A stretch of 64,000 nt of DNA from Candidatus Falkowbacteria bacterium RIFCSPLOWO2_12_FULL_45_13. GTDB lineage: Bacteria; Patescibacteriota; Patescibacteriia; Patescibacteriales; GWC2-42-12. The notes beneath the pieces are model-generated. The model was not told the origin of the DNA, ran no database searches, and saw only the letters and a list, made by a program, of their open reading frames with translations. Position numbers and translations under genes: made by a program. The stretch lies in contig MFFY01000061.1 of NCBI GenBank assembly GCA_001778055.1, positions 515 through 64,514 on the forward strand. The letters are read 5' to 3'. This document shows positions 1 to 64,000 of the stretch, in pieces (position 1 is the first letter of the stretch; each line of letters begins with the position of its first letter).

Positions 1-66
1 GTAAAATGCAAAAATCAAAATGTAAAATTAAAAGTTAGTTTCAATTTTTCATTTTTAACTGTCATT

Positions 67-1812
67 TTACATTTTGAGATTTAAATTTAAAACTTTCCTT
101 ATATCCACGATCTTCATCTGTACCGACCGCCGTCCGTTAAATTCGTTAAATTCCAAATAATAAACCGCGTCCACCTGGTCGCCAATCTTAAAGTTTTTGC
201 AGTTTTCCGCCTGGCAAAACCCGACGGCCCATAGATTGCCGAACCTAAATTTTATATGTTGGGCATTGGCGCCCATATTGACCTTATCCATTATTTTGAG
301 ACCGCGGCTTAAAAATTTCGGCCGGTCATTTTCTTCGCCGAAAGGCTCAAACTCTGCCAAAGTTTCTACCAGTTCGCTAGTTATTTCCGCCGTGCTAATT
401 TCCGCTTCAATTAAAATTTTAGGCGCCAATTCCGCGCCGGCCAATTCTTTGGCGGCCATAGCTTTTATTTTTTTAGAAAACTCCCCTAAATCTTCCCGGC
501 TTTTCAAAGTCAAACCGCAAGCCGCGGCGTGGCCGCCGAATTTTTTCAGATGCTGGCTTAATTGTTCAACCGCGCGAATGATATTAAATTCTTCTATGCT
601 CCGACCCGAGCCTTTAATTTCTTTATCAAATTTGGTGATCACCAGAGCCGGACGCGAATAGGCTTCGCAAAGCCTGCCCGCTACCAGCCCCATCACTCCT
701 TCGGGCCAGGGCCGGTTCCCCCGCCCGTCTTTGCCAGGACAAACCACCACTAAAATTTTATCGTCCAGCATTTTTCCCTCTACCATCTTTTGGGCAACGG
801 CGAATATTTCTTCGGTTATTTTTTGCCTGGCCTGATTTTTTTCATTAAGCTTTTGAGCGATTTCTCTAGCCTCGGTTTTGTCCTTGGTAATCAATAATTC
901 ATAGGCCGTATTGGCATGGTCCATCCGGCCGGCGGAATTTAAACGCGGCGCCAGCTGCCAGCCAATATTCCAGGCCTTAATCTCCCTTTCTCCATTTGAA
1001 TTAATTTGCGAAACTTTTATTAATTCATCAAGGCCCGTTCGTTTGCGCTGATTGATTATTTTCAATCCGGCTTTGACTAAAATTCTGTTTTCTCCGACCA
1101 AACTAACCATATCAGCCACCGTGCCGACGGCCACTAAATCTAAAATTTTATCTTCAAGTTTGACTTTTAAATTATCGTCCAATTTAGAGCGCTCAATCAG
1201 GGCTTTGGCGAATTTAAAGGCCACGCCGACTCCGGCTAAAAATTTATCAGGATAATCATCGGCCTTGGGATTGATAATCAAACAATCAGGCCAATCATCT
1301 CGGCTGGCCGGGACCTCGTGATGATCGGTCACGATTATGTCCAAACCCAGGCTGGCCGCGTAGACAACTTCTTTTTTATTGCGAATACCGTTATCGACGG
1401 TAATAATTAATTTAACCGCCTTTTTGGCGAATGCCTCAATCGCTTTTTTATTCAATCCATAACCCTCGCTGATTCTCCCTGGAATATAAACGCTGGCTTT
1501 GGCTTTAAAAGTATTTAGAATTTCAGTTAAAACCGCCGCGGCCGTGACCCCATCGGCGTCATAATCGCCGTAGACGACGATTGGTTCCCGCGCTTTGATG
1601 TGTTTAATCGTCAGGTCCGCGGCCGCCGCCATGTCCTTAAACAAAAATGGATCCGCCAAATCAGCCGAAGAGGAATTAAGAAATAATTTTATGTCTTTTT
1701 TCTGAATCAATCCCCGATTAAAAAAAAGCTGCGCAATAATTTTACCATATTCAATCTGCTGTTTAGCAAATTCAGCCGATAACTTGGGTTTTAGCTGCCA
1801 TTTATTTTGCAT
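67..1812 (-). CDS. recJ: Single-stranded-DNA-specific exonuclease RecJ (DHH/DHHA1 family)
   Basis: 581 aa ORF. The N-terminal half matches RecJ architecture, including VVYGDYDADGVTAAAVL and the DHH-type motif IVTDHHEVP. Domain order is consistent with bacterial RecJ. Confidence 0.85.
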   Translation of the reverse strand: MQNKWQLKPKLSAEFAKQQIEYGKIIAQLFFNRGLIQKKDIKLFLNSSSADLADPFLFKDMAAAADLTIKHIKAREPIVVYGDYDADGVTAAAVLTEILNTFKAKASVYIPGRISEGYGLNKKAIEAFAKKAVKLIITVDNGIRNKKEVVYAASLGLDIIVTDHHEVPASRDDWPDCLIINPKADDYPDKFLAGVGVAFKFAKALIERSKLDDNLKVKLEDKILDLVAVGTVADMVSLVGENRILVKAGLKIINQRKRTGLDELIKVSQINSNGEREIKAWNIGWQLAPRLNSAGRMDHANTAYELLITKDKTEAREIAQKLNEKNQARQKITEEIFAVAQKMVEGKMLDDKILVVVCPGKDGRGNRPWPEGVMGLVAGRLCEAYSRPALVITKFDKEIKGSGRSIEEFNIIRAVEQLSQHLKKFGGHAAACGLTLKSREDLGEFSKKIKAMAAKELAGAELAPKILIEAEISTAEITSELVETLAEFEPFGEENDRPKFLSRGLKIMDKVNMGANAQHIKFRFGNLWAVGFCQAENCKNFKIGDQVDAVYYLEFNEFNGRRSVQMKIVDIRKVLNLNLKM

Positions 1813-1814
1813 AA

Positions 1815-2350
1815 AATAAACTACCTCGCAGCAAGCTGACGAGGTATTAACCCTCGAAAAGTCTTGGCTGATTGGTATGAATTTGTTCGTACTTTAAACC
1901 TTAATTTTGAACATACTGCTTGATAGCCTCTTCGCTTGCTGCTTTACCAACCGTGTTAATGTAATAACCTTTCGTCCAAAATTCACCGCCCCAAAGCAAT
2001 TTTCTGATTTCCGGCTTTACGCGAAATATTTCCCGAGCCGTGATGCTTTTGACTATTTTCGCCAAATTGGTGGGGCTGATCATCGGAACAGACTGAATTA
2101 GAAAATGAACATGGTTTTGGTCAACGCCGATTTCAACAAAATGTATGTCAAACCTTTTTTCAATCTCCAAACAAATCTTCTTAATCTCTTGGTCTGCACC
2201 GGCCACATCCCTAAATACATTTCTGCGATATTTGGCCGGACAAACCAAATGATATAGTAGCAACGACGAATTATGTGATTTTTTTATGTGTTCGGACATG
2301 TTTTCATTCTAACGTACCCGCCCCTCGAGGCAAGCCTCGGGGAAATCTAT
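1815..2350 (-). mobile_element. IS200/IS605-family insertion sequence (tnpA only) with subterminal hairpins
   Basis: A Y1/HUH transposase ORF is flanked by imperfect hairpins: tacctcg...cgaggta at ~1823-1846 and cccctcgagg...cctcgggg at ~2321-2342. This is typical of IS200-like ends. The element abuts the recJ start. Confidence 0.6.
1901..2299 (-). CDS. tnpA: IS200/IS605 family transposase TnpA (Y1 HUH)
   Basis: 132 aa. HUH motif HVHFLIQ, conserved YxxK-type C-terminal region, and a size typical of IS200 TnpA. Confidence 0.85.
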   Translation of the reverse strand: MSEHIKKSHNSSLLLYHLVCPAKYRRNVFRDVAGADQEIKKICLEIEKRFDIHFVEIGVDQNHVHFLIQSVPMISPTNLAKIVKSITAREIFRVKPEIRKLLWGGEFWTKGYYINTVGKAASEEAIKQYVQN

Positions 2351-2582
2351 TCCATTATACCAATAAATCTACGAATCTGCTATAAATATCACGAATAAAT
2401 ATAACGCTAATTCGTGAATACATGATAATGCAGCGAGCAATATTTGTAATATTCGTAGCTGATTTGTAGATTCGTGGGGTTCAAAAAAAGCCGCCCACAG
2501 TCCAGGCCAGCATACTGAAAATCACCATCACGCTGATAATCACCCAAAGAATTTTTTGCAAAGGTTTCTTTTTCATATTTAT

Positions 2583-2742
2583 TGCTGTCATTGCGAGGAG
2601 CAAATGTAGCGAAGCGAAACGAGCGAGCGGCAACCTCACGGATGTCTATATTTCACTAAATCTCGCAAAGTTTTATAATGATTATTTTCATCGTTCGTGA
2701 GATTGCTTCGTCGCCTGATTACAGGCTCCTCGCAATGACAAA
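2583..2742. repeat. MITE-like structured repeat, copy A (terminal inverted repeat GTCATTGCGAG / CTCGCAATGAC, internal inverted repeat GCAATCTCACG / CGTGAGATTGC)
   Basis: Shares its termini and an internal AT-rich core (tcactaaatctcg...ttttat.atgattatt...cgttcgtgagattgc) with the copies at 11733-11925 and 33163-33326. Confidence 0.7.
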
Positions 2743-2790
2743 CGATATTGTACGCCACTCACCATGAAAACTCGCATAATGATATAAATT

Positions 2791-4620
2791 TTACCTCTTT
2801 AATAACTTAATAAACGTATCCGATGGAATTTCCACGCTGCCCTTACCGTGAGCCGTCATTTTCTTTTTGCCCTTTTTCTGCTTTTCCAACAATTTGCGTT
2901 TGCGCGTGACGTCGCCGCCGTAAAGCTTGGCCGTAACGTCTTTTTTCATGGCGGAAATTCTCTCGGCCGCGATAATTTTCCCGCCGATAGCCGCCTGCAA
3001 TTTGACCGCGAACATCTGCTTGGGCAAAGTTTCTTTTAAAGTAACCACGACTTCTTTACCGCGCTTAAAGGCTTCATCGCGATAAATTATCATGGCCAGC
3101 GCCTCGATCGCGTCTTCGGCCACCAGGATATCCATTTTTGCCACGTCGGCTTGCCTATAGGCGATAAAATCATAATTAACCGAAGCATAACCAGAGCTGG
3201 CGCTTTTTATTTTATCATAAAAATCCGTCAAAATCGCGACCAAGGGGATTTCATAATGCAAAATCACCCTGGTCTCGTCAATATACTCGGTATTCTTATA
3301 AATACCGCGCTTCTCCTGCACCAAATTCAAAATTGGCCCGATATATTCTTTGGGCGCGATGATATCCAGACTAACCCATGGCTCTTCAATCCTGTCTGTT
3401 TGCGAAGGGTCAGGCAATTTCTGCGGACTGCGGATGATCAGTCCTTCGCCGTTCTTTTTAAAAACCTTGTAGGCGACGCTGGGAACGGTAACGATTAAAT
3501 TTAAATTATATTCTCTTTTCAGGCGCTCTTGAAAAATTTCCAAATGCAATAACCCCAAAAAACCGCATCTGAAGCCAAAACCCAAAGCTTCGGAATTTTC
3601 CGGCTCATAAATTAAAGCGGCATCGTTAAGCTTTAATTTGGCTAGGGCTTCTCTTAATTCCTCAAATTCATTGCCCTCGCGCGGAAAAATTCCGGCAAAA
3701 ACCATTGGCTTTACTTCATCATAGCCTTTTAGCGCTTTGGTGTCATGGCTAAACTTCGTTAGCGCCACTGTGTCGCCCACTCGGGCATAGCTGACGTCTC
3801 TAAAACCGGTAACAATATAGCCAATCTCGCCTGCCTTTAATTCGCCGGTTGACTTATACTCCGGTTTAAACACCCCGGCGTCCAAAGCTTCGCTTTTGGC
3901 CTGGGTGGCAAGCAATACTATTTTATCGCCCTTTTTCACCATGCCGTCGAAGATTCTGACATAAACCACCACGCCGCGGTATTCGTCATAGGTTGAATCA
4001 AAAATCAACGCCCGCAAAGGCCTTTCGTCATAATCTATCCAATCGCCGTTTGATCGAGATTTCGCCATTTTATTATATTTTTCAGCCGGTGCCGGGACGC
4101 GGTCAATTACCGTTTTTAACACTTCAACCACGCCCTGTCCGGTTTTAGCGGAAGCTAAAATAATCTCTTGAGGCTGACAACCTAATAAATGAATAATTTC
4201 TTTTTTTGTTTTTTCTATATTGGCCGCCGGCAAATCAATTTTGTTTATCACCGGAATAACGGCTAAATTCTGCTCTAAGGCTAAGTATAAATTGGCCATG
4301 GTTTGCGCCTGAATGCCCTGGGTCGCGTCCACGAGCATTATGGCGCCCTCAACCGCGGCCAGGCTGCGAGAAACCTCATAGGTAAAATCCACATGTCCCG
4401 GCGTATCAATCAAATTTAGAATGAAGCCCGAGTATTCCATTCTGACCGGCTGCAGCTTAATGGTAATTCCCCTTTCCCGCTCCAGATCCATTTGGTCAAG
4501 CACCTGATTTCTCATTTTTCTTTTCTCAATCGTGCCGGTTATTTCCAGCATGCGGTCAGCCATGGTGGACTTGCCGTGGTCAATATGGGCAATGATGCAA
4601 AAATTTCTTATCTTGGACAT
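2791..4620 (-). CDS. lepA: Elongation factor 4 (LepA)
   Basis: 609 aa. N-terminal GTPase motif IRNFCIIAHIDHGKSTMADRML, the LepA-specific C-terminal domain, and a typical length. Confidence 0.95.
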   Translation of the reverse strand: MSKIRNFCIIAHIDHGKSTMADRMLEITGTIEKRKMRNQVLDQMDLERERGITIKLQPVRMEYSGFILNLIDTPGHVDFTYEVSRSLAAVEGAIMLVDATQGIQAQTMANLYLALEQNLAVIPVINKIDLPAANIEKTKKEIIHLLGCQPQEIILASAKTGQGVVEVLKTVIDRVPAPAEKYNKMAKSRSNGDWIDYDERPLRALIFDSTYDEYRGVVVYVRIFDGMVKKGDKIVLLATQAKSEALDAGVFKPEYKSTGELKAGEIGYIVTGFRDVSYARVGDTVALTKFSHDTKALKGYDEVKPMVFAGIFPREGNEFEELREALAKLKLNDAALIYEPENSEALGFGFRCGFLGLLHLEIFQERLKREYNLNLIVTVPSVAYKVFKKNGEGLIIRSPQKLPDPSQTDRIEEPWVSLDIIAPKEYIGPILNLVQEKRGIYKNTEYIDETRVILHYEIPLVAILTDFYDKIKSASSGYASVNYDFIAYRQADVAKMDILVAEDAIEALAMIIYRDEAFKRGKEVVVTLKETLPKQMFAVKLQAAIGGKIIAAERISAMKKDVTAKLYGGDVTRKRKLLEKQKKGKKKMTAHGKGSVEIPSDTFIKLLKR

Positions 4621-5004
4621 AATATTCGTAAATTTACAAAATATAACCCGGCAATTCGCGGGCTATCGCTATCATCATCCTACTAATTTTTAAGGGTTAG
4701 GTCAAATTTTATTATATTTTTAATAAAAAACACGGTGCTCGTTTAAAAGCTCCGTGTCGCGGTTTCGGCTTTCACGCCTACGATTGGCCTACAAGGCCAA
4801 AAGGATCCTCCTCTGCGGACAAATCGGAAAAGCCTTGTGGCTCGGGTTTGGGCAGACTTTCCGTACTTACGTGGTCTTTGCAATACGAAACAATTCGCAA
4901 AGAGACCTCGTCCTCGCTAACAGTCAAGTACTCCACACTTTTCCCGTCTTGTCTACACATTGTTATCATAATTTTTTATTTGTTTTTTATTGAAAATTTT
5001 AAGC

Positions 5005-5352
5005 TCATGCCGCCCAGCGTATCCGCCACTCCGGCACATGTTCAGCCTGACATTTTTTAATAAGCCGCCAATGTTCATCAGCCTGCTTATATTCGCAAGT
5101 TCTGTAGGTGCACTTTTTGTGGTCGTGGTACGGAACAAAATCCGTCTCGTAAAGGATTACAAAGCGCGGAGAGCCGATTGAGTGAAGCTCAATTAAGAGC
5201 TCGCGGTGGCATTTGTTAATCGTTATCAGTGCAACCACTGCCTGCACCTTGATTATTAGTTTTCCGATACATATCAGTAGCAGCAGCAATGCCAACAAAG
5301 GCGAGAGTGCTACAATGGCGATGATCAGTCCTGCCAACTTTACTATTTTCAT
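5005..5352 (-). CDS. Hypothetical small membrane protein (N-terminal TM helix, C-terminal Cys/His-rich segment)
   Basis: 115 aa ORF with a plausible Shine-Dalgarno-like AGAGGA about 7 nt upstream of the ATG. Hydrophobic N-terminus, no recognisable family. Confidence 0.35.
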   Translation of the reverse strand: MKIVKLAGLIIAIVALSPLLALLLLLICIGKLIIKVQAVVALITINKCHRELLIELHSIGSPRFVILYETDFVPYHDHKKCTYRTCEYKQADEHWRLIKKCQAEHVPEWRIRWAA

Positions 5353-5558
5353 TATTAATCCTCTGTTTGTTGATGTTGATTGCGTTTATTGCAGGTTGCA
5401 AATATTCTTCCGCAAGTTAAAGGATAGAGTATCTAAAACCTGCAATAATTAGCTAATCTTATTTAATTTTAAGGTACGATGATTAACTTTGATTTATACC
5501 ACAAAAATTAATTAATGTCCAGACCGAAAATTAATCCAAAATCGCAAATCATAAATTC

Positions 5559-7199
5559 TTAGATGCCTCTGGCTTCTCCCTGATCCGGAGAGCCAACTTT
5601 TTTACCCGGCCAACGGCGTTTCAAAGATGACCAAAAGTTAAATAATTCCTCGCTTTTTAAAGTCAAACAAACTAAAACATAAACAAAAATTCCCGCCAAA
5701 CCGGCAACTAGGCCTTGAGTTAAAACGCCCCAAAATCTGGTCATGTCAATATTGGCGCCGATAATTAATTTCACGCCCTGAACCGCCAGCCCGGCCGCCA
5801 AAGCGGCTAATAAAAATTTTATGGTTGAAACAAATATTTTAATTTCATCTAACCAGCCAATCTCCAGATTCAGCCACAGCCAAAGCAAAATCAAGTTCAT
5901 GACGCTGGCCAGAGAAAAGGCCAAAGCCAAACCAGCGACGCCCAGGCGGTCGGACAGCCAAATTGATAAAAAAATGTTGGCTAACGCCGCGATCAGGCCG
6001 ATGATAAAAGGAGTTTTAGCCGTCAAACGGGCATAAAAGACGCGAACCAATAGCGGAATCAAGGCTTGGGCGAAAAGCGACAAGCAAAAAAAGCCCAGAG
6101 TATCAATCGTCAGAACCGTGTCCTGCCAATCAAACTGGCCGGTGCCTAAAATAACCCTGATAATTTGCGCGCGCAAAGCCAGCAGAATAACGGTGGCCGG
6201 TATGATAAAAAACAATATTTGCCGTACCGTTAAAGACAGGTCTTTAACCAAAATTTTTTTATCAAAAGCCGCGGCCGACATGGCCGGAAAGGCGGCGATG
6301 GCGAAGGAAATGCCGAAAATGCCCACCGGAAAAGACTGTAAATTGTTGGCTAGATTGAACACCGCCAGCGACCCGCTGGCCAAGGTTGAGGCGATAATAG
6401 TAATAACCAGTAAATTTAGCTGCGAAATAGCCAGGCTCATGGTCCGCGGTACCATCATCAGCCAAATTTTCATGACTTTCTCGCTTCTAAAATTAAAACT
6501 TAATTTATACTTAAAGCCAAGTTGAATCAGGGCAGGAAGTTGAATCAGCAGATGAGCCAGAGCGCCCAGGCAGACGCCCCAGGCCAAACCGTAAATTCCC
6601 CAGCTTGGCGCTAAAAATAAAGCGCCGATAATAATGCCGATATTATAAAAAATCGGCGATAAGGAATAAACAAAAAATCTTTTAAACGATTGCAAGACGC
6701 CGCCGCAGACGCTGGAAATACCTAAAAAAATCGGCGATAAAAACATTATTCTTGATAAATTTATGGTCAAGGCCATTTTCTCCTGATTAAATCCGGGAGT
6801 AATCAGCTTCATAATTTGCGGAGCGAAAATCACGCCCAAGCCACATAAAATTATGAGCCCGACGGTTAAAATGTTTAAGACGTTGCTGGTTAATTCCCAG
6901 GCCTCTTTATACCGATCGCCAAATAAAGAGCGGACTTTTTGCAGCGGTCCGTTAATCAATGAGGTGAAAATCGGAATAAAGCCGGCCGACAGCGCCCCCA
7001 ATATAAGCAAATTAAAAATTAAATCCGGGACGCGGAAAGCCGCGTAATAAATATCCAAAGTATCGCCGGCGCCAAACTGACCGGCTAAAATCCGATCGCG
7101 AAAAATTCCCAAAAAACGGCTGATTAAAGAAGATCCGCCGACCAGCAAGGCGGCCATGGTGATGCTGTTTATTTCGCCATTGAGCAGACGTTTGATCAT
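5559..7199 (-). CDS. murJ: Lipid II flippase MurJ (MviN family)
   Basis: 546 aa polytopic membrane protein. N-terminal motif LISRFLGIFRDRILAGQFGAGDTLDIYYAAFRVPDLIFNLL is typical of MurJ. Confidence 0.9.
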   Translation of the reverse strand: MIKRLLNGEINSITMAALLVGGSSLISRFLGIFRDRILAGQFGAGDTLDIYYAAFRVPDLIFNLLILGALSAGFIPIFTSLINGPLQKVRSLFGDRYKEAWELTSNVLNILTVGLIILCGLGVIFAPQIMKLITPGFNQEKMALTINLSRIMFLSPIFLGISSVCGGVLQSFKRFFVYSLSPIFYNIGIIIGALFLAPSWGIYGLAWGVCLGALAHLLIQLPALIQLGFKYKLSFNFRSEKVMKIWLMMVPRTMSLAISQLNLLVITIIASTLASGSLAVFNLANNLQSFPVGIFGISFAIAAFPAMSAAAFDKKILVKDLSLTVRQILFFIIPATVILLALRAQIIRVILGTGQFDWQDTVLTIDTLGFFCLSLFAQALIPLLVRVFYARLTAKTPFIIGLIAALANIFLSIWLSDRLGVAGLALAFSLASVMNLILLWLWLNLEIGWLDEIKIFVSTIKFLLAALAAGLAVQGVKLIIGANIDMTRFWGVLTQGLVAGLAGIFVYVLVCLTLKSEELFNFWSSLKRRWPGKKVGSPDQGEARGI

Positions 7200-7284
7200 A
7201 ATTAAAAGATACTATAACCAAGAAACAATAATCAAACAAGTAAAATTGCAAATTCAAAACTAAATTTTATTATTCACCTTTTGG

Positions 7285-8337
7285 TTATTGGTTATTCAAG
7301 ATTTCCTTGACTTCCCTCATAATCATCAGCTCTTCATCGGTTTTAATCGCCAGCACGGGCAGCTCGCCTAAACATTTAATTTTTTTCATAACTTCTAAAC
7401 GTGTCGTCGGGTTGCCCGAGCCAATCGCGCCGGTAAAAATTATCGCGTCCACCCGGCCATTAAGCTCGACCCAATAAGCGCCAATATATTTAGCCAAACG
7501 GTTAATCGCCAAGGCAAAGGCTAATTTTGCCGCCCGGCCGCCCAAAGAGACGTTGGTTAAAAACGTCAGATAATTTTCAGAACCAGACAAACCCTTAATG
7601 CCTGACTGCTTATTTAATATATCATAAAGTTGATCCAGCTTGGCCCGGTTCAATTCTCCCGGCATAATTTCCAGCAGTTTAAAAATTATCCCCGGGTCCA
7701 TGTCCCCCGCTCTGGCCATCATGACTAAGCCCTCCAAGGGAGTAAATCCCATGGAAGTATCGACTGGCAAGCCGTTTTTTATGGCGGTAATGGACCAGCC
7801 GCCGCCCAAATGACAACTGATTAAATTTATTTTATGGACTTTTTTCTGCAGCAGCTTGGCGGCTTCAATCATGACAAATTTATGCGAAATGCCATGAAAA
7901 CCGTAGCGGCGGAGATTATATTTTTCCGTTAACTCCAAGGGCAAAGCGTAAAATTTAGCCGTTTCAGGCAGATCGTGGTAAAAGGCCGTATCAAAAACCC
8001 CCACCTGCTTGGCTTGCGGCAGATAGGCTATGGCCGCCCTGATGCCGGCCAAATTATAAGGATTATGGAGCGGCGCCAAATCATTGAATTGCTCCAATTC
8101 AAAAAGGCGGCTGGCGTCAACTAGCAGCGGTTGAAAAAATTTGTGGCCGCCATGAACCACTCTGTGCCCCACGGCCGCCAAATCCCTCAAATCACCGATT
8201 TCTCTTAAAACTAACTTGACGGCCGTAAAATGGTCTTTAATATTTTCAATGCAACCTTGCTTGATCTCCTTTTCATCATCGGCGAAGAGCTTGTATTTGA
8301 CCGAAGTAGAACCTGAATTTATGGCTAAAATGGACAT
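7285..8337 (-). CDS. ackA: Acetate/propionate kinase family protein (short form)
   Basis: 350 aa. Carries ILAINSGSTSVKYKLF (ATP-binding N-terminal motif), GHRVVHGG, RYGFHGISH, ISCHLGGGWSITAI and the C-terminal EELMIMREV. It is shorter than canonical AckA (~400 aa). Confidence 0.8.
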   Translation of the reverse strand: MSILAINSGSTSVKYKLFADDEKEIKQGCIENIKDHFTAVKLVLREIGDLRDLAAVGHRVVHGGHKFFQPLLVDASRLFELEQFNDLAPLHNPYNLAGIRAAIAYLPQAKQVGVFDTAFYHDLPETAKFYALPLELTEKYNLRRYGFHGISHKFVMIEAAKLLQKKVHKINLISCHLGGGWSITAIKNGLPVDTSMGFTPLEGLVMMARAGDMDPGIIFKLLEIMPGELNRAKLDQLYDILNKQSGIKGLSGSENYLTFLTNVSLGGRAAKLAFALAINRLAKYIGAYWVELNGRVDAIIFTGAIGSGNPTTRLEVMKKIKCLGELPVLAIKTDEELMIMREVKEILNNQ

Positions 8338-8453
8338 AATAAAAATTTAAAATGTAAAAATTAAAATGTAAAATTATTGTAAAAATTACTCCGTAAAAAA
8401 AATTAAAATTTTTTTCACTCCATAATTTTTAATTTTAATTTTTACATTTTAAA

Positions 8454-10049
8454 CTAAATTAGACTCCGGCCCGTCATCTCGGCCGACTTTTCCAAATTCA
8501 TCAGTTTCAAAATTGTCGGCGCCACATCGGATAATATGCCTTGCGGCTGAACCAGGCTCAAATCTCCGCCGGGCGCGTCTCCTAAAGACAGGCTCTTGCC
8601 TTCATAGTCTTGGCCAACAATTATGAACGGCACGGGGTTGGCCGAATGCTCTTTGTCTATCTGGCCGGTTTGCATATTAAACAAAACCTCGGCGTTGCCG
8701 TGATCGGCGGTAATAAATATCAAACCGGATTTGCTTAAGACAGATTTAACAATTCTGCCCAGGCACTTATCAACCGTTTCAACGGCTTTAGCCGTGGCTT
8801 TTAAATTACCGGTATGGCCGACCATATCGGCGTTGGCGTAATTAACCAAAATAAAGTCATAACTGTCTTGTTCAACCGCCTCAACAACTTTGTCGGTTAT
8901 TTTAACGGCCGACATCTCGGGTTGTTCGTCATAACTGGAAACCGCCGGTGATTGAATTAACACATGGTCTTCGTCGATAGACTTGCTTTCTCGGCCGCCG
9001 TTAAAAAAATAAGTCACATGAGCGTATTTTTCGGTTTCCGCGATCCTTAACTGTTTCAGGCCGGCTTTAGCTAAAATTTCACCGAAAGTATGCCTGATAA
9101 TTTCCTTGGGAAAAACCGTTTCCATGGGTAAACTAATTTCATATTCGGAAAAGCCAGCAAAAAATATTTTCAAGTATTTTTCCCGCTTAAATTTTTCAAA
9201 ACCGGGCAAGACAAAAGCCTTAGCCAGCTGGCGCGCCCGGTCCGGCCGGTAATTAAAAAATATTACCACGTCGCCGTCTTCAATCATGGCCACAGGTTTA
9301 TTATTTTTAACAATTACCGTGGGCATAAACTCTTCGTCGTAAATCTTCTTTTTATAGCTGGCTTCAACCGCTTTCCCGGCCGACTCGTGTTTCTCGCCCA
9401 GGCCTTGCGTTATGGCTTGATACGACTTAGCCGTTCTACCCCAATGATTATCGCGGTCCATGGCATAAAATCGGCCGTGGACCGTGGCAATTTTGCCGAC
9501 AGTCCCTTTAAGAGATCTTTCGATTTCTTGAATAAAATTAATTCCGGAATTGAACGGCGTGTCCCGGCCGTCTAAAATCGCGTGAATATAAAAATTTTTC
9601 ACCTTCTTCTCTTTGGCCATTTCAATCAAGGCTTGAAGATGCTCCAGCGAAGAATGAACCGCTCCGGAGGAAACCAAACCGATAAAATGCAACTTTGAAT
9701 TATGATTTTCCGCCTGTTCAATGGCCTTTAACAAAACTTTATTCTTGTAAAAACTGCGGTCGGCGATCATTTTGTTGATTCTGGGCAAGCTCTGATATAA
9801 AATCCTCCCCAGCCCTAAATTAAGATGGCCGACTTCGCTATTGCCCGATTCGCCCCAAGGCAAGCCCACGCCCTCGCCCGAAGCCACTAATGTGGCGGAC
9901 GGGTACTTGGTTATATAGTTATTGATATTCGGGGTATTGGCCTGGCTAATGGCGTTGCCGGAATAAGGAGTGGTAATGCCCCAGCCATCCAAGACGATCA
10001 GCACGACTGGTTTTGGGCGTAAATTTTGTTCTTTATTTACCATAGACAT
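8454..10049 (-). CDS. gpmI: 2,3-bisphosphoglycerate-independent phosphoglycerate mutase (iPGM), paralog 1
   Basis: 531 aa. VVLIVLDGWG, GNSEVGHLNLGLGR and ADMVGHTG motifs place it in the alkaline-phosphatase superfamily iPGM group. Confidence 0.9.
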   Translation of the reverse strand: MSMVNKEQNLRPKPVVLIVLDGWGITTPYSGNAISQANTPNINNYITKYPSATLVASGEGVGLPWGESGNSEVGHLNLGLGRILYQSLPRINKMIADRSFYKNKVLLKAIEQAENHNSKLHFIGLVSSGAVHSSLEHLQALIEMAKEKKVKNFYIHAILDGRDTPFNSGINFIQEIERSLKGTVGKIATVHGRFYAMDRDNHWGRTAKSYQAITQGLGEKHESAGKAVEASYKKKIYDEEFMPTVIVKNNKPVAMIEDGDVVIFFNYRPDRARQLAKAFVLPGFEKFKREKYLKIFFAGFSEYEISLPMETVFPKEIIRHTFGEILAKAGLKQLRIAETEKYAHVTYFFNGGRESKSIDEDHVLIQSPAVSSYDEQPEMSAVKITDKVVEAVEQDSYDFILVNYANADMVGHTGNLKATAKAVETVDKCLGRIVKSVLSKSGLIFITADHGNAEVLFNMQTGQIDKEHSANPVPFIIVGQDYEGKSLSLGDAPGGDLSLVQPQGILSDVAPTILKLMNLEKSAEMTGRSLI

Positions 10050-10073
10050 TAATTTTAAATTTAAAATTTTTGA

Positions 10074-11714
10074 TTATTTTATTAGATTCTTGCCCGTCAT
10101 TTCTTTGGGTTTTTTAATATTTAACAACTCCAGTATGGTCGGCGCGATATCGCCTAAAACTCCGCCATTTCTTAATTTGACTTTATGGCCAAGGTTTTTG
10201 TTGATTAATACAAAGGGTACCAGATTAGTTGAATGCTCGGTATTGATTTCACCGGTTTTTAAATTAATCATCTCCTCGATATTGCCATGATCAGCCGTCG
10301 CTAAAACTGTGCCGCCGACGTTCAAATAAGCCTTAACAATTTCGCCCAGACACTTATCAACCCCATGGCAGCATTTTATCGCGGCGTCCAGATTGCCCGT
10401 GTGGCCGACCATGTCGGGCGCGGCAAAATTCAAAACCGTAAAGTCATATTTCCAGTCTAAACCCTTTTTCTGGCCAATATAACCCCCCTGCTCCCCTTTC
10501 AAAAGGGGGTGAGGGGGGGTTAAATTGTTGACCACTGCCTCGGTCAACTCCGCCGAACTCATCGTCGGCGTCTGATCATACGATCTGACGTTGGGCGAAG
10601 GCACAAGGCGCCGCCCTTCCCTCGCGATCGGATCGGCATAGCCGCCGTTAAAAAAATAAGTCACATGAGCGTATTTTTCCGATTCGGCGATATATAATTG
10701 CGACAAACCTTTTAGCGCCTGCGGCAAAGTCTGTTTTAAATCGACGCTGGGATAAGCGGTTAAAATACCGTCTAAGTCCGGTCCAAAATCAGTCATGGCC
10801 ACGAACAACAAATTTTTTAATACTTTTTTTCTTAAAAAAGAACCGGGATTTAATCTATCAAAATCTTTTTGCACGAAAACCTTGGCGAATTGCCTGGCCC
10901 GATCCGATCTTAAATTAAAAAAGATAACGCCGTCGCCGTTGCCGATCCGGGGTAAGGGCCGGCCATTTCTGGTGATCACATAGGGCTCAATAAATTCGTC
11001 GCTTTCGCCGCGGTTATAACTTTCCATGATCGCGGCTTCCGGGCTGGCGGCTTTCCGGCCCAAGCCGCTCGTTAAAGCATCATAAGCTTTTTCGGTTCTC
11101 GACCAGGTTTTTTTTCTGTCCATGGCGTAATATCGGCCGACGACGGAAGCGATGGCTTCGCCGTTTTTAAAAACTTTTTGGATATCTTCGACCAATTTCA
11201 AAGAGGCATACCTAGGCGAATCCCGGCCGTCGGTGAATAAATGCAAATAAACTTCCTTGACTTTAGTTATTTTAACCAAAGACAGCAGAGCCAGCAAATG
11301 GTCCGGGTCGCTATGCGCGCTCATGCCATTGGAGATCATGCCCATTAGATGAAGCTTGGATTTATTCTTTTTGACCTGGCGGATCGCCTCGATAAAACCG
11401 GCATTTTTAAAAAAAGTCCCGTTATTAACGCTTTTAGAAATTTTAACTACGTCTTGCTCGACAATTCTGCCGGCGCCAATATTCATATGCCCGGCTTCAG
11501 AATTACCCGATTGGCTCGGCGGCAGGCCCACGGCCTTGCCGGAAGCATTGATTAAAGTATTGGGAAATTTTTTAATCAAGCCGTCCATAACCGCGGTATT
11601 GGCCAAGGTGATGGCATTACCCTGGCTCGGTTCAGCCATGCCCCAGCCGTCTAGGATGACCAGAATCATGGGTAAAACATTTTTAGCTGGCTTATTTAAC
11701 TTTTCTGGTTTCAT
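10074..11714 (-). CDS. gpmI: 2,3-bisphosphoglycerate-independent phosphoglycerate mutase (iPGM), paralog 2 (tandem duplicate, carries an in-frame palindromic insertion)
   Basis: 546 aa. ILVILDGWG, GNSEAGHMNIGAGR and PDMVGHTG motifs. The segment NNLTPPHPLLKGEQGGYIGQKKGLDWK has no counterpart in paralog 1 and is encoded by the palindromic element at 10483-10520. Confidence 0.9.
   Translation of the reverse strand: MKPEKLNKPAKNVLPMILVILDGWGMAEPSQGNAITLANTAVMDGLIKKFPNTLINASGKAVGLPPSQSGNSEAGHMNIGAGRIVEQDVVKISKSVNNGTFFKNAGFIEAIRQVKKNKSKLHLMGMISNGMSAHSDPDHLLALLSLVKITKVKEVYLHLFTDGRDSPRYASLKLVEDIQKVFKNGEAIASVVGRYYAMDRKKTWSRTEKAYDALTSGLGRKAASPEAAIMESYNRGESDEFIEPYVITRNGRPLPRIGNGDGVIFFNLRSDRARQFAKVFVQKDFDRLNPGSFLRKKVLKNLLFVAMTDFGPDLDGILTAYPSVDLKQTLPQALKGLSQLYIAESEKYAHVTYFFNGGYADPIAREGRRLVPSPNVRSYDQTPTMSSAELTEAVVNNLTPPHPLLKGEQGGYIGQKKGLDWKYDFTVLNFAAPDMVGHTGNLDAAIKCCHGVDKCLGEIVKAYLNVGGTVLATADHGNIEEMINLKTGEINTEHSTNLVPFVLINKNLGHKVKLRNGGVLGDIAPTILELLNIKKPKEMTGKNLIK
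10483..10520. repeat. In-frame palindromic element (C5-TGACAAGG-AGGG family) inside the gpmI paralog 2 coding sequence
   Basis: cccccctgctcccctttcaaaagggggtgagggggggt is a near-palindrome. Related copies occur in eno, gap and rarA and at two intergenic sites. Confidence 0.7.
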
Positions 11715-11732
11715 ATATTAAATACACAAAAT

Positions 11733-11925
11733 GACAGTCTTCCTGTCATTGCGAGCCCCGACGCTCTGGGTGGGGCGAAGCAATCTCACGTATGACTATA
11801 CCTCACTAAATCTCGTAATAATTTTATTATGATTATTCTTTACCGTTCGAGATTGCCCGCCCGACTGAACGTCGTTCGGGCGGGCTTCGTCGCTGGCGCT
11901 CCTCGCAATGACAGAAACTTTACAT
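11733..11925. repeat. MITE-like structured repeat, copy B (between eno and gpmI)
   Basis: Termini gtcattgcgag...ctcgcaatgac, internal gcaatctcacg...cg.gagattgc, and the perfect hairpin gcccgcccga...cgggcgggc. Confidence 0.7.
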
Positions 11926-11934
11926 TTTTAACTG

Positions 11935-13251
11935 TCATTTTAATTTTTGATTTTTGCATTTTAAATTTTCTTCAATCTCCATCAGCCTGTTATATTTCGC
12001 CAGCCTTTCTCCCCGCGACAGCGACCCGGCCTTAATGTAATCAGCCCCGACCGCCACGGCTAAATCAGCGATAAAGTCATCCGTAGTTTCGCCCGAGCGA
12101 TGCGAAACAATAATTTTATAATTATGCTTCTTGGCCAGTTTTACGCAGTCAACCGTTTCCGACAGGGTCCCGACCTGATTGGGTTTTATTAAAATAGCGT
12201 TAGCGGCGTTTTCTTTCAAGCCTCGCCTCAAGCGCTCCGGATTGGTGACGAACAAATCATCGCCGACCAGCATTACGTCCCGGCCAAGCTCTTTATTTAA
12301 TTTTTGCCAGCCGGCCCAATCGTCTTCAGCTAAACCGTCTTCAAGGTAAATTATCGGATACTTCCTAAACCATTCGTAATATAAGCCGGCTAAAGTAGCC
12401 GCGGTGTAACTGGCGCGATCCAGCTTAAAAACATACCTGCCGTTTCTCTGATTATAAAGTTGAGATGAGCCTACATCAATGCCTAAGGCTAAATCTGCCC
12501 CGGGTTTATAACCAGCTTTAATTGCGGCCGCCATAATTAATTCAATCGCCTGGATGCTGGAACTGATATCCGGCGCGTAGCCGCCTTCATTGCCCACATC
12601 CGTGTCATAGCCAGCTCTTTTTAAAACATCCCCTAAAGCATGAAAAATCTCCGCGCCCATTCTAACTTGTTCGGCAAAACTTCTTCTCCCCCCCCTGACA
12701 AGGAGGGCTGGGGGTGTTAAATAAGCCAGGGGAATTATCATAAATTCCTGAAAATCCAGGTTGGTATCGGCGTGCTTGCCGCCGTTAAAAATATTAAAAC
12801 ATGGAACAGGTAATTGGAAATTGGAAATTGGAAATTGGAAATTATTAGAGATATATTCATATAACTCCAGACCAGAAGCCAAGGCGCCGGCGCGGGCGCA
12901 AGCGAGCGACACGGGCAGGATCGCATTAGCGCCTAATTTACTTTTATTTTTTGTACCATCTAATTTTATCATGATATCATCAATCTCCGCCTGCTTGGTT
13001 ACTCCAGCTCCGATTAGCTTAGGCGCGATTTTGCTTTCAATATTTTTAATGGCATGCAAAACCCCCAAACCGCCGTATCTTTTAGCATCATTGTCCCGCA
13101 GTTCCACGGCTTCATGCGCGCCCGTAGACGCGCCCGCAGGCGCGCTGGCTTTTGCTTTAACGCCATTATCCAATAAAACCGTGGCTTCCACAGTGGGATT
13201 GCCGCGCGAATCTAAAATCTCACGAGTCGTTATTTTTTTTATTTTAGGCAT
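11935..13251 (-). CDS. eno: Enolase (phosphopyruvate hydratase)
   Basis: 438 aa. TTREILDSRGNPTVEA, SAPAGASTGAHEAVELRD, SHRSGETTD and the full enolase domain order. It also contains an in-frame 12-aa insertion and a 7-bp tandem repeat. Confidence 0.95.
   Translation of the reverse strand: MPKIKKITTREILDSRGNPTVEATVLLDNGVKAKASAPAGASTGAHEAVELRDNDAKRYGGLGVLHAIKNIESKIAPKLIGAGVTKQAEIDDIMIKLDGTKNKSKLGANAILPVSLACARAGALASGLELYEYISNNFQFPISNFQLPVPCFNIFNGGKHADTNLDFQEFMIIPLAYLTPPALLVRGGRRSFAEQVRMGAEIFHALGDVLKRAGYDTDVGNEGGYAPDISSSIQAIELIMAAAIKAGYKPGADLALGIDVGSSQLYNQRNGRYVFKLDRASYTAATLAGLYYEWFRKYPIIYLEDGLAEDDWAGWQKLNKELGRDVMLVGDDLFVTNPERLRRGLKENAANAILIKPNQVGTLSETVDCVKLAKKHNYKIIVSHRSGETTDDFIADLAVAVGADYIKAGSLSRGERLAKYNRLMEIEENLKCKNQKLK
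12686..12716. repeat. In-frame palindromic element (same family as 10483-10520) inside eno
   Basis: ctcccccccctgacaaggagggctgggggtg. It encodes the extra YLTPPALLVRGGRR relative to the canonical EFMIQPVGAKT...IRMG loop of enolase. Confidence 0.7.
12808..12844. repeat. Coding microsatellite: about 4.5 copies of a 7-bp unit (GGAAATT / AATTGGA) inside eno
   Basis: ggtaattggaaattggaaattggaaattggaaatta. It encodes NNFQFPISNFQ in the variable loop preceding the conserved LPVP. Confidence 0.85.
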
Positions 13252-13276
13252 AAATTACTTACTTATTATTAAATAA

Positions 13277-13783
13277 TTACCAAGTATTGCAAACTGTTGT
13301 ATTCGCGCTACACAACATCCATGCCCAGGTAGGACGAAATGGATCATAAAACGGTTGACCGGCGGAAGGATAACTTTCCGGACTAACATGTGAAAGAAGT
13401 TTGTAATTTACAGTGTCGGAATAATATAGATAACCATTGCCGTTTGAACAGGGGCTAGGATCAATTGGTAATTTGCCAATATGGGTTGGCGCCAAATTGG
13501 GAATATAACCAGTAGCCCCGCTGGTCGGGTATCCGCCATAACTTGGGCAAGCGCTCCGCCAAGCGCCGCTGCTTGATGGATAAGCGCTATTAGCATCATA
13601 ATACAAATCTAACGCTTTTCTAATCTGGGTTAAATCGGCCTTTCTCCGCGTATCTCTGGCTTTTATCCTTACGCTATTAAAAACAACCATAGAAGCGGTC
13701 GCCAAAAAACCGATAATGCTAATGACAACCAATAGTTCAATTAAAGTAAAACCAAATTGTTTATTGATTTTTTCTTTAAACAT
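13277..13783 (-). CDS. Type IV pilin / pseudopilin (prepilin-type N-terminal cleavage/methylation domain)
   Basis: 168 aa. N-terminal KQFGFTLIELLVVISIIGFLA prepilin signal with invariant Glu+5, followed by a PulG-like region. Confidence 0.8.
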   Translation of the reverse strand: MFKEKINKQFGFTLIELLVVISIIGFLATASMVVFNSVRIKARDTRRKADLTQIRKALDLYYDANSAYPSSSGAWRSACPSYGGYPTSGATGYIPNLAPTHIGKLPIDPSPCSNGNGYLYYSDTVNYKLLSHVSPESYPSAGQPFYDPFRPTWAWMLCSANTTVCNTW

Positions 13784-13788
13784 AAATT

Positions 13789-14544
13789 TTACAAAATTTC
13801 ATACTCCACCGTGGCGATTATGATTATTTCATTACTGCCGGCCTCCACCGTTGGCCCTGCGCCACCGCCCAGGCCAGCAGCGGATTTTTCAAGCGCGTAA
13901 AACGGCTGCGGCGGATTGTCGCTGGACGATTCGCTGAAAGATATGACTTTCCCCAGTTTCACGCCCACTGCCTCTGCCAAGGTTTTGGCTTTTTCCTGGG
14001 CTTGCGCCAAAGCCTTCTCGCGCGCGGCCTGCTTCAACTGCTCCGGATTGTCAATTTCAAAACTTAAATTGCCGACTTGATTTAAGCCGATTACACCGGC
14101 CGCTTCAATAATACTGGAGACTCTGTCCATTTGCCTTAATTTTACGTTTAAGTTTTGGCTGACCAAGTAACCGCGTAAAGTTTGTTTGCCATCATTCCAA
14201 TCATACTGCGGCGAGATATAATAATTAGCCGTTTGAATATCTTTGGGGTCAATTTTAAAATCTTTTTTCAGTTTATCTATCATGGCGTTCATTTTATTGC
14301 TGTTGTCTTTCTGCGCCTCGGCCACAGTTTTTTTCTCAACCGAATAGCCTAATTGTATTTTGGCCACATCCGGCAAGCCGATAATTTTGCCCTCGCCCAT
14401 GATGCTGATAGAATGCGGTGTCTTGGGGCTGATGCCGATATAATCATGCGCCTTATACGCGTTCCAGGAAAGCAGCGCCAGATAAATTGAGCCAATCGTT
14501 AAAAATACGCCGATAAAAATTGTCACGATTTTGTTGGGAATCAT
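13789..14544 (-). CDS. SIMPL-domain (DUF541/BP26-like) secreted or membrane-anchored protein
   Basis: 251 aa. N-terminal TM/signal and C-terminal region NLSFEIDNPEQLKQAAREKALAQAQEKAKTLAEAVGVKLGKV, typical of SIMPL/BP26. Confidence 0.65.
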   Translation of the reverse strand: MIPNKIVTIFIGVFLTIGSIYLALLSWNAYKAHDYIGISPKTPHSISIMGEGKIIGLPDVAKIQLGYSVEKKTVAEAQKDNSNKMNAMIDKLKKDFKIDPKDIQTANYYISPQYDWNDGKQTLRGYLVSQNLNVKLRQMDRVSSIIEAAGVIGLNQVGNLSFEIDNPEQLKQAAREKALAQAQEKAKTLAEAVGVKLGKVISFSESSSDNPPQPFYALEKSAAGLGGGAGPTVEAGSNEIIIIATVEYEIL

Positions 14545-14592
14545 AAAATTAAATTAAAAATTAAAAAATCAAAATGAAAAATTAAGGTAAAA

Positions 14593-15747
14593 TTATTTCA
14601 CCAGACCTCTTAGCCCCGGCATCTCCTCGCCGCCCAAAAAGGCCAACATGGCGCCGCCGCCGGTCGACACCCAGTCAATATAATGACCCATCTTTGTCAT
14701 GTCAAGCGCCTCGACGGTCTCTCCGCCGCCCACGGCGCCGAAAGCCTGGCCGGTGGAGCGGGCGGCAACTAAGCGGGCCACGGATAAAGTGCCATGCTTA
14801 AAATGAATATTCTCAAAATATCCCATCGGGCCGTTCCAGACGATAGTATTGGCCTGTCGTATAAAATGCGCGAATAAATTAACGGTTTTCGGGCCGATAT
14901 CTAAAATTATATCCTTTTGCTGGACCTGATTAACCGCCCTGACCTGGACCTGATTGCTTTTAAAGTCGCCGGCCACCAGGACATCAACCGGCAGAATAAT
15001 ATTCTTATGGCGCTTGATTAGGCTGGCCGCGGCTCTTAAGCTAGCCTTATCGACGAGCGATTCGCCGATTTTAAATCCATGAGCGGCGATAAAATTGTTG
15101 GCCAGAGCGCCGCCGATCAAAACCCGATGTGATTTTTTGGCTAAGCTATTTAATAAAACGATTTTAGTTTCTATTTTGGCCCCGCCAATGATTGAAATTA
15201 GCGGCTGTTTCGGCCTTAAAACCTTTTCCAGATTTAAAATTTCTTTTTCCAGGAGCAGGCCGGCGAAGCTGGATAAATATTTTTTAATGGCGCTGACCGA
15301 AGCATGATTCCGGTGGCTCGAGGCGAAAGCGTCATTTACGTAAAGATTGGCTAAGGCCGCCAAACTTTTAGCAAGCTTATTATTATTTTTTACTTCGCCT
15401 GGCTCAAGACGTAAATTTTCCAAAAGTAAGATATCTTTAGCCGCCATTTTTTTTACCGCTTTTTCAACCTTATCGCCCACGCAACCGTTCACCAATCGCA
15501 CCTTTTTGTCCAATAATTGCGCCAACCTCTTGGCCACCGGTTTGGTTGACGCCCGGCTATCGGATAAATGGGTAGCGATAATCAAGCGGCAATTATGCCT
15601 TAACAAAAAACGAATCGTTGGCAAAATCATGACAATTTTATAATCATCCAGAACCGTCCTGTTTTTAATGGGCACATTCAAATCGGCGCGTAAAAAAACG
15701 ATTTTGCCGGCTAAATTATTGGCTCGCCTAATAGATTTAATTTTCAT
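14593..15747 (-). CDS. pgk: Phosphoglycerate kinase (the ORF is open up to 15903; likely true start is MKIKSIRR at 15747)
   Basis: Motifs KIVFLRADLNVP, ATHLS, and the C-terminal GGGETVEALD and STGGGAMLAFLGGEEMPGL. The 52-aa N-terminal extension has no homology to Pgk. Confidence 0.9.
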   Translation of the reverse strand: MKIKSIRRANNLAGKIVFLRADLNVPIKNRTVLDDYKIVMILPTIRFLLRHNCRLIIATHLSDSRASTKPVAKRLAQLLDKKVRLVNGCVGDKVEKAVKKMAAKDILLLENLRLEPGEVKNNNKLAKSLAALANLYVNDAFASSHRNHASVSAIKKYLSSFAGLLLEKEILNLEKVLRPKQPLISIIGGAKIETKIVLLNSLAKKSHRVLIGGALANNFIAAHGFKIGESLVDKASLRAAASLIKRHKNIILPVDVLVAGDFKSNQVQVRAVNQVQQKDIILDIGPKTVNLFAHFIRQANTIVWNGPMGYFENIHFKHGTLSVARLVAARSTGQAFGAVGGGETVEALDMTKMGHYIDWVSTGGGAMLAFLGGEEMPGLRGLVK

Positions 15748-15940
15748 AAAGCTTGTTAATATTATAACATAAATAAAAATAAAATTAAAACCCGTTGCAC
15801 CCGTCCAACGGTTAATGCCAAACAGGTTCTGATTTAATTTATTTAGGACTGACGCATTTGAAAAACCTCCGTCAAACGCGTAAGTCCTATCGCTATTTAT
15901 CAACCCGGCTTATAGCGATTTGTGAACTAAGCGCCAAGCG

Positions 15941-17095
15941 CTACTTTATGGCCTCCAGCCGCAACCTGACTTCCCGCTCTAAGTCATTGCGTAAAACAAC
16001 CAAATCAATCACTTCTCCGGCCTCGCGATCCTGAATAACATCAGCCAAATCATTGTCTTTATTTAAGAAAACATCGTCAACGGAAATAATGACATCGCCT
16101 TCGCGCAAGCCCGCTTTATCGGCCGGACTATCCTTTCTGACCGCCGGCGCCTTGGAGCTTCTGTGAATAATCACGCCTTTCTGCCAACGGCTATTTTGGC
16201 CGTCAACTTCGGCCAGCTCGTCCAAAACGATATAGTTAATCCCCAAATAAATCCTAGCGCTGGTTTTATTTTTAAATAAACTTTTAACCGCGCCGCCAAA
16301 ATGATTGATCGGCTCAATTTCTCCCCGATCGTCAGCCAGTCCCAAGGCCTCGCCGGCCAAATTAAAGATAATTGAGCCTTGAAATTCCGGCGGCAGCTTG
16401 TCGTTTAATAAGAGCTTCTCCGAAAAACTGTCGCTCGATTTCACCAGGCCGCCGGTCCGGCTAAAACCGGCCACCGCGGAAACGAGGCTTGAGCCCAGCC
16501 AATTAACGGCCACGGCTAATTGTCCGCTTTTTACCCGTTGGTCTTCCGCGAATTTTCTGACCGGTAAATCCCGAGCCTGAACATGGATAAAATTAAACTT
16601 GGTCAGATTATCGACCACGGCTTTGTCAATCTGGTATATTTTTTTATCCTTGGTAATGACCGCGTAATCGTTATAGCTTTTATCCAGGGCTTGGCTCGTA
16701 ACAATCCAGCCATCCGAGGTTATAATAAATCCCTGACCGCTCGGTTCGTTAATTTTATAAAAATTATCTAAAATAAAAAGCTGGTTTGATTTAACGGGTT
16801 TCTGCTTTTTATAAATTCCCACTAAACTGCTCGAAACCGAATTAATGGTCTCGTCTACTTTAGCGTCCTGCTGCACAATCACGTTCTTGGGATTGCTTAT
16901 CACCAGGCCTTGGTCGCCGTATTGGCCGTTGGAAAAATCCAGATTGCCAAAAGACGAAAAACCGTACCAAGAATCAGCCAGATAAGCTTGGGCCGTTATT
17001 TCCCCGACCAAGCCGCCGCCCAGCCCAAAAATCAGAGATATTATAATCAAGACGATTAAATTGTGTTTTTTAAAAAAATCTTTGACTCTTCTCAT
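15941..17095 (-). CDS. PDZ-domain periplasmic protein (HtrA-like architecture, catalytic triad not evident)
   Basis: 384 aa. N-terminal TM, C-terminal PDZ-like GLREGDVIISVDDVFLNKDNDLADVIQDREAGEVIDLVVLRND. No clear GNSGG serine motif. Confidence 0.5.
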   Translation of the reverse strand: MRRVKDFFKKHNLIVLIIISLIFGLGGGLVGEITAQAYLADSWYGFSSFGNLDFSNGQYGDQGLVISNPKNVIVQQDAKVDETINSVSSSLVGIYKKQKPVKSNQLFILDNFYKINEPSGQGFIITSDGWIVTSQALDKSYNDYAVITKDKKIYQIDKAVVDNLTKFNFIHVQARDLPVRKFAEDQRVKSGQLAVAVNWLGSSLVSAVAGFSRTGGLVKSSDSFSEKLLLNDKLPPEFQGSIIFNLAGEALGLADDRGEIEPINHFGGAVKSLFKNKTSARIYLGINYIVLDELAEVDGQNSRWQKGVIIHRSSKAPAVRKDSPADKAGLREGDVIISVDDVFLNKDNDLADVIQDREAGEVIDLVVLRNDLEREVRLRLEAIK

Positions 17096-17281
17096 AAATT
17101 CCTTAATGCCGCCTTGGCTAAATATTTATTCGCGGCCTACGCGCATATAACGCATGGATTATGCTAGAGCCTGTCTCAAAAATAGCTTTTAGTCATTTTT
17201 GAGATAGACTCTAGTTAATGATTTTAATTTTGCATTTTATTGATTCGTAATATTTGCAGCTGATTCGTAGATTTGCGGGGC

Positions 17282-18043
17282 CTACATCCACTTCGCCGTG
17301 GACAAGACTAATAATAAGCTGATTGATCCCAAAATTAAATACATTTTTACCTTGGCCGCGTCCAATTTTAGAAGTAAATGATTTTTAACCAGGCCGATAA
17401 CCACATAATAGCAAATCGCCAAGCTCAAGCCGGAAATATTATAATTAAACGGCAAAAAGGAAATTGACCAAAATAATTCAACCAAAATCAGGCAACTGAT
17501 TAAAATATAAGGCAAACTGGGCATCAGTTCTATCTTGTTGGCCCAAATTATCTGATAAACCAGCAAACTTGTCAAGCTTATCATAATGAGCACCAGCCAA
17601 GAAATCGGCAAGTTCAAAAAGGACGCCAGGCCGTAAACCGTGGCCGCCAGCAAAAAAAAGGTCAGCCAGTTGATATATGAGGAGATATTTTCTATGCTAA
17701 AAACTTCATAGGCCAAAGGGTTAAGCAAATAATAATAAACATACCGTAAATATAAATATAAAAAAACCAAATTAAAAAAATACAGTAGTTGAATAATAAG
17801 CTTAAAACTTAAAAAAACCGAATAGCTCATCACCGCCACGGACATAACGGCCGGCAAGATTAAGTAATTCCACCAGCGCTTATCAATTTCGCTGGTTTGG
17901 CTAAATTGCCAAACCGTGAAAAAAATCAGTAAATTTACCAAAACTGCGGCTACGTAAATCAGTTTCGGAGACAAATAATACATTTCTTCAAGTAAAAAAA
18001 CCAACGCCGGAATTATTAAGGGCAATAAACGATTAAGCTTCAT
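17282..18043 (-). CDS. Hypothetical polytopic membrane protein
   Basis: 253 aa, highly hydrophobic with many predicted TM helices. No recognisable family. Confidence 0.5.
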   Translation of the reverse strand: MKLNRLLPLIIPALVFLLEEMYYLSPKLIYVAAVLVNLLIFFTVWQFSQTSEIDKRWWNYLILPAVMSVAVMSYSVFLSFKLIIQLLYFFNLVFLYLYLRYVYYYLLNPLAYEVFSIENISSYINWLTFFLLAATVYGLASFLNLPISWLVLIMISLTSLLVYQIIWANKIELMPSLPYILISCLILVELFWSISFLPFNYNISGLSLAICYYVVIGLVKNHLLLKLDAAKVKMYLILGSISLLLVLSTAKWM

Positions 18044-18046
18044 ATA

Positions 18047-18463
18047 TTAATTATTCAACCAGCTATAATCAGCTTTCAATTGATTGGCCATTTGTTGGCT
18101 GGCGTTTTTTTCTTGCTCTTTCTTGCCGATCAAATAATTTTCCATCCGATCCAAGGTTAAAACAAAATTCAAATGCATGGTCCGAAATTTTGCCTGAAAA
18201 CCCTTCATCTCCAGCAAGGCATTTCTTAATTCCTCGATTTTTTTGATCGTCAGCTTATTATCCAAAACCAATTTCTCGTAAGAGGAAAGAATTGCTTTTA
18301 CCCCGGCTTTATACTCCTCTTCAGGCATGGCGATTTTCTCTTTTTCCGCCATGCGGACAGACTGCCCAACCTCTTTTAAAGAGCCTGAAGTCAAGATCAA
18401 ATAAAAAAATAACAGCAAAAAAACAGCTAGAAAAAAAATCAAGACTCCGGTTCTTTTTGTCAT
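18047..18463 (-). CDS. Hypothetical membrane-anchored coiled-coil protein
   Basis: 138 aa. N-terminal TM then a charged helical region. It is 4 bp from the downstream ORF, so likely an operon. Confidence 0.5.
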   Translation of the reverse strand: MTKRTGVLIFFLAVFLLLFFYLILTSGSLKEVGQSVRMAEKEKIAMPEEEYKAGVKAILSSYEKLVLDNKLTIKKIEELRNALLEMKGFQAKFRTMHLNFVLTLDRMENYLIGKKEQEKNASQQMANQLKADYSWLNN

Positions 18464-18629
18464 ATAGAATAATTTAATAGTACTTACGCGCTCTCCAATA
18501 TTATCTAAAGTTAATAAAAATTGTTAATTTATGCCAACCAACTGTAATTACCCGCAAATCTACAAATCAGCTACGAATACTACCAATGCTATTCGTGATA
18601 TTCGTAGCTGATTTGTAGATTTGCGGGAG

Positions 18630-18971
18630 CTATATACCAAATTTTTTAGCTTCCATTTCCAGCCAATCGTTTATCGCTTCGTCCCATTTATAGGCTTTTA
18701 ATTTGTGGCTTTTTTCCTTCGGGCTGTAAACATATTCCACCACGGTCTCGGCGCCAAGACGGTTGGAATATTTGGTTTTTTTATCAATGACCGCCGGCTT
18801 GGTGATAAATTCTAATTTCATCCTGCCCAACGGGCCTTTAAAAATAATATATTCAACCTCAACGCCGCCTTGTTCTTCAAGGTATCGTTTTTCGCACTCT
18901 TCCACCTCATAATTATCTTTTATATTGCCGACGATTTGTTGCCATTTTTCTGACGTCATAAAATAAAGCAT
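18630..18971 (-). CDS. Hypothetical protein
   Basis: 113 aa ORF, no recognisable motifs. Confidence 0.45.
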   Translation of the reverse strand: MLYFMTSEKWQQIVGNIKDNYEVEECEKRYLEEQGGVEVEYIIFKGPLGRMKLEFITKPAVIDKKTKYSNRLGAETVVEYVYSPKEKSHKLKAYKWDEAINDWLEMEAKKFGI

Positions 18972-19012
18972 TAATTATGGGACCTACCCGGTTGACTGGC
19001 GGTTGGCTGAAA

Positions 19013-20056
19013 TTAATAATAGGACGCTTGAGTTTCCGGATTTCTTTTATTATTTCGCGCCACATCTTTGCTGATTAAACCGTCCGAGAATAGCTTATCG
19101 ATCGCTTTATTCATCGTCATCATGCCATCTCTTTGTCCGGTCTGAATAACTGAATAAATTTGGCCGATTTGATTGCTTCTGATTAAATTAGCTGTGGCCG
19201 AATTATTAATCATAATCTCTCTGGCTGCCACTCGCCCGCCGCCAATTTTTGGCACTAAGGCTTGAGCGATTACGGCGCGTAAAATCGAGGACAACTGGAT
19301 CAAGATTTGTTTCTGGCGATGGGATGGAAAAACGTCAACAATGCGGTTGATCGTTTCCGGGGCGGTAGAAGTATGCAAAGTGGAAATAACTAAATGGCCA
19401 GTCTCGGCCGCGGTTATGACCGCCGAGATTGTCTCGGCATCCCTCATCTCGCCGAGCATGATAACATTGGGATCTTGCCTCAAGGCATACTTTAAAGCCG
19501 AAGCAAAGCTGATGGTATCATGGCCTAACTCACGTTGTTCAATGATGCTTTGTTCTTCCGCAAATAAATATTCTACCGGATCCTCAATCGTCACGATGTG
19601 GGCGCGCCGTTCATTATTGATTATGTTAATCATGCAAGCCATGGTGGTGGATTTGCCCGAGCCGGACGGACCAGTGACAATAATCAAGCCGTCTCTTAAA
19701 TGAGTCAGCCTGTACAGCACATCATTAAATCTCAACTCTAAAGGCGTTGGTATGGTTTTAGACACCAATCTGGCGGTCAGGCCAATTTTGCCCTCCTGAT
19801 AATGCAAATTAACTCTGAAGCGGCTGCCGAAAAAATCCTGGGAAAAATCCAATTCGCGCTTGCGAGCTAATTTTTCCATGGTTTTTTTACTAATCAAGGA
19901 AGAAATAGCCCGTTCCAAATCATAACCGTTGATAACGCCTTGATTCAATTTAACCAAATCGCCGCCGATGCGTAAAGCCGGAGCGCTGCCGGCTGCTAAA
20001 TGCAAATCAGAAGCATTTTGTTTAATCGCTTGCTTAAAATAATGGCTAATATCCAT
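19013..20056 (-). CDS. pilT: Type IV pilus retraction ATPase PilT (twitching motility protein)
   Basis: 347 aa. Walker A GLIIVTGPSGSGKSTT, then HIVTIEDPVEY, His box and Asp box, and a length typical of PilT. Confidence 0.9.
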   Translation of the reverse strand: MDISHYFKQAIKQNASDLHLAAGSAPALRIGGDLVKLNQGVINGYDLERAISSLISKKTMEKLARKRELDFSQDFFGSRFRVNLHYQEGKIGLTARLVSKTIPTPLELRFNDVLYRLTHLRDGLIIVTGPSGSGKSTTMACMINIINNERRAHIVTIEDPVEYLFAEEQSIIEQRELGHDTISFASALKYALRQDPNVIMLGEMRDAETISAVITAAETGHLVISTLHTSTAPETINRIVDVFPSHRQKQILIQLSSILRAVIAQALVPKIGGGRVAAREIMINNSATANLIRSNQIGQIYSVIQTGQRDGMMTMNKAIDKLFSDGLISKDVARNNKRNPETQASYY

Positions 20057-20194
20057 ATAAGACGAATTATATTTACAACTATACTATAACACAGTTATCC
20101 ATTAAATTACAAACCGGCATTTCTTGCAACCAGAAACTCGCAACTCATAACTCAAAATGTAAAAAACCATAAACTCGGCGACCGTGGACCTGGG

Positions 20195-20785
20195 TTACGT
20201 TTTTTTGGTTAAGAGCTGCGGGTTGTGAGATCTGCTGAATTCGCAGCCGCAATAATTCTGCCGATATAAACCAAGCTGGCGCGATAGCGCGGCGGATTTC
20301 TTAAAGCCGTCTTGTTTTTTTAAATCTTGGGTGAGAAACTTAAGCTGAAAATTCGCCGCCGCGCCTTGGCCGATTTTATTGACGGCCAAAGCGTCCTTAT
20401 GCGGACTAGTAGTCAGGGTGGTAATTAAATACTCGCGGTTTAATTTTTTCGCCACGGCCGCGGCTTTATCCAACCTGAATTTATAGCAGATCAGGCAACG
20501 CTGGCCCCGTTCCGGATCGTTTTCGCGTCCGCGCACCGCTTCAAGCCATCGATTATGATCGTACGCGCCTTCAATTAATTTCAAATTAAATTGTTCAGCA
20601 ATTTTTTCCGCCTCGGCCAGCCGTTTATTATATTCCTCTTCCGGCCAAATATTAGGATTATAAAAAAACAGCATTATATCATAATCCTGTTTGAGAAGCT
20701 GACTGGCGTAAACGCCACAACCGACGCAGCAAATATGGAGCAACAGGCTAGATTTCTGGTTTAGCGGATTTAACGCTTGTCTCAT
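20195..20785 (-). CDS. queH: Epoxyqueuosine reductase QueH (DUF208)
   Basis: 196 aa. LLLHICCVGCG near the N-terminus and YRQNYCGCEFS near the C-terminus are QueH cysteine motifs. Confidence 0.85.
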   Translation of the reverse strand: MRQALNPLNQKSSLLLHICCVGCGVYASQLLKQDYDIMLFFYNPNIWPEEEYNKRLAEAEKIAEQFNLKLIEGAYDHNRWLEAVRGRENDPERGQRCLICYKFRLDKAAAVAKKLNREYLITTLTTSPHKDALAVNKIGQGAAANFQLKFLTQDLKKQDGFKKSAALSRQLGLYRQNYCGCEFSRSHNPQLLTKKT

Positions 20786-21123
20786 TTTATTTTACTTTTA
20801 ATCATAATTAACAGCATTTTAAATCGTGCAATAGCTTTAAGCGAGTGCGGTTGATCGGCCGGCATGATAATCATGTCGCCGGACGCTAATTTTTTTGTCT
20901 GGCCAGAAATTCTGATATCCGCCCGGCCATCAAATAAATATACCAAAGCGTCATAGGGCGCGGTGTGTTCGCTTAAACCCTGGCCTTGGTCGAAGGCGAA
21001 CAAAGTCACCGTGCCTAAGGGCTGATTAATTATGGTCCGGCTGACGATCGTTCCCTTCTGATAATTAATTGATTCTAATAAATTTTCTTTCTTTGACATA
21101 TTACTTTTTATCAGCTTGACCAT
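20782..21123 (-). CDS. Cupin-domain protein
   Basis: 113 aa. G(X)5HXH-like segment GLSEHTAPYDALVYLFDGRA and PADQPHSL. It overlaps both neighbours by a few bp. Confidence 0.55.
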   Translation of the reverse strand: MVKLIKSNMSKKENLLESINYQKGTIVSRTIINQPLGTVTLFAFDQGQGLSEHTAPYDALVYLFDGRADIRISGQTKKLASGDMIIMPADQPHSLKAIARFKMLLIMIKSKIK

Positions 21124-22396
21124 GATTAACCTTAAAGTATTTTCTCCCCCTTAACTTCCCCGGCAGATAGTCCTGCTTTTCTTTATAATCATAATCCGGG
21201 CTGTATTTATAGTCTTGGCCGTAGCCCAGCTCCTTCATCAGCTTGGTGGGCGCGTTCCTGATAGACAAAGGTACCGGCAAATTGCCATATTCATGAACAT
21301 CAGCCGCGGCTTGTTTATAGGCTATGTATAAATCATTAGACTTTTCGCACTTGGCCATATAAACCACGGCCTGGGCTAAAATAACATTGCCTTCCGGCAG
21401 GCCGATAAAATGGCAGGCCTGATAGGCGGCCACGGCCTGCTCCAGGGCGCGCGAATTGGCCAAGCCGATATCCTCCGAGGCAAAGCGCACCAGCCGGCGG
21501 GCGATATAGAGCGGATCTTCGCCCGCCTCGGTCATGCGCGCCAGCCAATACAAGGCCGCGTCCGCGTCAGACCCGCGCATGGCCTTATGCAGAGCGGAAA
21601 TTATATTATAGTGCTCATCTCCGTCCTTATCGTATAACAAATGAGACTTTTGAAAAGCTTCTTTAATAATCTCGGCTGTTATTTCTTTACTCCCCTCTCC
21701 TTGAGTTACACCCTCTCCTTTAGAAGGAGAGGGTTGGGGTGAGGTGGCCGCGTACTCCAAAACATTCAGCGCCGCGCGCGCGTCGCCGTTGGACAGGCGC
21801 GCCAATAAATTTATGGCGGCCGCGTCTATTTTAATTTTAAATACGCCCAGTCCCCTGGCCTTGTCTGCCAACGCTCTTTTAATAATTTCTCCTATCTGCG
21901 TTTCGTCTAATTGCTTTAAAACAAACACGCGGCAGCGCGACAACAAAGCTCCGCGCACTTCAAAGCTGGGGTTTTCCGTGGTGGCGCCAATCAGAATAAT
22001 GACGCCGCGCTCCACCTGCGGCAACAGCGCGTCCTGCTGGGCTTTATTCCAACGGTGGATTTCATCAATGAATAAAATGGTTTTTTTGCCCTCAATGCTG
22101 TTTTCTTTGGCTTTTTTTATAATCAGCCTCAAATCCTTCAAACCGCTGGTAACGGCGCTAATGCGTAAAAATTCCGACTTGGTTTGCCTGGCGATGATAT
22201 GGGCCAAGGTGGTTTTGCCGCTACCCGGCGGGCCCCAAAAAATCATGGAGGGCAACTGGTCACCGGTTATGGCCTGCCTTAATAATTTTCCCGACCCGAC
22301 GATTTCATCCTGTCCTAAAAAATCTGCCAGCGTCTCTGGCCGCAGCCGATCGGCTAGGGGTGAAGTATTTAGTATATTTGGAGCCGTTGTTTCCAT
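21101..22396 (-). CDS. rarA: Replication-associated recombination protein A (RarA/MgsA AAA+ ATPase)
   Basis: 431 aa. Walker A FWGPPGSGKTTLA, Walker B ILFIDEIHRWNKAQQDALL, and the C-terminal RarA helical domain (ISALHKAMRGSDADAALYW). Confidence 0.9.
   Translation of the reverse strand: METTAPNILNTSPLADRLRPETLADFLGQDEIVGSGKLLRQAITGDQLPSMIFWGPPGSGKTTLAHIIARQTKSEFLRISAVTSGLKDLRLIIKKAKENSIEGKKTILFIDEIHRWNKAQQDALLPQVERGVIILIGATTENPSFEVRGALLSRCRVFVLKQLDETQIGEIIKRALADKARGLGVFKIKIDAAAINLLARLSNGDARAALNVLEYAATSPQPSPSKGEGVTQGEGSKEITAEIIKEAFQKSHLLYDKDGDEHYNIISALHKAMRGSDADAALYWLARMTEAGEDPLYIARRLVRFASEDIGLANSRALEQAVAAYQACHFIGLPEGNVILAQAVVYMAKCEKSNDLYIAYKQAAADVHEYGNLPVPLSIRNAPTKLMKELGYGQDYKYSPDYDYKEKQDYLPGKLRGRKYFKVNHGQADKK
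21690..21748. repeat. Palindromic element (C-rich / GGAGAGGG family) inside rarA
   Basis: ctcccctctccttgagttacaccctctcctttagaaggagagggttggggtgagg. It encodes SPQPSPSKGEGVTQGEGSK in the RarA linker. Confidence 0.6.
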
Positions 22397-22445
22397 ATTT
22401 CGTAATATTTACCTGAAAATATATAAAATTGTAGCTTCAAAATTT

Positions 22446-23150
22446 TTACACTCCAAATCGTCTCTTTCTCTCCGCGAATTCTTTAATGATCATATCCGCG
22501 TCCAGCTCCTCAAAATCGGGCCAATATTTTTTAATAAAAAATAATTCGCTGTAAGCCGCCTGCCACATCATAAAGCCGGACAGCCTTTGCTCGCCCGAAG
22601 TGCGCACAATTATATCCGGATCGCTTAAATCCCCGTTATATAAATATTTTTTTATCATGCCTTCATGCACTTGTTCCAATTCAACTTTATTTTTCATCAT
22701 TTTGCGCACGGCGTCAACGATTTCCGCCCGACCACCGTAATTTAAGCAAAAATTTATAATACCGCGTTTGTTGGCTTGAGTTTCGGCGATTATTTCCAGG
22801 CACTTGGCCGGCAAATCTCCGGGCAGTTCTTTCAGCCGACCGCTGATTAAGACTTTATAACCCTCTTTTTTGGCCTGTTCGCGCAAACTGAACTCAACCG
22901 CGTTTAAGAGCAGCTTCATCAAATAGTTTACTTCTTCCGGCTGCCGCTGCCAATTTTCCGTGGAAAAAGCGTAAAATGATAAAATTTTAACCCCGCGGGA
23001 AAAAAACCAGTCCGACGCCAGCTTTAATTTCTCGTAGCCCTTTTGATGGCCTTCAAAAGTCGGCAGGTTTCTTTCCTTGGCCCAGCGCCGGTTGCCATCC
23101 ATAATAATGCCGACATGAACGGGTATGTCTTGTTTCTTTTTTTCAGACAT
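22446..23150 (-). CDS. uppS: Undecaprenyl diphosphate synthase (isoprenyl transferase)
   Basis: 234 aa. HVGIIMDGNRRWA and FSTENWQR motifs. Confidence 0.9.
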   Translation of the reverse strand: MSEKKKQDIPVHVGIIMDGNRRWAKERNLPTFEGHQKGYEKLKLASDWFFSRGVKILSFYAFSTENWQRQPEEVNYLMKLLLNAVEFSLREQAKKEGYKVLISGRLKELPGDLPAKCLEIIAETQANKRGIINFCLNYGGRAEIVDAVRKMMKNKVELEQVHEGMIKKYLYNGDLSDPDIIVRTSGEQRLSGFMMWQAAYSELFFIKKYWPDFEELDADMIIKEFAERKRRFGV

Positions 23151-23342
23151 AAATAAAATTTCTAATTGTTCTAATTTCCCCGACCCGCATCGCGTTAAAT
23201 AGTCTGCTAATAATTATTCGTCTATATCTACTAAACAACTTAAATTGACAAACAAGTAAACGGCGAGCGAGGAAGGTTAATTGACCTAATAAAATTCCAA
23301 TGACCAAATCCCAATGACCAATAAAATTTCAAGCCCCAAGCC

Positions 23343-23909
23343 TTAATTGATTTTTTCCAAAGATTCGGCTACGGCCGGAGAAACGAACCCTCGATAAGCC
23401 TGGCTTCTAATCCTTTTCAAGAGCCTCTCCACTTCCAGCCGAGAATAGGCGTGCATGCCGTAAACCGTACCCATTTTCATTTTATCAGGTAAAATCGGCA
23501 GGCGATAAACCCGGCCTTCGGCCTCGGGCTGACTGTGGAAGATGATGCCCCGGGCGTAACCGGAGGTATTATTCACCGAAACGCTGGCGAAGGAAAGCAC
23601 CACGAGATAATTCAGTTCTAATTCCGGTTTTTCCACCAAGGGAATGGCGGAAATAATATTGGCATTAACGAAAAGCGGATGCTGGATAATCGAATGATGG
23701 TCGGCGGTCGAAATCAAAGGCAACCGGCCAAGCTGTCCGGCCACACCCGACGCCACCTCTTCACCCAATTTGACCGTCAACAGATCCCGGATAATTTTGA
23801 TCAATTGCGGTTTTCTGCTGTCTAAAAGCGGCATTGTATTGACATCGAGAAAATCTTTGGCGTATTCGTAAAGCGCCAGGTCTTTGTGCTGAGCCATGAT
23901 TTTCCCCAA
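23343..23909 (-). CDS. Hypothetical protein
   Basis: 188 aa ORF upstream of uppS. No recognisable family. Confidence 0.45.
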   Translation of the reverse strand: MGKIMAQHKDLALYEYAKDFLDVNTMPLLDSRKPQLIKIIRDLLTVKLGEEVASGVAGQLGRLPLISTADHHSIIQHPLFVNANIISAIPLVEKPELELNYLVVLSFASVSVNNTSGYARGIIFHSQPEAEGRVYRLPILPDKMKMGTVYGMHAYSRLEVERLLKRIRSQAYRGFVSPAVAESLEKIN

Positions 23910-24140
23910 AATCGGGCGACGGCGTCAAATCGCTTCTTTAATTTCCTTAATTAGTAGTGGAACGTCGTCATTACTCATAAAATATGACAATGAACTGATT
24001 ACTATTTAATGTTTTAAAACATTGAAAATTAAGTTATTGGAAACTATTTAAAAATTAAAAATTATAAAATCTAAAAATTTTTTTTAATACGCGAGCGAAG
24101 CGAGCGCGTTCCATGCGCTCAAACTGCTCAATGTTTCACT

Positions 24141-24214
24141 TGGTCGGGCCACTGGGAATTGAACCCAGTCTACACGCACCCGAAGCGTGTGTACTACCGG
24201 TATACGATGGCCCG
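24141..24214 (-). tRNA. tRNA-Pro (anticodon CGG)
   Basis: Hand fold of the reverse complement: acceptor CGGGCCA/TGGCCCG, D arm GTAT-ACCGGTA-GTAC, anticodon stem CACGC/GCGTG with loop TTCGGGT, T arm CTGGG-TTCAATT-CCCAG, then A-CCA. 74 nt. Confidence 0.85.
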
Positions 24215-24285
24215 TAGAAATTTTAGATTTGCGATTTCTGATTTTAGATTTTAAAATTGCTAAATCGTAAATCGAAAATATTTTT

Positions 24286-24359
24286 TGGTGGACTCACCGG
24301 GAATCGGACCCGGACCTCGGCAATGCGAATGCCGCGTAATACCGTTTTACTATGAGCCC
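24286..24359 (-). tRNA. tRNA-Ala (anticodon CGC) with G3:U70 identity pair
   Basis: Reverse complement gives GGGCTCA TA GTAA-AACGGTA-TTAC G CGGCA-TTCGCAT-TGCCG AGGT CCGGG-TCCGATT-CCCGG TGAGTCC A CCA. Acceptor position 3 is a G:T pair. 74 nt. Confidence 0.8.
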
Positions 24360-24401
24360 CTTTTAAATTTACGAATTACGATTTTCGATTTACGATTTAA
24401 A

Positions 24402-25139
24402 TTATTTTACCAACTCAATTCCATTAATCACCACATCCTCTATCGGCCGGTCATTCTCGCTGACTTCAACCTTTTCAACTTTCTCTACTATGTCCAATCC
24501 GGCCGTAACATAGCCGAAATTCGTGTGCTTGCCGTCCAGCCAGGGAGTGGAATCCTTGGTCACGATAAAAAATTGCGAACCGTTGGTGTTGGGGCCTGAA
24601 TTGGCCATGGCCAAACTACCTTTAACTAATTTGTGCCGGTTAATTTCGTCCTGAAATTTATAGCCTGGCCCGCCCTGGCCATCGTTTGACGGATCATCGT
24701 CTTTACTTAAAGGATCGCCGCCCTGGATCATAAAATCTTTTATCACCCGGTGGAATTTCGTCCCGTCGTAAAAGCCGGCTTGAGCTAAATTTAAAAAATT
24801 ATTAACCGTAATCGAGGCTTCCGCGGCGTAAAATTTTACCGTGATATCGCCCAGATTGGTTTTAATTATGGCGCCGCTGAACTCCGTCGCCAGATTTGCC
24901 AGTTGTTTTTGGCTAGCGCCTGCCGACTCGGCCGGTTCGGCCGGCGGTTCGGTTTTACCGGTGGGTTTTACGTTAGGCTTTAAGCCGTTTTTTATCGCGG
25001 TCATTCTATCTACTATATCCGCTTGGCTAAAATTGTCCATAGCCGGAGGCGCGCTGACCTCATCGTAGCTATACGGCTTCTCCTCGACGCAAGCGGTGGT
25101 TAGTAATAAAATAAAAATAATAAATAATAATTTTTTCAT
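24402..25139 (-). CDS. ppiB: Peptidyl-prolyl cis-trans isomerase, cyclophilin type (lipoprotein)
   Basis: 245 aa. Lipoprotein signal LLLTTAC, cyclophilin core FHRVIKDFMIQGGDP, SLAMANSGPNTNGSQFFI, WLDGKHTNFG. Confidence 0.9.
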   Translation of the reverse strand: MKKLLFIIFILLLTTACVEEKPYSYDEVSAPPAMDNFSQADIVDRMTAIKNGLKPNVKPTGKTEPPAEPAESAGASQKQLANLATEFSGAIIKTNLGDITVKFYAAEASITVNNFLNLAQAGFYDGTKFHRVIKDFMIQGGDPLSKDDDPSNDGQGGPGYKFQDEINRHKLVKGSLAMANSGPNTNGSQFFIVTKDSTPWLDGKHTNFGYVTAGLDIVEKVEKVEVSENDRPIEDVVINGIELVK

Positions 25140-25171
25140 AATTTTTATTATCTGGCTTGGCCTGCCAAGCT

Positions 25172-25768
25172 CTATTTTTTAATTACCGCTTTATCCAAAA
25201 TTTTCATCGCTGCCATATAATTGTCCCTGATCAGCTGCCTCCCCGCCGGCATGATTTTTTTCCAGCTGCGCTCAAGTTTACCTTTCAGCCAGATCGCGCC
25301 TTCTCTGGTTTTTAACTTATGAATGCCATATACCAAAAACATCATATCCGCCAGCTCGGTAAAATGCGACATGGCGTCGGCCGAAGCCAAAATTTTTTCC
25401 TCCAGGCTTAGCCGCGGTCTGGACTTGCTGCCGCGATGATTTAAAATGCAGTTTTTTATTTTTACAATTTTTTCTTCAGGTAAAGCCAAACCACTTAAAA
25501 TTTTTCCGGCCATTTTGGCGCCATGACGATGATGATCAGGAATATATTTTTTATCGGTGATGGCCGCCACATCATGCAATAAGGCCGACAGTTCCAGCAC
25601 TTCCAGATCCGCTTTTAATATTTTCCCCAATTTTATGCTGTGTTCAACCACCGGCAGGATATGATACCGCCAGACGGTCTCCTGATAAAAGTTATCCGGC
25701 GAATCGCTGGCTCGTTTAACCAAAGCGGCGACCTGATTTCTTACTTTTTTATAATTATATTTTTTCAT
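25172..25768 (-). CDS. HD-domain phosphohydrolase
   Basis: 198 aa. HD motif region HSIKLGK...ALLHDVA and downstream His residues. Confidence 0.7.
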   Translation of the reverse strand: MKKYNYKKVRNQVAALVKRASDSPDNFYQETVWRYHILPVVEHSIKLGKILKADLEVLELSALLHDVAAITDKKYIPDHHRHGAKMAGKILSGLALPEEKIVKIKNCILNHRGSKSRPRLSLEEKILASADAMSHFTELADMMFLVYGIHKLKTREGAIWLKGKLERSWKKIMPAGRQLIRDNYMAAMKILDKAVIKK

Positions 25769-25771
25769 GAT

Positions 25772-27340
25772 TTATTTCACGTAAAATTCTTTTTTTATTT
25801 CTTCATCATCTTCCATTTTTTTCTCTTCAATTTTTTCTTTGGCTTTTTCCCGTAATTCTTTTAAATCCATTTTATTTAGCTCCAAGCTCCGCGTCTCCAA
25901 ATATTTTTGATCATTCAATTTTTGATCTTCAATCACTTCCGACAGCAAGACGTCCAAAATCGCCCCAATTTTCGGCCCAGGCGCTATACCCAACAGTTTC
26001 ATCAAATCATCGCCATTGATGGCGAGCATTTTTACCGACACCGCATCATGCCTGACCTTTTCCATCATATATTCCAGATGCCTTAACTTATACGGCTTGG
26101 CTTTGGGCACGCCCGAGCCCAGACGATCGGCGACGCGCAGGGCAATCAAATCGGCCAGATTCTCTTCGCCGACTTTTCTAACCAGGCGCCTGACCGAGCT
26201 CTCGGTCACTTCGCCCACATTATAATAAAACATATGGTTTCTGACCAAGCTGGTCACTTTTTCAATATCCTGGCCGGCAAACTTTAACCGGCGCATGATT
26301 TTTTCCGTCACCCTGGCGCCGATGATGTCATGGTTATAAAAAGTCGCCTCCTGCCCCGAACTGATCCGCTTGGTTTGCGGCTTGGCAATGTCATGCAAAA
26401 GCGAGGCCAGTTTAACCTGCCACTTTTTACTGGGAGTATGCTTCAGAGATAGCACACTATGGTTAAAAACCGTATAAATATGATGCCGATTCTGCGCCAC
26501 ACCCACGCCGCGCTCCAGTTCCGGCATCAGATATTGAAGCAATTTAAATTCATGAAGCATCATGATGCCTTCATAGGCTTTATCCGTTTCTAAAATTTTA
26601 ATAAGCTCGTCGCGCAAGCGTTCGCCGGAAATAAATTTAATACTACCGGCCATTTTAACTATGCCTCTCTCGGTTTTCGGCTCAAGCATAAATCCTAATT
26701 GGCAGGCCAGGCGCACCGCGCGCATCATGCGCAAAGCGTCCTCTTTAAACCGGTCTTCCGGCTCGCCCACGGCGCGGATTACTTTCTTTTTCAAATCCTT
26801 CGCGCCGCCAAACAAATCAATAAGCTCGTAACTCGCATCTCGTAACTCATAACTCTTTTTATCCCGCATTTGAGTTACGGGTTGTGAGTTGTGAGTTATG
26901 AGCCGCAACGCCATGGCATTAACCGTAAAATCCCTGCGGCTCAAATCTTTTTCCAGACTGTCCTCAAACCGTACCTGGTCCGGATGCCGGCGGTCGCTAT
27001 AACCTTGTTCAGAACGATAAGTTGTTACCTCGACAACGTCTTCCGCTTCTCCGTTAGCCGGCTTTACCGGCACTAAAACCGTACCAAAGTCATTTTTATA
27101 TTTGCCGTCAGGAAAAATTTCCAAAATTTTTTCCGGCCGCGCGTTGGTGGTTACGTCCCAATCTTTCGGCTGCCGTGCCATTAACAAATCACGCACGCAA
27201 CCGCCCACGATATAGGCTTCAAAACCGGCTTGCTCCAGTTTTTCCACGATATTTTTAATATAGTCGGGAGTTTGCATTATAGCAAAAACGGCACTATCAT
27301 TAGCGCCTAAAATTATTATGATTACAGCTAAAATATACAA
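25772..27340 (-). CDS. cca: CCA-adding tRNA nucleotidyltransferase / poly(A) polymerase family protein with C-terminal HD domain
   Basis: 522 aa. GGCVRDLLM and DWD (NTase motifs), RRDFTVNAMAL, and a C-terminal HD region. It carries an in-frame palindromic insertion. Confidence 0.85.
   Translation of the reverse strand: MYILAVIIIILGANDSAVFAIMQTPDYIKNIVEKLEQAGFEAYIVGGCVRDLLMARQPKDWDVTTNARPEKILEIFPDGKYKNDFGTVLVPVKPANGEAEDVVEVTTYRSEQGYSDRRHPDQVRFEDSLEKDLSRRDFTVNAMALRLITHNSQPVTQMRDKKSYELRDASYELIDLFGGAKDLKKKVIRAVGEPEDRFKEDALRMMRAVRLACQLGFMLEPKTERGIVKMAGSIKFISGERLRDELIKILETDKAYEGIMMLHEFKLLQYLMPELERGVGVAQNRHHIYTVFNHSVLSLKHTPSKKWQVKLASLLHDIAKPQTKRISSGQEATFYNHDIIGARVTEKIMRRLKFAGQDIEKVTSLVRNHMFYYNVGEVTESSVRRLVRKVGEENLADLIALRVADRLGSGVPKAKPYKLRHLEYMMEKVRHDAVSVKMLAINGDDLMKLLGIAPGPKIGAILDVLLSEVIEDQKLNDQKYLETRSLELNKMDLKELREKAKEKIEEKKMEDDEEIKKEFYVK
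26825..26902. repeat. In-frame palindromic element (GAGTTATGAG / CTCATAACTC family) inside cca
   Basis: ctcgtaactcgcatctcgtaactcataactc...gagttacgggttgtgagttgtgagttatgag. It encodes RLITHNSQPVTQMRDKKSYELRDASYEL between the conserved NAMAL and IDLFGG. An intergenic copy lies at 49264-49356. Confidence 0.7.
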
Positions 27341-27365
27341 TAAAATAAATTAAAAGTCAAAAAAA

Positions 27366-27395
27366 ATAACTTCGGATATCCGAAATTATTTTTTG
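27366..27395 (-). terminator. Rho-independent terminator hairpin (ttcggatatccgaa) with flanking U/A runs; likely terminates the hydA transcript
   Basis: aataacttcggatatccgaaattatttttt. The stem plus T-run reads as a terminator on either strand. Confidence 0.6.
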
Positions 27396-27545
27396 TGCTA
27401 AATATCTTAAATTTTTTTAAATTTGGCGAAGAGCAATAATATAGTATAAATTAACGTTTCTCTCGGGAAATTTATATTGACCAGGCAGGTTTTCCATATT
27501 ATTAATTTTATAAAAATATTCTTCTTACTTCTGACTTCTTACTTA

Positions 27546-29501
27546 CTAACTTCTCTTTTTGTAGGTGGTATATAAAACGGTTTTTTCCAATTTCCCCTGC
27601 TTTTTTAGCCAACTTAAAGCCCCGATTGCTTCGTCGTTCTCGTGCGCTCTTCTTATTTTGCTAGCGCCGTCAATTTTATACAAAGCGGCCAATCTTTTTT
27701 TTCTTATTTCGGCCGTGGTGGGAATCGGCTGGCCGCCACCGCCGATACAACCGTCCGGGCAGGCCATAACTTCAATATAATCAAAATCTTTTAATTTATC
27801 TAAGATCGGTTGAATACTGCCAATGCCGTTTACCACCGCCACTCTGACTTTTTTTCCGCCCATCTCCAAATTTGCCGTTTTTACTCCTTCCTGACCGCGG
27901 ACATCTTTAAATTCAACTCTCTGGATCTCGGAATCGCCAAACCTGATTTTAGCTTCTAGGCCCAAATCACGACATACCCGGTCTTGGGCCGTGGCCATCA
28001 AATAAGCGGCGGTCCTCAGGGCTGATTCCATTACGCCTCCCGTGGCGCCGTAGATCGCGCCGGCTCCGCTCGCCGTCCCAAGTGGATTATCCGCCCGTTC
28101 CGCTTTCAAACTTTTAAAATCTATCTTATTTTTCTTGATCAACCAGGCTAATTCGCGGGTAGTTAGGCAATAATCAATCGGCCAATCGCCTCTGATCTTA
28201 AGTTCTTTGCGGCTAGACTCAAACTTCTTGGCCGTACAAGGCATGATTGACACGACCACGATGTTCTTTGGCTTGATTTTTCGGCCCGAGGCCGATCCGC
28301 CTTGGGCGGACATTTTCTCGGCCCAATAAGTTTTAATAATGCCGGCGCTATGCATCTGCGGACTGCGCGCCGTGGTCATGTTAGGAATTAAGTCGGGACG
28401 GAAAAATTCCACATATTTTATCCAGGCCGGGCAACAGGAGGTAAACATGGGCAAATTAGAAATTGGCGTGACCTTACCAAATTTCAAATTTCTAATTTCT
28501 AGTTTCTTGTCTTCATGGTTTAATAACCTCTCTCTTATTTTTAATCTCTCAATTAACTCTTCCGCCTCAACAATGGTGGTAACGTCGGCGCCGAAATTAA
28601 CGTCGAAAACGTAGGCGAAACCCAATTTTTTCAAAGCCGCCACCACCTGGCCGGTCATGACCCTTCCGGTTTCAACGCCAAATTCTTCGCCAATGCTGAC
28701 CCTAATAGAAGGGGCTATCTGAGCGACCAATACCTCGGACTTGTTTTTAAGCGCTTTCTCCACGAGGTGCCAATCGGCCTGCTCCTGCGCCGCCCCGACC
28801 GGACAATGCAAGGCGCACTGGCCGCAATAGATGCAATCGACCTTTCTCCTGTCCGCTTTGGCGAAAGCGAAAACGCCCTTTTCCGTTACCGGTACAATTT
28901 CCTGAGCCACGCCCTTACCCCTTAGTTCCAGATAATTTATTTTCTGCAAATCATTGCAGGCCTCCAGGCAATTCCGGCAATCAATGCATTGGCTAGAGTC
29001 AATTTCCACGGCATTGGCGAATTTATATGTTTGCCTCTTGCCTTTACGATCTTTAAATCTGCAAATTTCAATTTTATACCTTTCGGCCAATTCCAGCAGC
29101 TTGCAGTTAACCCGCCAAATGCAAGTCGGGCATTTTTCAATATGCTCGGCGAATATCAATTCAATATTTAAATTGCGCGAACGTTTGACTCTGGTCGTAT
29201 CGGTTTTTATTTCCATGCCGGCTTTGACTTTTGTATCGCATGCCGTCACCAGCCTGGCCTGCGCCGACTTCGGCGCCTTCATCCCGAAGTCAGGCCGAAG
29301 AGAGCTCGGTTGAACCGAGTCCGCCGAATACGCCACCTCTACCACGCAAATCCGGCAATTGGCTTTAACCGAAAAATCAGGATGATAACAGAGATTAGGC
29401 AACATCATGCCGTTATCTTGAGCCACCCGCATGATAGTCGCGCCTTCATCGCAGATGATTTCTTTGCCGTCTAAATATATTTTAACTTTTTTATCAGTCA
29501 T
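27546..29501 (-). CDS. hydA: [FeFe]-hydrogenase catalytic subunit (HydA/HndD-like) with N-terminal 2Fe-2S and multiple 4Fe-4S domains
   Basis: 651 aa. H-cluster motifs L1 TSCCPAW, L2 MPCTAKKFE, L3 EVMACPDGCIGGGGQP. N-terminal NuoG-like 2Fe-2S domain (CRICVVEV) and ferredoxin-type CxxCxxCxxxCP motifs. Confidence 0.9.
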   Translation of the reverse strand: MTDKKVKIYLDGKEIICDEGATIMRVAQDNGMMLPNLCYHPDFSVKANCRICVVEVAYSADSVQPSSLRPDFGMKAPKSAQARLVTACDTKVKAGMEIKTDTTRVKRSRNLNIELIFAEHIEKCPTCIWRVNCKLLELAERYKIEICRFKDRKGKRQTYKFANAVEIDSSQCIDCRNCLEACNDLQKINYLELRGKGVAQEIVPVTEKGVFAFAKADRRKVDCIYCGQCALHCPVGAAQEQADWHLVEKALKNKSEVLVAQIAPSIRVSIGEEFGVETGRVMTGQVVAALKKLGFAYVFDVNFGADVTTIVEAEELIERLKIRERLLNHEDKKLEIRNLKFGKVTPISNLPMFTSCCPAWIKYVEFFRPDLIPNMTTARSPQMHSAGIIKTYWAEKMSAQGGSASGRKIKPKNIVVVSIMPCTAKKFESSRKELKIRGDWPIDYCLTTRELAWLIKKNKIDFKSLKAERADNPLGTASGAGAIYGATGGVMESALRTAAYLMATAQDRVCRDLGLEAKIRFGDSEIQRVEFKDVRGQEGVKTANLEMGGKKVRVAVVNGIGSIQPILDKLKDFDYIEVMACPDGCIGGGGQPIPTTAEIRKKRLAALYKIDGASKIRRAHENDEAIGALSWLKKQGKLEKTVLYTTYKKRS

Positions 29502-29588
29502 AATCAGTCATGTTTTTGCAAATTCATAATTGCCTAACAAATCAACGAATTAACTACGAATATCACGAATAATATAATTGAAAAATAA

Positions 29589-30668
29589 TTATTTTAGTAT
29601 TTGTATATTCGTTGTAAAATTCGTTGATTCGTTAGCCTGGTTGATTTGTGGGTAGACATTCTTTAAAAAGCTTCTGATCGGCACAGGCACCGAGCAGCCC
29701 AGGGCGCAAACCGAAGTATCGGCCAGATTGTCCAATAAATTATTAAACAAGACCCAGTCGGTTTTTCCCGCCAGAAAAACCTCGCCCAATCTAAAAGTTC
29801 CTTCGCGGCAGGGCGCGCATTGCCCGCAAGATTCGCTCATAAAAAAATTAAGCCAAGACTTAATGATTTTTTTATAATTATTCTTTGTGATGCTGTAAAT
29901 AGTGATGGAACCCGCGCCCTGAACCGATCTTTTTAACTGTCGGCTATTTAAAACTTCGCCGGCCGCGCCGCCGCCACATTGGACAAAAAAAGGAAATTTA
30001 GGATAATTTTTTGTCGCTTTTAATATTTTCTCAATGCTAAAACTTTCCGGCAAATCATAAACTCCCTCCCGCGGGCAATCGCCGGTCAGGCTGTAAAATC
30101 TTTTATTTTCATATCGATTGGCTTCAACCAGGCTGACATTATAAAAAGTTTCAACGTTATTCACTAAGGTGGGGCAGCCCCACAGGCCGGCGGTGGTGGG
30201 AAACGGCGGTTTTAACCTAGGCTCGACCCTTCGACCTTCAATGGCGTTTAAAATCGCGCTTTCCTCGCCGCCGATATAACCGGCGTTCGGCGGCTTAACG
30301 AAGATTTCAATAACAGAAGATTTCAACAGAACGGTTAATTTTTTTTTCAATTTTTTATTATAACCGTAGTTTAAAAATAAATAACCTTTTACAACTCCCT
30401 TGTCCGCCGAGGCTTTAGCGTAGGCGGATAAAAAATCAACGGCGATTTTCATGCCGTTAATCACCTGATCCGCGTGATGCTCTAAAATATAATCATCTTT
30501 GATCACGCCCGGTTCGCCTTCAGCCGCGTTACAGACCACATAGCATTTTTTTTCGCCTGCTTTATCCGCCAGAGCCTGAGCGACGGCAGACCACTTTTTC
30601 GCCACCGGAAAGCAGGCGCCACCGCGCCCGACCAGACCGGCTAGTTTTATTTTTTCCAGGATATCCAT
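29589..30668 (-). CDS. NuoF-like NADH-binding FMN flavoprotein subunit (hydrogenase HydB/HndC-like, short form)
   Basis: 359 aa. GLVGRGGACFPVAKKW, YVVCNAAEGEPG, GYIGGEESAILNAIEGRRVEPRLKPPFP, PTLVNNVETF, ESCGQCAPCREG. It lacks the N-terminal NuoE-like and C-terminal ferredoxin extensions of full HydB. Confidence 0.8.
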   Translation of the reverse strand: MDILEKIKLAGLVGRGGACFPVAKKWSAVAQALADKAGEKKCYVVCNAAEGEPGVIKDDYILEHHADQVINGMKIAVDFLSAYAKASADKGVVKGYLFLNYGYNKKLKKKLTVLLKSSVIEIFVKPPNAGYIGGEESAILNAIEGRRVEPRLKPPFPTTAGLWGCPTLVNNVETFYNVSLVEANRYENKRFYSLTGDCPREGVYDLPESFSIEKILKATKNYPKFPFFVQCGGGAAGEVLNSRQLKRSVQGAGSITIYSITKNNYKKIIKSWLNFFMSESCGQCAPCREGTFRLGEVFLAGKTDWVLFNNLLDNLADTSVCALGCSVPVPIRSFLKNVYPQINQANESTNFTTNIQILK

Positions 30669-30906
30669 GACAAAAAATTTAAAGTTGAAAAATCAAAATG
30701 AAAAATGACCATGTAAAATTTAAAATTATTAATTCAGACATTTTTCATTTTAAATTGTCATTTTACAATTTGCCTGCCTCGCTCGCCGTTTTATTGTTTA
30801 TTAATCATAAATGTTCGTTAGATATTATCAGCGATTATTAACAGACAAATTAACGCGAGGCGGGCCGGGGAGATTTACATTTTGCATTTCTAAACAAAAA
30901 GATAAT

Positions 30907-32034
30907 TTACAACAACTTCTTTTTTCCAATATACTCGCATAAATCCGCCAATCGGCAGGAATAGCCCCACTCGTTATCATACCAAGCGATTATTTTCAAA
31001 AGATCGCCGTCAATAACCTTGGTTAAAGGCAAATCAACGATGGCGCTGTTTGCGTTGCCGATAAAATCGGAAGAAACCAGCGGTTCTTCCGTTACCGCCA
31101 CGTAACCTTTATAATCGCCGGCCGCGGCTTTTTTTATCGCTTGATTAACCGCCTCGGCGGTAACCGATTTTTCCGTAAGATACACGATATCGCACAAGGA
31201 CACCACCGGCGTGGGCAGGCGCAAGGCCAGGCCATCAAATTTTCCGGCCAGCTCCGGAATAGTTTTAGCCGTGGCTTTGGCCGCGCCGGTCGTGGTCGGC
31301 ACGATATTTAGGCCGGCCGCGCGAGCTCGGCGCAAATCCTTATGCGGCCCGTCCACTAAATTTTGACCAGCCGTATAAGAATGCGCGGTAGACATAATGG
31401 CCTTTTTAACGCCGAAATTGTCTCTAACTATTTTCGTTACCGGAGCCAAACAATTGGTGGTGCAGGAAGCCATGGAAATAATTTTGTCATCTTTAGTTAA
31501 ATCTTTTTCATTAACCGACAAAACAATAGTTTTAATAGCCTCTCCCCCTGACAAGAGGGAGCTGGAGGGGGTTTTTTCTTTAGCGGGCTTGCCCGCCGTA
31601 GCTTTTTTATCCGCCAAAGCCTTGGCGTCGGCGGAAGCGGAGGCGGGCGCCGACAAAATCACTTTTGTAGCACCGGCTTCAAGATGCTGTCCGGCGCCAA
31701 GCGCGTCCAGAAATCTGCCGGTGCATTCCAAAACAATATCCACCTTCAGTTTACCCCAGGGCAATCTGGCCGGCTCTTTTTCCTTGAGCACCCGATATTT
31801 TTTACCGCCAACCATCAAATTATCGGCTTCTGCCGCAACTTTTTTTTCATAAGTTCCATAACAGCTATCGTGCTGTAAGAGATGCGCCAGCGTCTTGGTG
31901 TCCGTCAAATCATTTATTGCCGCCACATTTATCCCCTTTTTATTTAACAAGGCTTTAAAAGCGGCCCGGCCGATCCGGCCGAAGCCATTGATGGCGATGT
32001 TCACCCCGTTAGATATTGGCATATATTTTTTCAT
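30907..32034 (-). CDS. gap: Glyceraldehyde-3-phosphate dehydrogenase (type I) with an internal insertion of about 30 aa
   Basis: 375 aa. INGFGRIGR, active site ASCTTNCLAPV, WYDNEWGYS. The Ala/Lys-rich insertion ...ASADAKALADKKATAGKPAKEKTPSSSLLSGGEAI is encoded partly by the palindrome at 31541-31572. Confidence 0.95.
   Translation of the reverse strand: MKKYMPISNGVNIAINGFGRIGRAAFKALLNKKGINVAAINDLTDTKTLAHLLQHDSCYGTYEKKVAAEADNLMVGGKKYRVLKEKEPARLPWGKLKVDIVLECTGRFLDALGAGQHLEAGATKVILSAPASASADAKALADKKATAGKPAKEKTPSSSLLSGGEAIKTIVLSVNEKDLTKDDKIISMASCTTNCLAPVTKIVRDNFGVKKAIMSTAHSYTAGQNLVDGPHKDLRRARAAGLNIVPTTTGAAKATAKTIPELAGKFDGLALRLPTPVVSLCDIVYLTEKSVTAEAVNQAIKKAAAGDYKGYVAVTEEPLVSSDFIGNANSAIVDLPLTKVIDGDLLKIIAWYDNEWGYSCRLADLCEYIGKKKLL
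31541..31572. repeat. In-frame palindromic element (C5-TGACAAG-AGGG family) inside gap
   Basis: tctccccctgacaagagggagctggagggggt. Nearly identical core to the eno copy. Confidence 0.7.
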
Positions 32035-32243
32035 GATCTCCGCCAGACCCTAATATCTAACGGGGTTCATATTTTTTAGGTTAAAAGTTATGAAATTATT
32101 ATATCATATTAAAGCCCACTTTAACAAAGGTGATCGTTTTGTCCCCCTTCCAAAGTCCTTAATTTATGTCCAGCAAATTAAATAATTTTTACTTAAATTA
32201 CAATAAAAAAAACAGCTTCAAGCTGTTTTTTTTTCCGCTCTAA

Positions 32244-33152
32244 CTATCTTATCGGCTTTACTTTCCCCGCCTCCACCTCAACCACACCGCCCGTCTCGCC
32301 GTTGCCAGCTTCAAAGAAAACGCTGACAGTCTGCTTTAAGATATGCTGGGCCACTACCCGGCCCTGCCGGCCTTCAAATTTTACTTCGCTGTCCAGGGGC
32401 GGTAATTTCTCGGCCAGCTTTTTATAGCCCGCCTCTTCAAAAGACAAACAGCACATCAGCCGGCCGCAAACGCCGGAGATTCTTTCCGAGCCGCGGTGCG
32501 CGCATTGCTGCAACTCGGCCATTTCCGAAGTTATGGAATTAAGCTCGCCCAAAAATCGCCCGCAGCATAGCGGCCGACCGCAATGGCCGAAATCGCCGCA
32601 GTGCCTGGCTTCATCGCGAATGCCGATTTGCTGCAATCTTATATTGCGGCCGAAATACTTAGTCAGTTCTTTAACCAGCTCCCTAAAATCTATCCTGGAA
32701 TCGGCAATGAAAGGGAAGGTGATCCTTGAATCGTCAAACGAATAATGCACATCCACCAATTTCATGGGCAATTGATGTTTGGCGATAACCATTTTACAAT
32801 AATCAAAATCTTCTTTTGACTGCTGGGCGCTTGGCAATTTCTCCAAATCGGCCGTGGCCGCTTTACTTATAATTTTTTTTATTTCACCCGGCGCCGGGCT
32901 GGCTGAAGGAGTTCGCTCCGCCTTTGTCCCGATCCCTGGAAAAAGAGCGTCTGCCGTGCCGGCCGGCATTTTGGCCGGCTTCAGCGAATCGGCACCCGCA
33001 ACCGGCCAATCAGTAAAGCCCGTCACCTTGCCCAATTCCAAGCCCAGTTCAGTTTCAACGATCACCTGGTCGCCAACTTCCAAAATTAAATCAGCCGGAT
33101 CAAAATTATACTTCTTGTCCCAAGGGGCGAATTGTACCTGGGCTACCTTCAT
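32244..33152 (-). CDS. PSP1 C-terminal domain protein (RicT/YaaT-like); the ORF is open up to 33230 but the likely start is MKVAQVQF at 33152
   Basis: VVETELGLELGKV N-terminal region and Cys clusters CGDFGHCGRPLCCGRFL and GVCGRLMCCLSFE match PSP1/RicT. The extended N-terminus overlaps MITE-like copy C. Confidence 0.65.
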   Translation of the reverse strand: MKVAQVQFAPWDKKYNFDPADLILEVGDQVIVETELGLELGKVTGFTDWPVAGADSLKPAKMPAGTADALFPGIGTKAERTPSASPAPGEIKKIISKAATADLEKLPSAQQSKEDFDYCKMVIAKHQLPMKLVDVHYSFDDSRITFPFIADSRIDFRELVKELTKYFGRNIRLQQIGIRDEARHCGDFGHCGRPLCCGRFLGELNSITSEMAELQQCAHRGSERISGVCGRLMCCLSFEEAGYKKLAEKLPPLDSEVKFEGRQGRVVAQHILKQTVSVFFEAGNGETGGVVEVEAGKVKPIR

Positions 33153-33162
33153 AGAATAGCAA

Positions 33163-33326
33163 TTGTCATTGCGATGATGCAGCTCCAGTTTCTTAAACTG
33201 GGGCTGGAGACGAAGCAATCTCACGAACATCTAAGCACAAAGTACTAGGCAAAAGGAATTTTTAGTACAAGCAAGATATGCGTGAGATTGCTTCCCCCGG
33301 CTTAAGGCCGGGGTCGCAATGACAAT
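33163..33326. repeat. MITE-like structured repeat, copy C (between tsf and the PSP1-domain gene)
   Basis: Termini gtcattgcga...tcgcaatgaca and internal gaagcaatctcacg...cgtgagattgcttc. The central segment differs from copies A and B. Confidence 0.65.
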
Positions 33327-33341
33327 CAAAAATTTAAAAAT

Positions 33342-34193
33342 TTACAAACTGTACCTAACAAACTTTTCTGCTTTCACCCCGCCCAAAATATCTTCAACGC
33401 TCTTCTTGTCGTCCTTAATATACTCCTGTTTAACCAAGCAAACTTCTTCGTAAAATTTATTCAACTTACCGGCGATAATTTTATCGATCATATTTTCCGG
33501 CTTGCCTTCTTTCAGGAGTTGCGCCCGATAAATTTCTTTTTCTTTGGCGATTTCCCCCGGGCTGACATCTTCGGGTTTGATATATTTTGGATTGGCGGCC
33601 GCGATTTGCATGGCCACATTATAGGCTAAACTGCTTTGTCCGGCTTTATCCAGGGCGGCTAAAACGCCGATTCTTCCGCCGGCATGCGTATAACAGGCCA
33701 CCGTTCCGGCGGACGACAGAATGTCGTACTTTTTAATCTCAAGTTTTTCACCGATGGTCCCGCTTAAAGCAGCCAACCTCTCTCCAACAGTTTCTTCTCT
33801 ATTTAACGGAGTGTTACCAGACAAGCTAACCATATAATCACTTAACTTTATCCGGAGCAATTCTTTTTGGCTTTTTGGCTTTTTTGTTTCTATAATTTTC
33901 AAGACTAAATCAGCGAACCCTTTAAATTGTTCGTTCCGCGCCACAAAATCAGTTTCCGAATTCATCTCTAAAATGTAGCCTTCATTCCCCGCTTTATTTG
34001 TATCAACCAGAATCACGCCTTCGCCGGCCTCGCGATCGCTTCTTTTGGCCGCTTTGGCAATGCCCTTTTTTCTTAAAATTTCAATGGCTTTTTCAATTTC
34101 GCCGCCGGCTTCGTCCAGGGCAATTTTACAATCAGCCATGCCTGCCCCGCTCTTTTCTCTCAGCAATTTTAATAATCGAGATTTATTTTCCAT
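33342..34193 (-). CDS. tsf: Translation elongation factor Ts
   Basis: 283 aa. N-terminal UBA-like LLKLLREKSGAGMADCKIALDEAGGEIEKAIEILRKKG and dimerisation domains. Conserved rpsB-tsf gene order. Confidence 0.95.
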   Translation of the reverse strand: MENKSRLLKLLREKSGAGMADCKIALDEAGGEIEKAIEILRKKGIAKAAKRSDREAGEGVILVDTNKAGNEGYILEMNSETDFVARNEQFKGFADLVLKIIETKKPKSQKELLRIKLSDYMVSLSGNTPLNREETVGERLAALSGTIGEKLEIKKYDILSSAGTVACYTHAGGRIGVLAALDKAGQSSLAYNVAMQIAAANPKYIKPEDVSPGEIAKEKEIYRAQLLKEGKPENMIDKIIAGKLNKFYEEVCLVKQEYIKDDKKSVEDILGGVKAEKFVRYSL

Positions 34194-34459
34194 ATGTTTA
34201 TAAATTTAATTATTATTTTAAAAGTAAAAGAAAAGTTGCGGGGACTGCCCCGGTTCTTTCTCGCAATATTTTTAATTTCTCCATAAAATTCTACAATTAA
34301 ATAAATTTTTAGGACTTACGCGGTTGACTGAACGAAGGTTTTTCAAACGCATAAGTTCTAATTTTTATAAATTTCGGAAGTTTGCTCCCCCGAGTCAAAC
34401 GCGAAATTGCGAAGTTTATAGGAATTGATGGAAGTTTACTATTTTATTCATCAAACAAT

Positions 34460-35164
34460 TTATTTGTCTTCTTTCTTTTGTCCCTCGGCTTTGCCTTCCA
34501 AAATCGCCTCTTTGATCAAGTCCATCACCAGTTTAATGCCCTTGGTCGCGTCATCGTTGGCCGGGATTACGAATTTCACCCCCTCCGGGTTAACGTTGGT
34601 GTCGCAGACCGCCACCACCGGAATTTTTTTCTGAATGGCTTCGGTAAAAGCGGTTTTTTCCTTTTTTATGTCCCAAATAAAAATTACATCCGGCGCCTTG
34701 ATTAAGCTAACCAGGCCGCCAACGTTGGTTTCCAGTTTGGCGATTAAGCGATCAAAATCCAGCCTTTCTTTTTTAGTGTATTTATCCAATTTCCCGCTCT
34801 GTCTTTTTTCCACCAAGTCTTTAAATTTTCTGACCAGATTTCTGATCACGGCGAAGTTGGTTAACAGCCCGCCCAGCCATCTTTCCGACACATAAGGCAT
34901 GCCTGCTTCCTCGGCGATTTTTTTCAGCGTGTTTTTGACTTGCATCTTTGTTCCCACCAATAAAATCGCCTTGCCTTCTTGGGCTTGTTTTTTTAAATAA
35001 TCTAAAGCGGCGCCCAGCAGATTTTGAGTTTTTCTAAGATCAATGATATGAATGCCCTTTCTTGAACCAAAAATAAAAGGCTCCATTTTCGGATGCCATT
35101 TTGAAGTGCGATGCCCAAAATGCATTCCAGCTTTAAGCATCTCTTCGATTGAAGGTAAGGTCAT
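34460..35164 (-). CDS. rpsB: 30S ribosomal protein S2
   Basis: 234 aa. MLKAGMHFGHRTSKWHPKM, GIHIIDL, LLVGTK and VVAVCDTNVNP motifs. Confidence 0.95.
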   Translation of the reverse strand: MTLPSIEEMLKAGMHFGHRTSKWHPKMEPFIFGSRKGIHIIDLRKTQNLLGAALDYLKKQAQEGKAILLVGTKMQVKNTLKKIAEEAGMPYVSERWLGGLLTNFAVIRNLVRKFKDLVEKRQSGKLDKYTKKERLDFDRLIAKLETNVGGLVSLIKAPDVIFIWDIKKEKTAFTEAIQKKIPVVAVCDTNVNPEGVKFVIPANDDATKGIKLVMDLIKEAILEGKAEGQKKEDK

Positions 35165-35182
35165 AATTGTTTTCCTTTTCTC

Positions 35183-35397
35183 CAGCCCCAGTTTTTATGG
35201 ATAAACGAAAAGCTTAAAACTAATCAACGACGACTCAAACTCAAAATATGGTCAATTTTTCCACGAAAACTGGAGCTGGGTTAGCCTCTACTCCGAATCG
35301 TCCAGACCCAGTTTCCGCGAATAATAATCGAGAACTGTCTGATCGGCAGTTTCCATATATTCAATAATAGCAAATTATTTTTGGAAACTGGGGCTGG
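35183..35397 (-). promoter_or_regulatory. Candidate rpsB 5' leader: five copies of a 13-15 bp motif (GGAAACTGGRGCTGG) in alternating orientation, predicted to form long hairpins
   Basis: Motif copies at about 35183-97 (rc), 35265-80 (+), 35303-17 (rc), 35345-57 (rc, partial) and 35383-97 (+), immediately upstream of the rpsB start. Confidence 0.4.
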
Positions 35398-35709
35398 ACA
35401 AGGAAATTTAATGGAGTATGAGAGATTAATTTAATAAAAATTTATTCCCACCTGCTGGCAAACAAATACCTTTAGCAGGTTATTTTAACCACAAAAATAG
35501 ACTATAATATTATTTAGGGTTTGTCAACCTCAAAAACGAAAATTCCTTAGCCGCTTTGTCTGACGACAGCACCTCAAATTTTCATCCTGTTAACAGGAGT
35601 TTAATTCTCCTAAAAGCCCATCTTGGTATTTTTCGTTACGGGATTTAAAAAAGCCCGACAAACTCCGAATAATCGGCTGTCGAGCTTAGACGGAAAGGGA
35701 GGATTCCTC

Positions 35710-35961
35710 TTATTCTCCCTCTCCTTGCAGGTATTCGTAGGTGTACCCGACAATGGTACTCACTTTCCACCCGTGCCGGGGAGCAAAACGTTTCGGAATA
35801 GGTCTCCCGATGCGTACCGCGATTTGCCCAAAGAGCTGGTCAGCCTCCCCCTTTTTAAGCTCCGTGCTGTCATTGACATTTGTAATGAGCCACCCTCTGG
35901 ACTCTGCCACCATGCTCTGCACGAGCATCCGAATACGTCCTTTCGTAATGGCGTTATTCAT
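35710..35961 (-). CDS. Hypothetical small protein (83 aa)
   Basis: ORF with an AGGAAAG-like ribosome-binding site. Locally elevated GC. No recognisable family. Confidence 0.25.
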   Translation of the reverse strand: MNNAITKGRIRMLVQSMVAESRGWLITNVNDSTELKKGEADQLFGQIAVRIGRPIPKRFAPRHGWKVSTIVGYTYEYLQGEGE

Positions 35962-36096
35962 TTCTTTCCTTTCTCGTTTGTTCTTCGCGCCATTGCGGAG
36001 AAACCTTGATTTAAATGATATGTTTTATTCGTCTTTTTGTCAACATCTTTTTGTCAACTCTTGCCAAAAATAATTTTATATGTTAAGGTAAAATCT

Positions 36097-36624
36097 GACA
36101 AATAAAACAAGGCTTGTGAATTTCATCAAGGAAAATTCGCTTACCGGGCGGTACTGGCGCGAAGCCATGTCATTAAAAGACTATACCTCGTTCAAATTAT
36201 TTTAAGGGAGGTAGACATGCTCCCCATGCTTTCCGGTAAGCGTCGATCTTTTTAAGCTTGGGTCTGGTTTTGGCGGAACGGTAGACGCACGGACATAGTC
36301 CGGTATGCCACAAGTTGGATTTAACGACATGTCAAGCCCGCATAGCTTGTGCCATTGTGGGTTCAACTCCCATAAGCTAGACCAATTTGGGCCAACGGAT
36401 GACTTTCGAATTTACTGCTAGGGGGTAGCGACCATCCCCGGACAAAACGCATAGTCAGATCCGATCTGACTCCCAAGGGTTCATACCCCAAGGGATATGC
36501 GCGGGTAAATCCGATTGTCTATCCGCTGGCCCCTAATTTGTGAGCATTGATTGCCGATCCTCCCGTCCACGCCCTGACAAAGTGGCCGACAGAAAAGGAC
36601 ATGGCAGGCTGACTCAATGCTCAC
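36097..36624 (+). ncRNA. Candidate structured ncRNA region (about 540 bp, no ORFs, GC-rich): an internal tRNA-like T-arm/acceptor ending ...GTGGGTTCAACTCCCATAAGCTAGACCA at 36384, a preceding tRNA-Leu-like D-arm GGCGGAACGGTAGACGC, and a closed 85-nt hairpin domain at 36540-36624. Identity unresolved (tmRNA, RNase P RNA or other)
   Basis: A putative promoter (TTGCCA, 17 nt spacer, TATATG) lies at about 36060-36095. T-loop TTCAACT with 3' ...ACCA. Terminal 11-bp inverted repeat gtgagcattga / tcaatgctcac. I could not pair a canonical 5' acceptor strand by eye. Confidence 0.3.
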
Positions 36625-36761
36625 TTCCTTAATTAAGCTCACAAGCCGTAAAAAAAATTCACCAAAAATTATTTCGCAGTTTCGCGTATTTAATCGTTAC
36701 ATTATTCGCATATTCACGGCATTCGCTGTATTCGCTTTAAATTCGTTATTTATTCGTATTT

Positions 36762-37052
36762 ATGAAAAAAGATATTCATCCAAAATATTACCCCCAGGCT
36801 AAAGTAACCTGCGCCTGCGGCAACGCTTTTATTACCGGCTCAACCCTGCCGGAACTTAAAGTGGAAATCTGTTCCGCTTGCCATCCTTTTTATACCGGCA
36901 AACAAAAACTGATCGACAGCGCCCGCAGGGTAGAAAAATTTCAGGCCAAAGTTGAAGCCAAAAACAAAAATCTGGCCGTGCATAAGAATAAAAAGGCTAA
37001 ACGGGTGGCCAAAACCAAAGCCAAGGCGGCCAAAAAAACCGAAAAAAAGTAA
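36762..37052 (+). CDS. rpmE: 50S ribosomal protein L31 (with Lys-rich C-terminal extension)
   Basis: 96 aa. MKKDIHPKY, CxCG...[10 protein letters not shown] zinc-ribbon pattern. Confidence 0.9.
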
Positions 37053-37156
37053 CCATCTTAAACGGTTATTCTTTTGATTATGCTATAATATGATTATGGC
37101 GTAATTAAGAGAATAACCGTTTTATTATAACGTAAAATTTCAATTTTAATTTTTTT

Positions 37157-38191
37157 ATGTACGAAGATATTAAAAAAAAATTCAGCGACTTAGAAACCGA
37201 GCTTCAAAATCCAGCCGTCATTTCCGACCCCAAAAAGCTGAAAACAATTTCAAAGCAGCATAGCGAACTCAAGTCTGCCATTGAGCTGATTTTAGAGTTA
37301 GAAAAGAACCAGACTCAACTGGAGCAAAATGAGGCGCTGGTGGAGAATGAATCCGACCGGGAATTGGTAAAAATCGCCAAAGACGAACTCCCGGAGTTAA
37401 AACGGCAAATCGATGAAGTAAAAAACAAGATAGAAGCTGAATTGCATCCGGCCGATCCCAATGATAAAAAAAATGTCATCATGGAAATCAGGGCGGGCGC
37501 GGGCGGCGACGAATCGTCTCTATTTACCGCCGAGCTGTTCCGTCTTTACGCGCGCTACGCCGAAAGGCGCGGCGCCAAAGTGGAAATTCTAAACTCCAAC
37601 CGCATCGGCATTGGCGGTTATAAAGAAATTATCTTCTCGGTGAGCGGAAAAAACGTTTACGGCGATTTAAAATACGAAGCGGGAACTCATCGGGTGCAGA
37701 GAGTGCCGGAAACCGAAAAAACCGGGCGCGTGCATACCAGCACCGTGACCGTGGCGGTCATGCCCGAAGCCGAAGAGATCGATCTGGCGATAAAGCCTCA
37801 AGACATAAAAGTTGACGCTTACTGCTCTTCCGGGCCGGGCGGCCAAAGCGTCAATACCACTTACTCGGCCATCAGGATAACCCATCTGCCGACCGGCCTG
37901 GTGGTAACCTGCCAAAACGAAAAATCCCAGCACCAAAACAAAGAACAGGCCATGCAAATCCTGCGTTCCCGGCTTTTGGCCAGGCTGGAAGACGAAAAAC
38001 GCGCCAAAGAATCGGCCGAAAGAAAACAGCAAATCGGCTCCGGCGACAGAAGCGAAAAAATCCGGACTTATAATTTCTCCCAAGACCGAGTAACCGACCA
38101 CCGCATTAAACGGAATTGGCATGGCATCTCAAGAATTATGGATGGCGATATCGGGGAAATAATCGCGGCGCTTAAAAATACGACGAAATAA
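37157..38191 (+). CDS. prfA: Peptide chain release factor 1
   Basis: 344 aa. GGQ motif [14 protein letters not shown]1-type PxT tripeptide context [17 protein letters not shown]. Confidence 0.95.
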
Positions 38192-38195
38192 GCTT

Positions 38196-39248
38196 ATGAC
38201 CATCAGCCAGACTCTTAAATTTGCCACGGACAAATTAAGCGCCAAGAAAATAAAACTTCCGCTCCTTGAGGCGGAAATCTTATTATCCAGCATTTTAAAA
38301 AAACCGCGCGAGTTCCTTTTGACGCACCCCGAATATAATCTGACAGCCGAGCAAGTTTCCCGGTCTAAGTTTCAAATTTCCTGCCGTCTTAAAGGCGCGC
38401 CCATAGCCTATCTGACCGGCCATAAGGAATTCTACGGGCTGAATTTTAAGGTCAATAAAAACGTCTTAATCCCCCGCCCGGAAACGGAATTAATGGTTAA
38501 TGAAGCGCTCAAACTAATAATGCGCGACCCGCTACCCATGACACTCCTTGACATAGGCACTGGCTCGGGGTGCATTATTATTAGTTTAGTTAAAAATATA
38601 ATTTCCAAATTTCCTTCGCCAGCCGACGTATCAAATTTTGAATTTTTAGCCACAGACATCTCAAAATCAACTTTATCCATCGCCAAACAAAATGCCAAAC
38701 TACATGGTCTCAACAAAATAAAATTCATCCACGCTGATCTATTAAGTCCGTCGGTTAAATCGAAAATCGAAAATCTTCGCCAGAGGCGCCCTGCCCGCCG
38801 GCAGGCAGGGATCTCCGCCCAAGGCGGACCAGCCTCTGGCTGGCGCGACAAACTCTGGCGGAGAAAATCGAAAATCTTTTTGGCTAATCTGCCCTACGGC
38901 TGGAAAGCCTGGAAAAATAATTGCTCCCTGGACACGATTGGCCTGAAATTTGAGCCCGAGCAGGCGCTTTTTACCGGCGAAAACGGCTTGGAGCTCTATA
39001 AAAAATTGTTTAGACAAATAAAAAATTTAGCCATCCAACCTGCCGCCTGTCATATATTATGCGAATTTGACCCGCGGCAAACCGCGAAGATCAAACAGCT
39101 CATCAAACAAGAACTGCCTTGGGCCGAATGCCAAATAAAAAAAGACCTGGCCGGCCTTAATCGCTTGGCAATTGTAAGATACTGCCGCCGAATGCCGCAT
39201 TCGGCGGCAGTCCCATCACCACTTCCGCTTAACAATCACAACCAATAA
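38196..39248 (+). CDS. prmC: Release factor glutamine N5-methyltransferase PrmC (HemK) with an in-frame insertion of about 45 aa
   Basis: 350 aa. SAM-binding LLDIGTGSGCI and catalytic NLPY (NPPY variant). Conserved prfA-prmC order. The extra segment SVKSKIENLRQRRPARRQAGISAQGGPASGWRDKLWRRKSKIF is encoded by a palindromic element. Confidence 0.85.
   Translation: MTISQTLKFATDKLSAKKIKLPLLEAEILLSSILKKPREFLLTHPEYNLTAEQVSRSKFQISCRLKGAPIAYLTGHKEFYGLNFKVNKNVLIPRPETELMVNEALKLIMRDPLPMTLLDIGTGSGCIIISLVKNIISKFPSPADVSNFEFLATDISKSTLSIAKQNAKLHGLNKIKFIHADLLSPSVKSKIENLRQRRPARRQAGISAQGGPASGWRDKLWRRKSKIFLANLPYGWKAWKNNCSLDTIGLKFEPEQALFTGENGLELYKKLFRQIKNLAIQPAACHILCEFDPRQTAKIKQLIKQELPWAECQIKKDLAGLNRLAIVRYCRRMPHSAAVPSPLPLNNHNQ
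38757..38876. repeat. In-frame palindromic insertion element inside prmC (AT-rich arms aaatcgaaaatc..., GC-rich palindromic core)
   Basis: Arms cgaaaatcttcgccagag / ctctggcggagaaaatcg flank the core ccctgcccgccggcaggcaggg. The arm motif resembles the tRNA-Ala flanks at 24262-24395. Confidence 0.65.
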
Positions 39249-39325
39249 TAAAACAGCCTCAACTATTATAAGGCTGTTTTATTTAGCGGAGGTTATGCGC
39301 TCTGGCAAACGCTTCCGCGGCGGAA

Positions 39326-40030
39326 TTACTTTTTCTTCTCTGGCGTTTTGGTTTCGCCGCCCGCCTGGTCTTTGGTGTCCTTAGCGGGCGCGCCGGCATC
39401 TTTCCCGGAGCTTAGCGCGCCGGTCTCGCCTTCGACGGGCGCGGCCTCGGCCGGCTTGGGAGCTTCCGTCTCGATCTTGGTCTCGATCACGCCGACCACG
39501 GCTTCATCGGTGGAGCTGCCCAACTCCAAGCCCTGGGGCAAAACTAAATCATGCAGTCTGATAAATTGATTAAAATTATCTAATTTGGAAATATCAACTT
39601 CAATCTGGCTGGCTAAATCTCCGGGCAAGCAGGTAATCTTAACCGTGTCCATGTTTTTCACCAATGTCCCGCCTAAATCTTTAACCGCTTTGGATTCGCC
39701 GACAAAATGCAAAGGAATTTCAGTGGAAATTTTTTTGGCCATGTCCACCCGATAAAAATCAATATGAATAATATTGTTAGTCAGGCCGTCCCGCTCTATA
39801 TCCTTAATGATAACTTTGGCCGCCTTATCCTGACCAATAATCAAATCAATTAAATTAAACTCGCCAGCTATCTGAAAAGCTTTTTCAAAATCATGTTTTT
39901 TTACTTTTACGCTAATATTTGGCGCTTTGGAGCCGTATATCACCGCCGGAATAAAACCGGTCTTTCTAATGGCTTTGGCTTTGCCGTCAACATCGGCTTT
40001 AGGCTGAGCCTGCAATTGGACTTTAGTCAT
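39326..40030 (-). CDS. rplY: 50S ribosomal protein L25 / general stress protein Ctc
   Basis: 234 aa. N-terminal L25 fold KTGFIPAVIYG, second beta-barrel domain, and acidic/Ala-Pro-rich tail, typical of the Ctc form. Confidence 0.85.
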   Translation of the reverse strand: MTKVQLQAQPKADVDGKAKAIRKTGFIPAVIYGSKAPNISVKVKKHDFEKAFQIAGEFNLIDLIIGQDKAAKVIIKDIERDGLTNNIIHIDFYRVDMAKKISTEIPLHFVGESKAVKDLGGTLVKNMDTVKITCLPGDLASQIEVDISKLDNFNQFIRLHDLVLPQGLELGSSTDEAVVGVIETKIETEAPKPAEAAPVEGETGALSSGKDAGAPAKDTKDQAGGETKTPEKKK

Positions 40031-40183
40031 AAATTTAATGCGAATCCGCGAATAAATGCGAATGCTGCGAATATTATTAGCGGCATTCGCATACTAAATT
40101 CGCGACACTAGCATTATATTGTAAATATTTTTATAAAATTAAATTAATCTTAGCTAAAATTATTAACCGAGCAAGCCTGTACT

Positions 40184-41311
40184 TTAGTAATTTATTTTAG
40201 ATTTTATGATAATATTCTCCATCACGCCCACCAGCATCAGGCTGGAAATCAGGCCGCTGCCGCCATAACTCAAAAAAGGCAGGGAAATGCCGATTACCGG
40301 CAGGATGCCAAGATTCATACCTATATTAATAAACATTTCGGTAAAAATCAAGCTGACCGAGCCTAAAATGAAAAAAATGCCGAAATCATTATTGATTCTT
40401 TTTAAATAATAAAGGGCCCGATAAAAGAATATACCAAAAAATAACAGAACCAGCAAGACTCCGGTAAAACCCAATTCTTCGGCCACCACGGCAAAAATAA
40501 AATCGGTTTGGGCTTCGGGCAAGAACTTCAACTGCGATTGCGAGCCGAAGCCAATGCCGCGTCCTACCCAACGGCCGGCGCCGACGGCGATAATCGCCTG
40601 CGAAATATTATAACCCTGGGCCAAAGCGTTAAATGACGGATTTAAAAAAGTATTGATTCTTTGCTTTTGGTAATCGCGAAAAATAAAATACCAGGAACCG
40701 GCGAAAGTAACCGCAATGGCCAGAAAAATGATAATAAAATATTTTTTATCAAAGCCGACCAGCGCGACCATCGTCAGCCAAAGCAAAAATAAAACAAAGG
40801 CTGAACCGAAATCCGGCTGCGCCAGAACTAGCAAAATAAATATGGCCGCTCCGCCGCCGGAAATTACCAGATGCTTCAGTTCTTTAGCTTTCAACGAAAC
40901 GGAAGAAAAGTATTTAGCTAAAAATAAAATTAATATAAATTTTACAAATTCAACCGGCTGAAGGTTGAGGCCGGCCAGAGCATACCAGGCTTTCGCCCCT
41001 CTGACGGTCTGGCCAAAAATCAAAACTCCAACCAATAAAATCAAGCCAAGCATATAAAAATATTTGCTGTAGCTCCTTAGGCTGTGATAATCAAAGGCGG
41101 CCAATAAAAAAAGCAAAATAATCCCTAAAATAATAAAAACAATTTGTTTTTTAAAATTTAACAGATCCAGTTGGGAGCGGCCGAGCGCCACGCTGTAAAT
41201 TTCCGCCAAACCAAAACAGACCAATAAAACCACCGGCGTAAAAAGAATCCAATCAAAATTTTTTAGATATATTATCAGCCTATTAAACATCGATTTTATA
41301 TCAAATCTCAA
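40184..41311 (-). CDS. SEDS-family peptidoglycan glycosyltransferase (FtsW/RodA)
   Basis: 375 aa, 10-TM topology, with conserved SEDS segments (QPDFGSA, GFTGV, LPFLSYGGS). Confidence 0.85.
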   Translation of the reverse strand: MRFDIKSMFNRLIIYLKNFDWILFTPVVLLVCFGLAEIYSVALGRSQLDLLNFKKQIVFIILGIILLFLLAAFDYHSLRSYSKYFYMLGLILLVGVLIFGQTVRGAKAWYALAGLNLQPVEFVKFILILFLAKYFSSVSLKAKELKHLVISGGGAAIFILLVLAQPDFGSAFVLFLLWLTMVALVGFDKKYFIIIFLAIAVTFAGSWYFIFRDYQKQRINTFLNPSFNALAQGYNISQAIIAVGAGRWVGRGIGFGSQSQLKFLPEAQTDFIFAVVAEELGFTGVLLVLLFFGIFFYRALYYLKRINNDFGIFFILGSVSLIFTEMFINIGMNLGILPVIGISLPFLSYGGSGLISSLMLVGVMENIIIKSKINY

Positions 41312-41390
41312 AACGCAAATCTCAAATCTATAATTTAAAACTCAAAACTATTATCAAATTTAATGATTTGAACTACAGTTTTGAGTTTTT

Positions 41391-41418
41391 CCGCCGGAGG
41401 CGGATCCGCCTCCGGCGG
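41391..41418. repeat. Perfect 28-bp palindrome (ccgccggaggcggatccgcctccggcgg) nested in a longer AT-rich inverted repeat (aaaactcaaaact / agttttgagtttt)
   Basis: Intercistronic, between a hypothetical gene and the ftsW/rodA-family gene. Contains a BamHI-like ggatcc core. Confidence 0.8.
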
Positions 41419-41479
41419 AGACATTTGAGTTTTGAGATACTAAAACGAGATATTGAAATAGCTTTTCTATAACACTATA

Positions 41480-42445
41480 TTATTTTTCTTGTCCTATACC
41501 ACCTTCATACTTAATGTAAATATCATCTCTCATGATATCAATCTCCGGAATTATTTCAAATTTGTCAACCCGGCCGATATTCCCCGGCCAGCTTAAGGAA
41601 ATGGGCCTTTCCTCCCCTGACATAAAATCATTCAAAGTATAATAGTTAATGTTGGCCAGATTATCGCCGTTATAAAGCAAGATAGAAAAACCCGCCTCCC
41701 AATAATTAAAAGCCGTATGATTAATTACCTTAAAATCCAGCCGATTTAAATTTAATTTTTCAGACAACTGGCTGGCGTTCGGCGGCGTAAAATTAATCTC
41801 CGCGCTTTCAATGTCTAAATGGCTCCTATAATAGGCATTCCAATCTGGAAATTTATGCCGGTCAATCCTCTGCCATTGGATATTTTCTATGACCAGGCTG
41901 GCGGCGGCCGGCTCGACGGTAAAGTCTCGGGCTAAAGCCATAAGATACTTAGCCTCCATGGGCAGTATAAAGCCGCTGGCATTCGGCAACGCCTGCCCGT
42001 CGGCCATAAAATAATAATCAAACTTCGCCCACCATTTCGGATTAAAATTTCTTAATTGGACGTAAAAATCATATTTCTTATCGGCTGACTTTAGTATGCC
42101 AACCGGAGTCACGGCTAACGGCTTGGCGCCGACCTGCAAAACATAGTCATGGCCAAGGCTGCCGGCTTCAACTAATTGTTTAACCAGCAGCCGATCTTCG
42201 TCCAGACCGCGGACCAGATAATCGGCGAAACCATAAATAGAGTAAGCCAGGGAAACCGCGCCGACCAAAATCAATAAGCCATTTAAAATGTTTCTTAAAA
42301 ACTGTTTATGCTCAACATACCAGAGGCCGGCCTCCAACTGTTTGGTGGTCAGGCCTTCGGGCCCGGCATAATTTTTCACTCTGGCTTCTATAATTTGATC
42401 TTTGGCTGGGCTGTTCTCTTGATTAAGTTGTTGGCTGTTTTCCAT
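41480..42445 (-). CDS. Hypothetical membrane-anchored protein
   Basis: 321 aa. Single N-terminal TM (ILNGLLILVGAVSLAYSIYGF), large extracytoplasmic domain, no known motifs. Confidence 0.5.
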   Translation of the reverse strand: MENSQQLNQENSPAKDQIIEARVKNYAGPEGLTTKQLEAGLWYVEHKQFLRNILNGLLILVGAVSLAYSIYGFADYLVRGLDEDRLLVKQLVEAGSLGHDYVLQVGAKPLAVTPVGILKSADKKYDFYVQLRNFNPKWWAKFDYYFMADGQALPNASGFILPMEAKYLMALARDFTVEPAAASLVIENIQWQRIDRHKFPDWNAYYRSHLDIESAEINFTPPNASQLSEKLNLNRLDFKVINHTAFNYWEAGFSILLYNGDNLANINYYTLNDFMSGEERPISLSWPGNIGRVDKFEIIPEIDIMRDDIYIKYEGGIGQEK

Positions 42446-42737
42446 GCTATTATTTTAACATAATTTGCCCCCTTGATAAAGGGGGCCGGGGGCAAAAATA
42501 CGAGCGCCCAGGCAACCCCTTGAATAACTGTTGAGATTTAACCTCCACATGTAGGTTAAATCTCTTATTTTTTTCACCCATCTCCCTTGCCGTTTCCGCT
42601 TTTTTTTGCTAAAATTTAAGTATAAAAATGAGCTAATTTAGATGTTTTTATTTTAAAATATTTAGGCTAAAATTAAATAAAAAAATACACAAATTATACA
42701 CGCCAATCAATTCGTCGTATTCGCACATAATTTGTAG

Positions 42738-44804
<2,067 letters not shown>

Positions 44805-44898
44805 AAACACAAATTAAACACCAATAAAATATCGAAAATTAACACAAATTATGAAGGCGAGGAAACGTTTCCTCGCCTTCATTTTGTTTTCTTGTTTT

Positions 44899-46677
44899 TT
44901 ACATTCTATTTTTTATCTTTTTATTCACCTCTTTAATAAACTCCTGTTTGCCAATCTCGCGCGTGGTCTTCTCTCCCCTGTCCCGCACCGTCAATTTTAG
45001 AGACGCCATTTCCCGGTCACCCACCACCAGCATATACGGCACTTTCTCGCCTACGGCCTTTCTGATTTTATTGCCCACGGTTTCGTCCGAGTCGTCCGCT
45101 TCCGCTCTGACGCCGTTTTCCCTAAATTCAGCCGCCAATTTTTGGCAGAATTCCCCGTGAGCTTGGCCCACTGACGCTATTTTTACCTGCGTCGGCGAAA
45201 GCCAAACCGGAAAAGCGCCGGCGTAATGCTCGATTAAAAAAGCCATGGTTCTTTCGAAACAACCGATAGAGGAACGATGGATAACAATCGGCTCGTTTTC
45301 TTTGCCGTCTCTATCAATATATTTCATGGCAAATCTTTTGGGCATGACAAAGTCGTATTGGACGGTAAAAGCAGTCTCCTCCTGGCCGTTGATCTTCTTC
45401 ATCTGCACGTCAATCTTCGGCCCGTAAAAAGCGGCCTCGCCCTTGGCCTCAAAATAAGGCACGCCGATTTTTTCCAGAGTTTTTCTCAAAATACCTTCAG
45501 CTTTATCCCAGGCCGCGTCATCTTTATAAAACTTTTTATTATCGCCTCTGTCTCCCAAGGACAACCGATAGCGATAATCCTTGCCCTTGGCTAAACCAAA
45601 GATATTATAAGAGTAGTCTATTAAATCCAAAACATTCTTTATTTCATCCTCGGCCTGTTCTTTGGCGCAAATGATATGAGCGTCCGCCAGGCAGAACATT
45701 CTGACTCGCGTCAACCCCGACAGTTCTCCGCTTTTTTCATACCTGTATTGGTGCGCGATTTCGGCTAGTCTTAGCGGCAACTCTTTGTAGCTTCTGGGTC
45801 TGGAATTATAAAGCTCAAAATGATGCGGGCAGGTCATGGGCCGTAAAATCAATTCTTCTTCGTCAACTTTCATCATCGGATACATGGTGTCTTTATAATA
45901 CGGGTAATGGCCGGACTTTTTATATAGCTCCACCCTGGCCAAATTAGGAGTAACTACATGCTGATAGCCTCTTTTAGTCTCTTCTTCCAAAACAAATTTT
46001 TCCAGCTCCTTCCTGATGACCGTACCCTTTGGAGTAAGCAGGGGTAAGCCCTTGCCCACAATTTCAGAAAAGACGAATAAATCCAGCTCTTTGCCCAATT
46101 TTCGATGGTCCCGCTTCTCCGCTTCGGCCATCATCTTCAGGTGGTTTTCCAGCTCTTGCTTAGTGGCAAAGGCCAATCCATAAATCCGGGTCAGCATTTT
46201 ATTTTTTTCGCTCCCGCGCCAGTAAGCGCCGGCCAGTTTCGTCAACATAAAAGCTTCCGGATTTATCTCTTTAGTGGATTCAACGTGAGGTCCGGCGCAA
46301 AGATTATCAAAATTTTCCGACTTATAAAAACTGACGTTTTTCTCTCCGGCCGCCTTCAAATCTTTAATCAGCTCGGTTTTATATGGGTCGTGCTTGTATT
46401 GCTTAAGCGCCTGGGCAAAGCTCATCTGATGCTGCTTGAATTCTATGTTTTCACCAATCATTTCTCTCATGCGTTTTTCCAATTTGGGCAAGATGTCCGG
46501 ATTTAAGGCTTCGGGCAGATCATAATCCTGATAAAAGCCGTTTTCAATTACCGGCCCCACGCCCAGTCCGACCCGGGGATACAATTCACTAATTGCCATG
46601 CTCATCAGATGAGACAAGGAATGGCGAATTTTTTCCAACTTGCCTGCCGAAGCGGGCTTTTCATTTTTGTCTGACAT
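44899..46677 (-). CDS. thrS: Threonyl-tRNA synthetase
   Basis: 592 aa. Class II motifs (RDHRKLG, FRYEKSGELSGLTRVR, GAFYGPKID) and a C-terminal anticodon-binding domain. Confidence 0.95.
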   Translation of the reverse strand: MSDKNEKPASAGKLEKIRHSLSHLMSMAISELYPRVGLGVGPVIENGFYQDYDLPEALNPDILPKLEKRMREMIGENIEFKQHQMSFAQALKQYKHDPYKTELIKDLKAAGEKNVSFYKSENFDNLCAGPHVESTKEINPEAFMLTKLAGAYWRGSEKNKMLTRIYGLAFATKQELENHLKMMAEAEKRDHRKLGKELDLFVFSEIVGKGLPLLTPKGTVIRKELEKFVLEEETKRGYQHVVTPNLARVELYKKSGHYPYYKDTMYPMMKVDEEELILRPMTCPHHFELYNSRPRSYKELPLRLAEIAHQYRYEKSGELSGLTRVRMFCLADAHIICAKEQAEDEIKNVLDLIDYSYNIFGLAKGKDYRYRLSLGDRGDNKKFYKDDAAWDKAEGILRKTLEKIGVPYFEAKGEAAFYGPKIDVQMKKINGQEETAFTVQYDFVMPKRFAMKYIDRDGKENEPIVIHRSSIGCFERTMAFLIEHYAGAFPVWLSPTQVKIASVGQAHGEFCQKLAAEFRENGVRAEADDSDETVGNKIRKAVGEKVPYMLVVGDREMASLKLTVRDRGEKTTREIGKQEFIKEVNKKIKNRM

Positions 46678-47227
46678 ATTTTTTATTTAGTTTATTATAA
46701 TCATCCTTGGTTATGCCCATTATTATCTCGTCAACAAATTTACCATTTTTTCTTACCGACTGTTTTTTTATACCCTCAATTTTAAAACCGCACTTTTTGT
46801 AGCATCTTATGCCTCTGGGATTGAACTTAAAAACGCCCAATTCAACTCTATTCAATTTAAGCTTGCCAAAACAATATTTTAAAACTGTTTTTAAAACATC
46901 TGTCCCCAAGCCTTGACCCCAGTAACTTTTTTCGCCGATCATTACGCCCCAACTAGCTTTCAAATTTTTCTTTCTGTCAATTTCATGTAAGCCCGTATTA
47001 CCTATATGCGCGCCAGTCTTAGTATAAATTGCCCATCTAAGGTTGGTCTTGTTTCTATTGGATTTTTTTATAAACTCTTTTTCCCTCTTTAAATTTAAAC
47101 TGCTAAAATCGTTGCTTAAAAATTTTGTTACCTCGGAATCCTTAAGCCAGCGCATATAATTTTCCGCCTGTCTGATTACCAGCGGTTTTAAAATTATTTT
47201 TTTGCCTTTTAATGTTGGCCCCTTCAT
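46661..47227 (-). CDS. GNAT-family N-acetyltransferase (RimJ/RimL-like)
   Basis: 188 aa. Acetyl-CoA-binding region IGEKSYWGQGLGTDVLKTVLKYCF... and a C-terminal GFK.EG motif. Overlaps the thrS start by 17 bp. Confidence 0.7.
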   Translation of the reverse strand: MKGPTLKGKKIILKPLVIRQAENYMRWLKDSEVTKFLSNDFSSLNLKREKEFIKKSNRNKTNLRWAIYTKTGAHIGNTGLHEIDRKKNLKASWGVMIGEKSYWGQGLGTDVLKTVLKYCFGKLKLNRVELGVFKFNPRGIRCYKKCGFKIEGIKKQSVRKNGKFVDEIIMGITKDDYNKLNKKYVRQK

Positions 47228-47236
47228 ATGTTAAAA

Positions 47237-47290
47237 AGGCTCGTCCCGAACACCTAAAAAAATAAATGTTCGGGACGAGCCTTTAATAGG
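47237..47290 (-). terminator. Rho-independent terminator (aggctcgtcccgaacac ... gttcgggacgagcct plus T-run), likely for the 47411-47878 gene
   Basis: 15-bp perfect stem, and the minus-strand RNA is followed by UUUUUAAC. Confidence 0.65.
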
Positions 47291-47410
47291 TCCGTGGTTC
47301 CACCCGATTTCCCCCATTTTTGGGAGCGCTCTTCAGTCTGGCTTAGTCCCACGACGGGATCCCGCTATTTGCGGGACTATACTTGGTAATATAGCAATCG
47401 CCTTTAGAAT

Positions 47411-47878
47411 TTACTTTAACAAATTTATTAATATCTCCAATTCTTGTGGATTGGCAATTTTCTCTCTCTTGAATATATTGATCACTTTCATCTTCCAATT
47501 CTTATCGCGTTCCTGATCGCCTTTCATGTAAGAAATTATGTCTCCTTTATTTTCAGCGAGCTTAACGTCAATATAATTTTTCATCTCATGGCGATGTCTG
47601 CCGATTTCACCGCTTACTATTCTGCTGACCGCCGGCAGAATAACTTCCTCGGCAAACTTACCTAATTTAACATCAAGAGATTTATCAATCTCCCCAAATT
47701 TTTTATCAAAAAATAGATTAACTTCGCCAAATTTTTTATCAAATTTAGCGTCAAAAGATTTATCTAATTTATTATATAAATTATCTAAATCAACTCTGGT
47801 TATCGGTTTGTTTTTATCTTTTTTTATCATGGTTTTATTATATTTTAACCAAACAAAAATGTCAATCTGCGCGGACAA
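47411..47878 (-). CDS. Hypothetical protein with internal FDKKFGE-type tandem repeats
   Basis: 155 aa. The DKSFDAKFDKKFGEVNLFFDKKFGEIDKSLDVKLGKF repeat region is visible at both DNA and protein level. Confidence 0.45.
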   Translation of the reverse strand: MSAQIDIFVWLKYNKTMIKKDKNKPITRVDLDNLYNKLDKSFDAKFDKKFGEVNLFFDKKFGEIDKSLDVKLGKFAEEVILPAVSRIVSGEIGRHRHEMKNYIDVKLAENKGDIISYMKGDQERDKNWKMKVINIFKREKIANPQELEILINLLK

Positions 47879-47893
47879 TCAGCGAATCGCCCC

Positions 47894-49243
47894 CTACTTC
47901 TTTATCACCACCTCAATCCGGTCAACCAGGTTCGGCATCTTTTTCAAAAAGGCGGGGAAAAACTTTACTTCATAACCCGCCACTTCAGGCAGACTATTTA
48001 AATAGGCTTTTAGCTGCTCATTATTCAAACCAGCCAAATTATTTTTCTTGATTATTTTCGCGTTGTCTTTAAGCGTCACTTTAGCGACAAAATCAACGTC
48101 AACCGTGGCCGTGCCTTGGCTTAAATTTATGCCGCCTAAATGATACGCTGTATCCGCGCGTCTTAATTCAACAATTTCTTTGTCATCAGCCAAGGCATTA
48201 ATTAGCTTGGCCCGGACCTGACTATAAATATCATTATCCTTAAAAGCCGCTACTGTAATCTTGGTTTTTATTTTAATGGTAAATTTATCTTTTTCCTCTC
48301 CGACCTTGCCTTGCACTTCCTGGCTAATCGAATTGTTGTCAACTTCAATAATCGACTGTTCATATTCCTGATAAGCTTGGCTAATTTCTTTTTTAGCGTT
48401 GGTTAATAAACTTAACTTTAAACCGCTAACAGCCTTATCAATATCGCTTTGCGTGATTATATATTTAACCTTTTCCTGATAGGCCATTGGCGACTGACTC
48501 TGAGCGTAAATTTTATCTTGTAACCCGGCCCAAAGTCCGGGAATGGTAAATTTGCTCGGACCGATGGCCATATCAGGCTTGGCTTCATCAGCGTAAACTT
48601 CGGCCACTACCCGGCCCCCGGCCGGCACATTAACGGTATTTTTTAATCTAAACAATTTATTGTCCTGCGACAGTAGCCTAGTGGTGGCCACTAGGGGCTG
48701 ATTCTTCAGATAATCATTTATAATCGTCACCTGGCCCGTAACTTCTTCGCCCAAAATTTTTTTGCCGGTAGCGGTGAAGGTTTGCGATTGCTCCAGCGGC
48801 ACCTGCCTGACGATGCCCAGAATTTCTCCTTGAGCCATGCCGGCCGTACTATCCATATCAACTATGGTGACGTTTAAACTATCAGTAACTTTCTCTTGAG
48901 TCGGAATAATAATCAAAGTCGCCTTGGCAAAGCCTAAATATAACACGGCTAAAACCAAAATAACGGTTAAGGCGATGAAACTGCCGGCAATCTTAAAATA
49001 AATATTTTTCGCCTCGCTCTTTTTCGCGGCCGTTAAATTTTCTTTAATTTTATATCCAGCTCTTGGCATCGACTGAATAGTATTAAAATTTTCATTTATT
49101 TTAAAAGGCGGTTTGTCCGCTTTTCTGACGCCGATGGCGACTCCTGCTTTGGTTGATTTTCTAGATGTTCTTTGCTTGGATTTTTTTACGGCTGCTTGTG
49201 GCGGAACTAAAAAATTTGTTTCTGGCATATAAATTTCGCGCAA
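47894..49243 (-). CDS. Hypothetical membrane-anchored extracytoplasmic protein
   Basis: 449 aa. Basic N-terminus, a single TM helix (IAGSFIALTVILVLAVLYLGF), and a large domain with no recognisable family. Confidence 0.5.
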   Translation of the reverse strand: MREIYMPETNFLVPPQAAVKKSKQRTSRKSTKAGVAIGVRKADKPPFKINENFNTIQSMPRAGYKIKENLTAAKKSEAKNIYFKIAGSFIALTVILVLAVLYLGFAKATLIIIPTQEKVTDSLNVTIVDMDSTAGMAQGEILGIVRQVPLEQSQTFTATGKKILGEEVTGQVTIINDYLKNQPLVATTRLLSQDNKLFRLKNTVNVPAGGRVVAEVYADEAKPDMAIGPSKFTIPGLWAGLQDKIYAQSQSPMAYQEKVKYIITQSDIDKAVSGLKLSLLTNAKKEISQAYQEYEQSIIEVDNNSISQEVQGKVGEEKDKFTIKIKTKITVAAFKDNDIYSQVRAKLINALADDKEIVELRRADTAYHLGGINLSQGTATVDVDFVAKVTLKDNAKIIKKNNLAGLNNEQLKAYLNSLPEVAGYEVKFFPAFLKKMPNLVDRIEVVIKK

Positions 49244-49263
49244 CCTGCCTGCCGATAGGCAGG

Positions 49264-49356
49264 CTCATAACTCGTAGCTCGCAACTCTTTTACCTAATAT
49301 TTTGAGTTATGAGCTATGGGTTATGGGTTATGAGTTACGAGTTGTGAGTTATGAGA
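49264..49356. repeat. Intergenic copy of the GAGTTATGAG / CTCATAACTC palindromic element (same family as the cca insert)
   Basis: ctcataactcgtagctcgcaactc...gagttatgagctatgggttatgggttatgagttacgagttgtgagttatgag, between the hypothetical gene and the dnaE stop. Confidence 0.75.
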
Positions 49357-49390
49357 TTAATATTATTTTACCAGCTTTCAGCCATTCTGT

Positions 49391-52300
49391 CTAATCTAAA
49401 ATCTTGTTTATTGCTTCAACCATATCCCGGCTGTAATTTACCTTAAAATCGGTTTTCACCAGGTTAGTCTTAGCGCCGGAAATTAATTTAAAAAAGACTT
49501 TTTTGTCGCCGCTATTTTTTATTAAAATTTGCTTTAATTTAGCTAATATTAACTCATTGATGTTGCCATTTAAAGTTATGAAGAGCTTGTCATTTTTAAG
49601 AACTAGGTTCTTGGCGGCCGGTAAGGCGCCAGCCCACGCCGGCTGGCTGGCTGACGAAACGGCTTGGAGCGAGGGATAGCCGTAAGACACGGCGCCATTA
49701 GACGCCTTGGGGTAAAATCTTTTTATTCCACCATTGCTTTTATTATTACCGCTGGCCGTAAATTTATTTATGGCCTCGGCCGCGGTTTCGGAGGTTAGCT
49801 CCATGACTTTATTACAAAGCAATTTCAACTCCTGATCTTTGTCCGATAATTTTCCCTGGCAAAGCACGACTTTGCCTTCCTGCCAAATTAAATTGTTTTC
49901 TTTAAGAAGGCTGGGGAAAACTAAAATTTCCAGGCTGCCGGTCATATCTTCAATCTTGACAAACAGCATGGGTTCGGCAGAGCGGGTGATGATCTTCTTT
50001 ATTTTAGTTATCACTCCGCCCAAGCTAACCTGATAATCAGACTGATGCTCGGCTAAAGCGGCTACGGGCAGCACGGCTGAATTCAGTATTTTTTTGCAGC
50101 CGGAAAAGGGATGATCGCTGATATAGAGCCCGAGCAATTCTTTTTCCCAGGCTAATTTTTCCCGCGCCGTGGCCGCCGGCGCCGGTCCTAACTTAATCCG
50201 GCGGTTAAAATTTATGCTGGGAGCGTCCATAAATAAACTGGCCTGGCAATTGGATTTTGATTTGGCGATGTCGCGGTTAAATCCCAAAATATTTTCCATA
50301 TTGCCCAAGAGCTGACCGCGTTCGCCGAAATTATCCAAGCTACCGCTTTTGACCAGGCTCTCCAGCGATTTTTTATTTAAATCTTTATCGCAGACTCTTT
50401 CCAATAAGTCAGTGATATCTTTATACGGGCCATGCTGTTTGCGCTCCTTGATGATCTCCTCGGCAATATGGCCGCCGATATTTTTTATGGCTTTAAGCCC
50501 GAAACGGATTGTTTTGGACTCTTCATTCTGGCCAACCGCCTGATTTCTCTCCGTGCCGCTGGTTACCACGGTAAAGGATTCGTATGATTGATTAATGTCC
50601 GGCGCCATCACTTTTATGCCCATGTGGCGGCATTCCTCAATTTCAATGGCAATGCGGTCGATATTCTCCTGATCGGCGGTCAAAAGCGCGGCCATGAATT
50701 CTGCCGGCCAGCGCGCTTTTAAATAGGCGGTTTGATAACCGATCAAAGCGTAGCAGGCGGCATGGCTCCTATTAAAGCCGTAGCCGGCGAATGGCTCGAT
50801 AAAGGAAAAGATGTTTTCCGCTTGCTGGCTGGAGATGCCGTTTTTAACGCAGCCGTCGATAAACTTTTCTTTTTGTTCAGCCAGCAATTTCACTATTTTT
50901 TTGCCCATGGCTTTTCTTAAAACATCGGCTTCGGCCATGGTAAAGCCGGCCAAATCCCTGGCCATCCGCATCACCTGCTCCTGATAAATGGCCACGCCAT
51001 AGGTTTTTTTTAGGATCGGCTCCAGCTTGGCGTGAAGTAGCCGCGGTTTTTTTAGGGCCTTCTTGCCGTTGATATAATCGGGAATCCATTCCATCGGCCC
51101 GGGGCGATAGAGCGCTACCATGGCGATGATATCTTCAAACTCAGTGGGTTTAAGCTCGCGCAAATACCTTTTCATGCCGCTGGATTCAAATTGAAAGACG
51201 CCGGTGGTTTCTCCGGCCTGGAATAGTTTATAGGTCAAAGCGTCATTTTGCGGAATTTTATCTATATCAATCGCCAGGTCGCGGGTATTTTTAATAATCT
51301 TAATGGCCGACTCGATAATGGTCAGATTTTTTAAACCCAGAAAATCCATTTTTAAAAGACCCAAATCTTCCACCGGGTGCAAAGAATATTGCGAGATCAC
51401 GCTGCGATCAGAAGAGGAGGCGTATTGCAAAGGCAGATATTCGGTTAAAGGATCCTTGGTGATGACTACGCCGCAGGCGTGGGTGGAGGCGTGCCGCGCC
51501 ACGCCCTCCAGCCGCCGGGCGTAATCAATGATCCGCCGGGCCGATTCATCGTTTCTGTAAAGCTCTTTTAATTCGCCGACTTCCTCGACCGCTTGCTTGA
51601 TTTTAGAAAACATCGGGATCATCTTAGCCAGTTTATCGCAAAATTCGTAAGGATAATTAAGCGCCCGGCCGACGTCGCGGATGGCGGCCCGGGCGGCCAT
51701 GGTGCCGAAAGTGATAATTTGCGCCACATGGTCTTTGCCATATTTCTCTTCCACGTAACGGAGCACTTCATCGCGCCTGGCGTCGGCAAAATCCATGTCA
51801 ATATCCGGCATGGAAATCCGGTCGGGATTTAAAAACCTCTCAAACAGCAAATCGTACTTAAGCGGGTCAATATTAGTGATATTCAATAAATACGAAACCA
51901 GCGAACCGGCGGCCGAACCGCGGCCCGGTCCGACCACGATGTTATTTGATTTGGCCCAGTTGACGAAATCCGCCACAATTAAAAAATAAGACGGCCAGCC
52001 CATTTTTTTAATGACGGTCAGTTCGTAATCCATTCTGGCTTTAATTGTCGGGTCAATTTGCTCATAATTTTTGCCGTAACGAATCATTAAGCCCTGATGG
52101 CATAAATTATCCAGATAAGCTTCAATCTCCTGCCCGCCCGGCGTGAGGAAAAACGGCAACTGAATTTTTCCCAGCTCTAATTCCAGATTGCATAAAGCGG
52201 CGATTTTTTCCGTGTTCAAGATGGCTTCGGGCGTCTCCTTAAAAGCTTCGATCATCTCTTTGGTCGGCCGGAAAGAATAATCGCCTCCCAGCATCATCAT

Positions 52301-53005
52301 GCGATCGCGGTCTTCTTTTTTCTTCTTGGTCTGCAAGCATAATAAAACATCCTGCGGCTCGTCATCATCTTTATTCAAATAGTGGATATCGTTAGTCGCC
52401 ACCAGCGGGAGATTAAGTTCCCGGGAGATGGCGATAAGCGCCTGATTAACCGGCCCCTGCTCCGCCAGATTGGGATGGCTTTGCAGTTCCAGGTAAAAAT
52501 TACCCGGACCGAACAGCTGGCTGTATTCCAACACTCTTTTTTTGGCCTTGTCTAACTTCCCCGCCGTAACGAGGCGCGGGATTTCCCCGGCCAAACAAGC
52601 GGTTAAAGCGATCAAGCCTTCGCAGTGCTTGGACAAAACTTCCCAATCAATTCTGGGCTTATAATAAAAGCCTTCCAGGTGGGCGATGGAAGTCAGTTTG
52701 ATTAAATTTTGGTAGCCAACCCTATTTTTCGCCAACAGCACCAGGTGGTAATTCCTTCCGTCGGATTTAACATTTTTATCCAGCCGCGACCCGGGCGCCA
52801 GATAAGTTTCCACGCCGATGATTGGTTTAAGGCCGGCCTGTTTGCATTTCTGATAAAATTCAATTACGCCGTACATGACGCCATGGTCGGTCAAGGCCAG
52901 GCTGGTCGAACCCTCGTCCTTGGCTTTTTTTACCAGCTCGTCAATTTTGGTTAAGCCGTCCAGCAAAGAATAATGGCTATGGACATGGAGATGTGTAAAT
53001 TGCAT
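49391..53005 (-). CDS. dnaE: DNA polymerase III alpha subunit
   Basis: 1204 aa. N-terminal PHP domain FTHLHVHSHYSLLDG, polymerase core (PDIDMDF, GLLKMDFLGLKNL) and OB-fold region. Confidence 0.95.
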   Translation of the reverse strand: MQFTHLHVHSHYSLLDGLTKIDELVKKAKDEGSTSLALTDHGVMYGVIEFYQKCKQAGLKPIIGVETYLAPGSRLDKNVKSDGRNYHLVLLAKNRVGYQNLIKLTSIAHLEGFYYKPRIDWEVLSKHCEGLIALTACLAGEIPRLVTAGKLDKAKKRVLEYSQLFGPGNFYLELQSHPNLAEQGPVNQALIAISRELNLPLVATNDIHYLNKDDDEPQDVLLCLQTKKKKEDRDRMMMLGGDYSFRPTKEMIEAFKETPEAILNTEKIAALCNLELELGKIQLPFFLTPGGQEIEAYLDNLCHQGLMIRYGKNYEQIDPTIKARMDYELTVIKKMGWPSYFLIVADFVNWAKSNNIVVGPGRGSAAGSLVSYLLNITNIDPLKYDLLFERFLNPDRISMPDIDMDFADARRDEVLRYVEEKYGKDHVAQIITFGTMAARAAIRDVGRALNYPYEFCDKLAKMIPMFSKIKQAVEEVGELKELYRNDESARRIIDYARRLEGVARHASTHACGVVITKDPLTEYLPLQYASSSDRSVISQYSLHPVEDLGLLKMDFLGLKNLTIIESAIKIIKNTRDLAIDIDKIPQNDALTYKLFQAGETTGVFQFESSGMKRYLRELKPTEFEDIIAMVALYRPGPMEWIPDYINGKKALKKPRLLHAKLEPILKKTYGVAIYQEQVMRMARDLAGFTMAEADVLRKAMGKKIVKLLAEQKEKFIDGCVKNGISSQQAENIFSFIEPFAGYGFNRSHAACYALIGYQTAYLKARWPAEFMAALLTADQENIDRIAIEIEECRHMGIKVMAPDINQSYESFTVVTSGTERNQAVGQNEESKTIRFGLKAIKNIGGHIAEEIIKERKQHGPYKDITDLLERVCDKDLNKKSLESLVKSGSLDNFGERGQLLGNMENILGFNRDIAKSKSNCQASLFMDAPSINFNRRIKLGPAPAATAREKLAWEKELLGLYISDHPFSGCKKILNSAVLPVAALAEHQSDYQVSLGGVITKIKKIITRSAEPMLFVKIEDMTGSLEILVFPSLLKENNLIWQEGKVVLCQGKLSDKDQELKLLCNKVMELTSETAAEAINKFTASGNNKSNGGIKRFYPKASNGAVSYGYPSLQAVSSASQPAWAGALPAAKNLVLKNDKLFITLNGNINELILAKLKQILIKNSGDKKVFFKLISGAKTNLVKTDFKVNYSRDMVEAINKILD

Positions 53006-53278
53006 ACCTGCTGACTTATTATGCGCGTTGTTCTTAATTCATTGGCCCTACAAATCTACGAATCCACTAAAAATATACAAATATTTGTAAATTCGTTATT
53101 TTATTCGTTGATTCGTTAGGGTTTTGATTATTATAATATAACATTTTTTCCGGTAATGGCAAACTTTTAATTTAAACGGTCTTTTTTTATTTTAAAAATT
53201 TCGTCGCCAAGCAAAAAACAGGCTTTAAAATTTTAAACCTGTCTTTTACTTCTTACTTCCTACTTCTTACTTCTAACT

Positions 53279-54157
53279 TCACTTCTTAATTTTATTAGTC
53301 AGCTCGCCCAGCTCTTCGTCCGAGAAAAAATAAATAATGACTTCCCCGCCCTTGCCTTTCCTTTTAATTTCCGCTTTGGTGCCGAAAAACTGGCGGAAAG
53401 CAAATTCCTTGTCTTTATCGGCGTAGTTAATTTTTATTCTGGCCTGTTTGGTCCCGCCCATAACCCTGGTCTCTTTGACAGCGTCACTGACCGTCATTTG
53501 ACCGCGCAATATTTTTTTAAATAAAGCCATCTGCTTGACCTCGTTTTCCAGACCGGCGATTGTTTTGGCATGGCCCTCGTTAATCCGGCCTTCAATCAGG
53601 GCGGTTTGAATTTCTTCGGGCAAATTCAAAAGTCTGATGGCGTTGGCTATAACCGGCCGCGATTTGGAGAGCCTCAAAGCCAGTTCGTCCTGGCTTAAAT
53701 TAAATTCATCTATCAATTTGCGGTAAGCCACCGCGGCCTCAATCGGGTTTAAGTCTTCCCGCTGCAGGTTTTCCACCAGCGCCACTTCCAGTTTTTGCTG
53801 TTCGCTGGCCTGGCGGATAATCACCGGTATCAGCGGCAGGCCTAAAACTTTGGCCGCTCTTAAGCGGCGTTCGCCCGCGATTAATTCGTACTGGCCGTTT
53901 TTTTGCGTTACTATCAATGGCTGAATGACGCCGTATTGCTTAATTGACGTCGCCAGCTCGCTTTGCTGGAGCTCGCTAAAATTCCGGCGGGGCTGCAGGG
54001 GATTAAACCGTATTTGTTCCGGACTGATCTGATGTATCCGGTTCTTATCCGTTTCGCTAGCCACCTCAACCACGGCTTCGCCGCTTGAAGCCGTGGTAAC
54101 TTTTTTAACTTTTTGCGGAATCAGGGAACTAAGTCCCCTGCCTAAGCTATTGGACAT
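53279..54157 (-). CDS. parB: Chromosome partitioning protein ParB (Spo0J)
   Basis: 292 aa. ParB box [27 protein letters not shown], and an HTH region. Confidence 0.9.
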
Positions 54158-54234
54158 ATTTTAATAAAATTTTAAATTTGAAATTTGAATTGAATTTAAA
54201 ATTACAAAATTTAAAATTGATTTAAATTATAAAT

Positions 54235-55008
54235 TTAAAATTTAGACCTTTCCAAATCCATCACTTCCCTGGCCAGCTTTTCGTAAGCCCGGCCGCCTTT
54301 TGATTTAGGGTCGTAATATAAAATCGAACGGCCATAGCTCGGCGCCTCGGCCAGCTTGACGCTTCTGGGGATAATGCTCCTAAAAACTTTGTTGGGAAAA
54401 TATTGGTAGAGCTCGTTCATGACCGATCCGGATAGGCGGTTCCTTTTATCAAACATGGTTATGACCGCGCCCATAATGCCCAGCCCCGCCTTTAAATTGC
54501 TTTGCACCAGGCTGATGGTGTCCAATAACTGGCCTAAGCCTTCCAGGGCGAAATATTCGCTCTGGATGGGAATTAAGACTTCGTCAGCCGCCACCAGGCT
54601 GTTGACGGTTAACAGCCCCAGCGAGGGCGGCCCGTCAATAATGATATAATCATATTCGTCTTTAATCTGGTCCAAAATTTGCGCCAACCTAAATTCCCGG
54701 TTTTCCAAATTAACCAGTTCAATGCCGGCGCCGGCCAAAGCAATCGTGGCCGGAGCGATCTTATAGCCGTCCTGCAAAGTATATTTGATGACTTCAAAGA
54801 TCGGCTTATGCCCGATCAGGGCTTCGTAAATGCCGTGTTCCAAATTTTTATGGTCAATCCCTAAGCCGGACGTGGCGTTGGCCTGCGGATCAATGTCAAC
54901 CAACAGCACCTGTTTGCCCAAATAGGCCAGATAAGCGCCCAAATTCAAGGCGGTAGTGGTTTTGCCCACCCCGCCCTTTTGATTGACAATGGAGATTATT
55001 TTACCCAT
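54235..55008 (-). CDS. parA: Chromosome partitioning ATPase ParA (Soj)
   Basis: 257 aa. Deviant Walker A KGGVGKTTTALNLGAYLA, then VLLVDIDPQANAT. Confidence 0.9.
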   Translation of the reverse strand: MGKIISIVNQKGGVGKTTTALNLGAYLAYLGKQVLLVDIDPQANATSGLGIDHKNLEHGIYEALIGHKPIFEVIKYTLQDGYKIAPATIALAGAGIELVNLENREFRLAQILDQIKDEYDYIIIDGPPSLGLLTVNSLVAADEVLIPIQSEYFALEGLGQLLDTISLVQSNLKAGLGIMGAVITMFDKRNRLSGSVMNELYQYFPNKVFRSIIPRSVKLAEAPSYGRSILYYDPKSKGGRAYEKLAREVMDLERSKF

Positions 55009-55210
55009 TTAGAATAAGAAACAATAATCAAGAAACAATAACCGAAACCAAGCAAAACATCCAAATTTCAAATTATTATTGTTTGTTGCTTGTATCTTGG
55101 TTATTGGTTATTTTTCACATTTATATTATACCCCATTTCCGCCCTCTTTGACAAATTTATAAAAAAAATTTATTATTATATCAGAATAAAACTAGCTTGA
55201 GCTGGTTTTT

Positions 55211-55397
55211 ATATAGAGATGGTTACAAAACTATTTCGTAGCGAAATTTAGATATTTTTCGGCCAGGCGAGGAAAACCAGCGAAATGATTTGAACCGTAA
55301 TAGTATTACGGTGAAAATCATTTCGCGCCAGTTTGACGAAGCCTGGCCGAAAAATAGCAAATTGCAGCAAAAATAGTTTTGTAACCATCTCATATAA
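55211..55397. repeat. Long (about 185 bp) near-perfect hairpin palindrome immediately upstream of tRNA-Leu
   Basis: Nested arms gagatggttacaaaactattt / aaatagttttgtaaccatctc (21 bp, perfect), atttttcggccaggc / gcctggccgaaaaat, cagcgaaatgattt / aaatcatttcgcgc, and the central palindrome ccgtaatagtattacgg. Confidence 0.8.
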
Positions 55398-55425
55398 AGG
55401 TAAGCTCAAAAAATCGAAAATTTTG

Positions 55426-55512
55426 GGGGATGTGTTGGAACTGGTAGACGAGAAGGTCTCAAAAACCTTTGGAAGCAATTCCGTGTGGGTTCGACTCCCA
55501 CCATCCCCACCA
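55426..55512 (+). tRNA. tRNA-Leu (anticodon CAA), class II with long variable arm
   Basis: Acceptor GGGGATG/CATCCCC, D arm TTG-GAACTGGTAGA-CGA, anticodon stem AAGGT/ACCTT with loop CTCAAAA, variable arm TGGAAGCAATTCCG, T arm GTGGG-TTCGACT-CCCAC, then A-CCA. 87 nt. Confidence 0.85.
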
Positions 55513-55636
55513 GCGATTTTTATATCACACTGTGTGTGTATGCTCTGAACGAGCAGGGCGGGCTGGCTTTCTTGGTCTGGTTTCGTTCAGGAGTTTCGGA
55601 TAAAATGAGTTCGAGCCAAACTGTAAAAACACACCA

Positions 55637-55680
55637 AGGAGGACCAAGCCCGGAAGAAGTTTGGTCTTTTTGGACCTTAA
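55637..55680 (+). promoter_or_regulatory. Conserved 45-nt leader element upstream of purD (AAGGAGGACCAAGCCCGGAAGAAGTTTGGTCTTTTTGGACCTTAA); terminator/antiterminator-like alternative hairpins
   Basis: Near-identical copy at 57201-57247 upstream of purB. GGACCAA/TTGGTCT stem followed by a T5 run, and a competing GGTC/GACC pairing. Confidence 0.5.
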
Positions 55681-55736
55681 AAAGATTTTAAAAAACGGTA
55701 AACTTAACCTAACAACAGACAAGAAAGGAACCAGCC

Positions 55737-57080
55737 ATGAACGAAAACGTACTATTGGTCGGCAACAGCGCCCGAGGGCACGCTATCGCGGAAGCGATAA
55801 TCAGGTCAAAGCCAACTCCGGTCTTGTTCGCCTACATGAAAGCCAACAACCCTGGAATAGCGGCCCTGGCGGATAAAGTCCAAATTGGCGGCTACGACGA
55901 TCTGAAAAAAATCACCGGTTTCGCCCGGAGTCAGGGCGCCAGTCTGGCCGTAATTGATTCGGAAGAGCCATTAAAAAACGGCGTGGCTGATGCCCTGGAA
56001 ATAGCCCGGATCCCGGTGGTCGGGCCCGGACAGCTAGAGACCCAACTGGAAACCTCAAAAGCTTTCACCAGGGAACTGATGAAGCAATATAACGTAGCCG
56101 GCAGTCCAAAATCAAAAACCTTTAGGACTATGGACGGCATCGAAGAATACCTGAAGGAAAATATGCCATGCGTTTTAAAGCCGGACGGACTGACCGGCGG
56201 CAAAGGCGTTATGGTCCAGGGCGAACACTTCAATACCGTGGATGAAGCATTGGGAATCTGCCTTGACATTCTGACGCATCGCCCGACGGTGGTGATTGAA
56301 GAAAAACTTGAAGGCGAGGAATTTTCTCTCCAATGTTTCTGCTCCGGCCTGATTGTTGTGCCCATGCCGCCGGTTCAAGATCACAAACGCCGACTGATTG
56401 GCGATCAGGGATTGAACACCGGTAGTATGGGTTCGTATTCCTGCCCTGACCATCTGTTGCCGTTCCTAACGCAGGATGATTTGAACCAGGCCGTGGACAT
56501 TCTGGAGCAGATCGTCCTGGTATTGTACTTAGAAACCGGCGGTTATTACAGGGGCATAATCTACGGCGGTTTCATGCTGACTGCCCCGGGGCTTAAACTA
56601 TTGGAGATCAACGCCCGCTTCGGCGATCCGGAAGCCATCAACGTCTTGTCGCTCCTGGAAACCGATTTCCTAGACATCTGCCGATCTATCACCTGCCCCA
56701 GAAACTATGGCAAGCTCAACCAACTGGACATTAGGTTCAAACCCCTGGCCACGGTGGTAAAATACGTGGTGCCGGTCAATTACGGCCTGCCCAAAAACCA
56801 GTATGTCCAAACAGCCTCTGATGTTATCCAACTCGACAACCCGGGAGAGGCCCGCCTTTATTATTCATCCGTTGCGAGCAAGCGGACCGTCATTCGCCTG
56901 ACCTCTTCCCGCGCCGTGGCGGTCCTGGGAACCGGTTCCGACCTGGCTGAAGCGGAAAGGATCGCCGAACAAGGGACTCGCGCCGTTATCGGAGCGGTGG
57001 ATCACCGTTCGGACATCGGCACGGCCGCGCTTATCGCCAAACGAGTGCGGCACATGGAGAAGTTAAAAAAAACAAAATAA
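55737..57080 (+). CDS. purD: Phosphoribosylamine--glycine ligase (GAR synthetase, ATP-grasp)
   Basis: 447 aa. N-terminal VLLVGNSARGHAIAEA, ATP-grasp core PCVLKPDGLTGGKGVMV, EEKLEGEEFSLQCF, and ARFGDPE. Confidence 0.8.
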   Translation: MNENVLLVGNSARGHAIAEAIIRSKPTPVLFAYMKANNPGIAALADKVQIGGYDDLKKITGFARSQGASLAVIDSEEPLKNGVADALEIARIPVVGPGQLETQLETSKAFTRELMKQYNVAGSPKSKTFRTMDGIEEYLKENMPCVLKPDGLTGGKGVMVQGEHFNTVDEALGICLDILTHRPTVVIEEKLEGEEFSLQCFCSGLIVVPMPPVQDHKRRLIGDQGLNTGSMGSYSCPDHLLPFLTQDDLNQAVDILEQIVLVLYLETGGYYRGIIYGGFMLTAPGLKLLEINARFGDPEAINVLSLLETDFLDICRSITCPRNYGKLNQLDIRFKPLATVVKYVVPVNYGLPKNQYVQTASDVIQLDNPGEARLYYSSVASKRTVIRLTSSRAVAVLGTGSDLAEAERIAEQGTRAVIGAVDHRSDIGTAALIAKRVRHMEKLKKTK

Positions 57081-57104
57081 TATCCCGTTTAAGGGATATA
57101 ATAG

Positions 57105-57157
57105 GGTTTCGATTTAGAACGTATTGCAATGCGTCCTACTGCCGAAACCCTTTTTTT
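57105..57157 (+). terminator. Rho-independent terminator after purD (gggtttcg ... cgaaaccc plus T7)
   Basis: 8-bp GC-rich stem followed by ttttttt. A second small hairpin, atcccgtttaagggat, lies just upstream. Confidence 0.7.
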
Positions 57158-57200
57158 GCTTGCCTTTTCCCAACCTTTGTACTAACATTTAATCAAACAT

Positions 57201-57247
57201 AAGGAGGACCAAGCCCGGAGTAGGTTTGGTCTTTTTGGACCTTAACA
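57201..57247 (+). promoter_or_regulatory. Second copy of the conserved pur leader element (AAGGAGGACCAAGCCCGGAGTAGGTTTGGTCTTTTTGGACCTTAA), upstream of purB
   Basis: Differs from copy 1 at only 3-4 loop positions. Located about 100-150 nt upstream of the purB start. Confidence 0.5.
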
Positions 57248-57350
57248 ATCCTACCAAAGGTTTTCGGGAGAAAAAACAAACCCCATACCAGGCTTGGTGT
57301 GGAGACAAACCAGACAACAACTATAACAAAAAAGAGAAAGCGAGAAAGTC

Positions 57351-58826
57351 ATGCATAAATTACTGGAAACAGTCATTAGCCAAAATCTGCCGACGGTGTC
57401 AAAACTGCCTGGCAGAAACCTGCAGATGCCGGGCGACCCCCGCTATCAGCCCGAGGCGCTTAAACCGTTCTTGGGCTACGACATGTGGGCTTCGTTCCTG
57501 ATAATCGTGGAATGGTTCTGGCTCATGACACTAGCGGAAATTGGCTTCATGCCGCGTAAAGAAACGGCCGGGTTAACCCGTGAGCGGCTGTTGAATCTGC
57601 TCGAGAACATTTCTACCACTGTTCAAGACGCCCGAGAATACGGCCGGGATGGACGAGCAGGAACTAACCACGACATCCTGGCCCTGTTGGAACTGATGAA
57701 ACGGTATTTGCCTAAGGCGCTGCATAAATACTTGCACCTGGGCGCGACCTCATACAACATCATCAATACGGCCTACGCCTTGATTTTAGCGCAAGTATTT
57801 CAACGGGTCTTTAAGCCGAAACTGCTGGTCGTGGATCAGGTTTGGCGGGACAAAATCAGCCAGTACGCCGAGGTTGTACAAGCAGGCCGGACTCATCTGC
57901 AAACTGCTCTGCCCGTAACCGTTGGCTTCTGGCTGGCCTGCCTGCATTATCAGTTTAGAAACTGCGTCCAAAACGCTTACTTTCTGTCCATGATTGTTCC
58001 GGGAAGTTTCAACGGCGCCGTGGGCACTTCAGCCGCGCTCCTGGCCATGCTCGGAAGAGACAAAGCCATAATGGCGCAAGAGACGCTGATGAAATACCTA
58101 GACTTGGAGAGAGCGGAGTATACTACACAAATTTCCCCGCCCCAGGATGCGGCCCGCTTCTACTTTGAGCTGTTGCTGCTGTCGGGGGTGCTGGGTAATT
58201 TGGGCGAGGATGTCCGCATCCTGCAGTCATCGGAGTTCGGCGAAATTGTCAGCGCCACCGAGGTTAATTCTTCTTCATCCACTATGGCTCATAAAAAGGC
58301 CAATCCGATCAAGGCGGAAAATAACTGCGGCATGCACGTCAATGTCATCGCCGAGGTCATGAAAGTAGCGCTGACGCTGACGAGCGACCTGCAAAGAGAT
58401 TTAAGGTGGTCCTGCGTTATGCGCAGTTTCAGCTCGGCCATGGTCTACGCTTACCAGCAGATCAGCACCACCGAGAGGCTGATTAAGTCGCTGGCCGTTG
58501 ACCCGCGTCGGGTCAAAACCAACTTCAGGAGAGAAGCCAAGCTGGTCGTGGCTGAACTCTTGCACTTGTGCTTGCAACGGCAGGGATATGCCGGTACGCA
58601 CGAACTGGTCAACAAAACCATCGTGCCGGCGGCTGCTGCTAAAGGTATCAGCCTGCCCTTAGCCATGCGGTATCACCTGCAATCTCATCCGGACAAAAAA
58701 CTCGAACAAGCCTGGCGGTTAACACCGGCAAGCTCGCTTGAGTTGCTCAAGCGCCCGGAAAAATACATCGGCCGGGCAATTGAATTGGCCAAAGCCGAAG
58801 CCAAAAACAAACTGGAAATGGAATAG
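57351..58826 (+). CDS. purB: Adenylosuccinate lyase (fumarate-lyase superfamily); the true start may be the internal MPGDPRYQ
   Basis: 491 aa. Fumarate-lyase signature SSSTMAHKKANP, N-terminal RYQPEAL pattern, GATSYNI motif. Confidence 0.8.
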   Translation: MHKLLETVISQNLPTVSKLPGRNLQMPGDPRYQPEALKPFLGYDMWASFLIIVEWFWLMTLAEIGFMPRKETAGLTRERLLNLLENISTTVQDAREYGRDGRAGTNHDILALLELMKRYLPKALHKYLHLGATSYNIINTAYALILAQVFQRVFKPKLLVVDQVWRDKISQYAEVVQAGRTHLQTALPVTVGFWLACLHYQFRNCVQNAYFLSMIVPGSFNGAVGTSAALLAMLGRDKAIMAQETLMKYLDLERAEYTTQISPPQDAARFYFELLLLSGVLGNLGEDVRILQSSEFGEIVSATEVNSSSSTMAHKKANPIKAENNCGMHVNVIAEVMKVALTLTSDLQRDLRWSCVMRSFSSAMVYAYQQISTTERLIKSLAVDPRRVKTNFRREAKLVVAELLHLCLQRQGYAGTHELVNKTIVPAAAAKGISLPLAMRYHLQSHPDKKLEQAWRLTPASSLELLKRPEKYIGRAIELAKAEAKNKLEME

Positions 58827-59118
58827 ATAACCTAAAACCGAACAACCCCGAACCGCCCCGCCGGGAATTAAAACCCCGGCGGGGTAAACCACAAACCAGG
58901 AAAGAAATAGGAGAAAACACAAAATGAACCAAAAAATGCTCCGCGCCCGAACTGCCAGCAGAGATCGTTCAAAAAACCAGCGAAAAATACCTGGAAGCGC
59001 TTAGACGCTTAAGCAAGGTACTGGCGAAATAGGCGGGGCTTACGCCAAGGCTAGATTTTAGAGAGTAAACAACACGCGGCCTCTCCATGATGGAGAAACT
59101 GCGGCGAGGAGGATTAAA

Positions 59119-59346
59119 ATGAGAGCGATATCAGGATTATGCAAATGCCAAGCCTGCCAGTCACAGTTTCCGCTAATCTGGGTTGCTCAAAGCAAGAACG
59201 GAGCTTGCCAGATTGGCGCCTTTAAGTTCTGCTGTCAGAAATGCGCGGAGCATTTTTTGGCAAACAATCTCTTGCCCAAACGGATGGGTAGAGATATTCA
59301 ATTTACCCTGGAGTTAAAAAAACTCCAGAACGGACCGCGACCGTAA
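59119..59346 (+). CDS. Hypothetical Cys-rich small protein (possible zinc-ribbon)
   Basis: 75 aa. Strong ribosome-binding site GAGGAGGA 7 nt upstream of the ATG. Cysteines arranged CKCQAC ... C ... CCQKC. Followed by a terminator. Confidence 0.4.
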   Translation: MRAISGLCKCQACQSQFPLIWVAQSKNGACQIGAFKFCCQKCAEHFLANNLLPKRMGRDIQFTLELKKLQNGPRP

Positions 59347-59379
59347 CTTAAGCTGAACTTTTAAAGGAGGACAACGCGA

Positions 59380-59415
59380 AAGGACACTTGTCTAGGCAAG
59401 TGTCCTTCTTTTTAT
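59380..59415 (+). terminator. Rho-independent terminator (aaggacacttg-tctaggc-caagtgtcctt plus T-run), bidirectional between convergent genes
   Basis: 11-bp perfect stem followed by cttttta. Confidence 0.7.
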
Positions 59416-61742
59416 TTACCTAAGGCCTTTATTTTGTTATTCACTTCTTCATTCCCCGGATTCAGTTCCAAAACTTTCTCTAAATATCTTAGCGCCTCCT
59501 TAATCTTTCCTTGAGCCTCATACGCTATGCCTAAGCTGTACAGGCTGTTAGAGTGCCGGGGTGAAACGGTTAGGGCCAGTTTGAACCGCTCGATAGCTTT
59601 GTCAATTTCACCGCGGTTATAATAATATCTGCCCAGTTCATAATAGACATCCGCCGTCGGGACCTGGCGCGCCAGCTCATTTAATAAACCTAGAGCCTGA
59701 TTGTCTTTTTTATTGTTTAGGTAGGTTTTGGCCAGCCAAAATTTAGCCTCATAATAATCGCTCTTCAGCGCCAAAGCGGTTTTAAAATATTCTTCCGCGT
59801 TAGCCGTCTCATTATGGTTAAAATACGCTTTGCCCAGCTCGGTGGCCAGGACCGGATTGGTCGGTTCAAGCTCAAAAGCTCGCGCGAAAGACCTGACCGC
59901 CCAAGGCTCGCTGCCGCTGGTTAACGGCCGGCTGTCGCGGTAGATCATGCCCATGGTTTCCTGGGCCAAAACCGAATGGGGCGCTAAAATTTGAGCTTGT
60001 TTGGCCATTTCTACGGCCTCCGTGATATTGGCTTTGATATTTAGATTATTTCTTTGCTCAATCGGCTTTAAAGCTTCGGCTCGGGCCTGATTTAAATAAA
60101 TTTCGGCTAAACTGATCCGATAATTATAACGGTAAGGGTTTAATTTAACCGCCGTCAGCAAATTGATTTCATCCTTGGGCTTGAGCGCGGCCATGATATC
60201 CGCGGCTAAAAATTTAACCTCAAAAGTCAAAAGAATCATCCAGCCAACGGTTAGCATAAGCAGGCCGGAAAAAAACGACCAATAAGATATCTTGCTGTTG
60301 CTTAAATCAATGATTTTTTCCTTAAACAAAGCCGGGTGGCGATTTTGCCAAAAAGCCATAACCAGGCTTAGGCCCAGCCAAAAAATAAAATTTAAAACCG
60401 TATTGGCGAGAAAAAAAAACTGGAAAAAAAATACTAAAATAAATATAGTAAAGAGAGCGGCGATTAAATTATAATCATCGCCGGCCAAAAAGTAGTTTTG
60501 GCTGGTAAAATGCTTTCTGATTAAAACGACAGTCAGATAGATTAGCAGACTAACCACCAAAAGATAGCTTAAAACCGTCAACAGCCCGCCGGTCGCCAGC
60601 ATTTCCAGAAGATGAGAACCGCTTTTATCAAACCTGATCTGCCAAAAAGGGCCATTATTTAATTCGGCCGGGCGATACCGTGAAAAGTCCGCCGCGTAAG
60701 TTCCCGGACCGCTACCCAGGGCCGGATTTTTAAAAACCGCCTCTTGGCTGACGTCCAAAGCCTGGCTGTAATCCAGCATGGCTTCTTGGGGAAATTCTCG
60801 GCCTAAAATTTTTTTAGCTAAATTTATGCCGTTAGGCTGCTCCGCCCGGCTGGAAACTGATTTCACGGGATGCGCGTTGGGCAGAGCCAGCATTAAAACG
60901 GCCAGCAGCATGAGCGCCAGCGGAAGCGATAAATAGTAATTCAATGTTTTTTTAAAATTATACCTTTGAGCCGGCTTACCAGCCGCGGCTTCGGCCTGGG
61001 CGGGCCGGCGGAATAAAATAATCAAACCAGCGCCGAGAAACAGCGAAATCCAGCTTAAAGAAAAATTAACCAGCGTTAAAACCATCAGGCAGATTATCAG
61101 GCCGGCGCGAAAAATAAAGCGGTCAAATTTATTCAAATAACCGCTAAGCAAAAAATCGGCCAGCGCCACTGCCACGACCGCCAGCAGAACCGCCAACGCC
61201 AAGAGCGAACTGCCGGCTAAATTAAGCGGCGGCCATGAAAAAGCCGAGCCTGCCTCGCCTAGGCTCGGACCGCCCAAGGCGGTGAATAAAAAAACGGCCG
61301 CTACCATGATTGAGGAATAAAGAAACAGTTTCCAAAGATCAATGATTTTTCTGGTACTGTCGGCCAGCTCGGCATTAACCATTAAAAAATAAAACAGCGC
61401 CAAACTAAATAGGCCGAACCAGGCGTCGGAAAATCTGCCGAAATAACCGAAAAATGACGAGAAGCGATCCAGGCTGAACCAGGATGAAACGGCGGTTAGC
61501 GATAAAAAAATCAATATCGGTAAATTTAAAGGGTTATTTTTAATCTTAATCTGTTTCCGCGCCGCCATTTTATAAAGCCCGATCATGGCGGCCGCGGGCA
61601 TCAAGAGCCATAGCAAAAACTGCTTAGCCAGCTCAAAGCCTTCGCTGGTCCAGGGTAAAAAAAATAAAGGCAGGAGGAAAATCACGCCCTTGATCAATAT
61701 TAAAATTGTTTTATCAAATTTGCCGGCAAAATTATCTGACAT
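59412..61742 (-). CDS. Polytopic membrane protein with C-terminal TPR repeats (O-antigen-ligase/Wzy_C-like membrane domain plus TPR)
   Basis: 776 aa. At least 10 predicted TM helices in the N-terminal 470 aa. The C-terminal ~250 aa contains several TPR-like 34-aa repeats (ALRYLEKVLELNPGN, AIERFKLALTVSP, AEEYFKTALALKSDY). Confidence 0.5.
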   Translation of the reverse strand: MSDNFAGKFDKTILILIKGVIFLLPLFFLPWTSEGFELAKQFLLWLLMPAAAMIGLYKMAARKQIKIKNNPLNLPILIFLSLTAVSSWFSLDRFSSFFGYFGRFSDAWFGLFSLALFYFLMVNAELADSTRKIIDLWKLFLYSSIMVAAVFLFTALGGPSLGEAGSAFSWPPLNLAGSSLLALAVLLAVVAVALADFLLSGYLNKFDRFIFRAGLIICLMVLTLVNFSLSWISLFLGAGLIILFRRPAQAEAAAGKPAQRYNFKKTLNYYLSLPLALMLLAVLMLALPNAHPVKSVSSRAEQPNGINLAKKILGREFPQEAMLDYSQALDVSQEAVFKNPALGSGPGTYAADFSRYRPAELNNGPFWQIRFDKSGSHLLEMLATGGLLTVLSYLLVVSLLIYLTVVLIRKHFTSQNYFLAGDDYNLIAALFTIFILVFFFQFFFLANTVLNFIFWLGLSLVMAFWQNRHPALFKEKIIDLSNSKISYWSFFSGLLMLTVGWMILLTFEVKFLAADIMAALKPKDEINLLTAVKLNPYRYNYRISLAEIYLNQARAEALKPIEQRNNLNIKANITEAVEMAKQAQILAPHSVLAQETMGMIYRDSRPLTSGSEPWAVRSFARAFELEPTNPVLATELGKAYFNHNETANAEEYFKTALALKSDYYEAKFWLAKTYLNNKKDNQALGLLNELARQVPTADVYYELGRYYYNRGEIDKAIERFKLALTVSPRHSNSLYSLGIAYEAQGKIKEALRYLEKVLELNPGNEEVNNKIKALGK

Positions 61743-61846
61743 TGATTTATGTCAAAACTCAAATGTTAAATGTTAAAACTAAATCTCAAATATAAAAACT
61801 ATCAACTTAATATTAGTTTTGACATTTAAGTTATAGTTTTGAGTTT

Positions 61847-62944
61847 TTAATTTTGAAACTTGAGATGATTAAAATTATCTTCCTGCCCTTCATTCACCAT
61901 TGCTTTTTTCCCGTTTTCGCGGCTGTTAAAAATATCCTTAATAAAAATAGCCGCCACCGTGGTGACGGGTATGGAAAGAATGGCGCCGACGACCCCGGCC
62001 AGCTTAAAGCCGGCCAGCATGGCTAAAATGCTGATAATCGGATTTAAGCCCACGGCCTTTTCCATGATTTTCGGGTAGAGAAAATTACCCTCAATAAACT
62101 GTATTATATAAAATAAAATAATCACAAAAATGGCTAAGAGCGGCGTTTGCGTGAAAGCGATAAACACCGCCGGCAATGAGCCTAAAATTGCCCCCATGTA
62201 GGGTATAAAAGAAAACAGGCCGACTAAAATCGCCAATAGCAAGGCGTAATTAACGTCTAAAATTAACAGTCCGATGTAGGTCATGATGGTTAAGGCCAAA
62301 CCCAATATCAGCTGGCCGCGGAGCCAATAGCCCATTTTTATTTGCGCGCGGCGGACTAATTGCATGATATAGGGCTGATGCCTGGCCGGCGCGATTGACC
62401 AGACTAGTTTTTTCAGGCAGTTTTCCTCCACCGCCAGATAAAAAGTCAAAACCAAAATCAAAATAAAAGAAAAAATTCCGCCGAAAATATTGGTGACCGT
62501 GAAAAAAATTCCTGAAGCCGTGCTGGAGAGATAGCTGGAAAGCAGATCCAATGACCCTTGAAATTTATCATAGACGCCGTATTTTGACGAATAATCTCTT
62601 AAATCGCTGAATTTTGAATAAATAGATTCAAAGTAGCGCGGGAAATTGTTTGACAAGTCGTTAATTTCTTTTATAATTATCGGGATAATCAGATACAAAA
62701 CCAGCCCCAGAACGGCCAAGATAACCAGATATAAAAATAATACGCTGACCGACCGCGGAATCTTCTTTTTCTTCAGCCAGTCCACCCAAGGGTCCAGGCC
62801 GCTGGCGATCACCAGGGCCACAAAAAAAAGTATCAAGATGTCGCTGACTAAAGACAGAAAATAAAACAAAATAAAAATCGCGATAACTTTAAAAATCGCG
62901 GCGCTAGAAATATTAATACTGATGGGCCGTTGATTAAGTTCCAT
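61847..62944 (-). CDS. AI-2E family transporter (UPF0118/PerM-like)
   Basis: 365 aa, 8-TM topology. Characteristic N-terminal IFKVIAIFILFYFL...FFVALVIASGLDPWVDWL and C-terminal Gly-rich TM segments. Confidence 0.8.
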   Translation of the reverse strand: MELNQRPISINISSAAIFKVIAIFILFYFLSLVSDILILFFVALVIASGLDPWVDWLKKKKIPRSVSVLFLYLVILAVLGLVLYLIIPIIIKEINDLSNNFPRYFESIYSKFSDLRDYSSKYGVYDKFQGSLDLLSSYLSSTASGIFFTVTNIFGGIFSFILILVLTFYLAVEENCLKKLVWSIAPARHQPYIMQLVRRAQIKMGYWLRGQLILGLALTIMTYIGLLILDVNYALLLAILVGLFSFIPYMGAILGSLPAVFIAFTQTPLLAIFVIILFYIIQFIEGNFLYPKIMEKAVGLNPIISILAMLAGFKLAGVVGAILSIPVTTVAAIFIKDIFNSRENGKKAMVNEGQEDNFNHLKFQN

Positions 62945-63040
62945 ATGTTTTTATTTTACCATATTTTACCCCCTTGATAAAGGGGCAAACCCTGGCCTTA
63001 ATCAAGCGCCAGGGCTAGAGCCGTCAGAGCCAACCAATCA

Positions 63041-63673
63041 TTAGGGTTTTTCTTCCATCAACTCCCCGATTACCACCAGCCGATTTTTTTTTGAAAAAAT
63101 CGGGTCGCAGGTATAGAGGGTTAAAGTCGGCTGGGCAGTCGGCTCTAAAATTGAAACTTCGCTGGCCGGCACGATTTTTGTCTCTTTGATCCGGTAATTA
63201 TAAATCTTATTTTTCCAGCTAAGCGAGACCAGGTCTCCGGTTATTAATTTATCAAGTAAATAAAAAGTTAAATTGTTGGGCGGCAGGTATTTAAAGCGGT
63301 GTCCGGTGATAACCGTATTGCCGCCATGATCCGGCGTGGAGCTTTCCGGTATTCTCCAGGCGCCTCGGCTTAAGCCAATTTCAGAATTTTTCGCCTCAAC
63401 AATCGGCGCGTTAACGCCGATTTTCGCGATCAGTAAACGGTTTAAGGAAATATTTTCTTCGGCCGCGGGCAAAGGGTTGGTAGGCGGTTCAGTTTGGCTG
63501 GCGGTTTTTTTTGGATCTGGCGCTTCGGCCGCGCCAGCCTGATTTAGCTGAAAATATTTATACTTCAGGGCCGGCCAAACAGGCATTATAATTAAATAAG
63601 CAGCCAGGCCAATAGCTAAAAGCTCCAGTATAAACACCAGAGCTTTTAAAATTTTATTATTATCTTTTAACAT
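63041..63673 (-). CDS. Sortase family transpeptidase (class E-like)
   Basis: 210 aa. N-terminal TM anchor, catalytic His (ITGHRF), and TLYTCDP (the TLxTC active-site Cys motif). Confidence 0.8.
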   Translation of the reverse strand: MLKDNNKILKALVFILELLAIGLAAYLIIMPVWPALKYKYFQLNQAGAAEAPDPKKTASQTEPPTNPLPAAEENISLNRLLIAKIGVNAPIVEAKNSEIGLSRGAWRIPESSTPDHGGNTVITGHRFKYLPPNNLTFYLLDKLITGDLVSLSWKNKIYNYRIKETKIVPASEVSILEPTAQPTLTLYTCDPIFSKKNRLVVIGELMEEKP

Positions 63674-63684
63674 CTTAAGCAGAT

Positions 63685-64000
63685 TTAGCGGTTTTTAAAA
63701 TAAATGTCCGCCCGCTGGTAAATAAATAAATCCTGGTTAAAAATTAAAGTTTTTTTCAGCCAGCAGCGATGTCGGCCATCGACTTTAAGGTATTTTATTT
63801 TTATAAAAGCGATTAAGCTTAATAAAATTAATAAAATTAAGATCAGGGCCATAAATTCTGAAGGTTTAAAGCCAGTATCAGCTAAAACTTTTCCGTTTGG
63901 CTTAGCGGCAACTTTTTGACCCAAAATCAGGCCGGTCGCGGGCTTGGTTATCTTATCGCCCAATACTTGCTCAACCGGCGTAATAGCAACCGCGCTGCCA
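63685..64000 (-). CDS. C-terminal fragment of a surface protein with LAXTG-type sorting signal (LADTG, then hydrophobic helix, then basic tail); the 5' end lies beyond the window
   Basis: ...KVLADTGFKPSEFMALILILLILLSLIAFIKIKYLK... immediately upstream of the sortase gene. The reading frame remains open to the window edge. Confidence 0.5.
   Translation of the reverse strand, partial: GSAVAITPVEQVLGDKITKPATGLILGQKVAAKPNGKVLADTGFKPSEFMALILILLILLSLIAFIKIKYLKVDGRHRCWLKKTLIFNQDLFIYQRADIYFKNR

Follow-up and report, generated by a model that had tools for sequence, protein, structure and literature searches.

Inverted heptamer arrays form a dispersed hairpin repeat that lies in frame within the CCA-adding enzyme of a Patescibacteria bacterium

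The gene coding for the CCA-adding enzyme (cca) of a groundwater Patescibacteria bacterium contains a hairpin element that leaves its reading frame open and that belongs to a family also found between genes. The window, as we call the whole stretch of 64,000 nucleotides analysed here, holds this family as an intergenic hairpin at 49264-49357 and as an in-frame and likely translated insert, absent from orthologues, at 26824-26903; a reading made from the sequence alone had proposed just this double existence of one palindromic family. That sequence-only reading holds, yet it is too narrow: what it saw as a palindrome consists of two inverted arrays of seven-nucleotide units, and the family is one among many in the window. 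With a probability that we put at about 55%, the element is a dispersed hairpin repeat of inverted heptamer arrays, made and kept by slippage, template switching and conversion, and tolerated in Cca as a translated passenger.

The host gene and its insert

The gene and the parts of the element are located as follows in the window.

25772..27277, minus strand: cca, class-II CCA-adding enzyme with an HD domain (Pfam domains; phmmer against 6IBP, E = 2e-48)
26824..26903, no strand assigned: GAGTTRY-family hairpin in cca, whole inverted repeat (arms, loop, DNA fold z)
26824..26855, plus strand: left arm, about 4.4 tandem CTCRYAA units; the coding (minus) strand reads SYELRDASYE
26856..26871, plus strand: T-rich 16-nt loop TTTTTATCCCGCATTT; the coding strand reads (Q)MRDKK
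26872..26903, plus strand: right arm, units GAGTTAC, GGGTTGT, GAGTTGT and GAGTTAT followed by GAG; the coding strand reads LITHNSQPVTQ

The mechanically called reading frame (25772..27340, minus strand) extends past the probable ATG start of cca at 27277; an exact match to the ATG-started protein was absent from the protein collection, whose own version (P0001) begins at a TTG. Four Pfam domains (PF01743, PF12627, PF01966 and PF13735) are found in the product, the homologues of which are annotated as CCA tRNA nucleotidyltransferase, and the GGxVRD, DxD, RRD and EDxxR motifs of the class-II enzymes all align with 6IBP on either side of the insert. The latter sits in the nucleotidyltransferase head domain, at the tip of the beta-hairpin found between motifs B (RRDFTxNA) and C (DxFGG), and it appears as a 22-residue gap in the alignment with 6IBP. 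About 28 extra residues had been counted between NAMAL and IDLFGG; the segment is there, but not all of it is extra, since solved CCA enzymes already have some six residues at this place and close orthologues 8-13, so that about 22 residues have been added rather than 28. These would make a surface extension, probably flexible, with the two arms read in codon/anticodon register; in the AF2 model of Cca, residues 151-169 have a pLDDT below 50 and are flanked by strands 142-147 and 171-177.

An inverted repeat of about 80 bp had been placed inside cca, and computation recovers it there, with its arms, its period-7 arrays and its in-frame position. The two arms (32 nt each) are 78% complementary and lie 16 nt apart; both are tandem arrays of period seven in the output of TRF (4.4 copies at 26825-26855, 3.1 copies at 26881-26902), made of CTCRYAA units on the left and of GAGTTRY units on the right. 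Folded as single-stranded DNA, the element has a z of -4.0 on the plus strand and of -3.1 on the minus strand, and its RNA hairpin is more stable in the antisense orientation (-44.3 kcal/mol) than in the mRNA (-36.2 kcal/mol). A scan of the window with Rfam gave no structured-RNA family at the element, three tRNAs alone reaching the gathering score.

The element proper (26825-26902) counts 78 nt, a multiple of three as the sequence-only reading had wished to see verified, and makes 26 codons in frame without a stop. Two mismatches in the window copy avoid stops, TCA lying opposite CGA and CAA opposite TTA, positions at which full complementarity would produce TGA and TAA; in L001 a GC variant of the unit escapes both stops and gains perfect pairing. 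The frame of cca is open because of the length of the element and because variant units abolish the stops that perfect complementarity would give. Translation is likely, to judge from these mismatches and from metagenomic orthologues of cca, 80 of 80 of which keep the frame through the loop and have no stop there, across many unrelated inserts.

The rRNA genes of Patescibacteria are known to carry insertions, and a hairpin could in principle serve as a processing site, which might suggest an intervening sequence, similar to an intron or an intein, that is excised from the transcript or from the protein. This, like an assembly artefact, is very hard to believe. Four independent assemblies of the strain (99.9% identity) carry the identical insert, which is also found in diverged species; removal would not require that all the unrelated inserts at the site stay in frame and free of stops; mismatches that avoid stops are present; and the element has neither intein or intron motifs nor a match in Rfam.

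Further copies and the question of mobility

When the whole window was searched for GAGTTRYGAGTT with at most one mismatch, 16 matches were found against 0.47 expected, a number that none of 100 shuffled controls reached, and all 16 are confined to three loci. Besides the copy in cca, the window contains the following two.

49264..49357, no strand assigned: intergenic copy; left arm 49264-49287 (3.4 units), 16-nt loop 49288-49303, right arm 49304-49357 (7.6 units)
20133..20229, no strand assigned: third, degenerate copy; left arm 20133-20153, 52-nt loop, right arm about 20208-20229

The first of these had been noted, as a longer copy, at 49264-49356; it is present with markedly unequal arms between the stop codon of dnaE (49391) and the start of a 449-aa reading frame (49243), and its fold z as single-stranded DNA is -4.1 and -4.3 on the two strands. 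What had been taken for a half-site at about 20134 is in fact the degenerate but full hairpin listed second, which folds more weakly (z about -2) and spans the stop codon of queH (20195..20785, minus strand). Its right arm falls within the last codons of that gene and encodes the C-terminal tail of QueH, SHNPQLLTKKT*, which is missing from the L001 orthologue. The prmC genes of L001 and L143 also contain GAGTTRY units in frame. The cca and intergenic copies have the same arm order and T-rich loops of 16 nt, but only about half of the loop sequence agrees between them; cca copies of different lineages, by contrast, have a common loop sequence, which points to a single origin at the cca site.

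Such dispersal may bring to mind a non-autonomous mobile element of the MITE, REP/REPIN or PATE type, moved in trans by a single-stranded-DNA transposase (IS200/IS605 TnpA or RAYT), for which the Cca loop would be a preferred or repeatedly struck target. It would account for several copies in one genome with the same arm order and loops of the same kind, for copies at non-orthologous sites, as in queH and prmC, for a GC-rich family of L155 that recurs, identical over 31 nt, immediately downstream of cca, and for a type of insert decoupled from the gene tree, as described below; an IS200/IS605 Y1 transposase gene is also located in the window, at 1901..2299. We nevertheless hold this explanation to be unlikely, as the copies vary in length and in number of units, with unequal arms, have no conserved termini beyond the heptamer, and differ in their loops between cca and the intergenic site, while a concerted change of units within arrays would be unexpected from transposition. 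The duplication of a flanking target site, which the sequence-only reading had proposed to look for, is found at none of the three copies.

Known machineries of this kind were considered one by one. The Y1 protein of the window was rejected as a driver: it scores 122.8 bits with the IS200 model and 21.6 bits with that of RAYT (cut-off 80), and the hairpins flanking its gene are unrelated to GAGTTRY; this IS200 is the only insertion sequence there, and no transposase linked to the element was found within the 64-kb window. A MITE, with terminal inverted repeats and a target-site duplication, does not match three copies free of flanking direct repeats, nor the replacement seen in the L003/L132 pair discussed below. 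As for the REP/RAYT system, the arms start with CTCRYAA or GAGTTRY in an element of 80-94 nt that has no GTAG/CGTC head, and the 64 kb hold no RAYT gene flanked by GAGTTRY.

Conservation of the insert among its carriers

Five carriers of the GAGTTRY insert in cca were compared, namely the window, L001, L213, L214 and L215. The sequence-only reading would be at odds with homologues in which the same segment is encoded by non-palindromic DNA; in the closest carriers (L001, L213 and L215) the DNA is the same palindrome, and only in L214 has the left arm decayed, with loss of the hairpin, the right-arm sequence being kept. Five of five carriers, L214 included, retain this right arm together with the peptide KSYELRD, so that pairing alone is not what is conserved. 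In L213 the register is displaced by 14 nt and gives a perfect stem of 20 bp, in which the native flank GCGGCTC pairs with a changed unit, GAGCCGC. Over the carriers 85% of the cells are paired and two pairs are changed on both sides, a result given likewise by 76 of 500 shuffles and hence, with five sequences only, not significant as covariation.

Synonymous sites are 3-6 times more conserved in the insert than in the rest of cca (pS 0.11-0.33 against 0.66-0.77 gene-wide, P from 3e-7 to 7e-5), and a pN/pS of 0.4-1.5 is near neutrality for the peptide. Between the window and L001 the insert is 96% similar, and the tract of low divergence coincides with the element; a simple recombination tract entering through conserved flanks is not supported for this pair, whose flanks diverge immediately outside the element. 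A purely neutral passenger as old as the gene is therefore insufficient to explain the synonymous conservation, which needs a constraint at the nucleotide level, conversion that still goes on from other copies, or a lateral spread of recent date.

A constraint of this sort would be natural if the insert were functional, either as a selected extension of the Cca beta-hairpin that helps the enzyme to handle tRNA, bind a partner or escape an inhibitor, or as a cis-acting DNA or RNA motif residing in the reading frame, for instance a regulatory hairpin or a row of sites to which a heptamer-reading protein binds. The conserved synonymous sites of the arms and the retention of the right arm with KSYELRD even when unpaired would fit, as would orthologous intergenic sites, among them the spacer between the GAPDH and NuoF genes, where heptamer-array hairpins persist despite differing units; for cold-shock proteins, moreover, binding of one heptamer per protein has been reported (PMC4679880). 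Yet very close orthologues have no insert or unrelated ones, which means that Cca works without the GAGTTRY insert, and the near-neutral peptide, the low AF2 confidence, the stronger hairpin in antisense RNA than in mRNA, the covariation short of significance and the empty Rfam scan likewise make a function quite improbable. Most likely the insert is a tolerated passenger, presumably neutral, and not an adaptation of Cca.

A hypervariable loop in a clade rich in heptamers

In 34 of 104 orthologues, and likewise in more distant ones, the Cca loop has a length of 8-13 aa; in others it reaches 17-40 aa. Orthologues that are 95-98% identical outside the loop can be wholly different within it. Orthologues 81-87% identical (P0007 and P0012, for example) are without the segment, as are the solved CCA enzymes, and at least eight different heptamer arrays or GC-rich palindromes occupy the loop across the clade. 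A neighbour-joining tree of the 104 Cca sequences was too star-like for mapping gains and losses, and masked nearest-neighbour identities were used: the type of insert is decoupled from the gene tree, with different loops in proteins as close as P0002 and P0019 (95% identical) or P0056 and P0087 (94%). In L003 and L132, a filled and an empty allele that are 98% identical elsewhere, 33 nt are replaced by 84 nt without duplication, and the flanking differences are clustered; in this pair, where the repeat family is not GAGTTRY, the native loop has been replaced and not cleanly interrupted, hence bears no cut-and-paste signature. For the CGCATAA family and for the GC-rich one, a copy in cca is accompanied by intergenic copies close by on its own contig (L141 and L155). 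As far as these alignments tell, the Cca loop is a hypervariable, clade-wide hotspot for unrelated repeat inserts.

The arrays themselves are subject to turnover. L137, L145, L158 and L159 have a common right half (...EKEIIIDGEKYLLV) together with near-perfect left arrays of CAATTAA, GAATTAC, CAATTTT and GAATGTC respectively, and (CGGATTT)x5 is found in L144 at the place of (CAGATTT)x5 in L150; array units, such comparisons indicate, change in concert and in situ. In the window 21 segments repeat at a lag of seven, against 0-4 at other lags, and 78 non-redundant related loci (939 kb) contain 166, including 25 inverted pairs, against 14-47, period-7 arrays being some 4-10 fold commoner in the clade than those of other periods. 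In the 5' arms of the 25 heptamer hairpins of the related loci, no A/T or G/C polarity is shared (15 against 10). The lineage tolerates repeat hairpins in cca, enolase, a [FeFe]-hydrogenase-like protein, prmC and queH. Outside the clade, GAGTTRY arrays are present in many phyla, Nostoc, Bacteroidota and Planctomycetota among others, and there all of the inverted pairs (at least 25) are ordered (GAGTTRY)n-loop-(RYAACTC)n, opposite to the copies of the window. TIGR arrays, considered here solely because they are reported in Patescibacteria (PMC12045711), were rejected together with CRISPR-like arrays: the units abut without spacers, and no Tas or Cas gene occurs among the 32 reading frames scanned with Pfam, 20 other frames of the window lying outside that scan.

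How the inserts may have arisen

In the passenger reading, replication slippage would gain and lose units and change them in concert, while template switches within the molecule, or conversion of one arm by the other, would make the arrays palindromic and keep them so; recombination would swap loop alleles between lineages, and selection would retain only those copies that fall in permissive surface loops or at gene ends. The arrays would thus owe their origin to slippage and template switching: the unequal arms of the intergenic copy are as slippage predicts, and the shifted stem of L213 has the signature of a template switch.

Some observations sit uneasily with a passenger. The excess conservation of synonymous sites is limited to the element, the right arm of L214 is kept without its hairpin, and covariation over the five carriers falls short of significance; the decoupling of insert type from the gene tree could also mean site-specific re-insertion by some enzyme, and the occurrence of GAGTTRY in many phyla is a hint that something more specific than chance slippage is at work.

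It may be, although we regard it as rather remote, that the heptamer hairpins are actively propagated, sequence-constrained elements or arrays of binding sites, repeatedly installed or exchanged at specific loops of housekeeping proteins, such as the hairpin between motifs B and C of Cca or the loop that precedes the LPMFTSCCP motif of the hydrogenase. Some enzyme or recombination pathway would then drive a system of loop-cassette diversification, which would account for the element-limited synonymous conservation, for the number of families in a single loop and for near-identical orthologues with different cassettes.

Significance

Short genomic repeats reshape conserved proteins of this clade, much as palindromic elements do in Rickettsia, and Patescibacteria have tiny genomes under strong streamlining. 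Simple-sequence dynamics can steadily supply new surface loops and C-terminal tails to conserved proteins outside Rickettsia. The practical consequences are that repeat inserts inflate the apparent divergence of proteins and disturb the alignment of orthologues, structure prediction and strain typing, and that they flag recombination-prone, hypervariable sites usable for population tracking. Synonymous-site conservation in a translated repeat also gives a handle on an old question, that of whether heptamers are mere slippage or have a role at the level of nucleic acids.

Comparison with known systems

REP, BIME and REPIN sequences with their RAYT (PMC3733652) are likewise short, dispersed and imperfect palindromes of high copy number, mostly extragenic. 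They differ by their GTAG/CGTC head, a length of 20-40 nt, the lack of tandem heptamers, an extragenic location by definition, and clustering round a RAYT gene. The coding palindromes of Nematomorpha mitochondria (PMC6649704) are long inverted repeats inside protein genes with both arms translated, as here, but they belong to animal mitochondria and have near-perfect arms of up to 284 bp, without heptamer substructure or intergenic family. Hairpins are made and maintained by template switching during replication (PMC8794818), in yeast coding sequences as well (PMC8604942); the clustered, templated changes that make an arm complementary to nearby sequence are what the stem of L213 resembles. 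Template switching, however, is a mutational mechanism and not a family of elements, and its combination with heptamer arrays or with Patescibacteria is so far undescribed; in the literature covered, no pertinent paper links Patescibacteria (CPR) to repeats that are in-frame, palindromic or made of heptamers (7 bp).

Closer in their units are the STRR-type heptanucleotide repeats of cyanobacteria, Beggiatoaceae and Bacteroidetes, among them TAACTGA repeats (PMC4679880), with a heptamer excess that a passage of the same article summarises from Mrazek et al. (2007). These have a 7-nt unit in few to many copies, are mostly intergenic and have been proposed to result from polymerase slippage; head-to-tail 7-nt units are found at the cca element by TRF and are over-represented in the window and the related loci by lag counts, and the unit of the window on the other strand, TAACTCA, is one base off TAACTGA. 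STRR-type repeats are mainly direct repeats upstream of start codons, however, with one inverted set only, in a Beggiatoa genome. The arrays of the window, in contrast, are paired as hairpins and stand in frame in housekeeping genes.

The Rickettsia palindromic elements (RPE), reportedly described by Ogata and colleagues in 2000, are a palindromic family both intergenic and in frame in conserved genes, with fold-compatible surface inserts in several genes per genome. Passages of PMC1779305 and PMC10969869 mention them. What we find here is alike in that the family lies between genes and in reading frames (cca, the queH tail and prmC), and in that the insert, absent from orthologues, occupies a surface loop. 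RPE differ in being about 100-150 bp long, with a family consensus, without tandem heptamers, and in having an intracellular alphaproteobacterium as host; nor are they reported to fill one loop with many families across orthologues, as happens in Cca. Given the heptamer architecture, homology in sequence between the cca element and RPE is unlikely, and the likeness would be one of functional analogy.

An in-frame heptamer hairpin in cca

The GAGTTRY element found within cca is an inverted pair of heptanucleotide arrays, and it belongs to a family with further copies in the window.

Features of the GAGTTRY family and its host gene
25772..27340, minus strand: cca ORF, containing the element
26824-26903: inverted repeat, arms of 32 nt, 78% complementary, 16 nt between arms
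Left arm: 7-nt tandem array, CTCGTAA CTCGCAT CTCGTAA CTCATAA CTC
Right arm: 7-nt tandem array, GAGTTAC GGGTTGT GAGTTGT GAGTTAT GAG
49264-49357: intergenic copy, in the spacer from the dnaE stop codon to the following ORF
20133-20229: degenerate full hairpin, whose right arm supplies the last residues of QueH (SHNPQLLTKKT*)

The sequence-only reading had announced the cca palindrome at 26825-26902, a stretch that indeed inverts as described and amounts to 78 nt, a multiple of three, or 26 codons in frame. The longer intergenic copy that it placed at 49264-49356 was recovered with one more nucleotide, while its third site, near 20134-20158, does belong to the family but is a degenerate full hairpin rather than a half-site. 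Three loci hold all 16 matches to GAGTTRYGAGTT (at most one mismatch), where 0.47 would be expected in the window. The cca element and the intergenic copy fold as single-stranded DNA with z of -3.1 to -4.3 against shuffled controls; a search of the window against Rfam returned three tRNAs and nothing else.

The arms keep codon/anticodon register on the coding strand (CTC-GAG, ATA-TAC, ACT-AGT, etc.), and two of the stem mismatches coincide with positions where full complementarity would produce a stop codon: TCA is opposed by CGA rather than TGA, and CAA by TTA, the complement of which would be TAA. In the related genome L001 both positions have the GC variant of the unit, which is stop-free and perfectly paired.

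Four Pfam domains mark the product as a bacterial class-II CCA-adding enzyme that includes an HD domain. Its homologues, which are numerous, come from Patescibacteria and share 70-86% identity with it, bear the name CCA tRNA nucleotidyltransferase. Groundwater metagenomes are the source of contigs 99.9% identical to the window. The product aligns fully with the solved enzyme 6IBP from motif A to the neck, except for one gap of 22 residues falling exactly between ...RRDFTxNAMA and ...IDxFGG. About 28 extra residues had been claimed between NAMAL and IDLFGG; the insert stands, at 22 residues by this measure. In an AlphaFold model built with 104 orthologues as input, residues 151-169 have pLDDT below 50 and are flanked by strands 142-147 and 171-177. 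The insert is therefore predicted to extend the tip of the beta-hairpin between motifs B and C. As the tRNA-Pro and tRNA-Ala genes (24141-24359) both encode their own 3' CCA, Cca may serve mainly for repair in this organism, possibly with relaxed constraint.

The Cca loop as a hotspot

Among 104 orthologues the loop between motifs B and C measures at most 13 residues in 34 and more than 20 in 65. Distant orthologues (62-64% identity) have 8-10 residues, like Bacillus-type enzymes, which makes the short loop the ancestral state. The 67 distinct loop alleles were classified on their DNA.

Classes of Cca loop among 67 distinct alleles
Short: 29
Heptamer array with hairpin (GAGTTRY, CGCATAA, CCGATTG, CAAATGT types): 5
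Heptamer array, hairpin weak or absent: 7
GC-rich palindrome (CCCCTCTCC...GGAGAGGGG): 10
Long but decayed: 16

All 80 metagenomic orthologues are read through in frame, and the type of insert is decoupled from the similarity of the genes, as measured outside the loop. Thus P0010 is filled and P0040 empty at 98% identity, P0002 and P0019 carry unrelated inserts at 95%, and in the pairs P0056/P0087 and P0080/P0088 (94% each) the insert types do not follow the gene. A function of the inserted peptide is unlikely, because the insert is present or absent among near-identical orthologues; the element may have a role at the nucleic-acid level. In the DNA of P0010, 84 nt stand in place of the 33 nt of native loop in P0040, with differences concentrated in the immediate flanks and no duplication at the insert. 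The repeat family of the cca loop is also present nearby, outside cca, in three further genomes, and L155 has an identical 31-nt copy directly downstream of the gene.

Array turnover, age and constraint

The right half (...EKEIIIDGEKYLLV) is homologous in four loop alleles, whose near-perfect left arrays are built of four different units. Between L144 and L150 a one-base difference is repeated in five of five units, a pattern that reads as concerted evolution within the array, as slippage predicts. L213 has a perfect 20-bp stem with its register shifted by two units, in which the native flank GCGGCTC pairs with an altered unit, GAGCCGC; such clustered, templated change is what intramolecular template switching characteristically leaves behind (PMC8794818).

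The GAGTTRY insert occurs in cca in five lineages (the window, L001, L213, L214 and L215) as a 90-nt segment of equal length with related loops, which argues for a single origin at this site, not for separate insertions from each genome's own pool. L214 has kept the right arm and lost the left. Among the four lineages keeping the hairpin, synonymous divergence is 0.11-0.33 in the insert vs 0.66-0.77 in the rest of cca (binomial P 3e-7 to 7e-5), while non-synonymous divergence (0.04-0.21) is no lower than in the flanks (0.04-0.08). Their arms diverge by 3-23% and their loops by 0-31%, mostly 25-31%. Between the window and L001 the tract of low divergence has the extent of the element. Covariation among the five carriers was not significant. 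Since low synonymous divergence is limited to the element, some force acts on the arms as nucleotide sequence; the candidates are constraint, conversion by other copies, and a spread postdating the divergence of the host genes.

Dispersed copies and the transposase rival

The intergenic copy has the arm order of the cca element, a 16-nt T-rich loop and unequal arms (3.4 vs 7.6 units). The QueH orthologue of L001 ends in ...CEFSRRA*, without the SHNPQLLTKKT tail, and prmC of L001 and L143 carries a single in-frame arm, KLATRNSQPVT, ahead of its IDVGTGSG motif. Such dispersed copies would suit the main rival explanation, a MITE- or REP-like element moved by a transposase, all the more as the window encodes an IS200 TnpA:

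1901..2299, minus strand: IS200/IS605-family Y1 transposase gene (PF01797, E = 1.8e-32; NF033573, 122.8 bits)

Yet direct repeats flank none of the GAGTTRY copies, so that the target-site duplication that was looked for is missing throughout, and the elements have no defined ends, vary in unit number and change their units in concert. The transposase gene (region 1815-2345) lies between short GC hairpins (1823-1847 and 2321-2342) unrelated to GAGTTRY; considered as a RAYT, it was rejected, being an ordinary IS200 by its NF033573 match.

Period-7 arrays are a general feature of these genomes. Tandem Repeats Finder reports dozens of them, of differing units, throughout the window, where self-matches at lag 7 make 21 segments, vs 0-4 at other lags, mostly intergenic or at gene ends despite 87% coding. 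In 78 non-redundant related loci (939 kb) there are 166 lag-7 segments vs 14-47 at other lags, and 25 inverted pairs forming hairpins. A heptamer hairpin is kept in orthologous spacers (e.g. GAPDH/NuoF) with a unit that varies between genomes. Other conserved window genes besides cca have lineage-specific in-frame repeat inserts:

27546-29501, minus strand: [FeFe]-hydrogenase/NuoG-like ORF, three inserts (on comparison with nine orthologues), especially 29247-29342, 28443-28550 and 28266-28319
11935-13251, minus strand, with 12798-12849: enolase, two inserts

In the hydrogenase-like protein one insert is a GC-rich nested hairpin, another an AGAAATT heptamer hairpin, in whose position L007 and L214 have PLLIRRGG-type GC palindromes, and the third a twin mini-hairpin (TCCGCCcaaGGCGGA + TCGGCCtcgGGCCGA) encoding GGSASGR, which turns up again in the L004 orthologue, at a second site. 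Enolase has a near-perfect in-frame (TCCAATT)x4.6 array (ISNNFQFPISNFQ) and an insert of the GC-palindrome type (LTPPALLVRGGRR).

The best-supported explanation is that slippage-prone heptamer arrays would be turned and held palindromic by template switching or conversion, that the protein would tolerate them, in translated form, at a permissive tip of its beta-hairpin, that recombination would shuffle the loop alleles, and that selection would screen copies for open reading frames. The results support and extend the view of the sequence-only reading that one element type exists both as a free intergenic palindrome and as a translated insert.

Further repeats

Other repeats were met in passing. 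A HypF-like gene of a related contig (L008 2412-2681) has six successive heptamer arrays (AATTTTG, GGAAATT, GGAATTT, others), several perfect, with the frame apparently kept. The tRNA-Ala gene (24286-24359, minus strand) lies between inverted arrays (24261-24399): TAAATCG at 24261-24279 is 100% complementary over 19 nt to 24381-24399, part of an ATTTACG array (24367-24399), and the two could pair into a long stem around the tRNA, resembling a processing stem. A GC-rich hairpin (CCTGCCTGCCGATAGGCAGGC, 49240-49263) adjoins the intergenic GAGTTRY copy and may be the first palindromic family of the sequence-only reading or a dnaE terminator. A dispersed palindrome family (AAATCTACAAATCAGCTACGAATA.../...TATTCGTAGCTGATTTGTAGATTT) occupies 2366-2472 and 18551-18627, one copy adjoining the IS200 gene, and a perfect 16-nt inverted repeat (TGTCATTGCGAGGAGC / GCTCCTCGCAATGACA, 2586-2601 / 2725-2740, 123 nt apart) lies in the spacer upstream of lepA. 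Beside tRNA-Leu, a nested palindrome (about 185 bp, 55209-55393) has a 96.8% identical copy at a different locus on a same-strain contig (L009 59-244), whose gene order diverges from the window's at the palindrome; it has the look of a MITE-like element or of a breakpoint left by rearrangement.

Comparison with known systems

The literature searched for in-frame repeat hairpins in Patescibacteria yielded no description. The closest functional likeness is with the Rickettsia palindromic elements, dispersed palindromes translated within conserved genes. Structurally, the closest are the heptanucleotide repeats of cyanobacteria, Beggiatoaceae and Bacteroidetes, whose TAACTGA is one base off TAACTCA, the GAGTTRY unit on its other strand (PMC4679880). 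Among species-representative genomes, GAGTTRY arrays, often hairpins, turned up in many phyla (loci L013-L131), with Nostoc, Bacteroidota, Planctomycetota and Chloroflexota among the carriers; over the 596 Gb scanned, about 70 single matches are possible by chance by our own arithmetic, but chance cannot produce the long arrays. Outside the clade the inverted pairs, at least 25, are all arranged as (GAGTTRY)n-loop-(RYAACTC)n, the reverse of the arrangement in the window's copies. The chief interest of the cca element lies in the hotspot behaviour of the loop and in a conservation of synonymous sites that is limited to the element.

Follow-up and report, generated by a model that had tools for sequence, protein, structure and literature searches.

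The locus described here appears, on balance, to encode a minimal, non-bifurcating, NADH-linked [FeFe]-hydrogenase of two subunits, HydA and a short NuoF-like flavoprotein (hereafter HydB-min), which is genetically tied to GAPDH. Because many relatives carry this same block of three genes, the enzyme probably disposes of glycolytic NADH as H2. The block lies in a 64-kb window, by which we mean the whole stretch of DNA that was analysed, from Candidatus Falkowbacteria (Patescibacteria/CPR), a tiny groundwater bacterium. Its three genes are consecutive on the minus strand, the nuoF-hydA spacer being 87 bp long:

30907-32034, minus strand: gap, type I GAPDH, 375 aa
30669-30906, minus strand: gap-nuoF spacer, 238 bp
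29589-30668, minus strand: NuoF-like gene (hydB-min), flavoprotein, 359 aa
27546-29501, minus strand: hydA, M3-type [FeFe]-hydrogenase catalytic subunit, 651 aa

A previous, sequence-only reading of this DNA had placed gap immediately upstream of the NuoF-like gene and hydA, and both its coordinates and its gene content held. No nuo gene other than the NuoF-like one was found in the window. A fermentative gene set is present there (pgk, eno, two copies of gpmI, and ackA), and few obvious NADH-consuming pathways are seen.

The gap product scores above the type I GAPDH cutoff (TIGR01534, 396.9 bits versus 367.2) and contains the Gp_dh_N and Gp_dh_C Pfam domains. Its motifs are NGFGRIGR (16-23), IND (40-42), which presumably denotes NAD specificity, the catalytic SCTTNC (190-195) and HSYT (218-221). 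The GAPDH of relatives measures 334-352 aa, versus 375 aa here; an Ala/Lys-rich stretch at about residues 133-165, placed by eye, appears to explain the extra length.

HydA is a complete group A catalytic subunit

With TIGR02512, HydA obtained 417.7 bits, above the group A cutoff of 405.95. Pfam matches were Fer2_4, NADH-G_4Fe-4S_3, two Fer4, Fe_hyd_lg_C (273.6 bits) and Fe_hyd_SSU, which gives the layout [2Fe-2S] domain, His-ligated [4Fe-4S], 2x[4Fe-4S], H-domain and C-terminal small-subunit-like tail. The H-cluster motifs, read against the group A patterns TSCCPxW (L1), MPCxxKxxE (L2) and ExMxCxxGCxxGGGQP (L3), are TSCCP at 354-358, MPCTAK at 420-425 and EVMACPDGCIGGGGQP at 577-592. Accessory Fe-S ligands are C38/C49/C52/C88, H120/C124/C127/C133, C172/175/178/182 and C223/226/229/233, and all ligands are invariant in 69 sequences (the window HydA and 68 relatives). 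The three motifs claimed at the outset are thus present with their Cys ligands on alignment, which disposes of the objection that these might be missing, and the NuoG-like N-terminus proposed at the same time is borne out. Four insertions specific to this genome were also seen (58-79, 324-344, 398-407 and 507-514).

By sequence, the nearest counterparts of HydA belong to multimeric, NADH-linked enzymes. Among the NCBIfam models NF040763, "NADH-dependent group A6", fits best, its 580 bits falling short of the cutoff of 765. Of the solved structures, the nearest homologues are the HydA chains of the bifurcating HydABC/Bfu enzymes (T. maritima 7p5h, A. woodii 7q4v/8a5e, T. kivui 8a6t), with T. 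kivui HydA1 (8a6t_A) first at 409 bits, versus 311 for Clostridium pasteurianum CpI. The latter (group A1, M3) shares the domain architecture and ligands of HydA, but is monomeric, ferredoxin-dependent and devoid of a flavoprotein partner.

HydB-min is reduced to an FMN/NADH core and one cluster

Only two Pfam domains were matched in HydB-min, Complex1_51K (residues 7-179) and NADH_4Fe-4S (268-342); there was no match to 2Fe-2S_thioredx, Fer4 or SLBB. The protein therefore consists of an FMN/NADH-binding core and a single [4Fe-4S] of the N3/B1 type (C281, C284, C287, C321), and NuoE-like, [2Fe-2S] and 2x[4Fe-4S]/ferredoxin-like domains are absent by Pfam. This is the short partner, free of NuoE-like and ferredoxin domains, that the first reading had described and for which it had proposed a Pfam analysis. 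Recognisable motifs are GRGGACFP (14-21), EGEPGVIKD (50-58), GYIGGEE (130-136) and ESCGQCAPCREG (279-290) together with C321, and the four cluster cysteines are the only invariant ones across 80 sequences.

The start of the protein is displaced relative to NuoF. The NuoF equivalog model TIGR01959 aligns from model position 37 to 406 (of 410) with 193 bits, the cutoff being 558.65, and alignments to PDB chains begin at about residue 42-54 of NuoF. The 359-aa ORF is maximal, so that no longer N-terminus is possible, and the N-terminal 40-50 or so residues of NuoF are missing throughout the family. HydB-min has neither the score, nor the full N-terminal domain, nor the nuo operon context of NuoF (complex I 51-kDa). 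An AF2 model was of moderate quality (pTM 0.77, pLDDT 73), poor in cofactor loops; with Foldseek it gave TMq of 0.69-0.78 against NuoF/HydB/HoxF/FdsB chains, and the NuoF-fold core of bifurcating HydB superposes on it with TMq 0.72-0.77.

Signature residues that separate bifurcating from non-bifurcating beta subunits were defined by Losey et al. 2020 (PMC7311640). HydB-min agrees with the non-bifurcating type in three of these four criteria: K57 is a non-bifurcating residue (K/S/A, versus M in bifurcating enzymes), residue 131 is Tyr and not the Phe of bifurcating enzymes, and residues 232-237 read GGGAAG, not GGPSG. The exception is V55, neither T/S (non-bifurcating) nor A/E (bifurcating). 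The lack of extra Fe-S domains also fits the non-bifurcating type, in which such domains are few. None of the bifurcating signatures (NADH-site A/E and M, FMN-site Phe, GGPSG) is found.

These residues bear on whether the enzyme might instead be a group A3 (Bfu-type) hydrogenase, bifurcating or confurcating, which uses NADH and reduced ferredoxin together. The likeness of HydA to its counterparts in bifurcating enzymes (T. kivui, A. woodii) speaks for it, as do context-based schemes, which name any HydA beside a NuoF-like gene "A3" (PMC5520028) and would for that reason so label this one. But the Bfu family is made of a five-cluster BfuB and BfuC (PMC9304861). HydB-min, with its one cluster, has neither the N-terminal [2Fe-2S] nor the C-terminal 2x[4Fe-4S] domains of BfuB/HydB, no BfuC was found in the window or in 95 related loci, and the Met, Phe and GGPSG signatures are missing. 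A bifurcating enzyme is therefore very unlikely, and we keep to a non-bifurcating one.

The two-gene arrangement is conserved in Patescibacteria

Relatives of HydB-min form at least 120 90%-identity clusters (328-394 aa, 57-74% identity) with the common N-terminus MDIL.KIK..LVGRGG, some 30 of the best-matching 50%-identity clusters are short forms, and a genome scan gave up to 399 species genomes with tblastn-confirmed matches. From these alignments HydB-min is a conserved Patescibacteria family, not a truncation. A pseudogene or truncation artefact was considered and rejected, given the uniform start, the invariant ligands at 48-74% identity and exact copies on 9 contigs.

Gene order was examined in the best 80 loci. 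The short nuoF is followed by hydA in all 68 loci with at least 2.2 kb of flank; upstream of the short nuoF, gap is found in 59 of 66 loci, at a spacing of 30 bp or less in 22. Overlapping stop and start codons are frequent in the blocks of relatives. Among the same 80 loci rpsB is nearby in 30 and cca in 32; across species-level Patescibacteria genomes, the succession of gap, short nuoF and hydA is better kept than the surrounding synteny. Natural fusions of the short NuoF with HydA also exist, P0265 (918 aa, 3 contigs) and P0253 (885 aa, one contig), each a singleton 90% cluster; in both, the short NuoF is joined straight onto the HydA [2Fe-2S] domain, and no NuoE module lies between.

On the strength of this conservation, the two-subunit arrangement is the standard form within Patescibacteria. 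It had been called atypical, which is correct with respect to characterised enzymes but not within this group, where the block is conserved. The same data bear on the proposal that HydA works by itself and depends on ferredoxin, as a group A1 hydrogenase like CpI, the NuoF-like protein being unrelated in role. The M3 architecture shared with monomeric CpI is compatible with this, but the succession of short nuoF and hydA in 68/68 loci and fusions that put the NuoF C-terminus directly on the HydA [2Fe-2S] domain argue against it, and we hold it to be highly improbable. HydA and HydB-min are, rather, predicted to form a complex in this organism.

The open-access full texts searched gave no account of a gap-nuoF-hydA block in Patescibacteria, nor of a HydB that lacks NuoE, which does not prove the finding unpublished; [FeFe] hydrogenases are unmentioned in a survey of CPR metabolism (PMC7304191).

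Search for a NuoE/HydC subunit

The NuoE-type Cys pattern Cx4Cx25-50Cx3C was found in no ORF of the 64-kb window, whose ORFs were also read by eye, and a scan for such Cys patterns in 95 related loci, flanks of 8-10 kb included, likewise returned no NuoE-type ORF. The absence of an adjacent HydC/NuoE gene, pointed out in the sequence-only reading, thus extends to these loci. Neither the window nor the 95 loci yielded a long HydB. Two candidates were discarded: a 128-aa ORF between gap and nuoF in the relative L007/L008 is a Cys-free multi-pass membrane protein, and a gene of about 250 aa between nuoF and hydA in about 25 relatives encodes a UPF0259/YciC-like membrane protein.

A standard trimeric, HydABC-type enzyme could still be made if a NuoE-like HydC were encoded elsewhere in the genome. 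All characterised NuoF-type subunits do pair with a NuoE-like subunit or fused domain, as in HydC, the Syntrophus aciditrophicus HydB fusion and the Woesearchaeota trimers (PMC7311640, PMC8421398). Against a trimer stand the lack of a NuoE-type ORF within 8-10 kb in 95/95 loci, the fusions devoid of a NuoE module, and the uniform lack of the N-terminal 40-50 or so NuoF residues in the HydB-min family. To our knowledge, complex I genes are generally absent from Patescibacteria, which we also count against it. We consider the trimer unlikely, and expect a NuoE partner to be absent from the whole genome.

Predicted signals around the block

The following sites were noted in and around the block:

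32205-32233, minus strand: terminator-like hairpin and T-run, between a PSP1-like gene and gap (consensus match only)
32098-32127, minus strand: promoter-like site TTGTTA-18-TATAAT with upstream TG, 64 bp 5' of the gap start codon (consensus match only)
30831-30804 and 30754-30725: weak promoter-like sites in the gap-nuoF spacer
27361-27394, minus strand: AT-rich terminator-like hairpin and T-run, between hydA and the CCA-adding enzyme gene (consensus match only)

The two hairpins are the likely upstream and downstream boundaries of the unit, respectively; that at 27361-27394 was also found as a palindrome. No intrinsic terminator was matched in the gap-nuoF spacer, where a GC-rich 60-nt element (30766-30825) recurs at 23224-23283 and an AT-rich repeated element, of which an inverted partner copy is present, lies directly 5' of the nuoF start. 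The corresponding spacer in relatives is often -24 to +4 bp. With 238 bp and promoter-like AT-rich elements, co-transcription with gap is less certain here than in relatives; co-regulation of nuoF-hydA with gap may nevertheless be expected.

Maturation genes are found on another contig

As had been reported for this window, the hydEFG maturases are absent from it: tblastn found none of HydG, HydE and HydF in the 64 kb, and no radical-SAM motif occurs in a real ORF. For the maturases, the check outside the window that the same reading proposed was positive: HydF homologues led to a hydG-hydE-hydF operon, which lies on a different contig of this MAG and is assigned to the Falkowbacteria organism by MAG binning and NCBI name. 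HydF is A3H66_02830 (score 303.7, just below the NCBIfam cutoff of 325.55), and immediately 5' of its gene are hydG (557.8 bits) and hydE (330.5 bits). In two relatives (L033 and L042), hydG-hydE-hydF stands directly 3' of hydA. A HydG-like protein from Rifle Falkowbacteria (P0159) was discarded as evidence for [FeFe] maturation because it lies within a [NiFe] group-3b-like cluster. With hydE, hydF and hydG all present, [FeFe] maturation is, from gene content, available to the window HydA.

Proposed mechanism and comparison with known enzymes

NADH from the adjacent NAD-type GAPDH would bind HydB-min, whose specificity for NADH we infer, and reduce FMN. Electrons would leave FMN singly to the [4Fe-4S] of HydB-min (the N3/B1 equivalent), then enter HydA at its N-terminal [2Fe-2S] and go on by way of its His-ligated [4Fe-4S] and its two [4Fe-4S] to the H-cluster, where protons would be reduced to H2. 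There would be no ferredoxin site and no bifurcation, so that the reaction should be favourable only at a low H2 partial pressure, with neighbours consuming H2. The coupling of glycolytic NADH to H2 proposed earlier is strengthened by the conserved gap-nuoF-hydA order and the natural fusions.

The opposite physiological role, H2 uptake with formation of NADH by the same two-subunit enzyme, must also be weighed. Oxidation of H2 with NAD+ is the thermodynamically favoured direction under standard conditions, which counts for this role, and such enzymes are reversible in vitro (PMC7311640). However, the tight linkage is to gap, the NADH-producing step, and the window combines the fermentative genes listed above with few obvious NADH-consuming pathways. 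H2 uptake is thus improbable, and catalysis would be directed towards H2.

The HydAB of S. aciditrophicus is non-bifurcating and makes H2 from NADH without ferredoxin (Losey et al. 2020, PMC7311640); like the present pair, it has two polypeptides, few Fe-S domains and, V55 of HydB-min apart, non-bifurcating signatures in the beta subunit. Its HydB is, however, a NuoE-like [2Fe-2S] module fused to the NuoF core (residues 177-585), whereas the 359-aa HydB-min has no NuoE-like part. Syntrophomonas wolfei Hyd1ABC is also non-bifurcating, NADH-dependent and ferredoxin-independent, as we propose here, and its HydB has no extra clusters, but it is a trimer with a separate NuoE-like gamma subunit (HydC). 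For both enzymes, production of H2 from NADH only is feasible below about 60 Pa H2 (PMC7311640).

Bifurcating HydB differs from HydB-min by its N-terminal [2Fe-2S], C-terminal 2x[4Fe-4S] and bifurcation residues, and its HydC has no equivalent at the locus. The proposed wiring is that of the complex I N-module (NuoE-NuoF-NuoG), from FMN to N3, [2Fe-2S] N1b and the His-ligated [4Fe-4S], with a NuoG-like HydA N-terminus; unlike that module, the present pair has no NuoE/N1a at the locus and lacks NuoF residues ~1-45. Group A3 clusters of DPANN/Woesearchaeota (PMC8421398; PMC11216029) similarly belong to small-genome symbionts and contain a nuoF-like gene with only FMN, SLBB and 4Fe-4S domains, but according to their descriptions they include a nuoE-like gene and are trimeric.

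Implications

As far as sequence can tell, HydA/HydB-min is unable to bifurcate in the way that is known, and estimates of H2 production in CPR-rich groundwater built on A3 labels would then be wrong in kind. The NuoE/HydC part is present in all characterised relatives; its absence from the two-protein enzyme would be the new element, the kind of enzyme being known. HydA and HydB-min amount to about 1000 residues in two chains, sometimes one. A broader proposal, to which we give even chances, is that the NuoE-free NuoF module is a plug-in NADH dehydrogenase in Patescibacteria, and that, with HydA, it makes up the smallest NADH:H+ oxidoreductase known, which is wired to GAPDH and serves glycolysis as its main redox valve.

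A NuoF-type flavoprotein that works free of any NuoE-like partner would put the debated role of NuoE/N1a in complex-I-type modules to a natural test. For the engineering of H2 production, an [FeFe]-hydrogenase driven by NADH and encoded by two genes would be an appealing minimal part. For the organisms themselves, the conserved gap-hydB-hydA block offers a concrete, testable answer to how glycolytic NADH may be reoxidised in many Patescibacteria and, if this is true, these symbionts would depend, syntroph-like, on H2-consuming neighbours.

The gap-nuoF-hydA block

Three consecutive genes, all on the minus strand, make up the block:

30907-32034, minus strand, gap, 375 aa
29589-30668, minus strand, gene of the short NuoF-like flavoprotein (HydB-min), 359 aa
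27546-29501, minus strand, hydA, 651 aa

The spacers measure 238 bp (gap-nuoF) and 87 bp (nuoF-hydA). The gap product is a type I GAPDH (NCBIfam, 396.9 against a cutoff of 367.2). It is 23-41 aa longer than its relatives, with, by eye, an Ala/Lys-rich stretch at approximately residues 133-165; stretches of this look were also seen in MgsA-like, PrmC-like, iPGM-like and enolase-like ORFs.

HydA is a group A [FeFe]-hydrogenase (NCBIfam TIGR02512, 417.7 against a cutoff of 405.95); its top NCBIfam model, "NADH-dependent [FeFe] hydrogenase, group A6", scored 580 bits, under the model cutoff of 765. Pfam domains are Fer2_4, a His-ligated NADH-G_4Fe-4S_3, two ferredoxin-type 4Fe-4S motifs, Fe_hyd_lg_C (273.6 bits) and a C-terminal Fe_hyd_SSU tail. 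Ligand sets are complete for the [2Fe-2S] cluster (C38/C49/C52/C88), the His-ligated [4Fe-4S] cluster (H120/C124/C127/C133), two further [4Fe-4S] clusters (C172/175/178/182 and C223/226/229/233) and the H-cluster (C356-C357, C422, C581, C585).

The flavoprotein contains only Complex1_51K (7-179) and NADH_4Fe-4S (268-342) by Pfam, and NCBIfam makes it only a distant NuoF, aligned to positions 37-406 of the 410 in the model at 193 bits (cutoff 558.65). Its ORF is maximal, so that the short N-terminus is no start-codon artefact. The [4Fe-4S] ligands C281/C284/C287/C321 are present, as are the FMN and NADH loops (GRGGACFP, EGEPGVIKD, GYIGGEE). The AlphaFold2 model (pLDDT 73, pTM 0.77) predicts the NuoF fold of NfnB, HydB, HoxF, NuoF/Nqo1 and FdsB (TMq 0.69-0.78). 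Compared with 68-79 relatives, this genome has its own insertions in HydA (residues 58-79, 324-344, 398-407, 507-514) and in the flavoprotein (36-40, 84-88). Three claims of the sequence-only reading, gap directly upstream of the two other genes, a complete H-cluster and a short NuoF-like partner, were thus borne out by coordinates, Cys ligands and domain content, respectively.

Conservation, linkage and fusions

The flavoprotein is identical to A3H66_02005 of Candidatus Falkowbacteria bacterium RIFCSPLOWO2_02_FULL_45_21, and was found unchanged, with the same neighbours, on 9 independent contigs. When one genome per GTDB species was scanned, 399 matches were confirmed by tblastn; the best 80 (48-74% identity) carry, with few exceptions, record titles of Patescibacteria, Falkowbacteria or Parcubacteria; "uncultured Gammaproteobacteria", on many titles among the family matches, is probably a placeholder label. 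Full-length members among the best 120 clusters have 328-394 aa and 57-74% identity, and all share the N-terminus MDIL.KIK..LVGRGG. Among 1.84 billion representatives, searched exhaustively without a profile, about 30 short-form clusters rank first, and long, NuoE-fused or NuoF-length forms appear only under ~200 bits.

Of the 80 species loci, 68 have at least 2.2 kb of flank, and every one of these has hydA downstream in the same orientation; gap is upstream in 59 of the 66 with at least 1.3 kb. The gap-nuoF distance is at most 700 bp in 51 of these 59 loci and at most 30 bp in 22; stop and start codons of the two genes overlap in many loci. The flanking genes (rpsB-tsf-PSP1 and cca-PPIase) are scarcer, with rpsB in 30/80 and cca in 32/80 loci, which argues that the triad is kept beyond background synteny.

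Two independent natural single-chain fusions were found, P0265 (918 aa) and P0253 (885 aa); the former is present on three contigs, immediately downstream of pyruvate kinase. Both run from the short NuoF through a few residues to the HydA [2Fe-2S] domain and the remaining HydA, without a NuoE module. These fusions are the strongest available evidence for a complex in which the [4Fe-4S] bundle of the flavoprotein would lie beside the HydA N-terminus; that the NuoF-like protein has an unrelated role is hardly credible. A third protein found in the search of representatives, P0263 (702 aa), joins the short NuoF module to Oxidored_q6, the 20-kDa small-subunit type of NiFe-hydrogenase and complex I, which suggests that the NuoE-less module is reused with other hydrogenase types.

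Near hydA, relatives carry a TM1266-like putative regulator (~40 matches among related loci) and a 177-179-aa multi-pass membrane protein (~60 matches). The latter has a weak ECF_trnsprt match and probably corresponds to the "hyd6TM" of PMC11216029. Both genes lie downstream of hydA in the examples inspected. Regions of related loci with such hydrogenase-linked genes include:

L033, 14722-15553
L007, 12780-13946
L071, 9061-9804

In ~25 loci a ~250-aa UPF0259/YciC-like membrane protein separates nuoF from hydA. None of these three genes is adjacent to hydA in the window.

Probable lack of a NuoE subunit and of bifurcation

No NuoE-type Cx4C...Cx3C protein was found in the 64 kb, by reading ORFs of at least 110 aa and by a six-frame pattern scan, in line with the earlier claim that no HydC/NuoE gene is adjacent; nor was a NuoE-type ORF found within 8-10 kb in any of 95 related loci. 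A NuoE subunit encoded elsewhere in the genome is therefore an improbable alternative, though one that keeps some weight. The two-subunit arrangement is indeed atypical relative to characterised enzymes: the non-bifurcating ones retain the NuoE-like module, as a separate subunit in S. wolfei Hyd1ABC or a fused domain in S. aciditrophicus HydAB (PMC7311640), whereas the Patescibacteria form would lack it. Woesearchaeota clusters are described as trimeric (PMC8421398).

Members of the bifurcating Bfu/HydABC family have, by definition, a five-cluster BfuB and a BfuC (Schut et al. 2022, PMC9304861), both missing here. Residues were compared with those of Losey et al. 2020 (PMC7311640). At the NADH site, non-bifurcating enzymes have T/S + K/S/A and bifurcating ones A/E + M; the flavoprotein has V55 and K57, K57 being invariant in the family alignment. 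At the FMN site (Tyr in non-bifurcating, Phe in bifurcating enzymes) it has an invariant Y131, and in the SLBB region, where bifurcating enzymes have GGPSG and non-bifurcating ones do not, GG[DGN]A[S]G. V55 thus matches neither state, and the other three of the four positions are of the non-bifurcating type; true electron bifurcation is very improbable.

Maturation

As noted from the sequence, no hydEFG lies in the window: tblastn with the maturases of a relative found no HydG/E/F in the 64 kb, and neither ORF reading nor a six-frame pattern scan revealed a radical-SAM ORF. In L033 and L042, hydA is directly followed by hydG, hydE, hydF, the TM1266-like gene and the 177-179-aa membrane protein gene. 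For the organism of the window, a HydF match was found, A3H66_02830 (Candidatus Falkowbacteria bacterium RIFCSPLOWO2_02_FULL_45_21), with hydG (TIGR03955, 557.8 bits) and hydE (TIGR03956, 330.5 bits) directly upstream. Its contigs resemble the window in G+C without overlapping it, and one stems from a sample that also yielded an exact copy of the window locus. The search for hydEFG elsewhere in the genome, proposed earlier, thus found these genes, provided that the binning is correct.

In two Rifle Falkowbacteria loci (L097 6865-14430, L098 3543-11108), a HydG-like protein of the radical-SAM type, P0159 (65% identity to a bona fide HydG), is encoded inside a [NiFe] group-3b-like cluster (beta, gamma, small and large subunits, HypA, and a HypC::radical-SAM fusion). 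This context may point to an unusual route of ligand maturation in a NiFe enzyme. With pgk-SIMPL-gpmI-gpmI immediately downstream, the cluster is a second example of hydrogenase genes tied to those of glycolysis.

Neighbouring genes, transcription signals and repeats

Glycolytic and fermentative genes read from translations, pgk, eno, two tandem gpmI and ackA, share the strand of the block. The gpmI pair encodes paralogous cofactor-independent phosphoglycerate mutases (by eye):

8454-10049, minus strand, gpmI
10074-11714, minus strand, gpmI

It sits in an ackA-gpmI-gpmI-eno-(pilin-like)-SIMPL-pgk block (identities by eye), and the duplication is also present in L097/L098.

By consensus matching only, terminator-like hairpins come after the PSP1-like gene and after hydA, and a good promoter-like site precedes gap; the gap-nuoF spacer contains weak AT-rich promoter-like sites and no terminator. 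Two repeated elements occur in this spacer:

30669-30720, 8338-8385, 14545-14593 and 2-39, AT-rich element; inverted partners at 30739-30793, 11916-11970 and 43-97
30766-30825 (minus strand) and 23224-23283 (plus strand), 60-nt element with GC-rich core GGCGAGCGAGGnAGG, its two arms 75% complementary

The AT-rich element, approximately TAATTTTwCATTTTGATTTTTnCAwTTTAAATTTTT then ATG, often with an inverted copy nearby, lies directly 5' of the starts of nuoF, ackA and ORF 13789-14544 (SIMPL/DUF541-like, judged by eye and against L097). Fermentation genes may share this element as a promoter or in their 5'-UTR, so that nuoF-hydA may have its own promoter in this genome besides read-through from gap. 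The second copy of the 60-nt element lies between ORFs 22446-23150 and 23343-23909. A 132-aa ORF at 1901-2299 (minus strand) resembles, by eye, an IS200/IS605-type Y1 transposase (TnpA); related repeats (families D7/D12, I4/I7/I8) occur at 2362-2486, 17229-17287, 18551-18635 and 29533-29572, the last in the nuoF-hydA spacer.

A ~550-nt stretch (36100-36650), in the 1.6-kb gene-poor region 35165-36761 between rpsB and rpmE, folds more stably than all of 100 shuffles (z = -7.8 on the plus and -7.5 on the minus strand). It includes a tRNA-like T-arm with ACCA (GTGGGTTCAACTCCCATAAGCTAGACCA); Rfam, searched up to E<=1, and ARAGORN (tRNA/tmRNA) gave no match. The stretch is not kept in the equivalent spacer of relatives, and two independent assemblies of the organism (L001, L003) break off at about window position 35717. 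Possible explanations are a strain-variable insertion and a structured RNA not yet described.

Predicted role of the block

The block is not described in the open-access literature searched, an absence that is no proof of novelty. H2 uptake as its physiological role is unlikely. We favour, with moderate confidence, a minimal, non-bifurcating, NADH-linked HydA/HydB-min hydrogenase. It would oxidise the NADH derived from GAPDH, and the electrons would leave as H2 at low ambient H2. Since the characterised enzymes retain a NuoE-like module, the Patescibacteria form would be a known functional type reduced one step further.

Follow-up and report, generated by a model that had tools for sequence, protein, structure and literature searches.

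The gene examined here lies on the minus strand of a 64,000-nucleotide stretch of DNA from Candidatus Falkowbacteria, referred to as the window, and encodes a full-length type I GAPDH (Table 1). Both domains were recognised in Pfam (Gp_dh_N at residues 11-110, E 1.8e-36; Gp_dh_C at residues 196-352, E 3.1e-56), and the catalytic Cys motif SCTTNC is present within ASCTTNCLAP, which is invariant across the alignment. A phmmer comparison with the PDB matched 1gd1 (E 1.3e-104), and the AF2 model matched solved GAPDHs in Foldseek with a TM of 0.90-0.92, normalised to target. The length of 375 aa given in the first-pass annotation corresponds to the complete ORF; the NCBI call is 371 aa. Alignment to the B. 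stearothermophilus enzyme (1gd1) pairs query residues 11-132 with 2-123 and 169-373 with 128-333, leaving 36 query residues in place of 4 and thus a net gain of about 32, in agreement with the insertion of about 30 aa that had been annotated. The remaining surplus of about 9 residues is an N-terminal extension and depends on the choice of start codon. The 32-residue excursion is placed between SAPA and IKTIVLSVNE, and the insert peptide ASASADAKALADKKATAGKPAKEKTPSSSLLSGGEA is encoded at 31540-31644; examples of predicted peptides are TPSSSLLSGGEAIK across the insert and EKTPSSSLLSGGEAIK and ALADKK across its junctions. An assembly artefact was rejected as the source of the insert since the identical protein is encoded by 10 contigs drawn from independent samples in ENA, JGI and Logan, and all contigs of the window genome are identical at the insert site. 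Mapped onto the structure as had been suggested, the insertion is predicted to be a low-confidence excursion (pLDDT below 50 at residues 134-142 and 146-164) from an otherwise canonical GAPDH, with confident flanking strands and a core that fits the solved enzymes. The insertion site is probably a permissive turn of the NAD-binding domain, and the excursion, predicted to be floppy, is rich in Ala, Lys, Pro and Gly.

Table 1. Features of the window and their coordinates.
Feature	Position	Strand	Description
IS200/IS605-family Y1 (HUH) transposase gene	1904..2299	(-)	Pfam Y1_Tnp E 1.8e-32; candidate trans-acting enzyme
H3 copy in iPGM paralogue (10077-11714)	10479..10524	(-)	Encodes LTPPHPLLKGEQGG; R1 21.7 bits
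H3 copy in enolase (11935-13251)	12684..12722	(-)	Encodes LTPPALLVRGGR; R1 23.8 bits, E about 3e-4
H3b-subfamily copy in RarA/MgsA gene (21104-22396)	21707..21747	(-)	Read as TSPQPSPSKGEG; R1 16.1 bits
H1 copy in NuoF-like gene (29589-30668)	30405..30434	(-)	Encodes SAYAKASADK; 10-bp stem TTTATCCGCC/GGCGGATAAA
Second H1-like segment in NuoF-like gene	30561..30590	(-)	SAVAQALADK; 25/30 nt identical to GAPDH H1, same frame
Type I GAPDH CDS	30907..32034	(-)	Pfam, phmmer vs PDB, AF2 model; 375 aa as ORF
H3 in GAPDH	31540..31575	(-)	36 nt, encodes KTPSSSLLSGGE; holds the motif of the first-pass annotation
Host codons GCT AAA GAA (AKE)	31576..31584	(-)	Separate the two insertion points
H2, right part	31585..31605	(-)	21/30 nt, encodes KATAGKP; palindrome GCGGGC-AA-GCCCGC
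H1 in GAPDH	31606..31635	(-)	30 nt, encodes SADAKALADK; hairpin TCCGCC-N14-GGCGGA; nested inside H2
H2, left part	31636..31644	(-)	9 nt GCC TCC GCT, encodes ASA; from alignment to L088, L089, L215
Intergenic H3 copy	42467..42492	(-)	GCCCCCTTGATAAAGGGGGCCGGGGG on + strand; R1 20.3 bits
Intergenic partial H3 hairpin	62970..62985	(-)	CCCCTTGATAAAGGGG; R1 13.4 bits, E 0.14, weak

As read from the DNA, the insert consists of three palindromic units of 30-36 nt rather than one loop. The motif reported at 31541-31572 is present as written, and the palindromic element to which part of the insertion had been ascribed is the unit H3, the remainder being made up of two further palindromic units, H1 and H2. 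H3 has a C-run leader followed by the hairpin CUCCCUC-UUGUCA-GGGGGAG, with a 7-bp stem and a 6-nt loop, and falls within the 20-40 nt of the imperfect REP palindromes. H2 amounts in the window to 30 nt (ASA..KATAGKP) split by H1; it occurs uninterrupted (GCC TCC GCY AAR GCT ACG GCG GGC AAG CCG) in the related alleles L088, L089 and L215, directly 3′ of the Pro codon of SAP. Relative to L088 the window has exactly 30 nt extra, namely H1, within H2, and L214 also has H1 inside H2, its copy being identical to that of the window GAPDH at 26/30 nt. The host codons between the two insertion points correspond to GCT AAA GAT (AKD) of the empty allele L212, which reads CCG GCT AAA GAT GAA ATT. H3-type units, 33-36 nt long and of three different subfamilies, occupy the interval between GAW and the following codon in the window, L088, L090, L213 and L215; in L212 the site is empty. 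When filled and empty alleles were compared, neither H3 nor H1 was seen to be flanked by a target duplication, the H2 junction showed nothing beyond a CCG/CCGGC microhomology, and no conserved target sequence could be defined; the 5′ flanks vary (TTAAC, AAAAC, CAAC, AAAC). The target-site duplication that accompanies the terminal inverted repeats of a classical MITE was thus not seen.

Conservation of the insert in length and sequence across relatives, which the first-pass annotation had named, for distant relatives lacking the DNA motif, as counting against its reading, was not seen. About 93 of 120 GAPDH homologues with 61-82% identity have no insert at the site, the other approximately 27 carry varied combinations of the same modules, and the filled sequences are scattered among the empty ones in a neighbour-joining tree. 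The junctions also vary by lineage (KDE|PHPN, KET|PHPN, KTE|PHPN). In enolase a 4-residue turn is found at the site of the window H3 in about 80 of 120 homologues, about 40/120 being filled at site 2 and about 25/120 at site 1. Neither a recent duplicate, a transposition intermediate nor a within-species polymorphism of empty and filled sites was seen.

The DNA core of the insert had been described as near-identical to a copy in enolase, and the similarity is real: 26 of 31 columns match. With one mismatch, four gap columns and a different reading frame (LLSGG in GAPDH, LVRGG in enolase), near-identical is too strong, and the pair by itself is not beyond chance, as two 11-mer matches were found against 0.43 expected and 7/100 shuffles reached two. 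Comparison of the insert with the window by blastn-short gave only marginal matches (E 0.024-0.38, the value of 0.38 belonging to the enolase pair), and within-window similarity is therefore unable to carry the argument for shared origin. A covariance model, R1, was built from 30 metagenome hairpins and contained no window sequence and no pattern-selected halves. Its best match in the window was 31537-31576 in GAPDH with 44.9 bits (E about 8e-10, a rough value), full length over 40 positions, with the unpaired TGACAA loop and the G-run-TT tail at the 3′ end covered as well; the H3 consensus is AACCCCCCTCAATCCCCCCTTGTCAGGGGGGA. Six H3 copies were found per 64 kb in the window (four genic, two intergenic), five matches per 133 kb in syntenic relatives, and two weak matches per 855 kb in control genomes, both in one genome, a density about 20 times lower. 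A scan of genome contigs with the GAPDH protein was saturated by the conserved WYDNEWGY motif; the GAPDHs it yielded were all distant (≤57% identity), and these 80 loci served as negative controls only. The poor pairwise statistics and the indels would suit independent evolution of the two loops, with their likeness due to chance, Pro/Gly codon bias or slippage, but a model derived from unrelated sequences that scores the GAPDH unit so highly, the low control density and the match of the enolase copy to the L090 GAPDH copy at 33/41 columns make this extremely improbable. The enolase copy is in the same frame as that of L090 and closer to it than to the window GAPDH copy.

The iPGM copy is a nested palindrome, TTAACCCCCCC..GGGGGGTTA, and the segment is missing from the tandem paralogue at 8457-10049. 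The RarA copy matches the L088 GAPDH unit at 33/44 columns, including all 22 stem-loop-arm positions, in a different frame; its place is a variable linker that exceeds the one in E. coli RarA (3pvs) by 8 residues, and since this comparison gives only a longer variable linker, it is DNA similarity that argues for an insertion there. All six H3 copies in the window point the same way (p about 0.03) on a contig whose GC skew is uniform; selection against stop codons may contribute to this co-orientation. The first H1 copy in the NuoF-like gene is identical to GAPDH H1 at 25/30 nt and in the same frame, and its region, also flagged as a window repeat, constitutes an insertion when compared with the orthologues in L089 and L090. 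The second H1-like segment aligns to ungapped orthologue sequence, which makes its status as an insert doubtful, and it may be native sequence; H1 thus has a copy number of 2-3. A match of 31594-31635 to 30403-30444 was initially taken for an inverted copy, but on direct comparison the two are better regarded as same-orientation, same-frame copies of a palindromic unit. Beyond the GAPDH site, H2 has one possible intergenic copy, in L214, with 5 mismatches, and its status as a dispersed element is weaker because it is documented almost only at one GAPDH site. Judged from these sequences, H3 belongs to a dispersed family of hairpin-forming DNA of 30-36 nt, and H1, less firmly, likewise.

The H3 unit was found on at least 120 metagenome contigs. 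An inverted partner lies 9-52 nt away in 34 of 88 metagenome copies, forming a REPIN-like doublet; the window GAPDH and enolase copies are singletons, and the H3 in GAPDH is a single half of such an inverted doublet. On metagenome contigs the unit of about 32 nt occurs in frame inside the Pfam domains of MetRS (twice at the same site), AhcY, MnmA, PheRS, PFOR and an AddA-like nuclease, and also in frame within GlmS, CysRS and LeuRS. One host, that of the CysRS contig, is a Gallionellaceae bacterium from groundwater, unrelated to Falkowbacteria. The same unit thus stands at several unrelated loci, as in other intragenic palindromic repeats, and it forms an in-frame, stop-free insertion, missing from close orthologues or paralogues, in the otherwise conserved proteins GAPDH, enolase, iPGM, MetRS, AhcY, MnmA, PheRS and PFOR. 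Three glycolytic enzymes carry H3 in the window, and many aminoacyl-tRNA synthetases elsewhere.

In the sense orientation H3 is read as LLSGG, LVRGG or PSKGEG and in the antisense orientation as PPDKGG or PLTRG. Its use in different frames and both orientations across genes indicates homology at the level of DNA, not protein. In verified genes every unit has a length divisible by three and is read in a stop-free frame only, the TGA-containing frame of H3 never being seen, which is a signature of selection on translation through the insert; the GAPDH insert is presumably translated, and it probably has little or no effect on the enzyme. In an essential gene of a fairly AT-rich genome (44% GC), a hairpin insert that is short and GC-rich bears a superficial likeness to an intervening sequence that never reaches the protein, either because it is removed from the mRNA or because the ribosome skips it, as happens with the GC-rich 'byp' inserts of some yeast mitochondria. 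The lengths and frames speak against such a sequence, all 120 listed GAPDH homologues are full length with none split at the site, and no Rfam family or ribozyme-like match was obtained, only tRNAs and one riboswitch being found with Rfam 15 at gathering score in the window and 14 element-bearing loci. Excision or bypass is accordingly hardly credible.

The stem of H3 is paired in 95.7% of cells compared to 89.9 ± 0.9 in shuffles (0/500 reach 95.7%), and pairing in slid controls was at most 75%. Both sides of the stem are changed in 19 cells against 6.2 ± 2.3 in shuffles, the stem being kept by compensatory C-G/T-A changes. RNA of the GAPDH insert region folds better than its shuffles (-53.1 kcal/mol, z -2.4); a scan of the region for terminators and promoters gave 5 terminator-like sites against 2.5 ± 1.8 in shuffles, which is not above background. 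The maintained stem and the RNA fold could point to a co-opted repeat selected for function, either as a surface loop engaged in protein contacts, moonlighting or adhesion, or as an mRNA hairpin acting on translation or stability. The AF2 model predicts a short helix for ADAKALADKKA in the insert, and some variants, ETIPPTPFIKGE among them, recur unchanged in several GAPDH homologues at 76-80% identity. However, most homologues, even very close ones, are empty and the filled ones vary in content and length, the same units occur in many unrelated enzymes in either orientation, and the confidence of the loop model is low. Covariation in the stem would be expected just as much if the hairpin served nothing but the propagation of the element, and the curated hairpin set, with five G-T and five C-A mismatches, shows no strand bias pointing to RNA and is uninformative on an RNA versus DNA role; a regular-expression census of C-arm/G-arm hairpins for the same bias was confounded by register problems. 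A selected function of the insert is therefore considered improbable.

Probably, the GAPDH insert is a composite of H2, of H1 nested in H2 and of H3 nine bases further on, these being miniature repeats whose two entry points would lie side by side in the permissive turn of the NAD-binding domain and which are simply translated. Units would survive in an essential gene on account of a length that is a multiple of three, a stop-free frame and a tolerant site. The shared mobile origin proposed earlier for the GAPDH and enolase motifs is supported by the dispersed family, the R1 scores, the many homologues with no insert, the frames, the covariation and the palindromic make-up of the rest of the insert, and it is the distribution and the pattern of presence and absence that suggest mobility. 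The units may spread as single-stranded hairpins handled by a HUH/Y1 transposase of the IS200/RAYT kind, which would insert without target duplication and could allow clean excision. The Y1 transposase gene of the window scores 122.8 bits with the NCBIfam model transpos_IS200 (cut-off 55); with the RAYT model, whose cut-off is 80, it reaches only 21.6 bits. The repeats on either side of the gene belong to a different family, one that contains GTAG. Neither the left-end nor the right-end hairpin of the IS200 copy at 1830-2340 resembles H1, H2 or H3, and a tblastn search with the window transposase through the other 1.8 Mb of loci detected no homologue.

A common repeat origin could also be followed by spread or homogenisation through recombination-type processes and no transposase, such as conversion of one dispersed copy by another, a switch of template at hairpins during replication, or uptake and recombination of foreign gene segments, an old insertion in the GAPDH loop being repeatedly overwritten or deleted. 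Three H3 subfamilies in exactly the same codon interval of close relatives, with different ones even in the sister sequences P0002 and P0004, would fit such processes, as would the lack of both a target duplication and a link to the transposase. H1 could derive from H2 by inverted duplication, the two having CGCCAAGGCT in common, and part of the H2 stem pairs with the host SAPA codons. The same unit is nonetheless found at many unrelated sites, in unrelated genes and in different phyla, which requires an initial insertion step that conversion alone cannot supply; junctions that differ between lineages suggest more than one event, and inverted doublets and co-orientation are typical of HUH-mobilised elements. 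Recombination as the sole means of spread is consequently held to be rather unlikely.

The insertion of miniature repeats into the GAPDH turn has close parallels. Rickettsia palindromic elements (RPEs; Ogata et al. 2000, summarised in PMC10969869) are about 100-150 bp long and are found in Rickettsia only. Like the units described here, RPEs are dispersed palindromes that lie in frame in many unrelated housekeeping genes and add peptide segments, in a small-genome, host-dependent bacterium with several families per genome and intergenic copies too. The present units are set apart by their length of 30-36 nt and their Candidatus Falkowbacteria host from RPE-1 to RPE-10, H3 occurs in Patescibacteria and a Gallionellaceae bacterium, and in the window GAPDH three units are stacked or nested in one loop. 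For intragenic REPs, which are tagged by GTAG or CGTC, Di Nocera et al. (2013, PMC3733652) argued that insertions persist only where they are tolerated. These REPs share with H3 the form of palindromes of 20-40 bp, singletons and inverted dimers, and a position within the coding sequence of known proteins, products of tRNA synthetase and repair genes among them, which gain 10-30 residues. H3 in contrast has neither tag at its end, is genic in four of the six window copies whereas REPs are mostly extragenic, and appears as a family to cross phyla; in H1 copies CGTC or GTAG adjoins the 3′ arm on the + strand, inconsistently, and inside the loop rather than at the end. As the phenomenon is already known from RPEs and intragenic REPs, the H3 and H1 inserts are an extension of a known class and not a new principle.

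REPIN families, mobilised in the REPIN-RAYT system, are described as vertically inherited and lineage-specific (Bertels & Rainey 2011, PMC3116915). The H3 doublets resemble REPINs in having two inverted hairpin units, set apart by a short spacer and able to form one long hairpin, and a Y1/HUH transposase is present on the window contig; the likeness does not extend to the gene, which scores as IS200 and has other flanking repeats, nor to the GAPDH copy, a singleton, and no single-copy RAYT flanked by its own REP family was found within the 64 kb. Palindrome-associated elements derived from IS200/IS605 are likewise based on hairpins, show no duplication of the target, allow for clean loss and are co-oriented with respect to replication, but for the present units no conserved target tetra- or pentanucleotide was found, and they are unlike the IS-end hairpins. 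Very short GC-rich palindromes that spread within a genome are also known as the mobile GC clusters of yeast mtDNA and the small dispersed repeats of cyanobacteria, which, in other hosts and with other sequences, can lie in coding sequence or nest as these units do.

The GAPDH case thus appears analogous to that of Rickettsia, with repeat DNA tolerated inside essential enzymes. Even a streamlined CPR genome tolerates such DNA in essential genes of central metabolism, units being carried by GAPDH, enolase, iPGM and several other housekeeping genes on one contig. Odd lengths and low-complexity loops in CPR and environmental proteins can accordingly be repeat insertions and not lineage-specific functional domains, with consequences for annotation, alignment trimming, phylogenomics and structure prediction, and units this short can serve as sharp presence/absence markers for the tracking of strains and lineages. 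Full-text searching of the literature, both for the element sequences and for accounts of inserts of this kind in CPR, gave no specific match. It is conceivable, though offered tentatively, that H3 is an undescribed, untagged family of hairpins of about 33 nt that crosses phyla among co-occurring groundwater bacteria and colonises the coding sequences of core enzymes at recurrent permissive sites, with units that can be nested. The presence of a 32-nt unit in both Patescibacteria and Gallionellaceae raises the question of how so small an element would move between phyla. If H3 does spread horizontally, recurrent use of the same codon interval would imply a target preference beyond tolerance, and subfamilies in common could mark where CPR episymbionts exchange DNA with their hosts or phages. 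True H3 copies were found on five predicted viral contigs.

The GAPDH of the window is a complete type I enzyme and aligns with that of B. stearothermophilus (1gd1) in two blocks, residues 11-132 with 2-123 and 169-373 with 128-333, so that 36 residues stand for a 4-residue turn. The extra segment reported in the first-pass annotation is thereby borne out, and about nine other extra residues form an N-terminal extension contingent on the start codon chosen. The palindromic motif described there was found exactly as written, and is the antisense (+) strand of the TPSSSLLSGGE codons. An NCBI entry named Candidatus Falkowbacteria (CPR/Patescibacteria) is 100% identical to the protein, which is encoded identically on 10 contigs of ENA, JGI and Logan samples that are independent of one another, and an assembly artefact as the source of the insert was therefore ruled out. 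The AlphaFold2 model (38 homologues) matched solved GAPDHs with a target-normalised TM of 0.90-0.92. Its pLDDT was below 50 at residues 134-142 and 146-164, the flanking strands were confident and the sole structure predicted in the insert was a short helix, ADAKALADKKA. The NAD-binding and catalytic motifs are intact, and the model suggests that the insert is a floppy excursion off a Rossmann-domain turn. In a contig variant of the window's genome (L006, 11-1186) a DDE_Tnp_1 transposase adjoins the rpsB-tsf-GAPDH cluster.

DNA comparison across eight syntenic genomes resolved the insert into three palindromic units, H1, H2 and H3, entering at two insertion points. The empty allele (relative L212, 334 aa) reads CCG GCT AAA GAT GAA ATT ATC AAA. 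At the first point the 30-nt H2 (GCC TCC GCY AAR GCT ACG GCG GGC AAG CCG, peptide ASAKATAGKP) follows straight after the Pro codon in relatives L088, L089 and L215, and the window and L214 carry exactly 30 extra nt within H2, which constitute H1 (TCC GCC GAC GCC AAG GCT TTG GCG GAT AAA, peptide SADAKALADK, hairpin TCCGCC-N14-GGCGGA). The second point, nine bases on and past the AKE codons, holds H3, the first-pass motif, at 33-36 nt and in three differing subfamilies: a TTGTCA loop in the window and L090, the loop TTTATCAA in L215, and CCCTCTCC-TTGGTAA-GGAGAGGG in L088 and L213. No target duplication was seen between filled and empty GAPDH sites of the syntenic genomes. H1 recurs in the adjoining NuoF-like gene, where the copy at 30405-30434 is an insertion relative to the orthologues of L089 and L090. 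H2 was sighted once away from the GAPDH site, intergenically in L214 with 5 mismatches, and of the three units it has the weakest claim to being a dispersed element. The empty-site locus L212 also carries, at 16586-18026 and adjoining the CCA-adding enzyme gene, a bAvd and reverse-transcriptase pair that looks like a diversity-generating retroelement.

Features of the window, with the matches of the H3 covariance model R1
Feature	Position	Strand	Details
Type I GAPDH, complete ORF	30907-32034	-	Pfam Gp_dh_N 11-110, Gp_dh_C 196-352
H2, left part	31636-31644
H1	31606-31635
H2, right part	31585-31605
Host AKE codons	31576-31584
H3 in GAPDH	31540-31575
H1 copy, NuoF-like gene adjoining GAPDH	30405-30434		25/30 nt, same frame, SAYAKASADK
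H1 copy, more doubtful, NuoF-like gene	30561-30590
R1 match, GAPDH	31537-31576		+ coordinates; 44.9 bits, E ~8e-10 (rough), full-length model match
R1 match, enolase	12684-12722		+ coordinates; 23.8 bits
R1 match, iPGM paralogue	10479-10524		+ coordinates; 21.7 bits
R1 match, intergenic	42467-42492		+ coordinates; 20.3 bits
R1 match, RarA/MgsA	21707-21747		+ coordinates; 16.1 bits
R1 match, intergenic	62970-62985		+ coordinates; 13.4 bits
Y1 transposase, IS200/IS605 family	1904-2299	-	Pfam E 1.8e-32; NCBIfam 122.8 bits; HVH motif
ATTCGTAGCTGATTTGTAGATTTGCGGG repeat, further copies	17243-17287; 18551-18635; 29533-29572; 53082-53120		37-nt arms, 3-nt spacer at 18551-18635
SAQGGSASGR family, Fe-hydrogenase-like gene	28281-28310
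SAQGGSASGR family, PrmC	38814-38843		in region 38773-38850
SAQGGSASGR family, intergenic	41390-41419
GTTATGAGTTACGAGTTGTGAG repeat family, other sites	26871-26902; 49310-49359

The GAPDH insert consists of stacked units from dispersed families of palindromic repeats; these units vary between genomes at the site and are conserved as hairpins. The first-pass annotation had called the DNA core shared with enolase near-identical, and had argued from it for a common mobile origin rather than independent loop evolution. The similarity holds but near-identity does not, as 26/31 columns are identical with 4 gap columns in local alignment, and the reading frames differ (CTC TTG TCA GGG GGA in GAPDH, CTT GTC AGG GGG GGG in enolase), which points to relatedness at the DNA level, not the protein level. 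Judged in the window alone the likeness barely exceeds chance, the common 11-mer occurring 2 times against 0.43 expected and 7/100 shuffles reaching 2. A pattern based on the copies in enolase and in L090 GAPDH, and not fitted by the window GAPDH copy, retrieved at least 120 metagenome contigs with the H3 unit (consensus AACCCCCC(T)CAATCCCCCCTTGTCAGGGGGGA). In 34/88 of the metagenome contigs the inverted partner hairpin CCTCCCCTGAYAAGGGGAGGYTGGGAGGGGTT lies 9-52 nt downstream, making a REPIN-like doublet. The covariance model R1 was built from 30 of these partner hairpins, with the window sequence and the pattern-selected halves excluded, and matched both GAPDH and enolase; this test on outside data is the decisive one, in support of a shared origin over independent loops. 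R1 gave 5 matches in 133 kb of syntenic relatives, and only 2 weak matches in 855 kb around GAPDH of unrelated genomes, both in one Nitrospirota MAG. The 7-bp stem is kept by compensatory changes: paired cells amount to 95.7% against 89.9 +/- 0.9 in shuffles (0/500 reach this), cells changed on both sides number 19 against 6.2 +/- 2.3, and slid controls paired at 75% or less. Of the GAPDH copies of L090 and the window, it is the L090 one that the window enolase copy resembles more closely (33/41 columns, same frame LTPP..LVRG), and the window RarA copy matches the L088 GAPDH copy in 33/44 columns with differing frames (TSPQPSPSKGEG vs TPHPNPLLGKERE). The same Nitrospirota MAG (L081, 100-200 and 1440-1540) holds REPIN-like doublets of like architecture and other sequence, with C-run leader, hairpin, spacer, hairpin and G-run tail, within a larger inverted repeat.

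The GAPDH turn is canonical (4-5 residues) in about 93/120 homologues of 61-82% identity, and about 27 are filled with H2, H1+H2, H3a, H3b or combinations. When the 65 closest sequences are placed in a neighbour-joining tree, which serves as a rough guide only, filled and empty GAPDHs are interleaved and sisters can differ in subfamily. Recombination or gene conversion, by which units would be spread or homogenised, is a serious alternative bearing on the dynamics at this site. The enolase site where the window has LTPPALLVRGGR is empty in about 80/120 homologues and filled with assorted hairpin-type peptides in about 40, and in about 25 sequences a second enolase site is occupied by H3-type inserts of 9 residues. 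Cofactor-independent phosphoglycerate mutase (iPGM) is encoded by two tandem paralogues (8457-10049, 10077-11714), and H3 is found only in the second. Since most homologues are empty and one paralogue is copy-free, the insert is clearly not conserved across distant relatives lacking the motif, the pattern named in the first-pass annotation as contrary to its reading; its observation is confirmed and its interpretation supported and extended. At 12806-12845 enolase also has an in-frame tandem heptamer GGAAATT in about 4-5 copies, encoding NFQFPISNFQ, and most CPR enolases have an internally repeated peptide at that position (SYELRVASYEL, NYKLQITNYKL and others), which suggests another embedded repeat family.

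On metagenome contigs H3 lies within Pfam domains of MetRS (two contigs, one site), AhcY, MnmA, PheRS-alpha, PFOR and an AddA-like nuclease, and also within GlmS, CysRS and LeuRS. It is read as NPPxxPLVRGE or PLSGG in sense and as SPPDKGGxxGG or SPLTRGxGG in antisense orientation, and no use of the frame holding the loop's TGA was seen in the H3-bearing genes examined. Host contigs span 35-67% GC. The CysRS contig (L126) is from a Gallionellaceae betaproteobacterium, and nearly all Gallionellaceae CysRS among the matches listed have an insert of some doublet type at that position between the domains. Among matches on predicted viral contigs 5/8 are true family members (IMG/VR L216, L217, L219, L220 and L221, predicted viral or proviral, 44-64% GC), one of them belonging to the genome of an isolate (IMG taxon 637000166). 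Surviving copies would be those of multiple-of-three length, stop-free in the used frame and in permissive turns, which would explain the recurrence of the same few sites and would imply that the units are translated.

That an HUH/Y1 transposase mobilises the units in the form of single-stranded hairpins is a tentative proposal, somewhat doubtful on present evidence. An IS200/IS605-family gene is on the contig, but its product is typed IS200 and scores 21.6 bits on the RAYT model, below the cut-off of 80; the repeats on either side of the gene are of another family, one that contains GTAG, and no Y1 gene was found in the other loci examined. Filling without target duplication, inverted doublets among many copies, and the co-orientation of six of six window copies, on a contig with uniformly negative GC skew and 44/52 genes on one strand, speak for such a mode; against it, a conserved target sequence did not emerge. 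The IS200/IS605-type element (1830-2490) has, upstream of the Y1 gene, the hairpin CCCCGAGGCTTGCCTCGAGGGG (2313-2344) and GTAG-containing repeats ATTCGTAGCTGATTTGTAGATTTGCGGG at 2362-2398 and 2442-2486.

In behaviour the units are a case of the Rickettsia RPE and 'intragenic REP' phenomena; palindromes of 20-40 bp, single or as dimers, occur inside known genes including tRNA synthetases (Di Nocera et al., PMC3733652; see also the review PMC10969869). The units are too short and their host is different, so they are not RPE family members, and H3 is without the tag at home in the GTAG/CGTC REP superfamilies and therefore belongs to neither; they are at most candidate relatives of REPIN-RAYT systems. 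In the window and 14 element-bearing loci Rfam matched tRNAs and one riboswitch and had no family for the units, and the element sequences were not found in literature full text. The units extend the known phenomenon of intragenic palindromic repeats, and unusual are the single 32-nt unit across phyla, the nesting and the three glycolytic enzymes hit in one small genome. A more novel reading, that an untagged hairpin element spreads horizontally between phyla with a real target preference, is less likely than not.

Alignments of syntenic orthologues (12 and 18 gene sets) showed numerous lineage-specific in-frame inserts, many of them GC-rich hairpins, in PrmC, RF1, the CCA-adding enzyme, EF-Ts, PSP1, NuoF-like, Fe-hydrogenase-like and PPIase genes. 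Besides its window copies, another family of palindromes, TCCGCCCAAGGCGGATCGGCCTCGGGCCGA (peptide SAQGGSASGR), turns up at three sites of L090 and in metagenome contig L130 and L214; its PrmC copy lies within a GC-rich insert of 81 nt (mfe -40.7 kcal/mol). The 18-residue insert QMRDKKSYELRDASYELI of the CCA-adding enzyme (26821-26853) is a copy of the intergenic family GTTATGAGTTACGAGTTGTGAG..., and GyrB 44461-44535, GC-rich with the direct repeat AATCGCCCGCCGACG twice and encoding a 19-residue segment, is possibly another in-frame repeat insert. Inserts in the Fe-hydrogenase-like (27549-29501), EF-Ts (33345-34193) and PSP1 (32244-33230) genes include the AT-rich RLLNHEDKKLEIRNLKFGKVTPIS, DYMVSLSGNTPLNR and KMPAGTADALFPGIGT. 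An AT-rich repeat, TTTTCATTTTTAACTGTCATTTTACATTTTGA, possibly a motif akin to a promoter or operator, recurs intergenically near gene ends at 43-97, 11916-11970, 30739-30793 and elsewhere.
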